Positions 1 to 42,808 of a DNA stretch of 42,808 nucleotides are shown here, in pieces. Within the stretch, counting starts at the first letter, position 1. The number at the start of each line of letters is the position of its first letter. The translations under genes were made by a program, and so were the position numbers. Source of the stretch: an uncultured Clostridia bacterium (GTDB lineage Bacteria; Bacillota; Clostridia; Christensenellales; Aristaeellaceae); the NCBI GenBank assembly GCA_946409855.1, contig CAMJXZ010000001.1, positions 1 to 42,808 of the forward strand, written 5' to 3'. The notes under the pieces were generated by a model, which worked only from the letters and a program-made list of their open reading frames with translations, was not told the DNA's origin and did no database searches.

Positions 1-5
1 ATCAT

Positions 6-848
6 ATGCCGCAGAAAAAAACAGGCAAAACCCCAGCCGCGCGCATGAGCCCCCCGAATGCCCCCGCGGACGACGCCCCCATGACCGCGGAGGACTATCT
101 GGCGCTGGCCGATGAAGCCACCTCCGTCAAAAAGCGCCTGGAATATATCAAAAAAGCCCTGGAGCTGGAGCCGGACAACCTGTTCGCCCAGCTCATGGAG
201 GCGATTGAAAACGATGATCTCCTCAGGATGATCAGCCTCTCGGAACAGATGATCGCCCAGGAAGAAGCGTCCCTCCGCGATCAGGGCTATTTCAAAAAAG
301 AATGCATCGGGGATTTCTGGCTGATCTGGGAAACCAGGGACTACATGCGCATGCGCATAAAGCATCTGGGCATGCTGACCATGATCCACCGGCTGCGCGC
401 GGCGGTGGCGGAGGCAAAAGACCTGCTGCGCCTGTGCACCGGGGATAACGTCGGCGCGCGCTACATCCTGATGGGCCTGTACGTCGCCCTGGAAGAAAAG
501 GACGAACTGGAAAAGCTGCTCGGCCAGTACGACGAGGCAGGGCCGGAAACGCTGTTTGCCCGGTCCATGACGGCCTTCCGCTTTGGGGATATGGAGGAAG
601 CGCTGGCGCAGCTCAAAAAGATCCGCGTCTCCAGCCTGCGCTCCTTCATCCATGCCCTGCTGCGGGACGAGCTGGAAGAAACCTATCCGGAAGAGTTCGA
701 ATCCGTCACGTATGACGGCATCTACCAGTACAACACCATCGGGCATCTGATCGAGATCTGGGAGCAATGGGCTTTCCTGCTGCCGGATTCCTCAGCGTAT
801 CTGGAGTGGGCGTATGAAGCGCTCAAAAAGCCCCGGGTCAGATCATAA
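6..848 (+). CDS. hypothetical helical (possibly TPR-like) protein
   Basis: 280-aa ORF with normal amino-acid composition, co-directional with and 36 nt upstream of the next gene. Overlapping antisense ORFs (461..649, 722..1402) have the R/S/A/P-rich composition of shadow frames. No family recognised by eye. Confidence 0.55.
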   Translation: MPQKKTGKTPAARMSPPNAPADDAPMTAEDYLALADEATSVKKRLEYIKKALELEPDNLFAQLMEAIENDDLLRMISLSEQMIAQEEASLRDQGYFKKECIGDFWLIWETRDYMRMRIKHLGMLTMIHRLRAAVAEAKDLLRLCTGDNVGARYILMGLYVALEEKDELEKLLGQYDEAGPETLFARSMTAFRFGDMEEALAQLKKIRVSSLRSFIHALLRDELEETYPEEFESVTYDGIYQYNTIGHLIEIWEQWAFLLPDSSAYLEWAYEALKKPRVRS

Positions 849-884
849 CCGGATGCTTCGGACGTTATCATCGGAGGAACAGCC

Positions 885-2423
885 ATGCTATCAACCGTGC
901 TGAGCTGCGCGCTGAGCGGGGTGGACGGGATCCCGGTGCAGGTGGAGACGGATATCTCCGGCGGCAGCTTCGGGCTGGCGGTGGTCGGCCTGCCCGACGC
1001 CGCCATCCGCGAAAGCCGGGACCGGGTGATGCCCGCGCTGCGCAACAGCGGGTTTTTCTGCCCCTCCGGCCGGGTCACCGTCAACCTGGCCCCGGCGGAC
1101 CTGCGCAAGGAAGGCGCCGCCTTCGACCTGCCCATCGCCCTGTCCATCCTGGCGGCGACCGGGCAGATCCCCGAAAAGGCGCTGGACGGCATGCTGGTCT
1201 TCGGGGAGCTGGCGCTGGACGGCCGCTGCGGCGCGGTGCGCGGCGCGCTGCCGATGGTGCTTTCCGCCCGGGAACAGGGCCTCAAGGGGGTGATCCTCCC
1301 GGCGGACAACGCCCGGGAGGTGGCCGCCGTGGAAGGCGCCGTCATCTTTCCTGTGCGCACCCTGGCGGAGGCTGCCGCCCACCTGAGCGGCAGCCGGCCC
1401 ATCCCCTGCCAGATCCAGCTCAGTTTTGACGAGATCCGCAGCGCCCGGCCCGCCCCCGCCTACGACATGAAGGACGTCAAGGGCCAGCTGGGCGCCCGCC
1501 GGGCGCTGGAGATCGCTGCCGCCGGCGGGCACAACCTGCTGATGGTAGGCGTCCCCGGCAGCGGCAAAACCATGCTGGCCCGCTGCCTGCCCGGCATCCT
1601 CCCGGAAATGACGGCGCAGGAAGCCTTCGACGTGACCCGCATCCACTCCGTCGCCGGCCTTCTGCCCGCCGGCCAGGGGCTGATCACCGAGCGTCCCTTC
1701 CGCACCCCGCACCATTCCGCCTCCCTGCCCAGCCTGATCGGCGGCGGCCCGGACGCCCGGCCGGGGGAAATCTCCCTGGCCCACAACGGCGTCCTGTTCC
1801 TGGACGAGCTGCCGGAGTACCAGCGCACCGTGCTGGAAGCCCTGCGCCAGCCCCTGGAAGACGGGTTTGTGACCGTCAGCCGCGTCCGCGCCCGCACCCG
1901 CTACCAGGCCAACTGCATGCTGGTGGCCTCCATGAACCCCTGCCCCTGCGGCTACTACGGCAGCCGGGTCAAGCAGTGCCGGTGCAGCGAGCATGAGATC
2001 CGCCGGTACCTGGAGCGCATCTCCGGCCCCCTGCTGGACCGGATCGACCTGCAGGTGGAGACGGACGCCGTCCCGGTGGACGAGATCAGCCGCGGCGGGG
2101 AAAGCGAATCCAGCGCTTCCGTCCGCGGGCGGGTACAGGCGGCCAGGAAACGCCAGGTGGAGCGCTTCGCCGGCACTCTGATCACCTGCAACGCCCAGGC
2201 CACCGGCAGCGCCGTGCACGAGCTGTTCCCCCTGAGCGGCGCCTGCACCCAGGTGCTGCTCAAGGCGGTGGAAAAGCTTCACCTTTCCATGCGCGCCTAC
2301 ACCCGGGTGGTCAAGGTCGCCCGGACCATCGCCGACCTGGCGGGTGAGCCCGACATCGCCCCACAGCACATCCTGGAGGCGGTGCAGTACCGGACGCTGG
2401 ACGGGAAGTACTGGGGCAGCTGA
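885..2423 (+). CDS. comM: YifB/ComM family Mg-chelatase-like AAA+ ATPase
   Basis: N-terminal Lon-S5-like region (VQVETDISGG...PDAAIRESRDRV), Walker A GVPGSGKTMLA, Walker B VLFLDELPE, Cys-rich insert CPCGYYGSRVKQCRC, typical ~510-aa length. GGAGGAA RBS 6 nt before the ATG. Confidence 0.9.
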   Translation: MLSTVLSCALSGVDGIPVQVETDISGGSFGLAVVGLPDAAIRESRDRVMPALRNSGFFCPSGRVTVNLAPADLRKEGAAFDLPIALSILAATGQIPEKALDGMLVFGELALDGRCGAVRGALPMVLSAREQGLKGVILPADNAREVAAVEGAVIFPVRTLAEAAAHLSGSRPIPCQIQLSFDEIRSARPAPAYDMKDVKGQLGARRALEIAAAGGHNLLMVGVPGSGKTMLARCLPGILPEMTAQEAFDVTRIHSVAGLLPAGQGLITERPFRTPHHSASLPSLIGGGPDARPGEISLAHNGVLFLDELPEYQRTVLEALRQPLEDGFVTVSRVRARTRYQANCMLVASMNPCPCGYYGSRVKQCRCSEHEIRRYLERISGPLLDRIDLQVETDAVPVDEISRGGESESSASVRGRVQAARKRQVERFAGTLITCNAQATGSAVHELFPLSGACTQVLLKAVEKLHLSMRAYTRVVKVARTIADLAGEPDIAPQHILEAVQYRTLDGKYWGS

Positions 2424-2460
2424 ATCAGAACCGTTTCCGCACGACGTATGAGGTGCCGAA

Positions 2461-3831
2461 ATGCCAAGTGAATCTGAACTGCGGCCGCACCGCTGCTGCT
2501 TTCTGGGACACCGGCCGGAAAAGCTGGACCAATCCCCGGAAGAAGTGCGGGCATGGCTGGAAGAGCAGATCGACAGCGCGATCGCCGACGGATACACCAC
2601 CTTCATTTCCGGCTGCGCGATGGGCGTCGATATCTGGGCCGGGCAGATCGTCCTGCGCAAAAAGGCGACGCACCCGGCCCTCCGTCTGATCGCCGCCACC
2701 CCCTGGCCCGGCTTCGCCGGCCGCTGGAACGATGAATGGCGGCGGCAGTACAACGGGCTGCTCAAAAACGCCGATCTCGTCATCAACGTATGCGATCATT
2801 ATCATGACGACGTGTTCCGGCAGAGGAACGAGTGGATGGTCAATCACAGCAGCCGGGTGATCGCTTTTTGGAACGGCACGCCGGGAGGGACCAAAGACGC
2901 GATGGATTACGCCAAAAAGCAGGGCGTCCGCGTCGTCGCCAGCCTTCCGGGCGGGGAGAATCGTCTGAAAAGGGAACACAAGGCGGAGGCAACGCCGCCG
3001 CGCAGGCTTCCTTTTCCGGACAATCTCTTGACGGAAACAGGACTTTCGGCGATCTTCGGCGAGGCCAAATACACGGAGCTGTCGCCGGATCAGCGCAAAG
3101 GGCTTGCATACAGCATCGGGCTGCTGCCCCGGAAGGAAAGGGCGCTGCTTGAGTACCGCTACGGAGAGAGACGGACGCTGCAGGAGTGCGGCGAGCGCTT
3201 CGGCTTCAGCCGCCAGCGGGCGCATCAGATCTCGGAAAGAGCTCTCCGGACCCTGCGGTCCCCCGCCCGCGCCGCTTTCATCCGCGACGGCTACGAAAAG
3301 GCGGAGCTGGCGCTCCGGATCAAATGCGCGGAGCAGATGAAAAAAATCCTTTGTGCGCAGCAGAAGCGCCGCCCGCTGATGAACGAGGAAGACGTCGTCA
3401 AGCTGGTCTTTCAGGGGATGCTCGGCGTCGGGCACCTGATCCCCTCCGAGGAGCAGGCCCTTGAACAGCTCCGCGCCGAAATGAGCGGCCTGGCGCCGGA
3501 CGCGGACGAGCCGCTGACGGAAAAGGTCAGCCCGCAGTGGTTCCGGCTGAACCTCCGGGCCGCGAAGGCAAAAGGCCTGGCGGAAGCAGACATCGCCTGC
3601 ATGTTCTGCCGGTCCGCCGGGCGGGAGCCGCTGGCGTTCACGCGGCAGAACGTATACAACTTCTGCGTCAAGCTGGACGGGTCGGACAGGATGAAGGCCG
3701 CGGCAGAGAAGGTGCTGGACGGGTCCCGGCTGCCCGCCCATTCGGAACAGTACCGCGAGGCTTACCGCCCGGCTTACCGGGTGCTGCACTTCGACTTCCG
3801 GAAGCTGCGGCGGGAAGAGGACGAAGACTGA
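2461..3831 (+). CDS. SLOG (DUF1273/YpsA-like) domain fused to a sigma-70 region-4 HTH and an unrecognised C-terminal domain
   Basis: N-terminus CCFLGHRPEKL...ISGCAMGVDIWAGQIVL...RNEWMVNHSSRVIAFWNGTPGGT matches the YpsA/DUF1273 pattern. Middle segment LPRKERALLEYRYGERRTLQECGERFGFSRQRAHQISERALRTLR is a classic sigma-70 r4/LuxR-like HTH. The last ~170 aa are unassigned. Confidence 0.7.
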   Translation: MPSESELRPHRCCFLGHRPEKLDQSPEEVRAWLEEQIDSAIADGYTTFISGCAMGVDIWAGQIVLRKKATHPALRLIAATPWPGFAGRWNDEWRRQYNGLLKNADLVINVCDHYHDDVFRQRNEWMVNHSSRVIAFWNGTPGGTKDAMDYAKKQGVRVVASLPGGENRLKREHKAEATPPRRLPFPDNLLTETGLSAIFGEAKYTELSPDQRKGLAYSIGLLPRKERALLEYRYGERRTLQECGERFGFSRQRAHQISERALRTLRSPARAAFIRDGYEKAELALRIKCAEQMKKILCAQQKRRPLMNEEDVVKLVFQGMLGVGHLIPSEEQALEQLRAEMSGLAPDADEPLTEKVSPQWFRLNLRAAKAKGLAEADIACMFCRSAGREPLAFTRQNVYNFCVKLDGSDRMKAAAEKVLDGSRLPAHSEQYREAYRPAYRVLHFDFRKLRREEDED

Positions 3832-4103
3832 TCAAATGCACTCTTCATTCTGCTGTGTGTCTAGTCATCATCGCTCTCCTTTACGTTACTACTCCTGAAA
3901 TATCGCACGGCATTCTTCTGGGCAGATGCGATTCTCCACTCCTACGCAGCCGCGAAAGAGAAGGCTGAAGGTCTCTCATTTGGGAAAGAACCGCGTGCTG
4001 GATGGAGAATACTTGGGCTAAAACATGGATACATTTGACGTTACTTTATCAGAACAGTCAGTATTATTTATTCAATTTATATATTTGTATAGGTAGGATT
4101 TTT

Positions 4104-5144
4104 ATGAATCATGTAATCAAGAATATAATTCTAATAATGCTTTCTGCTATCTTTTTGTTATCATTAGTCTGTTTTCCCGCTTATTGTGTAAATGAAACAG
4201 AAAATCCGTCAAAAATACAAAAAGGGCTATTTGTTTACTTTGGACATTACGAACAAGATGATAATATAAATAATGGGCCGGAATCAATTGTATGGGAGAT
4301 TATATCAATAAACAAAGATAAAGCTTGGCTTATTAGTACTCATTGTTTAGAATTTATTCAGTTTAATGATAATATAAAAGAAAATCGATGGGAAAGAAGC
4401 ACTATTAGAAAATGGATGAATGAAGAATTCTTTTTTAAGGCTTTTTCCACCGAAGAACGGGATGCGATTGTTTTATCAAATAATTCCAATGCTTTTTCAA
4501 AACAGTATATAGAACATTACTCCCATTATAGCTGGATTCATAATACACCAGAGCCAAACACATATGATCAAGTTTTTTTATTGAGTACTAAGGAATACGA
4601 ATCATTTAAACCGCATCCATGTGATTATTCACAACATGTTAAAAACCAGATCGATAAAGAAGAGAAAATGTATAGATCTAGCAATTCCTTAAGAAATAGA
4701 TCATATTGGTTACGCTCTGAAAACTGGGATCCATGGAGTGTAGATACTGTATCATCAATAAATTTATCATCAAGCATGGTAAACTCAAATTGTTGCTTTC
4801 GTCCCGTAATATGTGTTAACAAAGAAAAATTGAACACGCTCGTAAAACCTTTTATATTGTCTTTTAACCCTTTTCTTTATGATTATTTCCGCGAATATAC
4901 TTATATGGAAGCTTTACAGATTTTACAAGAATCCGGGTTTACAAACATTTCTGTAATTGGAGAAACAACAAAAAAAGAATGGTTTATTACATACGAATGT
5001 TTAGTGGATAAAATTGCCGTGGGAAATGAAGTAGTATATTCGCGGGAACACATCTATAACTTTGTTCAAAACGGATTTCTTCCAGATACACCAATTACCA
5101 TATATATGAGTGAAATCGCAATTAATGGTAGTTTCGATTTTTGA
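4104..5144 (+). CDS. DUF6273-like secreted/membrane-anchored protein (AT-rich island cargo)
   Basis: Start moved to the ATG at 4104 (MNHVIKNIILIMLSAIFLLSLVCFPAYCV is a signal/anchor; AGGTAGGA lies upstream). The body shows the DUF6273 pattern YFGHYEQ...IVWEII...STIRKWMNEEFF..FS..E...VFLLSTKEYE...YWLRS. Codon usage is strongly AT-biased, unlike all neighbours. Confidence 0.65.
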   Translation: MNHVIKNIILIMLSAIFLLSLVCFPAYCVNETENPSKIQKGLFVYFGHYEQDDNINNGPESIVWEIISINKDKAWLISTHCLEFIQFNDNIKENRWERSTIRKWMNEEFFFKAFSTEERDAIVLSNNSNAFSKQYIEHYSHYSWIHNTPEPNTYDQVFLLSTKEYESFKPHPCDYSQHVKNQIDKEEKMYRSSNSLRNRSYWLRSENWDPWSVDTVSSINLSSSMVNSNCCFRPVICVNKEKLNTLVKPFILSFNPFLYDYFREYTYMEALQILQESGFTNISVIGETTKKEWFITYECLVDKIAVGNEVVYSREHIYNFVQNGFLPDTPITIYMSEIAINGSFDF

Positions 5145-5297
5145 TTTCATGAAAAAAGCAAAAAAGGCAAAAGGCCAATTTTTAATCGACTAGCAGAAAC
5201 CACTATTTGTTTTGTAAACATAAGCAAAGAAATTTTTTGTGGTGATTCGTTTATAACCATTCTCATTTTCCCAAAACTAAACAAGAGAAAGAAAAAT

Positions 5298-5774
5298 ATG
5301 TCCGGCATCACAAGAGACGAAAACGGCGCGTACCGCTGGTACGGCGTGATCGACAGCGGGTATGAGCGCAAGACCTTTCGGATCGTGTTCGGCGTGTGCG
5401 GCGGGATCTGCGTCCTCTTCCTGATCATGAGCGCCGTCCTGGGCGGCGAAATGCTGAGGGTTACGCTGCTTTCGTCCCTGGGGGTGATGGCGGTGGCCGG
5501 GGGCGTCTGCCGGCTGTTCGGCCGCAATGCCGGGCACCGGACGCAGGGCTACATCATGACGGAAGACAGCGTCCTGTTCATGCAGAGAAGGGCCAACGCG
5601 CCCATTTCCTTTGGGAGCGTCCGGAAAGCCGTCGTATATCCTGCCCGCGATATGATCGAGCTGTTTGAGGCCGCCGGTTCCGGGCCGGTATTCGCGCCGC
5701 ACGAAGATTTCGCCTTCGTGAAGGACTTCATCCTGCAGCGTCTGCCGCGGGCCGCGGTCATCGAGTACAGATAA
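5298..5774 (+). CDS. small membrane protein, function unknown
   Basis: 158-aa ORF with two hydrophobic helices (FRIVFGVCGGICVLFLIMSAVLGG, VTLLSSLGVMAVAGGVC) followed by a soluble domain. Composition returns to high GC exactly here. The RBS is weak. Confidence 0.5.
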   Translation: MSGITRDENGAYRWYGVIDSGYERKTFRIVFGVCGGICVLFLIMSAVLGGEMLRVTLLSSLGVMAVAGGVCRLFGRNAGHRTQGYIMTEDSVLFMQRRANAPISFGSVRKAVVYPARDMIELFEAAGSGPVFAPHEDFAFVKDFILQRLPRAAVIEYR

Positions 5775-5854
5775 ACCGGCCGGCAGCGGACAAAAAAAGC
5801 CGGAACGCGCCGTCCCGCCGGAACCTCAATATGAAAAAAGGAGCGTAAAGCGCA

Positions 5855-6796
5855 ATGACGAACCAGGCCCTGCAGAAGCTTTATTTCGGCGCCTATTCTT
5901 TCCGGGAAACGGAGGACGGGTGGCTCCAGGCCTTCCAGTATTCGGAGGAACAGATGGCCTATTTCCGGACCGCCTTTGACTTCTGGTACGACCGGTGCAT
6001 GGCCACCACCGCGAAAACGCTGGAAATGACCACCGGCGCGCGGACCGTTTCCTTCGACTACAGGCTGATCTGGGAAGGGTCGCAGGATTCCTTCGAGCTG
6101 GCGGTCGGCGGGCTGATCACGGACATCCGGTATGTGAAGGATCTCCCGAAGGAAGGCACCCTGCGCTGGACGCTGCCGGCGGGAGAAAAGGACGCGGTCT
6201 TCTACCTGCCGGCGGACGCCACCGTGCTGATCCGGAACTTTGAGGCGGATGGCGCCTGCACGCCGGCCCGGAAAAACGAAAAGGTGCTCTGGCTCGGGGA
6301 TTCCATCACCCAGGGCTACGGCCCCCTGCGTTCCGCGCAGACCTACGTCAGCGTGGCCAACCGGCTGCTGAACTGGGACATCCTCAACCAGGGCATCGGC
6401 GGGTACGTCTACGACAAAAAGTCCCTGATGAGGATGGAGGGCTACACGCCGGACAAAATCGTCGTGGCCCTGGGCACCAACCAGTTCGGCTGCGACACCA
6501 TGAAGGACGTGGAGGAGTATTACGAAACCCTGACCGCGCTGTACGGAAAGACCCCGGTCCTCTGCGTCACGCCCCTGTGGCGCGGCGACGTGCCGGACGG
6601 GCTGCCGACCCTGACCCGGTTCTGTGAGAACGTGAAAAAAATCGCCGGCCGCTATCCCCAGGTCACCGTCGTGGACGGGTTTTCCCTGGTGCCCCACCTG
6701 CCCGAGTATTTCCTGGACAACCTCCACCCCAACGCCCTGGGCGCCGAGGTCTACGGCCGGAACCTGGTGGAGGCCATCCGGAAGCTTCATTTCTGA
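5855..6796 (+). CDS. SGNH/GDSL-family hydrolase with N-terminal accessory domain
   Basis: Block I motif VLWLGDSITQGYG, C-terminal DNLHPN (block V D-x-x-H), AAGGAG RBS upstream. Confidence 0.75.
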   Translation: MTNQALQKLYFGAYSFRETEDGWLQAFQYSEEQMAYFRTAFDFWYDRCMATTAKTLEMTTGARTVSFDYRLIWEGSQDSFELAVGGLITDIRYVKDLPKEGTLRWTLPAGEKDAVFYLPADATVLIRNFEADGACTPARKNEKVLWLGDSITQGYGPLRSAQTYVSVANRLLNWDILNQGIGGYVYDKKSLMRMEGYTPDKIVVALGTNQFGCDTMKDVEEYYETLTALYGKTPVLCVTPLWRGDVPDGLPTLTRFCENVKKIAGRYPQVTVVDGFSLVPHLPEYFLDNLHPNALGAEVYGRNLVEAIRKLHF

Positions 6797-6872
6797 CCCG
6801 CCGGCAAAGCGGAGCCGCCGCGCCGGAAGAGGATTCCCCCGCGCCGCCGGGAACGTAAAAAAGGAGCGAAGG

Positions 6873-7853
6873 ATGAACCTGAACGAACTGGACGCCTGCG
6901 TCCGGGAAAAAGAACCGAACATCTGCCAGATCTGCGTCCGGAAGGACGGGGAAGAAATTTATTCCCGGGAATGGAACGGATATAAAAAGACGGACACGGC
7001 GCACATCATGTCCGCCACGAAAAGCGTTTTCAGCCTTCTGACCGGCATCGCCTTAGACCTTGGCATGATCCGTTCCACGGAAGAAAAGGTCCTTTCTTTC
7101 TTCCCGGATTATCCGGTCAGGCGCGGGGAAAAGACGATTCAGGACGTCACCCTCCGGCACCTGCTTTCGATGCGCGCGCCGTACAAGGGAAAGGGCGACC
7201 CCTGGACCAAAGTGTGTTCCAGCGAAAACTGGACGTTTGCCTCGCTTGATTTTCTGGGCGGAAAAAGGGGCGTCACCGGCGCGTTCGATTACCGGACGGT
7301 CTGTCTGCACATTCTGTCCGGCATCCTGTACCGGGCTTCCGGCATGAAGCCGGTGGATTTTGCCAACCGGTTTCTCTTTGAACCGCTGGGGATCCCAAAG
7401 CACCGGAACTATTATGCCCGGAGCGCGGAGGAGCACAGACAGTTCACCATCGGGAAATCGCCGAAAGAAAACATCTGGTTTGCCGACCCGGAAGGGCTCG
7501 GGACGCCGGGGTACGGGCTTTGCATGAGCGCGGAAGACATGGCAAAAATCGGCCAGCTTTGCCTGAACCGGGGAACCTGGGAAGGAAAACAAATCGTCTC
7601 CGGAGAATGGATCGAAAAGATGACCCGACCGCAGCCGGTCGAAAGCAGCGCCTTCCGCGGGATGCAGTACGGCCTGCTGTGGTGGATCATCCGCCCGGGG
7701 AAAAACGTGTACGCCGCCATCGGGAACAGCGGCAACGTGATTTACGTGGATCCGGCCCGGGGCGTCACCGCCGCGGTATCTTCCTTCTTTAAGCCCACCG
7801 TATTCGACCGGGTGGATTTTATCGAAGACATCCTGCTTCCCTGCTTCCGGTAA
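6873..7853 (+). CDS. serine hydrolase, beta-lactamase/PBP-like family
   Basis: S-x-x-K nucleophile motif (MSATKSVFSLLTGIAL), typical ~325-aa length, AAGGAG RBS. Confidence 0.75.
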   Translation: MNLNELDACVREKEPNICQICVRKDGEEIYSREWNGYKKTDTAHIMSATKSVFSLLTGIALDLGMIRSTEEKVLSFFPDYPVRRGEKTIQDVTLRHLLSMRAPYKGKGDPWTKVCSSENWTFASLDFLGGKRGVTGAFDYRTVCLHILSGILYRASGMKPVDFANRFLFEPLGIPKHRNYYARSAEEHRQFTIGKSPKENIWFADPEGLGTPGYGLCMSAEDMAKIGQLCLNRGTWEGKQIVSGEWIEKMTRPQPVESSAFRGMQYGLLWWIIRPGKNVYAAIGNSGNVIYVDPARGVTAAVSSFFKPTVFDRVDFIEDILLPCFR

Positions 7854-7901
7854 ACAGACCCCCGCTTCCGGGCGGTGAATAAAATACACAGGAGGCCCCG
7901 C

Positions 7902-8738
7902 TTGATCGAAAAATGGAAAATCCCCGTCTGGCCGGTGACCGGGCGGGAGCCCAGAACCGTATATGTCTATCTGCCCGCGGCCGCGGCCCGGGACGGGGAC
8001 GAGCGGTTTCCCGTCCTGTACATGTTCGACGGGCACAACGTGTTCTTTGATGAGGACGCCACCTACGGCAAGAGCTGGGGCATGGGCGAATATCTGGACT
8101 GGACGGACACCGGCCTGATCGTCGTCGCGGTGGACTGCAACCACCGCCCGCCCCGGGGCCGGCTCAACGAATACTCCCCCTTCACCTTCGACGACCCGTA
8201 CTTCGGCCATGTCACGGGATACGGACGGCGTTTCATGCGCTGGCTGACGGAAACCCTCAAGCCGGTCATCGACAGCCGCTACCCGACCCTGCCGCAGCGC
8301 GAAACGACCTGGATCGCCGGCTCTTCCATGGGCGGGCTGATGAGCCTTTTCGCCGTCAGCGAGTTCAATCACGTCTTCTCCCGCGCCGCGGCGCTGTCGC
8401 CCTCCGTATGGGCGGGCCGCGGCCGGATGGAACAGCTGATCCGCAGAACGTCCTTCGGGCCGGACACCGTCGTCTACATGGATTACGGCTCGGAGGAGGC
8501 CCGGGGGCAGGCCCAAACGACCGGATGCTTCTGGCGCTGCGCCGGCGCGCTGGCGGACAAGGGCGTATTCCTGACCGCGCGGATCGTGCCGGACGGCCGG
8601 CACTGCGAAGCCTGCTGGGAACAGCAGATCCCCATTTTCCTGCCGGCGCTCATGTATTCCCCTCCCGTCCCGGACCCTCCGGGAACCGAAGAATCCACCC
8701 AAGCCGAAGAAACAGACGAAAGGAATGAAGACCCATGA
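7902..8738 (+). CDS. alpha/beta hydrolase, esterase family (esterase D / enterochelin-esterase-like)
   Basis: Nucleophile elbow IAGSSMGGLMS and the YMFDGHNVF...YGKSWG pattern of the putative-esterase family. TTG at 7902 sits 6 nt after AGGAGG and is preferred over the GTG at 7875 given by the ORF track. The stop overlaps the next start (ATGA). Confidence 0.7.
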   Translation: MIEKWKIPVWPVTGREPRTVYVYLPAAAARDGDERFPVLYMFDGHNVFFDEDATYGKSWGMGEYLDWTDTGLIVVAVDCNHRPPRGRLNEYSPFTFDDPYFGHVTGYGRRFMRWLTETLKPVIDSRYPTLPQRETTWIAGSSMGGLMSLFAVSEFNHVFSRAAALSPSVWAGRGRMEQLIRRTSFGPDTVVYMDYGSEEARGQAQTTGCFWRCAGALADKGVFLTARIVPDGRHCEACWEQQIPIFLPALMYSPPVPDPPGTEESTQAEETDERNEDP

Positions 8739-9925
8739 AGAATTTTGTTTTTATCTCGCCGAATTTCCCGGCCAACTACCAGATGTTCTGCCGGGAGCTC
8801 AAAGCCAACGGCCTCCGCGTGCTGGGGATCGGGGACTGCCCGTATGACGGGCTGACGCAAGCGCTCCGGGAGAGCCTGACGGAATACTACAAGGTCGGCT
8901 CCCTGGAAAACTATGACGAGGTCTACCGCGCCGTCGCCTATTTCATCAGCCGGTACGGACGGATCGACTGGCTGGAGAGCAACAACGAGTACTGGCTCAC
9001 CCACGACGCGATGCTGCGGACGGACTTCCGCATCACCAGCGGCTGGCAGACGGAAGACCTCAGGCGGATCCGCTACAAGAGCGGGATGAAGGAATACTAC
9101 CGGCGGGCGGGCATCCCCGCGGCCCGCTGGCACATCGTGGACGATTTTGACGGCTGCATGGCCTTTATCCGGGATACCGGCTGGCCCGTGATCGCCAAGC
9201 CGGACGACGGCGTCGGCGCTTCGGATACGCACAAGCTGACCTGCGAGGAAGACCTCCGGGCGTTTCTTGCCGGGAAGCGGCCGGAAGTCTCCTATATCAT
9301 GGAGGAATTCATCACCGGGCGGACCATCAGCTACGACGCCATCCTGGACAGCAACGGCGACCCGCTCTTTGAGACCGGCAACGTGACCCCGATGCCGATC
9401 ATGGACATCGTCAACAACCAGGACAACACCCTGTTCTATATCCTCAAGGACCTGCCGGACGACGTGCGCGCTTTCGGCCGCGCCGCGGCCAAAAGCTTCG
9501 GCGTGCGCAGCCGGTTCGTGCACTTTGAGTTTTTCCGCCTGACCTGCGACCAGCCCATGGGCAGGGCCGGGGACGTGGTCGCGCTGGAAGTGAACATGCG
9601 GCCCAGCGGCGGCTATTCCCCGGACATGATGAACTTCGCCAATTCCACCGACGTATACAAGATCTGGGCGGACATGATCGCCTTCGACCGTTCCACGAAG
9701 CCGGAAGGGGAGCATTATTACTGCGCCTTCGCCGGCCGGCGGGACAAAAAGCATTTCGCCCTGTCCCATGAAGCGCTGTGCGCGAAGTACGCCGAACAGC
9801 TGCGGATGGTGGAGCGCACCCCCGAAGCCCTTTCCGGGGCCATGAGCGACCAGATGTACCTGGCCGTGTTCCCGACCGAGGAAGAGATGTTCGCGTATTT
9901 CGACGACGTGAGCCGGGAAGCGTAA
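8735..9925 (+). CDS. ATP-grasp domain protein (carboxylate-amine ligase-like)
   Basis: WPVIAKPDDGVGASDTHKL (ATP-grasp phosphate-binding strand) and VALEVNMRPSGG (E-x-N Mg site). Translationally coupled to the upstream esterase. Confidence 0.7.
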   Translation: MKNFVFISPNFPANYQMFCRELKANGLRVLGIGDCPYDGLTQALRESLTEYYKVGSLENYDEVYRAVAYFISRYGRIDWLESNNEYWLTHDAMLRTDFRITSGWQTEDLRRIRYKSGMKEYYRRAGIPAARWHIVDDFDGCMAFIRDTGWPVIAKPDDGVGASDTHKLTCEEDLRAFLAGKRPEVSYIMEEFITGRTISYDAILDSNGDPLFETGNVTPMPIMDIVNNQDNTLFYILKDLPDDVRAFGRAAAKSFGVRSRFVHFEFFRLTCDQPMGRAGDVVALEVNMRPSGGYSPDMMNFANSTDVYKIWADMIAFDRSTKPEGEHYYCAFAGRRDKKHFALSHEALCAKYAEQLRMVERTPEALSGAMSDQMYLAVFPTEEEMFAYFDDVSREA

Positions 9926-10029
9926 GCAAAGCCCTGCCGTAAAGCGCCTGTCCGCCCGCGCCCGGCGGCCGCGTTCCCCGCCGGAAGCGGCGCCGACAAA
10001 AAAACAACGACCTGAAGGAGACAACCGGC

Positions 10030-11340
10030 ATGAAAAAGCGCCTGTTTACCCTGCTGCTGACTTTCGTGATGCTGGTGTTCCCGTTTTCCGCCCCGGCGGA
10101 AGATGCGGGGGCATTGTCTGGCTATACGCTTTCCAGAGTGGTGATCCTGAGCCGCCACAACATCCGCTCTCCCCTGTCCGGCGGCGGCTCCATGGTGGGC
10201 GAAATCACCCCCCATGCCTGGTTCCAATGGACCTCCGCCCCGAGCGAACTGTCCCTGAAGGGCGCCGTGCTGGAAACCATGATGGGCCAGTATTTCCGCC
10301 TGTGGCTGGAAGACGAGGGCCTGATCCCGGAAAACTGGCAGCCGGAGGAGGGCGCCGTGCGTTTCTACGCCAACGCCAAGCAGCGCACGCAGGCCACGGC
10401 CCGGTATTTTTCCGCGGGCCTGCTCCCGGTCCGCGTGGTGCCGGTGGAATGCCGCGCGCCCTACGATGCCATGGATGACACCTTCAACCCGATCCTGCGC
10501 TATATTTCGGACAGCTATCTGGAAGCCGTCCTGGAACAGATCGCCGAACAGGGCGGGGAAGAAGGGCTGAACGGATACAGCCGCCGGCTGCATGACGCCA
10601 TCGCCCTGCTCATGGACGTCACCGACATGGAGGAAAGCGAAGCCTACCGGTCCGGCAAGTACGGCCAATGGCTCACGGATGAAACCCATATGGTCCTGGA
10701 AGAGGGCAAGGAACCCGGAATGGCCGGCCCGCTCCGGTACGCGACCAACACGGCGGACGCGCTGGTCCTGCAGTATTATGAAGAACCGGACGCTCTGAAG
10801 GCCGCCTTCGGGCATGAACTGACCCGGGAAGACTGGGCCAAAATCTGCGGCATCGTGGAAACCTACGTGAGCATCCTCTGCTCCACGCCGCTGATCGCCG
10901 TCAACACAGCCCATCCCCTGCTCGCGGAACTGAAAAGCGAAATGGAGCAGGAGGGACGGGTCTTCAGCTTCCTGTGCGGACACGACTCCAACGTCGCCGG
11001 CGTCCTGGCCGCCATGGGCGCGGAAGCGTACGAGCTGCCCGATACCCTGGAAACAAGAACGCCCATCGGCGGGAAACTGACCTTTGAACGGTATCTGGAC
11101 GCGGACGGCGAAGCCTGGTACGCGGTGAATATGGTGTATCAGAGCACCGAGCAGCTGCGGCAGGCGCAGCCCCTTTCGCTGGAAAATCCCCCGGTGAAGG
11201 CGCCGCTGCGCTTTGAAGGGCTGGAAACGAACGCGGACGGGCTGATCCGCGAATCCGACCTGCTGAACCGCCTGCAGCAGGCCATCGACGCCTTGGACGC
11301 CCTGCAGGAGGAGTACGCCGACCTGGAAGAAGCCGCCTGA
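10030..11340 (+). CDS. secreted histidine acid phosphatase (branch 2; phytase/glucose-1-phosphatase-like)
   Basis: Signal peptide MKKRLFTLLLTFVMLVFPFSAPA, catalytic RH-x-x-R-x-P variant LSRHNIRSP, downstream HD motif LCGHDSNVAG, GAAGGAGA RBS. Confidence 0.75.
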   Translation: MKKRLFTLLLTFVMLVFPFSAPAEDAGALSGYTLSRVVILSRHNIRSPLSGGGSMVGEITPHAWFQWTSAPSELSLKGAVLETMMGQYFRLWLEDEGLIPENWQPEEGAVRFYANAKQRTQATARYFSAGLLPVRVVPVECRAPYDAMDDTFNPILRYISDSYLEAVLEQIAEQGGEEGLNGYSRRLHDAIALLMDVTDMEESEAYRSGKYGQWLTDETHMVLEEGKEPGMAGPLRYATNTADALVLQYYEEPDALKAAFGHELTREDWAKICGIVETYVSILCSTPLIAVNTAHPLLAELKSEMEQEGRVFSFLCGHDSNVAGVLAAMGAEAYELPDTLETRTPIGGKLTFERYLDADGEAWYAVNMVYQSTEQLRQAQPLSLENPPVKAPLRFEGLETNADGLIRESDLLNRLQQAIDALDALQEEYADLEEAA

Positions 11341-11362
11341 AGCAAGCGGGAAGGAGGACGGC

Positions 11363-13291
11363 ATGGCCATCCGCAACATCGGGATCTTCGCCCACGTGGA
11401 TGCCGGAAAAACGACCCTGTCCGAGCAGCTGCTCGTCCACGCGGGCCGGCTTCGCCAGGCGGGCAGCGTGGACCAGGGCACCGCGTACACAGACCGGATG
11501 GACGTGGAACGGCGCAGGGGCATTTCCGTCAAAGCCACCTGCGTTTCCTTTTCGTGGAAAGGAACGCAGGTGCGCCTGATCGACACCCCCGGCCACACGG
11601 ATTTTTCGGCGGAAATCGAGCGCTCCTTCTGGGCCATCGACGGGGCCGTGCTGGTGGTGGACGTCGTGCAGGGGGTGCAGCCGCAGACGGAAGCGCTGTT
11701 TGAAGCGCTGTCCGCCCAGGGCCTGCCGATCCTGTTTTTCCTGAACAAGACGGACCGTCCCGGCGCGGACCCAGGGCGCGTCCTTGCGCAGATCCGCAAA
11801 CGCCTGTCCCCCCTGGCGGTGCCCGCCTGGGATGAGGACGGGCTGACGGAATTCGTCTGCGCTTCCGACGATACACTGACGGAGCGCTACCTGAACGGCG
11901 CCCCTCCGGACGCCGCCGAGCTGGACCGGTACCTGGCCGGGCTCACCGCCCGGGGAAAAGCATACCCGGCGCTGTACGGCTCCGCCCTGCGCGATGAAGG
12001 GATCGACCGGCTGCTGGACGCCGTGACCCGCTGGCTGCCCGGGCCGGAAACGGAAGGAGCGGCCCTGTGCGGGGTCGCCTTCTCGGTTTCCGCGGATCCC
12101 GTCATGGGCCGCGGTCTGTGGGTCCGGCTGTTCGGGGGACGGCTGGAAAACCGGATGCCGGTGGACCTGGTCACCGGCACGGACAAAATCACCGGCCGGG
12201 ACATCGTCGTCCAGCGGAAGATCACGCAGATCCGCAGCGACGAAGGGCAGGACATCGGCGCGCTGACCGCCGGCGGCATCGGGATCGTGTACGGTCTGGG
12301 CGACCTTGCCATTGGCCACGTGTTCGGCCGCGGGGATCTTCTGCCCCGGAAGGTCCGGCCCGGCCAGTTCCGCGCGCCCCTGATCACCGTTCAGGTCATC
12401 CCGGAAAAGCCGGAGCAGATGAACGCCCTCCGGGAAGCCTGCGCGGTTCTTTCCGGGGAAGACCCGCTGCTGAAAGCCCGGTACCTGAGCGGGACGGGCG
12501 AACTCCAGCTGCAGGTCATGGGCAAAATACAGCTCGAGATCGTGCAGGAGCTCCTGTCCTCCCGGTTCGGGCTTTCTGTCCGGTTCGGGGAGCCCACGGT
12601 TATCTACCGGGAAACGATCCGGGAACGCGCGCGGGGGTTCGTCGCCTATACCATGCCCAAGCCCTGCTGGGCCATCCTGGAATTTGACCTGGCGCCCGGC
12701 CCCAGGGGCAGCGGGGTCACTTTTTCCTCCATCGTGCCGGGGAAAGACATCCTGCCCCGCTACCAGCATCAGGTGGAGCAGGCGCTGCCCCAGGCCCTCA
12801 GCCAGGGCAGGCTCGGCTGGCAGGTGACGGACGTGCAGATTACCCTGACCGGCGGAAACCATCACCTGATCCACACCCACCCGCTGGACTTCATCGTGGC
12901 CACACCCATGGGGATCCAGGACGGCCTGCGCCGCGGCGGCAGCGTCCTGCTGGAGCCGGTCCTGGAAATGAAGCTGATCATCCCGGACGAATACGTCGGG
13001 CGGATCATCAGCGACGTCCGCACGATGCGCGGCAGCGTGACCGATTCCTCATCCGAGGACGGCGTCACGGTGCTGACCGCCGAAGTCCCCGCGGCGGCGA
13101 GCCTGGATTACCCCATCGCCTTCGCCTCCGCCACCAGCGGCCGGGGCAGCATGAGCACCCGGCTCAAGGGGTATGAGGAATGCCCGCTTGCCCTGGGGAA
13201 AACCGCCCCCCGCCGCGGGGTGGACCCGCTGGACACCGCGAAGTACATCCTCGCCGCCAGGAACGCGCTGGACGGGAACATCTTTGACTGA
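11363..13291 (+). CDS. Tet(M)/Tet(W)-like ribosomal protection / EF-G-family translational GTPase paralog
   Basis: G1 AHVDAGKTT, G3 DTPGH, G4 NKTD. At 642 aa it is collinear by eye with Tet(W)/Tet(M), e.g. GAALCGVAFSV vs GAALCGSVFKV and LLEPVLEMKLIIPDEY vs LLEPYLSFILYAPQEY. Confidence 0.8.
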   Translation: MAIRNIGIFAHVDAGKTTLSEQLLVHAGRLRQAGSVDQGTAYTDRMDVERRRGISVKATCVSFSWKGTQVRLIDTPGHTDFSAEIERSFWAIDGAVLVVDVVQGVQPQTEALFEALSAQGLPILFFLNKTDRPGADPGRVLAQIRKRLSPLAVPAWDEDGLTEFVCASDDTLTERYLNGAPPDAAELDRYLAGLTARGKAYPALYGSALRDEGIDRLLDAVTRWLPGPETEGAALCGVAFSVSADPVMGRGLWVRLFGGRLENRMPVDLVTGTDKITGRDIVVQRKITQIRSDEGQDIGALTAGGIGIVYGLGDLAIGHVFGRGDLLPRKVRPGQFRAPLITVQVIPEKPEQMNALREACAVLSGEDPLLKARYLSGTGELQLQVMGKIQLEIVQELLSSRFGLSVRFGEPTVIYRETIRERARGFVAYTMPKPCWAILEFDLAPGPRGSGVTFSSIVPGKDILPRYQHQVEQALPQALSQGRLGWQVTDVQITLTGGNHHLIHTHPLDFIVATPMGIQDGLRRGGSVLLEPVLEMKLIIPDEYVGRIISDVRTMRGSVTDSSSEDGVTVLTAEVPAAASLDYPIAFASATSGRGSMSTRLKGYEECPLALGKTAPRRGVDPLDTAKYILAARNALDGNIFD

Positions 13292-13320
13292 CCGTCAGGC
13301 GCAGCGGCCAAAAACGCAAG

Positions 13321-13355
13321 CCCCGGAAAGAACCATCATCCGGCTCTTTCCGGGG
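13321..13355. terminator. hairpin between convergent genes (candidate bidirectional terminator)
   Basis: CCCCGGAAAG (13321-13330) pairs with CTTTCCGGGG (13346-13355), followed by CCATTGTTCTTTT. It lies between the stops at 13291 (+) and 13417 (-). The T-tract is interrupted. Confidence 0.45.
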
Positions 13356-13416
13356 CCATTGTTCTTTTCAGGGAGGCGCGCCGCCTGAAGCGTTTCCTCA
13401 TGCCGCGGCGGCCCGC

Positions 13417-14358
13417 TCAATCATCGTAATAATGGCTTGTTTTCACTTTGGTGATGTGCTGATCCGTCCCATTCAGCGCGCCGTGGGCGGCGACGCTCCT
13501 TTTCATCGCCCGGACTTCGCTTTTGGACAGGCCGCCATAGGTCAGCTGACCCTCCAGTGCGCTTTCTTCCTCCGCGCTCAGATAAGCTGTGCTGCCGCTC
13601 ATGGATACCTTTTCCGCCGGCGAAGAATGATCCCAGGTCTCGCCAAAGGTGTTGAGAATCCATCCAAGGCCGCCCAGGACGATCACGAAGGCGATGAATG
13701 CCGGATAGAAGCAGGCCACGGTGCTGGCGGCCGCCACGATCAGCAGCGACTGCGGCAGATGCCGGAACTTTTCATAAGACGGGATCGAGACAAAGTACAC
13801 GAGCAGGCCGGCGTAAAACGATACCCGGATGCACACGGGGGTCATGGCTTCCCGGAAGAAATCCTTCATGATCAGGCCGATCACCGCTTTGAAGACCGGG
13901 ATGCCGATGTATTTCGCGGAAGCCACCGCTCCCGCCAGGCAGAGCGGGAAGCCCAGCACCGCCAGGACGATCCCCTTCGCCGTCTTCTTCTGCCGGAAGC
14001 TCCGGATGATCTGCGGGAGGGAAAACCAGATGCAGTCCGCCGCGAAGACCGGCGCTCCCCAGACGGTGAACAATTCAAAGGTCGAGAAGATGCCCTGATA
14101 GCGATAGCCCCTTTGTCCGACGGCGATCATCATGGCAATCGTTGCCGCCAGCGCGTGCATCAGGGCAAGCCCCATCCGCGATTCATCCGATGGCTTTTTC
14201 ACGGCAACCCACACCGGCCCCCCGGCCAGCACCGCCGCCAGGATAACCGCCGCGGCGGGAAACTGTTCCATCAGCACCGTATACTGACGGAGCAGAGACG
14301 GGATAAAATCAAAACTGTTCAGGAAACTGTGCAGGAGCTCTGTCAGAACGACCATCAT
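13417..14358 (-). CDS. polytopic membrane protein, function unknown
   Basis: About 8 hydrophobic helices and a soluble C-terminal tail. The ORF-track start at 14376 would place AAGGAGGG inside the coding sequence, so the ATG at 14358 (or 14355) just downstream of that RBS is preferred. Confidence 0.6.
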   Translation of the reverse strand: MMVVLTELLHSFLNSFDFIPSLLRQYTVLMEQFPAAAVILAAVLAGGPVWVAVKKPSDESRMGLALMHALAATIAMMIAVGQRGYRYQGIFSTFELFTVWGAPVFAADCIWFSLPQIIRSFRQKKTAKGIVLAVLGFPLCLAGAVASAKYIGIPVFKAVIGLIMKDFFREAMTPVCIRVSFYAGLLVYFVSIPSYEKFRHLPQSLLIVAAASTVACFYPAFIAFVIVLGGLGWILNTFGETWDHSSPAEKVSMSGSTAYLSAEEESALEGQLTYGGLSKSEVRAMKRSVAAHGALNGTDQHITKVKTSHYYDD

Positions 14359-14488
14359 GATCCCTCCTTGATGCATAACCGACCGGGTCGTCAGAAAACA
14401 GAATCACTGTCCCCTGGGGACATCCTGATGATACGGTTTTGCCGGGCCATTCTGTAAGGAGCTTTTTCCCGCGCCGGAGAGGGAAGGT

Positions 14489-14522
14489 AAAAAGAAAAGG
14501 GGCTGCAAACTGCGGCAGCCCC
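14489..14522 (-). terminator. intrinsic terminator (minus strand)
   Basis: The minus strand reads GGGGCUGC-CGCAGUUU-GCAGCCCC followed by UUUUCUUUUU. It lies ~290 nt after the stop of the upstream minus gene and ~130 nt before the start of the downstream minus gene. Confidence 0.55.
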
Positions 14523-14800
14523 TCGATTGATGGAAACAACAAAAAATTCAGCATAAAAACCAGAAACGCACAATGACCGGAAGATTCAGAGGAATCCGCA
14601 GCGGCTGGGAAGGAAAAACCTCATCCGTCACGCCTGCGGCGCAACACCTTCCCCAGTGGGGAAGGCTTTTGGAGCCTGCCGGCTGGCAGACTCCAGTGGT
14701 GGCCCGAATGGCCGGAGGAAGTAAAATGTGACTTTCCCTACAGATTACAATCCATCGGGGGGTACAGCAGTCCGTTTGCTTTTTCCATCAGCCCGGCGGC
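14523..14800 (-). ncRNA. structured intergenic RNA candidate (leader/riboswitch or sRNA), class unassigned
   Basis: Non-coding stretch with a perfect 10-bp hairpin (14671-14680/14685-14694), a perfect 8-bp hairpin (14647-14654/14658-14665) and further GC stems, ending in the terminator at 14489-14522. Strand is inferred only from that terminator and the downstream gene. Confidence 0.3.
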
Positions 14801-14813
14801 AGGGCCGGGACGG

Positions 14814-15524
14814 TCAGTTCCTGTATATCCTTTCAAAGCGGAGATTTTTCGCCATATCGTCGAACACCCCCTGGGTCAGCCGCCGGCCGACGCATTTGGT
14901 GCTGGTATGGGAGTTGTATACGCCCACCAGGGTCGCCACGTTGTTGCGGTAGATGAAGATCGGCGCGCCCTCCCCGCCGTAGGGCAGTTCCTTTTTGTTG
15001 AAGGTGAACAGCTTGCTGCTGCTGACGCTGAGCGTGGCGCTGTGGATGGTCAGCGAGCCGGAGCTGGAATACGCCCCGATGCGGCAGGATTTGCCCTTGA
15101 ACTCCGCGTCCCCGGCGTAGCGGGTGGCAAACCAGCCGGTGGTCTTGCCGACGTCCCTCTTGAAGCGGACGTAGCCGATGTCGTCCTTGCTCTGGTAGCC
15201 GTTCTTGAAGCTGTCGAAATACCAGTAGGAGCACTCGTCGTCGTACTTGTAGAAATAATTGCTCTTGCTCTTGTAGCCGAAGTAGAACACGATGTTCTTG
15301 GCGGTTTTGTGGTGCTTTTCACAGACCAGGTTGTGCCCCGCCGTGATCAGGCCGTTGGCGCAGATCATCGCGCCGGTGCCAACCCGGGTACAGCCGCATC
15401 TGTATTTGATCTCCATATAGGCGATCGCCGACTTGGGAAATTCGGTGTATCCGCTGCCCGCCAGGGCGGTAAAGGGAAGCAGCGTCACGACAGCTGCCAG
15501 GACCAGGGCCATCAGGCGTTTCAT
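14814..15524 (-). CDS. secreted trypsin-fold (S1B/Glu-endopeptidase-like) protein, probably catalytically inactive
   Basis: Signal peptide MKRLMALVLAAVVTLLPFTALA. His motif LITAGHN and Asp context DDIGYVRF are present, but the expected G-x-S-G-x-P box reads GGEGAP. AGGAGA RBS lies 7 nt before the ATG at 15524. Confidence 0.65.
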   Translation of the reverse strand: MKRLMALVLAAVVTLLPFTALAGSGYTEFPKSAIAYMEIKYRCGCTRVGTGAMICANGLITAGHNLVCEKHHKTAKNIVFYFGYKSKSNYFYKYDDECSYWYFDSFKNGYQSKDDIGYVRFKRDVGKTTGWFATRYAGDAEFKGKSCRIGAYSSSGSLTIHSATLSVSSSKLFTFNKKELPYGGEGAPIFIYRNNVATLVGVYNSHTSTKCVGRRLTQGVFDDMAKNLRFERIYRN

Positions 15525-15705
15525 GTTCATCTCTCCTTTTTCTTTTCCGGAATGCTTCGTTGTGTTCCTCTGCGTGTCAGCCGTCAAGTGCCTGTTCATT
15601 TCATCATCCTCCCGGTAAAACCTTTGTGGTCAGGGACCCTCTCCGGAGCACCGCTTCGGTGTTTCCCTTTGATGTGTCCATCATATACCGGAAAAAGACG
15701 CCGGT

Positions 15706-15722
15706 GTCTACCGGGAGTAGAC
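15706..15722. repeat. GTCTAC-N5-GTAGAC palindrome/hairpin, copy C
   Basis: gtctac cggga gtagac lies in the 230-nt spacer between the 4-TM gene stop (15755) and the protease-like gene start (15524), flanked by CCGG...CCGG. It is near-identical to the reverse complement of copy A. Confidence 0.5.
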
Positions 15723-15754
15723 GAACCGGAATTCCGCCAGGGGAAATCCGCCCC

Positions 15755-16282
15755 TTACTTTTCCCTTCGTCTCCGGATCGCGCCCCGGAGCCCCGGAACA
15801 AACGAAACGACAGCCCCGAACGCCGCCAGCTCCGCCCCGATCTGCAGCCGGCAGCTGAGCCGCCGGTCCCCCAGGGTAGCGGGCACCTCGCTGGTTTCCG
15901 GGGTGGAATAGATGCGCTGAAGAACCGCCCGGTCCAGTACGAAGAACAGGGCGAACAGCGCGGCCAGAATCAGCGCCAGCCATAGCCCGCGCCGGTCCAG
16001 CCAAAGGGACAGCCGGCCCGGGCGCAGCGGCGGCCGGACCGCGCGCAGCAGCCCCCGGGCGCAAACCGCCAGCAGCAGAACGGCAAAGATCAGCATCTGG
16101 AGATAGGCGTAGAACATCGCGACCGATTCGTACAGCCGCTCCTGCACTTCCATGCGGTTCAGCTGCCAGGTCCTGAAGGCGTCCCCTGTCATCCCGGAAA
16201 AGGTGAACGTCAGAAAGAGCATCAGGGCGGTCAGGATCGCAAACACGATGACCTTCCACAGTTTGACGGGACGAGTTGTCAT
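15755..16282 (-). CDS. 4-TM membrane protein, function unknown
   Basis: The ATG at 16282 is preceded by GGAGGAGAACAA and overlaps the kptA stop (ATGA). Four hydrophobic helices are present (IVFAILTALMLFLTF, MLIFAVLLLAVCA, LWLALILAALFALFFVL, LAAFGAVVSFV). Confidence 0.6.
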   Translation of the reverse strand: MTTRPVKLWKVIVFAILTALMLFLTFTFSGMTGDAFRTWQLNRMEVQERLYESVAMFYAYLQMLIFAVLLLAVCARGLLRAVRPPLRPGRLSLWLDRRGLWLALILAALFALFFVLDRAVLQRIYSTPETSEVPATLGDRRLSCRLQIGAELAAFGAVVSFVPGLRGAIRRRREK

Positions 16283-16818
16283 TTGTTCTCCTCCAGATAC
16301 TGGTAAGGCACATGCCTGGTCAGCCATACCCCGTTCACGGACAGGAAGAAAGGATACCCGTCTTCCGCCATCTTTCCGGCGTTCACCCGGAAAACGAACG
16401 GCTTCCCGTGCCGCGTGCCCACCCTGACCGCGGTCGCCTCCTCCGCGGAGAGATGGACGTACAGCCGGGATTTGGGAACCAGCCCTTCCCGCAGGATCGA
16501 AGGCACATACTTTTCTCCCGTGCCGTGGTACAGCACGGCCGGCGGCTCAGTCTGTTTGAGTTCCACGTCCACGGGGATGGAATGGCCCTGGTTGGCCCGG
16601 ATCAGCGTGTGGTCCTCGTTGAAGGAATAGCGCTGCTTGCTGTCCGTCCGAACGATCTCCTCCAGGTCCTCCATGGTCAGGGGATGCGTTTTGCTCACGC
16701 CTTCGATCAGTTCGTTCACATCCGCCCAGCCGTGTTCGTCCAGGGTGATGCCCGCGGCTTCCGGCTGGTGCCGCAGGACCAGGGAAATAAATTTGCTTGT
16801 ATGGATCAGATCGCTCAT
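16279..16818 (-). CDS. kptA: RNA 2'-phosphotransferase, Tpt1/KptA family
   Basis: MSDLIHTSKFISLVLRHQPE...GWADVNELI...IRANQGHS...LYHGT...LYVHLS is the KptA signature. The ATG at 16818 is preceded by AAAGGAGA. The 43-codon upstream extension in the ORF track would overlap the neighbouring gene and is R/G-rich. Confidence 0.85.
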   Translation of the reverse strand: MSDLIHTSKFISLVLRHQPEAAGITLDEHGWADVNELIEGVSKTHPLTMEDLEEIVRTDSKQRYSFNEDHTLIRANQGHSIPVDVELKQTEPPAVLYHGTGEKYVPSILREGLVPKSRLYVHLSAEEATAVRVGTRHGKPFVFRVNAGKMAEDGYPFFLSVNGVWLTRHVPYQYLEENK

Positions 16819-16883
16819 AAAAACCAGTCTCCTTTCAAATAACGGGTCTGCGGTGTTTCCGGTCCGGCGCGCCGGTGCCTTTT

Positions 16884-17552
16884 TTAACCGGGATCCTCCG
16901 CGCGGATCCGCACGGCGTCCGCTTCCGGCATGAGCCTTTTCATCCACCGCTCAACGGAAAGCGCCCTGTTTTCGGGGATGCCGCGGTTCACGCCGTAGAC
17001 CCGGGCGCCCGGGACGCATTCCGAAAACTCCTTCCCGACGGCGACCGCTTCCCCCACCACGCTTTCCTTGAAGCACCGGCCGCCGAAGTACAGCAGGCTG
17101 CCCGCCGATTCCGTGAGGGCCGGCTCTTCCGGCCCGAAGTCTTCCCTCCGCAGGATTTCTTTCCGGATGACCAGCTGCCGGATGAGGCAGTGGATAAAGC
17201 AGCCGCAGCCGATCTTTTTGAGGCTCTCCGGCAGCACAAGCCGCCCGATGCAGCAGCCGTTGAAGGCGCCGTCCTCCAGCAGGACGCAGCTTTCCGGAAA
17301 AACGACGTCCTCCAGGATCAGCGCGCTCCGGAAATCCTCCGCCCCGGCCCGGGAACGGCCGGCCCCGATCACCCGCACCCCTTCCGGAATCCGGAGATGC
17401 CGGACCGACAGGCGGAACCCTCCCGGCAGATAACCGCCCTTTTCCAGCGTATTGTCCGGGCCGGCGCAGAACGACACAAGCCGTCCGTCCGGACCGACCT
17501 CAAACGTTCCGCTTTCGTTGATGATTTCGGTGTTTGCGCAGTTTTCGCTCAT
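16884..17552 (-). CDS. BspA-type leucine-rich repeat (LRR_5) protein, no signal peptide
   Basis: Repeats of the type IPEGVRVIGAGRS..., FPESCVLLEDGAFNGC, LPESLKKIGCGCFIHC. The N-terminus MSENCANTEIINESG is not hydrophobic. Confidence 0.7.
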   Translation of the reverse strand: MSENCANTEIINESGTFEVGPDGRLVSFCAGPDNTLEKGGYLPGGFRLSVRHLRIPEGVRVIGAGRSRAGAEDFRSALILEDVVFPESCVLLEDGAFNGCCIGRLVLPESLKKIGCGCFIHCLIRQLVIRKEILRREDFGPEEPALTESAGSLLYFGGRCFKESVVGEAVAVGKEFSECVPGARVYGVNRGIPENRALSVERWMKRLMPEADAVRIRAEDPG

Positions 17553-17580
17553 CGCCGTTTTCCTTTCCCCCGTGTCCGCT

Positions 17581-19464
17581 TTAATCCCACAGCCGCCACA
17601 GGTACTCCTTCAGCATATCAAACCCGGCTTTCATTTCCCTGTCCGCAAACTCGTTGAGCACAGCCTGGCCGTTGTTGATTTCGCTTAGCTGTCCGTTCAG
17701 GTATCCCTGCACCATTCCCTCCGGGATGGTCTGCAGCGCCGGCTGCAGCTGCGGCTTTTCCAGGCACTGGCCGATCAGGGAGGACAGCACCCCGTCCGGA
17801 AGATCCATCCCCCTGAGTTCCGAGGCGTTTCTGAATTTGGCGGCCATTTCTTTCAGAATCCGGCTCCATTCCTCCGGTTCGACGTCCATCGGATGGGCAA
17901 AGTGTCCGTACGACAGAATCTCCAGCATCTCCGCCAGCAGATGGGGAATGTACTCGTCCAGGTTCCACACGGCTTCCGTGTAAAACCCTCTTTCCGCGCA
18001 CTCCAGCCGGTATATCTCTTCCTGTTCCGGAAACGCCCAGGGCCGGTGCGCCCAGTCCAGCCCGTACGGATCCTTCAGCAGGCTCCGGGCCCGGTGCTTC
18101 AGGTGATCCGGCAGGGCAATGCTTTCAGCGCTCAGGCCGCCGCAGCCGAAGAACACATTCCGCCCGATCACCTGAACGCTTTGCGGAATCGTGACGCGCG
18201 TTAACCCCGCGCAGCCGTTGAACGCGTCGTTTTCAATGATCTCAAGGCCGTCCGGCAATTCTACGCCGCTTAAGCCGCCGCAGCCGGCAAACGCCCGGAA
18301 ACAGATCCGCCGGAGGGACGGCGGCAAAGTGATATCCGCCAGGGAGGCGCAGCCGGCAAACGCCCCGTTGCCGATCCTTTCCGTTTTGGGCATTGCCACG
18401 GTCGTAAGACACCCGCACCCGTAAAACGAGTAGCCGTAGATATATTTTGTTCCGGGGAGCGCAGCCTCTCTCAGGCTGCCGCACCCATAAAACATTCCCT
18501 GATTCAAATAACGTACTTTTTCCGGGATCCTGACCGTTTCCAGCCGATCGCAGCCGGAAAAAGCAAATTTGCCGATTTCTTCCACGCTGTCCGGAAGGAC
18601 AACGGTTTTCACGGTCCGGCAGTTCCGGAACGCGCCGTAGGCAATTTTCCGAATGCCGTCCGGCACGACAGCCGTTTCTTCCTCCCCCGCGTACCGTTTC
18701 ACGGTGTCCCGGCCGCTCAGGATCAGGTGATGCTCATCATCGATGATTTGAAAGCTTGTCCCCGCTTCCGTCCGGGTCTTCTCCAGCCTTCCGCCGGCGC
18801 AGCGGACGGAATATTCCTGAAGGTCGGCCCGGTCCATCATCTGCTCATTGAACTCGCTGACGGAGCCATCAAACCGGAATTCTTTCAGCCGGCCGCAGTC
18901 CGAAAAATTCCCCAGCGAAATCACGGAAAGGCTGCGGGGGATGGTGACGGACGACAGCGATCCGCAATGGCACACCGCACCCGGTCCAAGCCTGAGCACA
19001 CCCTCCGGAATGACATACTCAGATTCTGTTTTCCCGGGCGGATACTGGACCAGAACGGTCCCGTCCCTGCTGTACAGCACGCCGTTCACGGACATGTATG
19101 TCGTGCTGTCGGGAGACGCGTGGATCGCCCGGAGAGAGCCGCACCGGATAAAGCCGCGGGGAGAAATCTCCGAAACGCGTTTTCCGAGCCATATCTCAGA
19201 CAGACCCGGGCAGGAAAAGAAAGTGCCCATGATGATTTTCTCAACGCCGTCCCCCACCCGCACGCTTTCCAGGCAGTCACAGTTCATGAACGATTTCACC
19301 CCGACGGACACGACGCTGTCCGGAATGATCACGCGCCGGACAGTCCGGCAGTCCGTGAACGCGCCTCTGCCGATGGCGCGGACCTGTTCCGGAATGACGA
19401 CTTCTTCCTCCTGCCCCTGATACCGGGTCAGCACGCCGTCCTCTATGACAAAATCCTGATTCAT
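17581..19464 (-). CDS. BspA-type LRR (LRR_5) protein with unrecognised ~180-aa C-terminal domain, no signal peptide
   Basis: About 15 repeats such as IPEQVRAIGRGAFTDCRTVRRVIIPDSVVSVGVKSFMNCDCLESV. The C-terminal helical domain (DPYGLDWAHRPWAFPEQEEIYRLE...) is unassigned. Confidence 0.75.
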   Translation of the reverse strand: MNQDFVIEDGVLTRYQGQEEEVVIPEQVRAIGRGAFTDCRTVRRVIIPDSVVSVGVKSFMNCDCLESVRVGDGVEKIIMGTFFSCPGLSEIWLGKRVSEISPRGFIRCGSLRAIHASPDSTTYMSVNGVLYSRDGTVLVQYPPGKTESEYVIPEGVLRLGPGAVCHCGSLSSVTIPRSLSVISLGNFSDCGRLKEFRFDGSVSEFNEQMMDRADLQEYSVRCAGGRLEKTRTEAGTSFQIIDDEHHLILSGRDTVKRYAGEEETAVVPDGIRKIAYGAFRNCRTVKTVVLPDSVEEIGKFAFSGCDRLETVRIPEKVRYLNQGMFYGCGSLREAALPGTKYIYGYSFYGCGCLTTVAMPKTERIGNGAFAGCASLADITLPPSLRRICFRAFAGCGGLSGVELPDGLEIIENDAFNGCAGLTRVTIPQSVQVIGRNVFFGCGGLSAESIALPDHLKHRARSLLKDPYGLDWAHRPWAFPEQEEIYRLECAERGFYTEAVWNLDEYIPHLLAEMLEILSYGHFAHPMDVEPEEWSRILKEMAAKFRNASELRGMDLPDGVLSSLIGQCLEKPQLQPALQTIPEGMVQGYLNGQLSEINNGQAVLNEFADREMKAGFDMLKEYLWRLWD

Positions 19465-19538
19465 CCCCCTGCATCCTTTCTGTGACGGCCCTTGCGTGCC
19501 GGGCCGGCTCTTTCACAAACAGACTCCCGAGGCGGTTT

Positions 19539-20708
19539 TCACACGCAGACCCATTCCACCGTCTGTGCCTCGTCCGGCATGGGCGGCACCGTTTTGTCCA
19601 GCATCCGGGCGACGGCGCTTTCCGGGACGGCGCCGGGTCTGCCAGCGTTCCGCTGCTGACGCGTCTCCGGGTCCGTCTCCAGATAGACGATCCGGACCCG
19701 GGCCCCGTACCGTTCGCACAGGCTGACGAGTTTGGCCCTGTTCTCCCTGGTCAGGCTGGTGGCGTTCCAGATGAACGGCTGCTTCCCGCGCAGATGCTCC
19801 CGGACCCGATCCCGGGCCGCCTGAACGACCGCCCCCTGTTCCTCCGTCGGCCGGACGCCCATTTCCCGCCGGATATCGTCCATGGATACCACCGGCAGGT
19901 CCGGATGATGCCGCCTGATCCAGGTATCCTTCCCGGTGCCGGGCAGGCCGGACATCATAATCACTTCTCCCCAGGTATCGTCGTACAGGCACTGGTCCGG
20001 CCCCACGTTCCGCCCGGAGAGGCAGGCCCGCGCCGTATAGCTGTTCTGAAAGCGGCAGGGGCCGCGCAGGCATCCCGCTTCCCCGGCGAGCAGCATGGAC
20101 AGCTGGATCTGCGAAAGGTATTCCTCAATATCCCCCGCGTCCCTGCCCCGGGCGTCCGCCTCGGCCAGCATGCCCGTCAGCGCCCAGGAAAAGTCCTTCG
20201 CGAGCACCCCCGCGGCAGCCGCCGTCCGGGCGCGCAAAGCCGCTTCCTCCTGATCCACCAGGTGAAACGGCACCATATGATGCCGCACCAGGGCGCAGAC
20301 GGTCTCCCGGAAGGAAAGGGCCTCCATCGTCCCGCTGAGCCCGCAGTCCCGCCAGAGGAAGATGCGGACCAGCTGACTGCCCACCGCCGCGTGATGGGGG
20401 GACACCCAGGCCCCGCCGTCCAGCCGGGTCGTCTTCGCCTTGCCCAAATCGTGCAGCACCGCCGCCAGGAACAGTTCCGTTTTTACGCGTTTATCCAGCG
20501 CGTGGAAATCAGCCTTGCGGTTCAGTTCCCCGCACACCATCCTCGTATGGGTGAGCACGTCCCCTTCCCCGTGAAACACCGGGTTCTGCGGTGTCGACTG
20601 AAGGTCCTGAAAGCAGGAAGCGGCCAGCAGGGGTCCGATCTCTTCCCAGGCGATCCGGCTGCCGGCGGAATCGGGCACGAGCCGGGCAAACCGGTGAAGC
20701 CATGTCAT
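19539..20708 (-). CDS. HD-domain phosphohydrolase fused to P-loop polynucleotide-kinase-like (AAA_33-type) domain
   Basis: N-terminus NPVFHGEGDVLTHTRMV...AAVLHDLGK is an HD domain resembling the HD of CCA-adding enzymes. C-terminus VIMMSGLPGTGKDTW is a Walker A, with IWNATS and RIVYLE strands. The ATG at 20708 lies 8 nt after GGAGG and is preferred over the GTG at 20714. Confidence 0.75.
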   Translation of the reverse strand: MTWLHRFARLVPDSAGSRIAWEEIGPLLAASCFQDLQSTPQNPVFHGEGDVLTHTRMVCGELNRKADFHALDKRVKTELFLAAVLHDLGKAKTTRLDGGAWVSPHHAAVGSQLVRIFLWRDCGLSGTMEALSFRETVCALVRHHMVPFHLVDQEEAALRARTAAAAGVLAKDFSWALTGMLAEADARGRDAGDIEEYLSQIQLSMLLAGEAGCLRGPCRFQNSYTARACLSGRNVGPDQCLYDDTWGEVIMMSGLPGTGKDTWIRRHHPDLPVVSMDDIRREMGVRPTEEQGAVVQAARDRVREHLRGKQPFIWNATSLTRENRAKLVSLCERYGARVRIVYLETDPETRQQRNAGRPGAVPESAVARMLDKTVPPMPDEAQTVEWVCV

Positions 20709-20735
20709 TTGCACCGCCTCCTTTCCTCCGTCCGT

Positions 20736-21527
20736 TCAGAACAGGCTTTCCACCGGCACGGCCAGCTGGTTGGGGATGATCGGCTTGTCGATCCAGTGCT
20801 GTTCGGAAAAGTCCACGCACTGCAGGAAGGCGGAACGTACGAACTTCATCCGGTCCACAACCCGGCCGTCCTCCTCGATCTTGATGTACAGCCCTTCCAT
20901 CATCCCGGACAGCTCGGTTTCGGCGCAGGCCTTTTCCGGATCCAGGCGGAGCTTTTCCGCCGCGTCCCGCAGATGCGCCCGCTGGCTGCCGGTGGTAAAA
21001 CGGGACTGCCCCAGCAGGCCCAGCAGTTCTTCCTTCTTCTGAAAGCAGCCGTGTCCCAGCACCGGAACGGAAACCACCGGGCTTCCTTCCAGCATTTTCT
21101 TCCGCGCCGGCGTATCCAGAAAGACGCCGGTTTCCCGGTCCAGGATGTCGAACTCCAGGAAATAGTGGGGCAGCGCGTCATAAAAAACGGTATGCTTGGC
21201 GTACAGCCACTCGCCGTACATGATGTATCTTGTCCCCAGCAGGTCATACAGCTCGTCCCGGCAGGCCACGGCCCATTGCTTCATCAGGTTGAAATGGCGC
21301 TCCCGGTAGCCGCCGGTCAGGTAATGGCCCCGGCTCTGCAGCAGCAGTTCCCCGTTTCCGTCAAAGGATACGGCGGAATTTGCCCCGTCCACCTTTTCCT
21401 CCACGGTCAGGCAGCGCCCCCTGATGGACGCGAAAGGAACCTGGCTCAGGTCCTCGTCCCCCGGCTGCAGGCGCGAGCCCTCGATATGAGGGGTGCGGGG
21501 GTATTTGCGCATTTTATACGGATCCAT
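20736..21527 (-). CDS. ATP-dependent RNA ligase family protein (covalent nucleotidyltransferase)
   Basis: N-terminal KYPRTPHI, motif I EKVDGAN (the KxDG lysine), motif III-like YGEWLYAKH, motif IV EGLYIKIE, motif V MKFVRSAF. GGAGGGA RBS lies 8 nt upstream. Confidence 0.8.
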   Translation of the reverse strand: MDPYKMRKYPRTPHIEGSRLQPGDEDLSQVPFASIRGRCLTVEEKVDGANSAVSFDGNGELLLQSRGHYLTGGYRERHFNLMKQWAVACRDELYDLLGTRYIMYGEWLYAKHTVFYDALPHYFLEFDILDRETGVFLDTPARKKMLEGSPVVSVPVLGHGCFQKKEELLGLLGQSRFTTGSQRAHLRDAAEKLRLDPEKACAETELSGMMEGLYIKIEEDGRVVDRMKFVRSAFLQCVDFSEQHWIDKPIIPNQLAVPVESLF

Positions 21528-21542
21528 CGCTGATCCCTCCTT

Positions 21543-21765
21543 ATACTGATTTTCATCTAAAACATGTGCAGATGTGGGATGGATTTTGCAGAAGAATCAA
21601 GGAAGGCATCCGAAAGCGTACCCGAAGGTCGGCGAGGGCTGTGAGGGCCCGGAAAATGATCCAGTGGATCATTTTCACCGAACAGCGGGCCGGCAGGCCC
21701 CGGAAGACGCAGAGATGGCGCAAAAGGCGCCCACAGATGTGCATGGATTGGGTGAAAATCAGTAT
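21543..21765. repeat. MITE-like inverted-repeat element, copy 1 (~223 bp, no ORF)
   Basis: Perfect 13-bp termini ATACTGATTTTCA (21543-21555) and TGAAAATCAGTAT (21753-21765), extending imperfectly to ~36 bp. Internal perfect 11-bp hairpin at 21652-21676. Core 21610-21639 is shared with copy 2. Confidence 0.6.
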
Positions 21766-21767
21766 TA

Positions 21768-22469
21768 TTATCCGATTGCCGCCACCAGGAACAGATGTCC
21801 TTCCACGCCGTCAAAATGAAGCCTGGTGCACCCGGCATCAGCGAACAAACGCGTCAGCCTGTCCTTGGTCAGCACATGTATGTGCTCCGGGTTGCTGTCC
21901 GGCTTGGACGGAACGGTCACCACCACGTACTGCCGGGCCATGCGGACCGCCGCCAGGACGGCCTGCTCCACCGCCGGGATGTGCTCCAGCACCTCCAGCA
22001 GCGTGACGACGTCAAAGCTCCCGTCCGGAAACGGCTGCCGGCAGACGTCCTTCTGCTCCGCGTGCATCTGCGGAAAACCGCCGTCCGCCAGCTCGTTGAG
22101 GAAGACGACCCGCTTTTCCAGCAGGTCCAGGCTCGTCACCCGCACCCAGGGGAATTCCTTCATGAACGGGATCAGGAACACGCCCCGGCCGCTGCCCACG
22201 TCCAGCATCGTTTCAAAGGAAACCGAATGCAGGAACCCCAGGGTCCTTTTCGTCCGGGCCAGCGTCTGCGTGCCGGCCTTGAAAGGATAGAGCTTAAGCC
22301 CCGCCTCCTGCCCCGCCCGCACGATCCGCAGGCATTCTTCCTCCGTGCATTCGTCCGCCGTTTTCCGGGCGGTCTGCGCCGGCAGCTCCGGGACGCCCGT
22401 CCTTCTGTGATGTCCCAGGATCCAGGCGGCGGCAGTTTTCAGGTCATATTTTTCCTCAAGCGTTTCCAT
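21768..22469 (-). CDS. class I SAM-dependent methyltransferase
   Basis: Motif I MLDVGSGRGVF, post-I SLDL, DVVTLLEVLEHIP. The ATG at 22469 is preceded by AAGGAGA. The upstream extension in the ORF track is R/P-rich. Confidence 0.75.
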   Translation of the reverse strand: METLEEKYDLKTAAAWILGHHRRTGVPELPAQTARKTADECTEEECLRIVRAGQEAGLKLYPFKAGTQTLARTKRTLGFLHSVSFETMLDVGSGRGVFLIPFMKEFPWVRVTSLDLLEKRVVFLNELADGGFPQMHAEQKDVCRQPFPDGSFDVVTLLEVLEHIPAVEQAVLAAVRMARQYVVVTVPSKPDSNPEHIHVLTKDRLTRLFADAGCTRLHFDGVEGHLFLVAAIG

Positions 22470-22530
22470 GGGTTTCTTTCTCCTTGCTGCACACACCGGG
22501 GCTGCCCCGCGAAAGGAAGCGCCCCCAAAG

Positions 22531-25500
22531 TCAGGCGGCCGGGTCCGCCAGCTCACGGATCATCCGGACGGTCTCCTCATACGTTTTATCGATTTCCATA
22601 AAGTCAAAGCCGTTCTCCCGGGCGTACGCTTCCGCGGTGGAGCCGGGGTAGCCGTGGATCACCGGCGGCGGATTCCTCCGCCACAGCTCTTCCCGCGTCT
22701 GCCCCGGACCGGGCGTCCAGCGGTAGAACGCCAGTTCCTCGATCACCATATCCGGCTGATAGACCCAGATGTCCACCCGGCGGCTGCTGGAAACCGCCTC
22801 GCTGGATACCTGCCGCATGCCCGGCGGCAGCACCAGGAAGCGCAGGGCGGGGCAGTTGATCAGCCCGTATCCTTCGATTTCCCTGCATCCTTCCGACAGG
22901 ATGATCCACTGGACCGGCGCCAGCGTAAACGCGTCCGAAGAGATGCTGGTCAGGCTTTTGGGCACCTCGACGCCCTTCATGCCGCATTCCTGAAACGCGA
23001 ATTCCTCCACGCCCGTGAGACGGGCGGACAGCGTCAGGTCCCGCAGGGATTCACAGCTGAAAAACGCGCCCCGGCCGATCCTGTACACGCCGCTCAGGTC
23101 GATTTCCCGGAGCGAGCGGTCTCCCTCAAACGCCCATTCATCGATGGAACGGATCTGGCCTTCCGTCCTGACCGACTCCAGCTTCGGGCAGCATGAAAAA
23201 GCGTAAGCGCCGATTTCTTCCAGCGCGCCGGGGGCGTAAACTTTCCTCAGCTCATCGCACTCATAAAACTCCGTATCGTGCACCTGGCGCTGAAAACCGG
23301 ACAGGGTGATCTCCCGCACGTCAAAAAGATATACTTCCCACGTACAGGTCACCGGGCAGTTGTCCGCCACGTTGAACCAGGGCACCCGCACCGTGTCGGC
23401 CTGCTTCGTCATGTACGCGCACTCGCCCTTCAGATCAAAGCAGTCGGACCAGCTGTCAATGTCCTCAAACCGGATGTTCGATTCCCCGGCGATCCATTCC
23501 GACAGCGTTCCCTTTCTGCCGCCGATCACGAAATCGGCGGGAAAATCGGAAAACTCCGTATAGGCCCGGGCATGTTCCCCCAGCTTCGCCCCGTCGCACA
23601 GGAACTGTACCCATTGAAGGCCGGAGCATCCGTAAAAAATGCTTCCTTCCAGCACTTCAACCTGAGCCGGCACCACCAGGTATTTGAGCTTGCTCTCCAT
23701 GAAGGCGCCCCAGCCGATCCGGCGGAGGTTCTGCGGCAGCACCAGGGTTTCCATGCCGCAGCCTTCAAACGCCATCTGCGGGATTTCCGTGAGTTCTTCC
23801 GACAGCCGGATCTCCCGCAGCGCGACGCAGTCGAAAAAAATCTCCTCGTCGATCTGCCGGACGGAATCGGGCATCCACAGCCGTTCCAGATTCCGGCAGG
23901 CGCTGAATGCCCCCTGGCCGATCCGCGTCACGCCCAAGGGCAGGGTCACATCCGCCAGCCCCGTTCCTGCAAAGGCGTCATCCCCAATCAGACGGAGGCC
24001 TTTCCCCCAGGTAATTTCAGACAGTTTTTCGCAGCCCAAAAACGCGCTTTTCCCGATCTGTTCCGTTTTTTCCCCAATCCGGACCCGGACCAGGTTTTTA
24101 TTATTCGCACAGATCTGATCCGGGATGATGAAAAGCCCGTCCGGAAATTCGATTTCCGCGGCGGACGGAATCCTGACATCCTTCCCGATCGAGACGACCG
24201 GCCGCCCGTCCACCAGGGAAGGAATGACGAGCTTTTCCGCTTCGGTTTGGAGACCCGTCAGCATAAGGCCTCCTTCCGTTTCCTCAAAGGTCATTTCGCC
24301 GCCGTCGGCGAAGCGGTGCCCGCCTGCCTGCGCGTACGCGTCCTGCACGCCATCCCGCCGGCCCCAGATGAGCAGGTCCTCCCTCGCCCCGTCAAAAACG
24401 TTCAGCCCGATGGTCCGGAGTTCCTCGTTCAGATGGACCTCCCGTAAGCCCCCGCAGCCGTAAAACGCCTGGTCCCCCAGCAACCGCACGCTTTCCGGCA
24501 GCGTCACCGCCTCCAGCGTTTCGTCCCCGCGGAACGCGTCCCGTTCCACCGCCGTCACCGGGATCCCCATCACGCTTCCCGGCAGCGTCCGCCGGGCGTC
24601 CCCGCCCCGCCACTGCCGCATGATGTGGAACCCGTCCTTCCGCAGCGAATAAAGCAGCCCCTGCCCCAGCGGCAGCCCCGTGACGAAGTTCGCGATCACC
24701 GCCGTCATCACCAGCAGCGCCGCGCAGAACGCCGTCAACAGACGCCGCCGCATCCGCCGGCGCCACCGCACCTGTTCAGGCAGCGGCAAAAGATAAAGCC
24801 CCGCCCGGAACTCCTCCATCGACTGCGTCCGCTTTTCCGGCTCCACCGCCAGCGCGTTCATCAGCGCCGCGTCCTGCTTCCTGCCCAGCTTTACCTGAAG
24901 CGCCGCCGGGGATTTGAGCTCGTCCCGCCGGGCGCGCAGCAGGGATTCCTGCGGCGCTTCCCCCGTCAGCAGCTCATAGATCACCGCCGCCAGGCCGTAC
25001 ACGTCCGACCAGGGGCCCTGCCGGCCGTATTCCTTCCCATACTGCTCCACCGGCGCGTACCCGCGGGACAGGATGATCGTTTCCCCGTGCCGCTCCGTCC
25101 GCATCGCCGCCCCGAAGTCGATCAGCCGCGCCGTTCCGTCTTCCTCCACCAGGATGTTCTCCGGCTTCAGGTCCCGGTGCACCACCCCCTGCCGGTGCAG
25201 CAGCACCAGCGCGTCCATGACCGGCCGCAGGAAAGAAAGCGTCTGGGCCGGCTGAAGCTTCCGCTCCGCCGCCCATTCGTCCAGCGGGCGGCCGTGGATG
25301 TACTCCATCACGATATACGCCGTATTGTTTTCCGAAAAGAAGTCCAGCACCTTGACCACGTTCGGGATGTCGCTGAGCGACGCCAGCAGATGGCTCTCCC
25401 GCTCAAACCGAAGCCGCCCTTCCAGGAAGACCGTCTCCTGCGCTTCCACGCAGACGACCTCGTCCGACACGCCCGTGTCCCGGGTGACCAGGTCCGAGGG

Positions 25501-25740
25501 AAAGTATTCCTTGACCGCTACCGGACGGTCCAGGTTTTCGTCCCACGCCGCGTAGGTGATCCCGAAGCCGCCCTTCCCGATGACCGCGCCCAGCTGGTAC
25601 TTGCCGTTCAAAAGGGTCCCTTCCTCCAGGACGGCCGGCGGCCGTTCCCCGCTCCCGTCAAACCCGCAGTGCGGACAGACCCCCTCTTCCTTCATTTCCC
25701 GCATGCAGCGGGAACAGTAATACTGTCCGTTGATTTCCAT
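22531..25740 (-). CDS. Zn-ribbon / Ser-Thr protein kinase / single TM / extracellular BspA-type LRR receptor kinase
   Basis: N-terminal CSRC...CPHC zinc ribbon. Kinase motifs GKGGFGITY, VAVKE, HRDLKPENIL, IDFGAA, GYAPVEQ. TM segment LLTAFCAALLVMTAVIANFV. About 700 aa of LRR_5 repeats follow (LPESVRLLGDQAFYGCGGL and similar). Confidence 0.85.
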   Translation of the reverse strand: MEINGQYYCSRCMREMKEEGVCPHCGFDGSGERPPAVLEEGTLLNGKYQLGAVIGKGGFGITYAAWDENLDRPVAVKEYFPSDLVTRDTGVSDEVVCVEAQETVFLEGRLRFERESHLLASLSDIPNVVKVLDFFSENNTAYIVMEYIHGRPLDEWAAERKLQPAQTLSFLRPVMDALVLLHRQGVVHRDLKPENILVEEDGTARLIDFGAAMRTERHGETIILSRGYAPVEQYGKEYGRQGPWSDVYGLAAVIYELLTGEAPQESLLRARRDELKSPAALQVKLGRKQDAALMNALAVEPEKRTQSMEEFRAGLYLLPLPEQVRWRRRMRRRLLTAFCAALLVMTAVIANFVTGLPLGQGLLYSLRKDGFHIMRQWRGGDARRTLPGSVMGIPVTAVERDAFRGDETLEAVTLPESVRLLGDQAFYGCGGLREVHLNEELRTIGLNVFDGAREDLLIWGRRDGVQDAYAQAGGHRFADGGEMTFEETEGGLMLTGLQTEAEKLVIPSLVDGRPVVSIGKDVRIPSAAEIEFPDGLFIIPDQICANNKNLVRVRIGEKTEQIGKSAFLGCEKLSEITWGKGLRLIGDDAFAGTGLADVTLPLGVTRIGQGAFSACRNLERLWMPDSVRQIDEEIFFDCVALREIRLSEELTEIPQMAFEGCGMETLVLPQNLRRIGWGAFMESKLKYLVVPAQVEVLEGSIFYGCSGLQWVQFLCDGAKLGEHARAYTEFSDFPADFVIGGRKGTLSEWIAGESNIRFEDIDSWSDCFDLKGECAYMTKQADTVRVPWFNVADNCPVTCTWEVYLFDVREITLSGFQRQVHDTEFYECDELRKVYAPGALEEIGAYAFSCCPKLESVRTEGQIRSIDEWAFEGDRSLREIDLSGVYRIGRGAFFSCESLRDLTLSARLTGVEEFAFQECGMKGVEVPKSLTSISSDAFTLAPVQWIILSEGCREIEGYGLINCPALRFLVLPPGMRQVSSEAVSSSRRVDIWVYQPDMVIEELAFYRWTPGPGQTREELWRRNPPPVIHGYPGSTAEAYARENGFDFMEIDKTYEETVRMIRELADPAA

Positions 25741-25759
25741 ATCGGCCCTTTCCTTTGGG

Positions 25760-26533
25760 TCAGTCCGCCGCCCACAGTGTCTGCATGCCCTGTTCGGACA
25801 GCTTCCGGTCGATCTCCTTGGCGTCCGTCCGGTTGGCGATGCCGTTCATGATGTACATGTCCCGCTCATCCTTGACGGACAGGGCCGGGAGCTTTTCCAT
25901 TTTCAGCATGTTCTGCACCTCGGGCAGCTCCATGCCCAGCACCACGGCCATCCGGAGCAGCAGGTCCCTGGACGGAAAGCTCCTTTCCTCCACGATGTCC
26001 CGGAAATCACCGGGGGCGCACTGGGCGGCCTCCAGCAGTTCCCGGTCGCTCATGCCGCTCTTTTCCAGGTGGAAGGAGATCATGTCCCACAGATTTCCTT
26101 CTTCCTTCTGGTCGGGGTAGAGGGGCTTCTGCCCCTGCTCGGCCAGCACCTCGTCCATCGTTTCCAGGTCCAACCCGTTGGCCAGGCCGAAGATCAGGCA
26201 GATATCCCGCTTGTCCTTGGCCGACAGGGCGGCGCGGTGGGCGGTCTGCAGCATTTCCTGCGTCTCTTCCACATTCATGCCCAGCACAAAGGCGATGCGC
26301 AGCAGCAGGTCCTTTTCCGGGTGCTTGACCCCTTTCATGATGCCGTACACGTACGCCCTGCTGCAGCCGGCCAGGTCGGCCAGCGCCTCGTTGCTCATGC
26401 CGCCCATTCTGGGCAGGAGGATCTGCGGGAGCTTGCGCGACTGGCGGATGGCTTTCAGCATCTCCGACAGCGATTCCCCATGGTTCGCCCGTTCGATCAT
26501 CAGGATGGTCGTCTGTTTCTTTTCGTTGTTCAT
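25760..26533 (-). CDS. tandem (internally duplicated) XRE-type HTH regulator
   Basis: Two ~100-aa units: MSNEALADLAGCSRAYVYGIMKG...LLLRIAFVLGMNVEETQEMLQ...SAKDKRD and MSDRELLEAAQCAPGDFRDIVEE...LLLRMAVVLGMELPEVQNMLK...SVKDERD. It ends 19 nt before the kinase start. Confidence 0.7.
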   Translation of the reverse strand: MNNEKKQTTILMIERANHGESLSEMLKAIRQSRKLPQILLPRMGGMSNEALADLAGCSRAYVYGIMKGVKHPEKDLLLRIAFVLGMNVEETQEMLQTAHRAALSAKDKRDICLIFGLANGLDLETMDEVLAEQGQKPLYPDQKEEGNLWDMISFHLEKSGMSDRELLEAAQCAPGDFRDIVEERSFPSRDLLLRMAVVLGMELPEVQNMLKMEKLPALSVKDERDMYIMNGIANRTDAKEIDRKLSEQGMQTLWAAD

Positions 26534-26597
26534 GCTGCCCCTCCCGGCCTTGTCCGCCTTCTCCGTCTGAAAATATTCCCGAATCGTTCCGGTGATC

Positions 26598-28958
26598 TTA
26601 TTGATGGGTATACCGCTCCGTCCTCACGTCGTACTGCCAGACATGCCCGTCGTACCGGATGAGCACGCTGCCTTCCCGGTCGACCTGAAGATCCAGCAGG
26701 CGGACGGTGTTTCCCGCGTCATCCGTCACATCGACCACATAGCTGCCATAGTGCAGACGGCTGCTCTGCTGTTCGTCCGCCCGCATGGAAAAACCGGTAT
26801 ACAGGGGGATATCCGCGGCTTCCGGATCATCCGGCGAAAACACCCGGACTTCCTTCCATCGACCGTTCACCTGCTCCTGCAGGCGGATCACGCCCGCTTC
26901 ATACAGGTAACGGACGGCGGGCGTCTGCGTCCAGTCCAGATACGTGCAGGAACCGTCCGCGAAGAACGCGGTATTGGTGACAGCGTTCCCGTCGTTCATC
27001 TGAATCACATTGATGAACGACACGCTGCCATCTTTTTCCCGGTTCACGGAGAACACGGTGCCTTCCCAGCCGTTGATGTCCATGAAGCCGCCGTTGTTCA
27101 CGCCGTAGCTGGTGCTGCCTTCCTTGCTCTCCCAGACCACGAAGCCCCGGGGCCAGCCGGTATCGGTGGCCGCGCCGTAGAAATAATTATCCCAGACAAA
27201 GTGCCAGTTGGGGCTGTAGGTGGCCATATCGCCCAGGTTGACGAATTCCTTGGGCACATCGCACTGGCCGTATTCGTTGCCGCCGGTGGCCAGGACGGTG
27301 CCGTCCGCGAACAGCCCCAGCGTATGATAGGCGCCGGCCGCGACGGCGGTCACGCCCCGCCAGTTTTCCGTATTGATTTCGCCGTACTCATTTTTCCCCA
27401 TGGCGGTCACCGTGCCGTCCGCGTGCAGATAGACGCAGTGGTAGGTGCCGCAGGCGATGCCGCAGATATCCCGCAGGCCGTCCACGCTGATCTGGCCGTT
27501 GTTCGAGCGGCCGGCGGCGATGACGGTCCCGTCCGGATGAAGGCCCAGGGTGTTGAAATCCCCCGCGGCCATTCTGATCACATCGCTCCAGCCGGTCAGC
27601 TCGCGGCTGCCGTAGTCGTTGGCGCCGAAGGTACAGAAGGTGCCGTCCTTCATGCGCGCCGCGCTGAACAGGTACCCCGCGCAGATTTCCGCGACGCCGG
27701 ACAGGCCATCGATGTCCGCCTGTCCATAGTTGTTCAGTCCGGCGGCGTGCACCACCCCGTCGGCGTCCAGGCCCAGGGTAAAGTGGCCGCCCGCGGCGAT
27801 GGCGACGATGTTCTTCCAGTCCTGCACGTCGCACTGGCCGTCGCCGTTCTCCCCGGCCGCGACCACGGTGCCGTCCGCCCGGAGGCCCACCGAAAACCAG
27901 CTGCCGCCGGCGACGGCGACGATGTCCGTCCAGCCTTCCACGTCGCACTGGCCGGAATTGTTGCGGCCAAAGGCGCGGACGGTCCCGTCCTCCATAAGCA
28001 GCAGCGTATGGAAGCCGCCACCGTCCAGGGCGATGACCTTTTTATCGCTTCTGGGAAACGACGCCAGCAGCGCTTCCCGGCTGGGACGCAGATATGCCGG
28101 GATTTCGCAGGCGCCGTACAGGTCCGAGCTGCTCGCCGTCAGCACCGTACCGTCCGCGCGCAGGCCGACGCTGTGGCAATAACCCACGCCGACGGCTATC
28201 ACGCCCGTCCACTCGTCCACCTCGGTCATGCCGTATTTGTCTCTTCCCAGGCCGGTGACCGTGCCGTTTTTGTGCAGAATCAGGCCGCACATATCATTAT
28301 TGGCGATGTCGACGGCATCCGTGACGCCTTCAACAAGGCGCTGGTTGATCCCTGTGATCACGCTGCTCCCGTTTTCCAGAAGCCCGATCAGGGCGCTTTG
28401 GCCGGAAATCTTCTCAACGCCCTGCCATTCCTCCGCGCCCCCTGTTTGATACCCGCGGGATCCGCGCACCGTTCCGTCCTTCATCAGGGCAGCCCAGCCT
28501 CCGGAAGAAGCATGGATCGCCCGCACGCCGGTCAGGCTGCCCGGCCCGGCTTCCGGCTTCAGGCGCCCCGCCGAGTGCACATTGCCCGCCGCGTCCAGGC
28601 CGAAGGTCTGCGCGTCCATGCAGGCGACCTGGACGATGTTTTTCCAGTCCGCCACATCGCACTGGCCGTATTCGTTATCCCCGGCCGCGACCACCGTGCC
28701 GTCCGCCTTCAGCCCGACGCTGTGGCTCATGCCCGACGCGATCCCCACAATGTCCCGCCAGGAGGACACGTCCAGCTGGCCGTACGCGTTTTCGCCCGCG
28801 GCGGCGACGGTGCCGTCCTCCAAAAGGATCAGCGTATGCAGACTTGCGACAGAGATCGCCTTCGCCATCGGCTGCGCCGCCTCCTCCGCGGAAACTGAGG
28901 GGGACAGAACCGTCAAAAGCAGCATCAGCGCGGTCAGTATCACAGTAATCCGTTTCAT
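26598..28958 (-). CDS. secreted RCC1-repeat (beta-propeller) protein with unassigned C-terminal domain
   Basis: Signal peptide MKRITVILTALMLLLTVLSPSVSA. More than 12 repeats of the type H(S/T)xGLxxDGTVxAAGxNxYGQCDVxxWxxIVxIA. The last ~230 aa are non-repetitive. The ATG at 28958 lies 7 nt after AAGGAGA. Confidence 0.8.
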   Translation of the reverse strand: MKRITVILTALMLLLTVLSPSVSAEEAAQPMAKAISVASLHTLILLEDGTVAAAGENAYGQLDVSSWRDIVGIASGMSHSVGLKADGTVVAAGDNEYGQCDVADWKNIVQVACMDAQTFGLDAAGNVHSAGRLKPEAGPGSLTGVRAIHASSGGWAALMKDGTVRGSRGYQTGGAEEWQGVEKISGQSALIGLLENGSSVITGINQRLVEGVTDAVDIANNDMCGLILHKNGTVTGLGRDKYGMTEVDEWTGVIAVGVGYCHSVGLRADGTVLTASSSDLYGACEIPAYLRPSREALLASFPRSDKKVIALDGGGFHTLLLMEDGTVRAFGRNNSGQCDVEGWTDIVAVAGGSWFSVGLRADGTVVAAGENGDGQCDVQDWKNIVAIAAGGHFTLGLDADGVVHAAGLNNYGQADIDGLSGVAEICAGYLFSAARMKDGTFCTFGANDYGSRELTGWSDVIRMAAGDFNTLGLHPDGTVIAAGRSNNGQISVDGLRDICGIACGTYHCVYLHADGTVTAMGKNEYGEINTENWRGVTAVAAGAYHTLGLFADGTVLATGGNEYGQCDVPKEFVNLGDMATYSPNWHFVWDNYFYGAATDTGWPRGFVVWESKEGSTSYGVNNGGFMDINGWEGTVFSVNREKDGSVSFINVIQMNDGNAVTNTAFFADGSCTYLDWTQTPAVRYLYEAGVIRLQEQVNGRWKEVRVFSPDDPEAADIPLYTGFSMRADEQQSSRLHYGSYVVDVTDDAGNTVRLLDLQVDREGSVLIRYDGHVWQYDVRTERYTHQ

Positions 28959-29031
28959 GGTCATTCTCCTTGATGATACGGGACATTTTTATTTGAACCC
29001 GTTTTCATTATAACGGCACTCGCGCGCGGAA

Positions 29032-29883
29032 TCAAGCGGGCATTTTACCGATATTCCGGATATATTCGCCCTTGCGGACCAGCGTCCCGGTTTTTGTCCG
29101 GACGATGGCCGGGCAGCGCAGCTCGTCGTGATAATCCTCGTTCTCGATATTGAACAGGGTTTTCTTTTCCTCGGAATACGGCACGGGCGTCAGGCCATGC
29201 TGCCGCAGCAGCAGCTCCGCCATGGTCAGGCTGTAGCTGATTTCCGCCACGTCCGGCCGGTCCACCTTCGCTTCAAACAGGGAGGCGTACAGCTTCACCA
29301 GCTCGTCCTCGCACAGGTTGGCGCCGTCCAGCTGCTGGCCGCGGAACATGGCGCAGACGGCCTGGCTGTCGTTCATCAGCCTGGAGAGCTGCTTTTCCTG
29401 GCGCAGCCTGGCCCTGTCCAGATCCAGCGTGAGTTCGGCTGTTATCTGAACCTTTTCCGGCTTGTCCGCCCCGTTCTTTCTGATCAGCCCGTACACCGCC
29501 TGGCCCAGGATCAGCAGCGCGGCCAGCAGCACCCACAGCCACTGCCACTGCATGCCTCCGCCGGCGTTTTCGGCCGGGACCGGCCGCCCCGAAAGGGCGC
29601 TGATGAAGGTAAAGACGATCGCGGCGACGGACAGCGCGGCGGTGATGACCGGGCTTAACAGGATCTGATCCGGCCGGATCCTCTTCCTGCCGGGCACTTC
29701 CGCAAGTGGCGCCCGCACGGCGGCCTGCACATCGTCCATCAGGTCCAGCGCCTCGCCCTGGCGCTGCACCAGCATGCCCAGCACGCGCTTTTGCATCGTG
29801 TCCTCCAGCGTGCCGATGGCTTTGACGCCGGACTGTTTCACGTATTCCTTCAGTTCGTTTTTGCCCTTCTGCAGATACATCAT
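29032..29883 (-). CDS. 2-TM membrane protein with GrpE-like C-terminal region (tentative)
   Basis: Two central TM helices (LLSPVITAALSVAAIVFTFISAL, WLWVLLAALLILGQAVYGLI). The C-terminal segment LTMAELLLRQHGLTPVPY...FNIENEDYHDEL...TGTLVRKGEYI resembles, by eye only, E. coli GrpE LTLKSMLDVVRKFGVEVI...LDPNVHQAI...GNVLGIMQKGYTL. The start is ambiguous (29892, 29883 or 29880). Confidence 0.55.
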   Translation of the reverse strand: MMYLQKGKNELKEYVKQSGVKAIGTLEDTMQKRVLGMLVQRQGEALDLMDDVQAAVRAPLAEVPGRKRIRPDQILLSPVITAALSVAAIVFTFISALSGRPVPAENAGGGMQWQWLWVLLAALLILGQAVYGLIRKNGADKPEKVQITAELTLDLDRARLRQEKQLSRLMNDSQAVCAMFRGQQLDGANLCEDELVKLYASLFEAKVDRPDVAEISYSLTMAELLLRQHGLTPVPYSEEKKTLFNIENEDYHDELRCPAIVRTKTGTLVRKGEYIRNIGKMPA

Positions 29884-29961
29884 CGTTCCCATCCTTTCTC
29901 TTTCCGGTCCGCTTCCCCTTCTCCCGGGGACAGGTTCAGCTTATCACGTTCCCGCCTTCTC

Positions 29962-29982
29962 CCGTCTACTCCGGGTAGACGG
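29962..29982. repeat. GTCTAC-N5-GTAGAC palindrome/hairpin, copy A
   Basis: ccgtctac tccgg gtagacgg forms a perfect 8-bp stem that overlaps the stop codon (29966-29968) of the 144-aa gene. Confidence 0.5.
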
Positions 29983-30400
29983 CCGCTTTCCGCCCGGCCG
30001 GGCGCATATCCTCCGAAAGCTCCCGGCGGAGGAAGCGGGCGGTCCTGCGCAGGAGCCGCGCCTGCCGCAGCATGCCGTACAGGGCCAGGAACGCCAGCCC
30101 CCACTGAAGCAGCAGCCCGAAGGCCAGCGCCCCGCCCGTCCCGCGCTTTTTTCCGGGCCGGATCACAGCAAGGACCCGATCCTCCCCGGCGGCGGTAAAC
30201 CAGACCATCGCGGTTCTGCCCGCCAGATGACAAGCGTCCAGATCATTGCCCCTGTCCTCCCCCTGCACGACATAGGTCCCGTCCGCCGTCCGCAGGAGCT
30301 CGCACCTGAGTTCTTCTTCATCGCTCCAGTAATCCGCAAGCCGGTGCGCCAGCTGCCGGACGTTTTTCCCGGTGCGAAGACAAACGGTTTTTTCCTTCAT
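29966..30400 (-). CDS. small protein with C-terminal TM helix, function unknown
   Basis: 144-aa ORF starting 25 nt after the Hsp70-like stop, with GGAG 9 nt upstream. It has a soluble N-domain, then GGALAFGLLLQWGLAFLALYGML, then a basic tail. Confidence 0.5.
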   Translation of the reverse strand: MKEKTVCLRTGKNVRQLAHRLADYWSDEEELRCELLRTADGTYVVQGEDRGNDLDACHLAGRTAMVWFTAAGEDRVLAVIRPGKKRGTGGALAFGLLLQWGLAFLALYGMLRQARLLRRTARFLRRELSEDMRPAGRKAAVYPE

Positions 30401-30425
30401 GGCCGGTCTCCGCTTCCCGCTCGGA

Positions 30426-32363
30426 TCAGGCCACCATGGCCTGTTCCACGCCGTCGGCCGCTTCGGAAATGGCCGTATCGACGCATTCGCTGACCTGGTC
30501 CACCAGGTCCCGGACCATGCCGGCGTCGTCCATCATGCCCTGGCAGATGCCCGCGCTGATCTTCCGGCGGTTTTCCTGGGACAGGATGGAATCCGCGGGG
30601 ATCATCCGGCGCATCCAGCCGGGAATGGTCATTTTCATGATCAGGTTTCTCGCGGTATCCTTGCCCACCCAGGCTGCCAGCGCGCCCAGCAGCGCGCCCA
30701 GGATGATGCCCAGCGGGCCGGTGGCCAGCAGCGCGACGCCCGCGCCGCCGCAGATCATGGACGTGACCACGATCAGCACGACGGAAACGATGCCCTGAAT
30801 CATCCTGATGAAATCGATCGAGATGGGCGTCTGCGCGTTCCCTTCCGGCTGGATGTTCAGCTGCCAGTCATGGATGGAAAAATCCACATGGTGCCTGCGG
30901 CTGATCTCGCACAGATCCTTCTGGACGTCCAGGATGACCTGCTCGCTCCAGGGCTCCACCTGCTCCCGGACGGCCTCCTGCAGGGTGCCGGAATGCATGA
31001 ACTGGTTCATCCGGTGAGCGGCGCTCTCCTCAAACTCGCTGAGCGTGCCCACCTGCCCGTCCCGCCAGGCCTGGAAGCAGGGCTTCACGCAATGGGTCAG
31101 GATGGCGTCCGTCATGGGCTGGCTGATGCTTTCGACCAGCTGCGGCACGGCGGAGCCGACGATGTTTTCCACCGCGTCGCTTTCCACATACGCCTTGATG
31201 TCCTCAATGCAGGCCGTCATGTTTTCATCCACGCTGCCCACAAACACCAGCCCGCGGGAAATATCGTACTCGGGGCTGTCGCTGACGATGACCCGGGAAG
31301 TGCGGAACTGGCTGCGGCACAGTTCCTGGAAAAAGTGCATCCGGGACGGGCCGCCGGTCAGGACCACCAGATCGGGCACCTGCTGCTTTTTCGTCTGTTC
31401 GTAGACGGACACCAGGCTGTCCCGCAGCCGGTCCTCAAACGACTGGCCGTCCAGAAGGGGATGCGGCCTGGTGATCAGCCAGTTCTCCACGATTTCAGGG
31501 GAGAGGGTGAGCTTCACCTGGTATACCCTGCCGTTTCCAAAGAGCTTGACCGTCTTTTCCAAAGTGCGGTTTTCCGAAAGGAACAGGTCCTCGTTTCGGA
31601 AGTAATCCTCCTTCATATCACGCACCGCCAGCATCAGCCGGCTCTTCTTGCTGTCCGAGCCCTCGATCAGCGCCCGGATTTCCCGGGTCTGTTCCGGGGC
31701 CGCCGCTTCCTGCATTTCCAGGGAATGCAGCACGATCATCTCGTCCATCAGCCCGCCGCCCAGCAGCACGTTGCCCATGGTGGAAACGGCGTACTCGTTC
31801 CCGTCCTTCACGTAGGCGAAGTCCAGCGTGGAGGAACCGATGTCGATGATCAGCACCGTCTGCTCCGCCAGGTCCGGATCAATGGCGTTTTCCGTGCTGT
31901 GCAGGGCGTTTTCAAACGCCGCGCGGGATTCGGAAACGATTTTCACGTTTTTGAGGCCCGCCTCCGTCATCAGCCCCCGGTAACGCTCCCTGTCCGCTTC
32001 CTTCCAGCCGGCAGGGCAGCCCACGATAAAGCAGGCGTTTTCGGGGTCGTCCACATAAGCCCCCACGTCCTCGTTCTTCCTCAGTTCGCACAGCACGCCC
32101 CGGACAAAGTCCCGGATGACCCGGTCCGTTTCCGGGCTGCCCGAAAGGAAACGGCGCTTGAAGCAGACGTGCACATCCTCGGCGTTTTCCTGGTTTTCCC
32201 GGACCGCGTGGCCCACGATCGTATTGCCCGCGAGCTTCGCTTCGGCGCTCAGGAAACTCCCGCGCCCGCTGACGGGCACCACGTTGACCATGCCGGTGCT
32301 GCCGTCCTTCGTCCAGTGAACACAGCTTTCCCCATCGCCCAGATCAAAACCGAAATACATCAT
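30426..32363 (-). CDS. non-canonical Hsp70/DnaK-superfamily ATPase with C-terminal glycine-zipper TM hairpin
   Basis: Phosphate-1 FGFDLGDGES, phosphate-2 VLIIDIGSSTLDFAYV, adenosine motif VVLTGGPSRMHFF. No recognisable DnaK substrate-binding domain. C-terminus has VVLIVVTSMICGGAGVALLATGPLGIILGALLGALAAWVG. The ATG at 32363 lies 7 nt after AAGGAGA; the ORF-track extension is R/P-rich. Confidence 0.75.
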   Translation of the reverse strand: MMYFGFDLGDGESCVHWTKDGSTGMVNVVPVSGRGSFLSAEAKLAGNTIVGHAVRENQENAEDVHVCFKRRFLSGSPETDRVIRDFVRGVLCELRKNEDVGAYVDDPENACFIVGCPAGWKEADRERYRGLMTEAGLKNVKIVSESRAAFENALHSTENAIDPDLAEQTVLIIDIGSSTLDFAYVKDGNEYAVSTMGNVLLGGGLMDEMIVLHSLEMQEAAAPEQTREIRALIEGSDSKKSRLMLAVRDMKEDYFRNEDLFLSENRTLEKTVKLFGNGRVYQVKLTLSPEIVENWLITRPHPLLDGQSFEDRLRDSLVSVYEQTKKQQVPDLVVLTGGPSRMHFFQELCRSQFRTSRVIVSDSPEYDISRGLVFVGSVDENMTACIEDIKAYVESDAVENIVGSAVPQLVESISQPMTDAILTHCVKPCFQAWRDGQVGTLSEFEESAAHRMNQFMHSGTLQEAVREQVEPWSEQVILDVQKDLCEISRRHHVDFSIHDWQLNIQPEGNAQTPISIDFIRMIQGIVSVVLIVVTSMICGGAGVALLATGPLGIILGALLGALAAWVGKDTARNLIMKMTIPGWMRRMIPADSILSQENRRKISAGICQGMMDDAGMVRDLVDQVSECVDTAISEAADGVEQAMVA

Positions 32364-32481
32364 GTTCATTCTCCTTTCAAAGCCCGGCACCGCCGGTTTC
32401 TCCTCCGGTACGCCGCGGCGGCTTCCCGCCGGCCGCGTTTCTTTACTGCGTGTACAGCCTACCACAGGACCGCCCGCGCCT

Positions 32482-32498
32482 GTCTACTCACAGTAGAT
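32482..32498. repeat. GTCTAC-N5-GTAGAT palindrome/hairpin, copy B
   Basis: gtctac tcaca gtagat lies ~120 nt upstream of the Hsp70-like start codon. 17 of 22 positions are identical to copy A when flanks are included (cc.gtctactc...gtaga.gg). Confidence 0.5.
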
Positions 32499-32671
32499 GG
32501 ATTGATCCGAACGGTTTTCGGGTCCGCCAAAGCCCGGCCGGAAGACGCCGCGAAAGGACGCGGGCCGGGGACGGCTTTCTGCCGCTTCCGGCGGAAAAAG
32601 CGGCCGCTCCCAATAAAAAAAGCGGTCCGCCGCTTCCTGCCGTACCCGGGAGACGCTCCCAGAGAAAAGGA

Positions 32672-32700
32672 TGGACTTTCCGCTTTGTTTTTGCTATGAT
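32672..32700 (+). promoter_or_regulatory. candidate sigma-A promoter for the anSME gene
   Basis: TGGACT (-35), 17-nt spacer, TGcTATGAT (extended -10) ending 38 nt before the ATG at 32739. Confidence 0.4.
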
Positions 32701-32738
32701 GCCTGATGAGACAACCGTTGTGGAAGGGATGAAAAGAT

Positions 32739-33851
32739 ATGCCTCCTGTCAGCGTTCTGATCAAGCCGGCGTCCGGCAGCTGCAACATGCGCTGCGACTA
32801 TTGCTTTTACTGTGACGAAGCGAAAAAGCGCCGGCAGGCCGCTTGCGGCATGATGACGGAGGAAACGCTGAAAAACGCGGTCCGGCGGTGCGTGATCCCG
32901 GCGCAGGGCTCCTGCGCCATCGCCTTTCAGGGCGGGGAACCCACGCTCCGCGGCCTGCCTTTTTTTGAAAAGGCGGTGGCATACGCCCGGCACTTTAACC
33001 GGGACGGCATCCGGATCGATTTCGCCCTGCAGACCAACGGCTATGAAATCACGGAGGACTGGTGCCGCTTTCTGGCAGAAAACCGCTTTCTGGTGGGCGT
33101 ATCGGTGGACGGCGTTCAGGAAACCCACGACCGCTTCCGCCGCGGGCAGGACGGCGGGCCCACCTACCAGCGCGTCCTTGAGACGATCGGCCTGTTTGAC
33201 AGGCATCGCGTCGACTACAATATCCTGACCGTGGTGCACCGGGAAACCGCCGGAAACATCCGCGCCATCTACCGGGATTACCGGAAACGGGGCTGGAAAT
33301 ACCTGCAGTTCATCGCCTGCCTGGACCCGCTGGGGGAAGAACGGGGAAAGCGGCCCTACTCCCTGACGCCCGAAGCCTGGGGACAGTTCCTCCATGAACT
33401 GTTCGGCCTGTGGTACGAGGATTATCTGCGGGGGGACGCGCCCTTTATCCGGCAGTTCGAAAACTATATCGGGATTTGCCTGGGGATCGCCCCGGAAGCC
33501 TGCGAACAAAGGGGCGCCTGCGGCGTTCAGTACGTGATCGAGGCGGACGGCAGCGTGTATCCCTGTGATTTTTACGCGCTGGACGAATGGAAGCTGGGCA
33601 ATATCAACCAGGACCGCCTCCCCCAGCTTCAGGAGCGGGCGGACGCGCTGGGCTTCCGCGCCCGTTCCGGGAACCATCCCCTGAAATGCCGGGCGTGCAA
33701 ATGGCTGTTTCTGTGCCGGGGCGGGTGTTTCCGCAGCCGGCTGGAAACGGGCGGGGACGCGGGGCTCAACTATTTCTGCGAAGGATACCGCATGTTTTTT
33801 GACCGCTGGGGGGATACGATGATGGAAATCGCCCGGCAGCTCCGAAGATAG
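32739..33851 (+). CDS. anaerobic sulfatase-maturating enzyme (radical SAM/SPASM)
   Basis: N-terminal LIKPASGSCNMRCDYCFY (CxxxCxxC), auxiliary Cys clusters (CGVQYVIEADGSVYPCD, CRACKWLFLCRGGC), 370 aa, convergent with a Cys-type sulfatase. Confidence 0.9.
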   Translation: MPPVSVLIKPASGSCNMRCDYCFYCDEAKKRRQAACGMMTEETLKNAVRRCVIPAQGSCAIAFQGGEPTLRGLPFFEKAVAYARHFNRDGIRIDFALQTNGYEITEDWCRFLAENRFLVGVSVDGVQETHDRFRRGQDGGPTYQRVLETIGLFDRHRVDYNILTVVHRETAGNIRAIYRDYRKRGWKYLQFIACLDPLGEERGKRPYSLTPEAWGQFLHELFGLWYEDYLRGDAPFIRQFENYIGICLGIAPEACEQRGACGVQYVIEADGSVYPCDFYALDEWKLGNINQDRLPQLQERADALGFRARSGNHPLKCRACKWLFLCRGGCFRSRLETGGDAGLNYFCEGYRMFFDRWGDTMMEIARQLRR

Positions 33852-33867
33852 CCGCGGCTATCGCGTC

Positions 33868-34028
33868 ATACTAAGATCAGATAAAAATGCTAAAAGATTG
33901 TGCGTAGATTTGGCGGTTCATCAAGGAAACTGGCCGAAAGCGTACCCGTAGGTACGGTGAGGGCAGTTGACGCAGAGGAAGCGTCAAAGATGCGTGCAAG
34001 ATTTAGCAGTTTTATCAGAGATTAGTAT
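33868..34028. repeat. MITE-like inverted-repeat element, copy 2 (~161 bp, no ORF)
   Basis: Imperfect ~45-bp inverted termini beginning ATACTAA (33868...) and ending TTAGTAT (...34028). Core 33934-33964 (ccgaaagcgtacccgtaggtacggtgagggc) matches copy 1 with 2 substitutions and 1 indel. It also shares ATCAAGGAA and GACGCAGAG blocks. Confidence 0.6.
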
Positions 34029-35465
34029 CAGCCCCAGCCGCTGCCACTGCTCTTTGGGCGCGTCCGCCTCCGCCATCAGCCGGCTCAGCGTGCTCTCAAA
34101 AACGGCATGCAGCGCCGGGTCCCGGATGGGGGACAGCTGGCGGGGGTCGCTCTCAAGATCGTACAGCACGGTGCCGTCCGCCTCAAGGTCCCTGACCACA
34201 TCCCCGGCGCCGGACCGGAACCGCATGACCGGCAGGCCCTTGGTAAAGGAAAAGCCTTCCGACCGTTCCATGGTTTTGAGTTCATCCCCGGTAAAAAAGC
34301 CGTCCATGTGCGTGGGCAGAAGGGTGTACTCAAAGAGCGGCGCGTTGCCCGGAAGCGGCGCGCGGACGTAGAAATACCGGCCGTCGGTGCAGCAGACATG
34401 GCGGCCGAACCAGCCGAAGAGCGCGCCCGCACGCACGGGCTCGTCCCGCTCCAGCACGGGCAGAAGATCCCTGCCCCGCATGTCCGGCGGAAGCGGCGCG
34501 CCGAAAAAGGTCAGCAGGGTAGCCGGCAGGTCGATGGTCTGCACCAGAGCCCCGCGCCGGACGCCCGCCTGCCCGCACCGCGGGTCCCAGATAAACAGGG
34601 GCGTATGCACCACTTCTTCATAGGGGCGCATATAGTTCTTGGCCCAGTAGCCGTGCTCGCCCAGCATGTAGCCGTGGTCCGTACACACGATCAGCATGGT
34701 GTCGCGCCACAGATCATACCGGTCAAAGGCGTCCAGAACGCGCCCCAGGCTGCAATCGCACATGGACAGCAGCGCGGCGTACCGCCTGCGCACGTGGGTG
34801 ACCGTGTCCTCCCCTTCCGTGACCGGCTGATACCGGGGCCAGTCCATCTCGGGCCCGGCGTACGCTTCCGGGTACAGCGCGCGGTACTTTTCCGGGGCGA
34901 AAAAAGGCTCGTGGGGGTCAAAGGCCTCCAGGTGGAGCAGCCACCGGTCCTTTTCCCGGTTGTCTTCGATAAAGCGGAGCCCCGCGTCAAAGGTGAGCGT
35001 CTGCGGATGGACGCTTTCTTCGCCCATATAGCGGCGGTTGACGCGGTCCTGCCGCCGCAGGTCGTGGTGTCCCGTCTCCCCCGCCGCGCCCTTCCAGGGA
35101 TCCCCTTCCTGTCCGCGCACGCCTTCCCAGGTGGAATAGCGGGTGTGATAGGTCGCGCCACCGTCCTGCCAGTAATGGTAATGGTCGGTGGTCAGGTGGG
35201 TATGCACCCCCATCCTGCTCAGGATCTCGGGCATGGAATCGTCAAAAGGTTCCACGGGCCCCCAGGAGCGGTGCAGGAAATGATACCGCCCCGTATGCAG
35301 CTCCCTCCGGGCGGGCATGCAGGGCAGGCCGCCGGCGTAGCAGGTGTCAAACTGCACGGCATGGCCGGCCAGCCGGTCAAAATTCGGCGTGACCGTTTCC
35401 CGGCAGCCGTAGGGCGAAAGCATATGGCGGTTCAGGGAGTCAAACATGATCATCACAGCGCGCAC
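33984..35465 (-). CDS. Cys-type sulfatase
   Basis: FGly motif LPCMPARRELHTG (C-x-P-x-R), N-terminal MIMFDSLN metal-site region, CTDHGYMLGEHG. GTG start at 35465 lies 8 nt after GGAGGG. The last 14 codons and the stop lie inside repeat copy 2. Confidence 0.85.
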   Translation of the reverse strand: MRAVMIMFDSLNRHMLSPYGCRETVTPNFDRLAGHAVQFDTCYAGGLPCMPARRELHTGRYHFLHRSWGPVEPFDDSMPEILSRMGVHTHLTTDHYHYWQDGGATYHTRYSTWEGVRGQEGDPWKGAAGETGHHDLRRQDRVNRRYMGEESVHPQTLTFDAGLRFIEDNREKDRWLLHLEAFDPHEPFFAPEKYRALYPEAYAGPEMDWPRYQPVTEGEDTVTHVRRRYAALLSMCDCSLGRVLDAFDRYDLWRDTMLIVCTDHGYMLGEHGYWAKNYMRPYEEVVHTPLFIWDPRCGQAGVRRGALVQTIDLPATLLTFFGAPLPPDMRGRDLLPVLERDEPVRAGALFGWFGRHVCCTDGRYFYVRAPLPGNAPLFEYTLLPTHMDGFFTGDELKTMERSEGFSFTKGLPVMRFRSGAGDVVRDLEADGTVLYDLESDPRQLSPIRDPALHAVFESTLSRLMAEADAPKEQWQRLGLILISDKTAKSCTHL

Positions 35466-35483
35466 AGCCGTTCCCTCCCCTGT

Positions 35484-36362
35484 TCAGACGGCGCCGGCCA
35501 GGAGCCTGCCGGCCAGTTCGTCATGAATGACCCGCCGGACCTCCGGACCCCAGAAATTCCCTTCGTGCTCCGCCCCGTCCACATAATACGCCCGGACAGA
35601 CGCGCCGGCGTCCCGCAGCGCCTTGTACATCCGTTCCGTCTGTTCGCACGGCAGGACCGTATCCGCGGTCCCGTGAAGCAGCAGAAAGGGCGGATATTTT
35701 TTGCCCGGCTTTGCCAGCAGGGCGGGGCTGTACTCCGCCAGCCGGGCCTGCCACGAAGACCGGTCCGGCCCCAGCATCCTTGTCAGGCGCTCCTCCGTTT
35801 TCTCCCGGTTCTTTTGAAGCCGCTGGGCAAACAGCGTCACCAGCTCCGCGGGGCCGAAGCAGGAGACCACGGCGCAGACGGCGTCGCTCTGCTCCGGGTA
35901 TTCTTCGGTGCGGTAGCGGGGGTCGTCCCCCGTCACCCCCAGCAGGCACACCGTATTGCCGCCGGAAGAGGTGCCGAAGGCCGCCACCCGCTTTGGGTCG
36001 ATGTGGTATTCCCCGGCATGGGCCCGAAGATAACGGACGGCGCACTTTACGTCCAGCAGAAACGCCGGGAACGGGTGGCCGTCCAGGGTGCTGCGGTGGC
36101 TCACCGTGGCGACGGCGATCCCTTCTTCCGCAAAGCGCGACAGCATCGGCAGCTCATAATCAAGGTCGGGCGTCGTCCACCCGCTCCCCTGCACAAACAC
36201 GATCAGCGGCGTCGGCGGGATATCCCCCCGCCGGTCCCGGTGCGCCCAGGGCAGGACCAGCGTCAGCGTCTGCCCATTCCGGGAATAGACCACATGCTGC
36301 TTCAGCTCCGCCTGGCCCGAAAGCAGCGGGTTCATGGGCAGATGGCCGATCTGCTCGATCAT
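35484..36362 (-). CDS. alpha/beta hydrolase (esterase/lipase-like)
   Basis: Nucleophile elbow FGTSSGGN, oxyanion-type VFVQGSGW, LLLHGTADTVLP. GGAAGGAGG RBS. Confidence 0.75.
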   Translation of the reverse strand: MIEQIGHLPMNPLLSGQAELKQHVVYSRNGQTLTLVLPWAHRDRRGDIPPTPLIVFVQGSGWTTPDLDYELPMLSRFAEEGIAVATVSHRSTLDGHPFPAFLLDVKCAVRYLRAHAGEYHIDPKRVAAFGTSSGGNTVCLLGVTGDDPRYRTEEYPEQSDAVCAVVSCFGPAELVTLFAQRLQKNREKTEERLTRMLGPDRSSWQARLAEYSPALLAKPGKKYPPFLLLHGTADTVLPCEQTERMYKALRDAGASVRAYYVDGAEHEGNFWGPEVRRVIHDELAGRLLAGAV

Positions 36363-36383
36363 GGGCAGGCCTCCTTCCGTCCG

Positions 36384-37733
36384 TCAGACCTCATCGGGCG
36401 CGAATACAAAGGTGCTGATGCTGTCCCCCTCCAGGACGGCGGGCCATACCCGGTCCCGCAGCCGCAGGAAAAAAGACAGCTTTTCAACCCCGGGGTTCAT
36501 GACCGCCGCGCAGACGGAGCCGTCCGGGTTCTGAACCGCGGCGGCCTCCAGGCTGCCGCTGAACCGGCTCAGCCCGATCCGCCGGGCGCCTGGCCGGATG
36601 AAACGGCTGAAATGCCCGATATAATCGTAAGAAAGGTTTCGGGTAAGCTCCCCGGTTCGGGTGTTGTACATCACCGGCGCGTCGCAGTAGTTGCCCACAT
36701 GGTTGGGCCCGCCCTGTTCGTCCAGAAGCAGGTTCCAGTCCAGGAACACGTTCATCCCGGCGTTCAGGCTGCCGATCAGCTCGTGGGCGTACATCCGGGC
36801 GTTGCGCAGCTGGCTGTTTTCCCCGTAGACGCTGTATTCCACGCATGCCTCCGAAAAAACGATCCGCTTGTCCGGAAAGCGGTCGCGGATCATCTGCAGC
36901 GCCTCAAAATGATCGCCGCTGTACCAGTGCACCGCCACGCCGTCCACCATTTTTTCCGTTTCAGCGTCTGAGAGGGTTTCGCAGGCCCGGTCGAACAGCC
37001 GTTCTTTGTTGTGATCCCAGATCAGGATCCTCACATGGGAAAGCCCGTTTTTCTGCAGCGCCGGATACAGCGCGCCGCGGATGAATTCGCCTTCCTCAGC
37101 GCCTGTAAACAGACAGGAATCCCACGTCTGGCTCGCCTTCGGCTCGTTCTGGACGGACAGGAAGCGCGGGCGGATGCCGGCCTTTTCCGCTTCCCGGAGA
37201 TAGCGGCAGATGTATTCCGCCCACAGGCCGTAGTATTCCTTTTTCAGCTTTCCGCCGTGCTTGCGGGAGCCGTTGGTTTTCATCCAGGCGGGCGGTGACC
37301 AGGGGGTGAACATCATCTGGATGGGCTTTCCCGCCGTTTCCTGCGCCCGGCGGAGCAGCGGCAGCACGTAGCGCATCGGACGCTCCATGTCAAAACGGGC
37401 AAGGGACCAGTCGTCCGGGACGTCGTCCGCGGCATACATGCCGCATGAAAAATCGCAGCTGTCAATGGAGGTGCGCCCCAGGGTATAGCCGAGGCCTTCC
37501 GGGGAAAAACAGTCCAGAAGGAACTGTTTCTGCGCCGTTTCCGGCATCAGGGAAAACACATAGCCCGCCGCGTCCGTGAACGCCCCGCCGAAGCCCTCGA
37601 CGCACTGGTATTTCATCTGCGGGTACAGGTTGACCACGTCCTTTTCCCGGCCGGCCTGCTTCTCATCGTGAAACAGCTCCAGGACAGCGCTTTGTTTCTT
37701 TCCGTCCCGGAACAGCGTTGTGTATTGCTTCAT
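36384..37733 (-). CDS. glycoside hydrolase family 30 (glucosylceramidase-like)
   Basis: VEGFGGAFTDAAGYVF (compare the GFGGAMTDAAA signature of GH30), SPWSPPAWMK, LSVQNEP (acid/base), FSEACV (nucleophile region). Confidence 0.8.
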   Translation of the reverse strand: MKQYTTLFRDGKKQSAVLELFHDEKQAGREKDVVNLYPQMKYQCVEGFGGAFTDAAGYVFSLMPETAQKQFLLDCFSPEGLGYTLGRTSIDSCDFSCGMYAADDVPDDWSLARFDMERPMRYVLPLLRRAQETAGKPIQMMFTPWSPPAWMKTNGSRKHGGKLKKEYYGLWAEYICRYLREAEKAGIRPRFLSVQNEPKASQTWDSCLFTGAEEGEFIRGALYPALQKNGLSHVRILIWDHNKERLFDRACETLSDAETEKMVDGVAVHWYSGDHFEALQMIRDRFPDKRIVFSEACVEYSVYGENSQLRNARMYAHELIGSLNAGMNVFLDWNLLLDEQGGPNHVGNYCDAPVMYNTRTGELTRNLSYDYIGHFSRFIRPGARRIGLSRFSGSLEAAAVQNPDGSVCAAVMNPGVEKLSFFLRLRDRVWPAVLEGDSISTFVFAPDEV

Positions 37734-37748
37734 GTCTGCCGCTCCTTT

Positions 37749-38744
37749 TTATGATTCACGGATCCTGCACGAATGGCGGACGACGATGTCCCCCGGGATG
37801 CGGATGATTTTTCCTTCTTTTTGGGCCATCAGCCGGAAAACCTCTTTGGCTGCCTCTACGCCCAGCACCTCCATATGGGTGCGGATGGTGGTCAGGTCCG
37901 GGGTGACGTACCCGGCCAGCTCATGGTCGTCGCAGCCGATCACGCTGACGTCCTCCGGCACGCGGACGCCGAATTCCTTCAGCGCCTCCATGCAGCCCAG
38001 GGCGCTTAAGTCGTTGGCCGCGAACACCGCGTCGGGCAGCTGCCTGCCTTCCTGCAGAAAGCGGTGCATGGAACGGTAGGCGGCGGCGCGCTCAAAGCGC
38101 CCGGACAGAATGTTTTCTTTTTTGAGCGCCAGGCCCGCCTCCCGCATCGCGGTTTCAAAGCCGGCCAGACGCTGGATGCTGTCGTAGTTATTGGGCACGC
38201 CGAAGATGTGCATCAGGTTCCGGTGCCCGAGCCCCATCAGATATTCCGCCGCCATCCTGCCGTGCTCGAACGATTCATAGATGACGCTGGAAATGTTCCT
38301 GCCCGCGGCTTCCTGGTCCATGAACACGATGGGAATGGCGCTCTTCATCAGCTGCTTTTTATCCGCGCCGCTCAGGCCCCCGAACATGATGATCGCGCCG
38401 TCGACGCTCTGGCTCTGCAGCCGGGGAAGGGGCGACTTGTCCTCATCCACGATAAAGATCTGCAGCTCATACCCGTACTTCTGGCACAGGTAATGGATGG
38501 AATCCGCCATGTTCCCGTAATAGCTGCCCGTCATGGAGGTCACGAACAAGCCGATGTTGTGGGTCTGCGCGGCGCGGAGCTGCCGCCCGTTCACATTGGG
38601 GATGTAATTGAGCCGCTTGGCCGCTTCCAGCACATGCTCCCTGGTCTTGGGCTGCACCACGTCCGAGCCGTTGAGGGCGTTGGACACGGTTGCGATGGAA
38701 ACGCCGGCTTCCCGCGCCACATCCTTGATCGTAATCTTGCTCAT
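37749..38744 (-). CDS. LacI-family transcriptional regulator
   Basis: N-terminal HTH ITIKDVAREAGVSIATVSNALNG and a periplasmic-binding-fold C-domain, 331 aa. Confidence 0.9.
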   Translation of the reverse strand: MSKITIKDVAREAGVSIATVSNALNGSDVVQPKTREHVLEAAKRLNYIPNVNGRQLRAAQTHNIGLFVTSMTGSYYGNMADSIHYLCQKYGYELQIFIVDEDKSPLPRLQSQSVDGAIIMFGGLSGADKKQLMKSAIPIVFMDQEAAGRNISSVIYESFEHGRMAAEYLMGLGHRNLMHIFGVPNNYDSIQRLAGFETAMREAGLALKKENILSGRFERAAAYRSMHRFLQEGRQLPDAVFAANDLSALGCMEALKEFGVRVPEDVSVIGCDDHELAGYVTPDLTTIRTHMEVLGVEAAKEVFRLMAQKEGKIIRIPGDIVVRHSCRIRES

Positions 38745-38778
38745 GTCATTCCGCCTTCTGCCGCGCCCCGCCGGCGCG

Positions 38779-40410
38779 TCAAGTGTCGATATCCGTGATC
38801 AGGGTCTCGATGTCCACGCATCCCCGCACGGTTTTCAGCTTCAGCACGCAGGCGTCCGCCTTTTTTAAGTGCATGCTGGACAAAACCTGCTTGTGCGGCG
38901 CGGCGCTTAAGTCGAACCGCCCCAGCAGCGTTTCATCCTGGTACACTTCCAGCACGGACCTTTCCTCCGCGTAGGTGGCCACCTCCAGCCGGGACAGCAC
39001 CGTCACATCGTACAGGGAATAGCAGGCAAACTCCCCTTCCCGGAGCCTGAGCACATACCGCGCCCAGTCCCCGTCAAAGGCAAAGCGCTTTTTCTGGTCC
39101 GGATAGCGGCAGTACAGCTGCATGCCGGTGTTCCGGCGGTATCCGGTTTCGCAGGGCGTCGTTTCCGAATGGCTGTAGGACTGACCGGGGCCGGGCAGCT
39201 CGTCAAAATCCGTGCCGGCGATGGTGCAGCCCGGCAGCCTGAACACGTTGGCCGCCAGCTTTTCGTTGATGTGGCAGTTTTCCACCAGCATGTTTTTGAG
39301 GTAATCATTCAGGATCTTCTGGGCCTTCTCATAGCCCGGATGGACGCCGCTGCGGGCGTAATCCAGGATCAGCTGCCAGCCCACGGGCGGGATCACCGAG
39401 CAGGGGGAGTTCTGACAGTTCATCTTCTTCCACGGCCACATGTTCACGCCGATGTTCAGGCTGGCCGCCAGCGGCATCAGGGCGGAGAACCATTCCATGG
39501 TATTCTCCCCCGTTTCCCCCAGCCACAGCGGCGCGTTCAGCTTTTCGGACAGCTCCAGCCACGGGGTGAACGCGGAAATATCCGGCGGGCAGCCGTAGCG
39601 GTGAAAGTGGATCACCATTTTGGGGTCATAAGAATGGGTGAAGATCCCGGTTTCCGTGGCCCAGTGGTGGCCTTCCAGGGTGATCAGGTGTCTTTGGTCC
39701 ACCCTGCGGATGCGTTCGATGCACTGTTCATAGAATTCAACCAGCCGGGGCACATATTCTTCCAGGTCGGCATCCCCCGGGAAGCGCACGGGGCGGATGG
39801 GCTCGTTGAGCAGGTCGTATCCCCCGACGATCCAGCGGTCCGCGTACCGCCCGGCGATCTTTTCCCACAGGCACAGGCCCTTTTCAAACTGATCCCGGTC
39901 CATCAGCAGGCGGCACACATCGTCCAGCGAATCGTCGATGTTCGCGCCGGTCTGTCCGCCGGGGGCCCCGTGCAGATCGATGAAGGCGTACAGCCTGTAC
40001 TGCTCGCACCAGCCGATCACCCGGTCCAGGCATTCAAACCCTTCCTCCAGGAAATTGACGCCCGGGCCTTCCCGCATGAACAGGCGGGCGTTGATGGGGA
40101 TGCGGACGGAATTGTAGCCCATTTCCGCCATCATCTGAATATCGTTCTCGGTGATATAGTTCGTACGGAACTTTTTCCAGAATTTATCCGCCCAGGCTTT
40201 CCCGGCCAGTTCTTCCACCACGGCCTCGATGCGGCGGGGACGGTCGAAGCGGGGCAGATCATGGGCCAGCCACATATAGCCCTCGCACAGCAGCCAGTTG
40301 CCCAGGCCCCAGCCCATCAGCAGCACTTCATCCCCCGCGCCGTTCACGATCCGCCGGCCGTCCACATCCAGAAAACCGTTGACCCGGCTGCGGCTGACAT
40401 TCTTTTTCAT
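38779..40410 (-). CDS. glycoside hydrolase family 5 protein
   Basis: GYNSVRIPI, GYDLLNEP (acid/base NEP), LWLGETGE (nucleophile region). The ATG at 40410 is preceded by GAGGA; the 30-codon extension in the ORF track overlaps an intercistronic hairpin. Confidence 0.8.
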   Translation of the reverse strand: MKKNVSRSRVNGFLDVDGRRIVNGAGDEVLLMGWGLGNWLLCEGYMWLAHDLPRFDRPRRIEAVVEELAGKAWADKFWKKFRTNYITENDIQMMAEMGYNSVRIPINARLFMREGPGVNFLEEGFECLDRVIGWCEQYRLYAFIDLHGAPGGQTGANIDDSLDDVCRLLMDRDQFEKGLCLWEKIAGRYADRWIVGGYDLLNEPIRPVRFPGDADLEEYVPRLVEFYEQCIERIRRVDQRHLITLEGHHWATETGIFTHSYDPKMVIHFHRYGCPPDISAFTPWLELSEKLNAPLWLGETGENTMEWFSALMPLAASLNIGVNMWPWKKMNCQNSPCSVIPPVGWQLILDYARSGVHPGYEKAQKILNDYLKNMLVENCHINEKLAANVFRLPGCTIAGTDFDELPGPGQSYSHSETTPCETGYRRNTGMQLYCRYPDQKKRFAFDGDWARYVLRLREGEFACYSLYDVTVLSRLEVATYAEERSVLEVYQDETLLGRFDLSAAPHKQVLSSMHLKKADACVLKLKTVRGCVDIETLITDIDT

Positions 40411-40438
40411 CGCGTTCCCATCCTCGTTTTTAAGAGAC

Positions 40439-40492
40439 CTGCCGGAGAGGAAGCACCTCCCCTCCGGCAGACCGGTTTCAGCAATTATAGCA
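40439..40492 (-). promoter_or_regulatory. intercistronic hairpin plus extended -10 box between the SBP and GH5 genes
   Basis: The minus strand reads TGCTATAAT (40484-40492) just after the SBP stop. It is followed by a ~13-bp stem CUGCCGGAGGGGAGG...CCUCUCCGGCAG (40439-40470) with no clear U-tract. Confidence 0.35.
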
Positions 40493-40503
40493 CATTTCAA
40501 AGA

Positions 40504-42030
40504 TTATTGGTAGCCGTATTCTTCGCAATAGTCCATCCACTGCTCGGTGAAGCCGTCGCGGCAGGCCTGCAGCCCGGCGTCCGTCACCTTCTGACGGAAT
40601 TCGGCCACGGCCGCGTCCACATCGTCCACCAGGCCGGCCTGGAGGGGCGCCAGATACTGCCGCATCACGTTGGAAACTGCGGTGCGCTGGAACTCGTATT
40701 CGGTGTAATCCTCGGTGAAGCCGCCGTAGATGTTCACGTTCGGGAACTTCGATTTCTGGGCGATCTCGTTGTACTTGTCAAACATGGCCTGCAGCGCCAC
40801 GTCGGATTCCTGCGGGAGCTTGTAGTCGTTGACGCGCAGGTTCCAGGTGTTGAAGTTCTCATACTTGAAGTCTTCGCTCAGTTCTTTGTAGAGGCCGTCC
40901 ACCACGTCGTAGTGCACGCCCTTGATGCCGTACTGGACCAGGTCGTTCATCTCCTGGTTGGTCATCAGGTAATTCAGCACCATGGCGCAGCGTTCGGGGT
41001 ACTTGGTGCCGCGGACGATGGCGGTGCCGTTCTGGGTGGCGTGGCCGGGGAACAGGACGCCGGTCACCTCGCCGTAGGTGATGTACGCGCTTTCCCATTC
41101 GGGGTGTTCCTTGGCGAAGGTGTTCGCGGAGGAAATCTGCTTGTTGGGGTTCATGCCCGCCACTTCGGCGATGCACAGGCCGTTGTTGTAGGCTTCGCTG
41201 TCGTTGCTGTCGCTCAGGGCGCTCTTGCTCCAGAAGCCCATGTCCGCCCACTTCTTGAGCAGCTTCATGTCTTCCACGAAATCGTCGGAGAACCAGTAGT
41301 CGTACACCTGGTTGGGGGTATCGTAATTGGCCGCCAGGCCGTAGGGCAGACCGTTGTTGCCCACCCAGGGATACTTGATATTGAGGATGGTGGCGGCGTC
41401 AAAGGCCACAAACAGGGAACTGGCGCTCTCGCTGGTGGTGCAGCGCAGGATGGGCTGGTCGGGCTCGTTGGCCTTGACACCGGCAAAATACGCTTCGATG
41501 TTCTCCAGGCTGTCCGGATAGGGCAGGTCGTACTTGGCCCGCAGGTCCTCGCGGTATTTGATGCCGATGGGCACGTATTCGGGCCACAGGGCGGGCACGG
41601 CGTACAGCTCGCCTTCCACGCGGCACATGTTCAGCATGTCCTCGCCGGCCAGCGCGCGCAGTTCGGGGGCGTATTCGTTCAGCAGGTCGTCCAGCTCCAG
41701 GAAGGCGCCGGCGCGGGCCAGCAGGCCGTAGTTCAGCCAGTTGGCGATGTAGATCAGATCCGCGCCGCCGGAAGTGAGCTGGGTGTTGTATTTCAGGCTG
41801 AAATCCGTCCAGGTGGAGAACTGGAAGTCGATCGTGGCGTTGAACTTTTCCTTGAGGATGGCGTTGATGGCGTCTTCCACCACCGCTTCATCCTTGGGCG
41901 CGTCCCCCATCACGTAGAAAACCAGGTTGGCTTCCTGGGACAGGTCATCCGCGGCCACGGCGGAGGGGATCAGCGCCAGGCACAGGGTCAGGGCGAGCAG
42001 AACGCTCAGCAGTCGGGTCAGGTGTTTCAT
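40504..42030 (-). CDS. ABC transporter extracellular solute-binding protein (large CUT1-type)
   Basis: The ATG at 42030 follows AAAAAGGAGGA. Signal peptide MKHLTRLLSVLLALTLCLALIPSAVA. About 500-aa SBP body immediately downstream of a permease gene. Confidence 0.85.
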   Translation of the reverse strand: MKHLTRLLSVLLALTLCLALIPSAVAADDLSQEANLVFYVMGDAPKDEAVVEDAINAILKEKFNATIDFQFSTWTDFSLKYNTQLTSGGADLIYIANWLNYGLLARAGAFLELDDLLNEYAPELRALAGEDMLNMCRVEGELYAVPALWPEYVPIGIKYREDLRAKYDLPYPDSLENIEAYFAGVKANEPDQPILRCTTSESASSLFVAFDAATILNIKYPWVGNNGLPYGLAANYDTPNQVYDYWFSDDFVEDMKLLKKWADMGFWSKSALSDSNDSEAYNNGLCIAEVAGMNPNKQISSANTFAKEHPEWESAYITYGEVTGVLFPGHATQNGTAIVRGTKYPERCAMVLNYLMTNQEMNDLVQYGIKGVHYDVVDGLYKELSEDFKYENFNTWNLRVNDYKLPQESDVALQAMFDKYNEIAQKSKFPNVNIYGGFTEDYTEYEFQRTAVSNVMRQYLAPLQAGLVDDVDAAVAEFRQKVTDAGLQACRDGFTEQWMDYCEEYGYQ

Positions 42031-42126
42031 GGGAATCCTCCTTTTTGTTATGTTTGTTCTATTTGGAAGGCACATCCCGTGCCTCCGGGCACAAAGCGGG
42101 GAAAGACGGCGGTTTGGCATGCCACG

Positions 42127-42808
42127 TCATCCTTTTACGGCGCCGATGGTGATGCCGCTGACAAAATACCTTTGCACAAAGGGGTAGAACAGGAGCACCG
42201 GGCCCGTGGCCACCACGGCCATGGCCAGCTTCACCGTCTGGGTGGGCAGGTCGGTCGTGTTCAGGCTCACGTTCTGGGCCATCTGTCGCATGGCCATGGT
42301 GGAGTTCACCATGTCGTACAGGTAAAACTGCAGGGACCAGGTCGCGCTGCTGGTGGAGAACATGGAGGAGCGGTACCAGTCGTTCCAGTAGCCCAGGGCC
42401 TGGAACAGGCCCACGGTCGCCAGGCCCGGCCCCAGCACCGGCAGCACGATCCTCCAGAAAATCGTCCAGTGGCCCGCACCGTCAATCTTGGCGGATTCCA
42501 CCACCGCGTCGGGCACGGAGCCGGTGATGAACGTGCGCATCAGGATGACCAGGAAGGGCGACATCAGCGCCGGGAACCAGATGGCCAGGGTGGTGCCCCG
42601 GAGGTTCAGGACGTTGGCGTACATCATGTACCAGGGGATCATGCCGCCGCCGAAGATGGTGGTAAAGTAAATCAGGAAGGAAACGTTGTTGCGGTATTTA
42701 AAATCCTTCCGGGAAATCACGTAGGCCGTCAGGGTGATCACCAGCAGGCCGAAGGCCGTGCCCATGAACGTATAGTAGAAATTCATTTTGTATGCCTGGA
42801 TGATGCCC
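42127..42808 (-). CDS. carbohydrate ABC transporter permease (5' end outside the window)
   Basis: EAA loop ESAKIDGAGHWTIFWRIVLPVLGP and multiple TM helices. The frame stays open to the window edge (..GIIQAYKMNFYY), so the M at 42786 is probably internal. Confidence 0.85.
   Translation of the reverse strand, partial: GIIQAYKMNFYYTFMGTAFGLLVITLTAYVISRKDFKYRNNVSFLIYFTTIFGGGMIPWYMMYANVLNLRGTTLAIWFPALMSPFLVILMRTFITGSVPDAVVESAKIDGAGHWTIFWRIVLPVLGPGLATVGLFQALGYWNDWYRSSMFSTSSATWSLQFYLYDMVNSTMAMRQMAQNVSLNTTDLPTQTVKLAMAVVATGPVLLFYPFVQRYFVSGITIGAVKG

Follow-up and report, generated by a model that had tools for sequence, protein, structure and literature searches.

Gene clusters that combine a ligase with an HD-Pnk protein are already known from two bacterial lineages. 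The cluster of Tpt1, MTase-HIT, ligase and HD-Pnk in Runella, and the hypothesis of a Tpt1 repair pathway, came from the Shuman laboratory in 2017-2018, and the Runella HD-Pnk is a 2',3'-phosphoesterase (PMC6097658). An operon of Deinococcus radiodurans had been reported earlier (Blasius 2007), comprising a ligase (DRB0100), a PARG/macro-like protein (DRB0099) and an HD + Pnk protein (DRB0098) (PMC1997131; PMC11833690). Radiation induces this operon, and DNA is a substrate of its kinase (PMC1997131), so DNA ends are a possible substrate of such cassettes; DRB0099 binds ADP-ribose (PMC1997131), and PARG strips ADP-ribose from phosphate ends (PMC11833690). The ligases of both cassettes form E-AMP and leave ordinary 3'-OH/5'-PO4 substrates unsealed, and since no ligase of this family has so far sealed any substrate in vitro (Runella, PMC6097658; Deinococcus, PMC1997131), 'heal and seal' is unproven for the family. 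RslTpt1 acts strictly on internal 2'-PO4 groups, showing no activity towards terminal phosphates or in the capping of 5' ends (PMC6573784); in archaeal tRNA, a 2'-phosphate installed by ArkI is erased by Tpt1 (PMC12621583); and an NAD+-dependent 'wing' of RNA repair that includes KptA, 2H, Macro and NADAR was delineated by Aravind and colleagues (PMC9503650). Repair cassettes of the kind considered here were thus known, and the novelty that the original prediction had seen in the architecture and in the Tpt1 hypothesis was anticipated in 2007 for the ligase/HD-Pnk operon of Deinococcus (PMC1997131) and in 2018 for Tpt1 in Runella slithyformis (PMC6097658).

We analysed a stretch of 42,808 nucleotides (the window) from an uncultured Clostridia bacterium, in which genes for a methyltransferase, an RNA ligase, an HD-Pnk and KptA lie on the minus strand (Table 1). 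The coordinates of these genes had been predicted correctly, and the four enzyme assignments were borne out by Pfam matches, by motifs and, for KptA, by an NCBIfam equivalog. The four activity classes (cyclic-phosphate opening, 5' kinase, ATP-dependent ligase and Tpt1) fall within 6.2 kb of the window. The four genes had also been described as lying on one strand with spacers of 20-75 nt; the shared orientation stands, but the contiguity does not. The HD-Pnk stop and the KptA start are 2.72 kb apart, with two previously unmentioned BspA-type leucine-rich-repeat (LRR) genes in between, and spacers of 74, 28 and 65 nt are obtained only when both LRR genes are counted. A simple scan of this interval found no terminator-like site, so co-transcription is possible. 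KptA and the other three genes do not form one compact operon. What is conserved is a cassette of three genes, which encode a SAM methyltransferase, an RNA ligase with the adenylyltransferase domain only (PF09414) and HD-Pnk. The kinase-LRR gene located 61 nt upstream of the methyltransferase is part of the neighbourhood, outside the cassette: its position is kept in L170 and L172, two contigs of the same species, and other lineages have different neighbours there.

Table 1. Features of the repair locus and its surroundings, in window coordinates.
Feature	Position	Strand	Evidence or remark
Small predicted membrane protein	15755..16282	-	Translationally coupled to KptA
KptA/Tpt1 RNA 2'-phosphotransferase, 179 aa	16279..16818	-	PF01885 E 3e-49
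Short LRR_5-like protein, 222 aa	16884..17552	-	PF13306 E 2e-7; immediately upstream of KptA
BspA-type leucine-rich-repeat protein, 627 aa	17581..19464	-	PF13306 E 7e-71; between HD-Pnk and KptA
HD-Pnk, N-terminal HD domain and C-terminal P-loop kinase	19539..20714	-	PF01966 E 5e-5; AAA_33 E 9e-28
ATP-dependent RNA-ligase-like enzyme, adenylyltransferase domain alone, 263 aa	20736..21527	-	PF09414 E 2.5e-32
MITE-like insertion, 223 nt	21543..21765	.	36-nt imperfect terminal inverted repeats, central 12-nt palindrome
Class I SAM-dependent methyltransferase, 233 aa	21768..22469	-	Pfam Methyltransf_23/11/25, E 1e-12
Ser/Thr protein kinase fused to BspA-type LRRs, 1069 aa	22531..25740	-	Pfam Pkinase and LRR_5

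The HD-Pnk probably starts at the ATG at 20708, which gives 389 aa as in its relatives, and contains the motifs NPVFHGEGDVLTHT, HDLGK and GLPGTGKDT. Over its full length it shares 37% identity with the HD-Pnk of Runella zeae (E 8e-74), and its HD ligands and P-loop are invariant. At E ≤ 1e-30, the family comprises 447 clusters (50% identity). The protein is predicted to be a 2',3'-phosphoesterase fused to a 5'-OH polynucleotide kinase; the similarity of its kinase module to the Pnkp kinase is weak (TIGR04075, E 1e-6). As had been proposed, the HD domain resembles that of CCA-adding enzymes, its profile matching best in the PDB the HD domain of a class II CC/CCA-adding enzyme (3wfo-3wfs, E 5e-10). 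The CCA-enzyme HD was reportedly found by Yakunin in 2004 to have 2',3'-cyclic phosphodiesterase and 2'-nucleotidase activity. The Runella HD domain is said, in a 2017 abstract by Munir and Shuman, to strip 2',3'-cyclic, 3' and 2' phosphates alike; removal of the 2' phosphate argues against an obligatory 2'-PO4 junction.

The ligase lacks a C-terminal domain. Its nucleotidyltransferase motifs I (K45, EKVDGAN), III (E106), IIIa (F123/F126), IV (E211-G212, EGLYIK) and V (K228/R231, KFVR) are invariant in 34 aligned sequences, the Runella type included, and a KYPRTPH motif is conserved at the N-terminus. The best Foldseek matches of the ligase model were T4 Rnl2, REL1, NgrRnl and Rnl3, with Rnl5 also among the nearest and Trl1-LIG ranked 27th or lower, which gives little support to the Trl1-like mechanism first proposed. 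The methyltransferase, the opening gene of the cassette, carries a family-specific N-terminal helical extension of ~80 aa and has >2000 homologues, the best 120 of which are 74-98% identical and ~234 aa long. Its AF2 model (pLDDT 89.6) is closest in fold to two sugar O-methyltransferases, AtmM and RebM; the protein does not match the Hen1 model and lacks the Hen1 N-terminal ligase-activating domain. It is not demonstrably Hen1-like, and a methylation step is therefore suggested by analogy only.

KptA, judged by its sequence, is a genuine Tpt1-type RNA 2'-phosphotransferase. It clears the NCBIfam equivalog NF002014 (244.2 bits versus a cut-off of 239), has a complete and invariant catalytic tetrad (R16, H17, R63, R118), and is 47-50% identical to Runella Tpt1, its best PDB match being that of Runella slithyformis (7kw8, E 8.8e-52). 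A terminator-like hairpin (15714-15701) follows the downstream membrane-protein gene. The 627-aa LRR protein has no obvious signal peptide; in the conspecific contig L172, too, HD-Pnk is followed by an LRR gene, which elsewhere is not a conserved partner. The order of the two LRR genes and KptA is repeated in L164, where KptA is 94% identical.

We surveyed 80 metagenomic HD-Pnk loci, counting for each partner the loci informative for it. In 44 of 57 loci, the gene directly before HD-Pnk encodes a ligase, and a methyltransferase of the window type, the commonest third partner, immediately precedes the ligase in 22 of 46. This association is clearly beyond chance, because the gene order is conserved across many lineages. 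The three genes occur together without KptA in L161, L171 and L173-L177 (ligase or methyltransferase 79-81% identical), and Blautia has only ligase and HD-Pnk. KptA was found at just one of the 35 loci with enough downstream sequence, a Runella-like one, and is absent beside the cassette in the nearest relatives outside the window's species, so that the linkage to kptA in related genomes, on which the original prediction had staked itself, largely fails. The arrangement of HD-Pnk, LRR genes and KptA is seen only in the window's species, and the census does not separate KptA linkage from chance. RlaP and a CCA-adding enzyme sit inside some cassettes, which points to RNA or tRNA substrates. Among 247 same-strand neighbouring ORFs, NADAR (8, often fused to an NMNAT-like nucleotidyltransferase), Macro (4) and ARH (4) are the most recurrent. 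With PARG and Tpt1 they indicate that cassettes repeatedly recruit NAD+/ADP-ribose enzymes, one point in favour of a KptA link.

Like the Runella slithyformis cluster, the locus has an HD-Pnk of two-domain architecture, a PF09414 adenylyltransferase-only ligase directly upstream that shares the invariant residues, and some SAM methyltransferase, and the published idea of Tpt1 as the mark of a new repair pathway in bacteria could apply to both. However, the window methyltransferase has no HIT domain and comes from a class I family unrelated to the Runella one, the ligases are 27% identical over 158 aa only, and the genes are ordered differently, with KptA adjacent in Runella and set apart by 2.7 kb and two LRR genes in the window. 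The Deinococcus operon, likened by description, shares the adenylation-domain-only ligase with its N-terminal ..KYP.. motif and EKxDG motif I lysine, the fusion of HD and polynucleotide kinase, and a third gene linked to NAD+/ADP-ribose; that gene, however, encodes an ADP-ribose eraser (PARG) and not Tpt1, a methyltransferase is missing, and the operon is on a megaplasmid, radiation-induced and discussed as DNA repair. Bacterial Pnkp/Hen1 likewise combines a 5' kinase and a 2',3' phosphoesterase with an ATP-dependent ligase and a SAM methyltransferase, but its phosphatase is a calcineurin-type metallophosphoesterase instead of an HD domain, its ligase is an Rnl4 fused to the kinase-phosphatase instead of a separate Rnl2-like adenylyltransferase domain, and its methyltransferase is of the Hen1 type. 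Phage T4 Pnkp with Rnl1/Rnl2 and the NAD+-dependent wing likewise heal and seal ribotoxin-cut tRNA, with RNA ligases contextually tied to KptA, Macro and NADAR (PMC9503650), whereas the window cassette is cellular and chromosomal, with an HD phosphoesterase in place of HAD or 2H and a dedicated methyltransferase.

By homology, the cassette belongs to the ligase/HD-Pnk family of Deinococcus radiodurans DRB0100/DRB0098 and Runella slithyformis. We consider it probable, on balance, that it heals and seals broken nucleic-acid ends, with KptA outside its core as an optional accessory at most; the most likely target is RNA cut by transesterifying ribonucleases. The HD domain would take off the 2',3'-cyclic (or 2'/3') phosphate, the P-loop domain would phosphorylate the 5'-OH, the ligase would seal the break via a lysyl-AMP intermediate at K45, and the methyltransferase would either modify the RNA or serve as an obligatory partner of the ligase, as Hen1 does for Pnkp. 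RNA healing and sealing by a system distinct from Pnkp/Hen1 and RtcAB, as first suggested, is a sensible reading. Participation of KptA is plausible, if somewhat doubtful: the family's repeated recruitment of NAD+/ADP-ribose enzymes speaks for it, and the position of KptA, 2.7 kb off behind two LRR genes and in one species only, makes it an optional accessory at most.

A serious possibility is that the adjacency of KptA is coincidental, the cassette being a small mobile or recombining unit that inserted into a part of the chromosome rich in LRR genes. KptA would then work independently, perhaps with its coupled membrane protein, whose start codon overlaps the KptA stop (ATGA), or in erasing kinase-installed 2'-phosphates as archaeal Tpt1 does with that of ArkI (PMC12621583). 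Consistent with this, the linkage occurs in a single species only, the genes flanking the cassette differ in every lineage, and close KptA homologues occupy other contexts, a 79% identical one adjoining a 5'-nucleotidase and a different methyltransferase. In the conspecific L170, identity is 97% through the methyltransferase and just 77% in the ligase, which indicates recombination inside the cassette. Against coincidence, Tpt1 recurs independently beside the cassette of the Runella lineage, whose loci reproduce the published cluster (L001, L003 and L148), an ADP-ribose theme surrounds cassettes more widely, and the window genes share a strand and short spacers uninterrupted by a terminator-like site.

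Less likely is a split pathway resembling fungal and plant Trl1 and Tpt1 tRNA splicing, as proposed originally and by Shuman in 2018, in which the HD domain would open the cyclic phosphate to 3'-OH/2'-PO4, the kinase would make the 5'-PO4, the ligase would seal only 2'-PO4 ends and KptA with NAD+ would clear the 2'-PO4 left at the junction. The same activities are present (a cyclic-phosphate-opening enzyme, 5' kinase, ATP-dependent ligase and Tpt1), the HD domain resembles that of CCA enzymes, KptA has its tetrad and RslTpt1, strict for internal 2'-PO4 (PMC6573784), as closest solved relative, and the idle Runella and Deinococcus ligases are what a requirement for an unusual 3' end would lead one to expect; the Runella linkage and the ADP-ribose-processing genes beside many cassettes also fit. 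However, the cyclic phosphodiesterase of Trl1 is a 2H enzyme that goes no further than 2'-PO4, whereas the window has an HD domain, whose Runella counterpart reportedly takes the 2'-phosphate too. The Trl1 ligase has a dedicated C-terminal module demanding 2'-PO4, whereas the window ligase has none and is nearest Rnl2/Rnl5/Rnl3, not Trl1/Rnl1. Nor is the cassette-Tpt1 linkage conserved: beyond the rarity of KptA at HD-Pnk loci and the intervening LRR genes, ~75 Chryseobacterium and related KptA loci have no HD-Pnk within 10 kb.

Repair of ADP-ribosylation damage, in which ARH, NADAR, Macro and PARG would clear adducts from RNA/DNA phosphate ends or bases, HD-Pnk and ligase would restore and join the ends, and KptA would supply an NAD+-linked step such as 2'-phosphate removal or reversible 5'-phospho-ADP-ribose capping, is suggested by the recurrent neighbours (ARH-MTase-ligase-HD-Pnk-NADAR in L116), by the ligase-PARG-HD-Pnk order in Deinococcus (PMC11833690, PMC1997131) and by ARH directly upstream of KptA in ~60 Chryseobacterium loci, but is improbable, as NADAR and ARH are absent from the window, no ADP-ribosylating toxin was seen near the cassette, KptA is a writer or phosphotransferase and no eraser, and RslTpt1-type enzymes do not cap 5'-phosphates (PMC6573784).

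The gap of 240 nt between methyltransferase and ligase is filled, as proposed, by the MITE-like insertion, which carries the ribosome-binding site of the ligase. In L172, from a 97-98% identical strain, the insertion is absent and the spacer is 13 nt; in relatives, the two genes are separated by 13-30 nt.

Each of the four enzyme assignments at this locus was borne out by Pfam, and all of the motifs quoted for them in the original prediction are present in the window proteins. The compact four-enzyme operon that it described did not survive: two LRR genes that it left unmentioned lie between the HD-kinase and KptA genes, so that KptA is 2.72 kb downstream of the HD-kinase.

Coordinates of the locus and of other features in the window
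Feature	Position	Strand	Spacing	Assignment
Ser/Thr kinase-LRR protein	25740-22531	minus	61-nt spacer to methyltransferase	
SAM methyltransferase	22469-21768	minus	240-nt gap to ligase	Pfam
MITE-like element, 223 nt	21543-21765		within the 240-nt gap	
RNA ligase	21527-20736	minus	21-27 nt spacer to HD-kinase	Pfam
HD + P-loop kinase (HD-Pnk)	20714/20708-19539	minus	74-nt spacer to LRR gene	Pfam
BspA-type LRR protein, 627 aa	19464-17581	minus	28-nt spacer to next LRR gene	Pfam
LRR-like protein, 222 aa	17552-16884	minus	65-nt spacer to KptA	Pfam
KptA	16818-16279	minus		Pfam
Small predicted membrane protein	15755-16282	minus	ATG overlaps KptA stop codon (ATGA) at 16279-16282	
YpsA-type SLOG protein	2461-3831			
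Low-GC island	4001-5144			
EF-G/Tet(M)-like GTPase, 642 aa	11363-13291			
RCC1-repeat protein	26598-28964			
Hsp70/actin-like ATPase	30426-32465			

The MITE-like element between the methyltransferase and ligase genes is bounded by imperfect terminal inverted repeats of 36 nt, 78% complementary, and has a perfect palindrome of 12 nt at its centre. A single copy occurs within the window, and this copy supplies the ligase ribosome-binding site, AAGGAGG. The insertion is recent, since a conspecific contig that is 97-98% identical (L172) has a spacer of 13 nt there. A simple consensus promoter/terminator scan found no terminator-like site between the HD-Pnk and KptA genes, and co-transcription of the two is therefore possible. 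The overlap of the KptA stop codon with the start of the membrane protein gene recurs at two comparison loci (L164 and L165). Another conspecific contig, L170, aligns to positions 21109-25719 with 97% nucleotide identity through the kinase-LRR and methyltransferase genes (to 21804) and only 77% in the ligase, which implies a mosaic allele with a recombination breakpoint at the methyltransferase/ligase junction. The window contains no tRNA genes and no Rfam matches, and exact-sequence look-ups of its KptA and LRR proteins returned no match. A mobile-element, phage or toxin context was considered and set aside, the neighbours in the window being housekeeping and glycoside-hydrolase genes. Likewise, PADLOC yielded nothing specific to anti-phage defence for the cassette, and its PD-T4-6 matches to the upstream kinase reflect a generic kinase domain.

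KptA (the RNA 2'-phosphotransferase Tpt1) matches PF01885 (E 3e-49) and passes the NCBIfam RNA 2'-phosphotransferase equivalog NF002014 with 244.2 bits against a cut-off of 239. The best solved relative is the Runella slithyformis enzyme, RslTpt1 (7kw8, E 8.8e-52), in which the Arg-His-Arg-Arg tetrad comprises R16, H17, R64 and R119 (PMC6097658). The catalytic tetrad of the window protein, R16, H17, R63 and R118, is invariant in an alignment with Runella orthologues; for these comparisons Runella sp. (85% Tpt1 identity) and R. zeae were used in place of R. slithyformis.

The gene directly downstream of the putative ATP-dependent ligase encodes a Runella-type HD-Pnk, a predicted bifunctional end-healing enzyme, which shares 37% identity with the R. 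zeae orthologue over its full length (358 aa, E 8e-74) and 33% with that of Runella sp. The N-terminal domain matches PF01966 and carries the H...HD...H...H...D pattern of metal ligands, with H48, H56, H88-D89, H108, H146 and D187 invariant relative to the Runella orthologues and the ligand equivalents invariant across 32 family members. The C-terminal domain is a P-loop polynucleotide kinase (AAA_33, E 9e-28) with the pattern GxxGxGK[D/S]T and a downstream Asp (G256-T264 and D279, again invariant relative to Runella), and it weakly matches the bacterial Pnkp kinase module in NCBIfam. At E<=1e-30 the family comprises 447 clusters at 50% identity. An earlier remark that the HD domain resembles that of CCA-adding enzymes was correct, since the best PDB match of the HD-domain profile is the HD of a class II CC/CCA-adding enzyme (E 5e-10).

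The ligase belongs by sequence to the ATP-dependent RNA ligases of the covalent nucleotidyltransferase superfamily (PF09414, E 2.5e-32) and, at 263 aa, has an adenylyltransferase domain and no other. Across 34 sequences, among them those of the Runella type, there is no variation in motifs I (KxDGxN), III, IIIa, IV and V or in the N-terminal motif KYxRTxH; the invariant residues are K45, D47, G48, N50, E106, F123, F126, E211, G212, K228 and R231. An AF2 model, with a pLDDT of only 72.6, was compared with solved structures using Foldseek. Its nearest folds are T4 Rnl2, trypanosome REL1, Naegleria Rnl5 (NgrRnl) and archaeal Rnl3 (E 2e-6 to 1e-5, TM 0.43-0.51), with Trl1-LIG at ranks 27-34 and T4 Rnl1 at ranks 38-40. 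Trl1 was absent from the matches of sequence and profile searches, and the protein has no appended C-terminal domain. We therefore rejected a Trl1-type ligase, as implied by the proposed Trl1-like pathway, the Trl1-LIG/Rnl1 clade not being the closest.

The methyltransferase is a class I enzyme of 233 aa. Members of its family share a helical extension of some 80 aa at the N-terminus, specific to them, together with the invariant motifs LEVLEH and PEHIH. The nearest folds to its AF2 model (pLDDT 89.6) are the sugar O-methyltransferases AtmM and RebM, and none of the 50 best Foldseek matches is Hen1. The family profile does match the CthHen1 methyltransferase domain (3jwi/3jwg, E 4e-8), but generic methyltransferases score equally. 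The NCBIfam Hen1 model TIGR04074 gave no match, and the N-terminal ligase-activating domain through which Hen1 pairs with Pnkp was not found (no Hen1_L match). Because single-sequence and profile PDB searches, NCBIfam and structural comparison gave no specific signal, we do not call this protein Hen1.

A similar set of genes is already known. In R. slithyformis, a four-gene cluster encodes Tpt1, a methyltransferase-HIT fusion, a putative ATP-dependent ligase and HD-Pnk, and Munir et al. (2018) tentatively took this clustering to indicate a novel bacterial repair pathway with an RNA 2'-phosphotransferase (PMC6097658). The pathway proposed for the window is thus a hypothesis published for Runella in 2018. 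Our searches recovered the Runella architecture in Runella sp. (L001) and R. zeae (L003), which carry Tpt1, the methyltransferase-HIT fusion, a PF09414 ligase of 238 aa and, overlapping it, HD-Pnk. In contrast, the window methyltransferase lacks a HIT domain and has no similarity to the Runella fusion, the ligases are only distantly related (27% identity over 158 aa), and KptA lies 2.7 kb away behind two LRR genes in a linkage confined to conspecifics. The window locus is a Clostridial variant of the known system in which the methyltransferase differs and KptA is only loosely linked. A Deinococcus operon described by Blasius et al. (2007) also encodes an adenylation-domain-only ligase (DRB0100) and an HD + polynucleotide kinase protein (DRB0098), together with DRB0099, a macro-like protein that binds ADP-ribose (PMC1997131) and is now recognised as a PARG (PMC11833690). 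Neither ligase has displayed sealing activity: the Runella enzyme forms ligase-AMP and seals none of the 3'-OH/5'-PO4 substrates tried (PMC6097658), and DRB0100 forms enzyme-AMP and ligates neither DNA nor RNA (PMC1997131).

We took a census of the cassette with an HD-Pnk profile, which gave 80 best-listed metagenomic loci (34-63% identity), many of them on short contigs; ORFs were called and searched with the window and Runella proteins (phmmer, E<=1e-4). The ligase is immediately upstream of HD-Pnk at 44 of 57 informative loci and a methyltransferase of the window type is present at 22 of 46, but KptA occurs at only one of the 35 loci with at least 3.3 kb of downstream sequence, and that locus (L148) is Runella-like. 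Closer relatives are arranged similarly. The locus with a ligase 80% identical to that of the window reads RadC-methyltransferase-ligase-HD-Pnk-GH32, the one with an 81% identical methyltransferase reads Metallophos-x-methyltransferase-ligase-HD-Pnk, a widespread lineage (P0064) has x-methyltransferase-ligase-HD-Pnk, and Blautia has the ligase and HD-Pnk only; no KptA was found within 7-10 kb of the cassette in any of these four. The window arrangement is reproduced only in conspecific contigs, with HD-Pnk followed by an LRR gene in L172 and both LRR genes followed by KptA in L164. From the KptA side, a 79% identical KptA adjoins a 5'-nucleotidase, and among 80 Bacteroidota KptA loci listed, HD-Pnk is within 10 kb only at those of Runella. 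The conserved unit is thus methyltransferase-ligase-HD-Pnk, and, judged by the refuting condition that the original prediction named, linkage of kptA to the cassette is absent from related genomes. LRR proteins were likewise rejected as conserved partners and are treated as neighbourhood, since LRR_5 occurs at only about six census loci and the nearest other lineages lack it. The cassette methyltransferase of one widespread Clostridial lineage (L173-L177, 5022-6191) is preceded, at a distance of 13 nt, by a conserved gene of 389 aa. Its sole Pfam signal is a faint match to low-molecular-weight phosphatases, and it may be another accessory gene.

Evidence that points the opposite way, towards a link with KptA, came from searching 247 same-strand ORFs within 3 kb of cassettes against Pfam. 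The commonest specific families are NADAR (8 ORFs), Macro (4) and ADP-ribosylglycohydrolase (ARH; 4), followed by CCA-adding enzyme (4) and RlaP (3), a nucleotidyltransferase that takes its name from being associated with RNA-repair ligases. By a rough estimate, 16 ADP-ribose-family matches among 247 ORFs represent strong enrichment, since we put such families at well below 1% of genes, a background that was estimated rather than computed. NADAR and/or ARH were found by tblastn at nine loci, mostly with cassettes close to that of the window (HD-Pnk mostly 46-63% identical), and the NADAR is often fused to an NMNAT-like (cytidylyltransferase-like) nucleotidyltransferase. At one such locus (L116, 3826-9617), ARH, methyltransferase, ligase, HD-Pnk and NADAR follow one another with spacers of 4-20 nt in what looks like a five-gene operon. 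Across the cassettes of the window clade (L116, L085, L091, L102, L111, L124, L130 and L150), ARH is often upstream and the NMNAT-like-NADAR fusion downstream. With the PARG of Deinococcus and the Tpt1 of Runella added to these neighbours, recruitment of NAD+/ADP-ribose enzymes is seen to recur in the cassette family, and ADP-ribose-processing enzymes predominate among the variable partners of the cassette in the census. Such a link is known in general terms, Aravind and colleagues having described an NAD+-dependent "wing" of RNA repair that includes KptA, 2H, Macro and NADAR (PMC9503650). In the window itself tblastn found neither NADAR nor ARH, and the accessory gene of this class that it carries could be KptA. 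That the cassette repairs ADP-ribose adducts, a function to which such neighbours might point, we consider quite unlikely.

In Chryseobacterium and relatives (L006-L080, about 9100-9960), ARH is directly upstream of KptA on the same strand at about 60 loci/species, in what looks like a conserved pair, and about 20 of the roughly 60 species also have NADAR at a distance of a few kb. Four other cassettes (L097, 4198-6110; L100, 7893-9784; L098; L101) carry genes for RlaP and for a CCA-adding enzyme with a PolyA_pol head and an HD domain between the ligase and HD-Pnk; these insertions suggest a role in tRNA 3' end repair.

Together, the best-supported reading, with its enzymology taken from homology, is that of a heal-and-seal cassette for RNA ends left by transesterifying nucleases. 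The HD domain would remove the 2',3'-cyclic phosphate, the P-loop kinase would phosphorylate the 5'-OH and the ligase would join the healed break, while the methyltransferase, on the model of Hen1 and Pnkp, may act as a partner that modifies and/or activates. The original observation is confirmed in part, and its interpretation supported in part. The adjacency of KptA may be pure coincidence, which we judge somewhat less likely than not; evidence that the cassette recombines as a unit, seen in the contrast between the methyltransferase and ligase of L170, agrees with coincidence.

Alternatively, the cassette and KptA together could act in the manner of Trl1 and Tpt1, but KptA linkage is not conserved and the ligase is not Trl1-like. 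In addition, the Runella HD-Pnk was reported by Munir and Shuman in 2017 to remove 2'-phosphates too. We regard such a pathway as unlikely, although two observations speak for it: RslTpt1, which among characterised enzymes is closest to this KptA, is strict for an internal 2'-PO4 (PMC6573784), and the cassette ligases of Runella (PMC6097658) and Deinococcus (PMC1997131) refuse ordinary ends. A broader and similarly doubtful proposal is that the ligase needs a chemically marked 3' end (for example 2'-PO4, 2'-O-methyl or phospho-ADP-ribosyl) and that flanking NAD+/ADP-ribose enzymes complete the repair, these being KptA in the window and Runella, PARG in Deinococcus, and ARH, NADAR or Macro in many Clostridia. 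If true, bacteria would possess Trl1/Tpt1-like or ADP-ribose-coupled RNA repair, and KptA its long-sought endogenous substrate.

The question of what bacterial Tpt1/KptA acts on dates from 1998 and still stood in 2025 (PMC6573784, PMC12621583), with no bacterial RNA bearing an internal 2'-phosphate known as of that year (PMC12621583). It is natural to seek such a substrate at a locus where Tpt1 is encoded with a kinase, a phosphoesterase and a ligase. The window is not the first such locus, the Runella cluster having made the question testable in 2018, but a second, phylogenetically distant instance, in Clostridia, of Tpt1 near the cassette. The census adds that the methyltransferase-ligase-HD-Pnk unit is abundant in gut Clostridia.

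Elsewhere in the window, a sharp low-GC island (GC 0.30 versus about 0.62 elsewhere) encodes a DUF6273 protein and was probably acquired horizontally. A possible ribosomal protection protein is the EF-G/Tet(M)-like translational GTPase, whose domains are GTP_EFTU and EFG_III/IV/C. In another protein, a sigma-70 region 4 helix-turn-helix occurs together with a SLOG domain of the YpsA type. The genes for the large RCC1-repeat protein and the divergent Hsp70/actin-like ATPase lie upstream of that for the kinase-LRR protein; in a related contig (L171), the kinase and Hsp70-like genes are on the strand opposite to the cassette.
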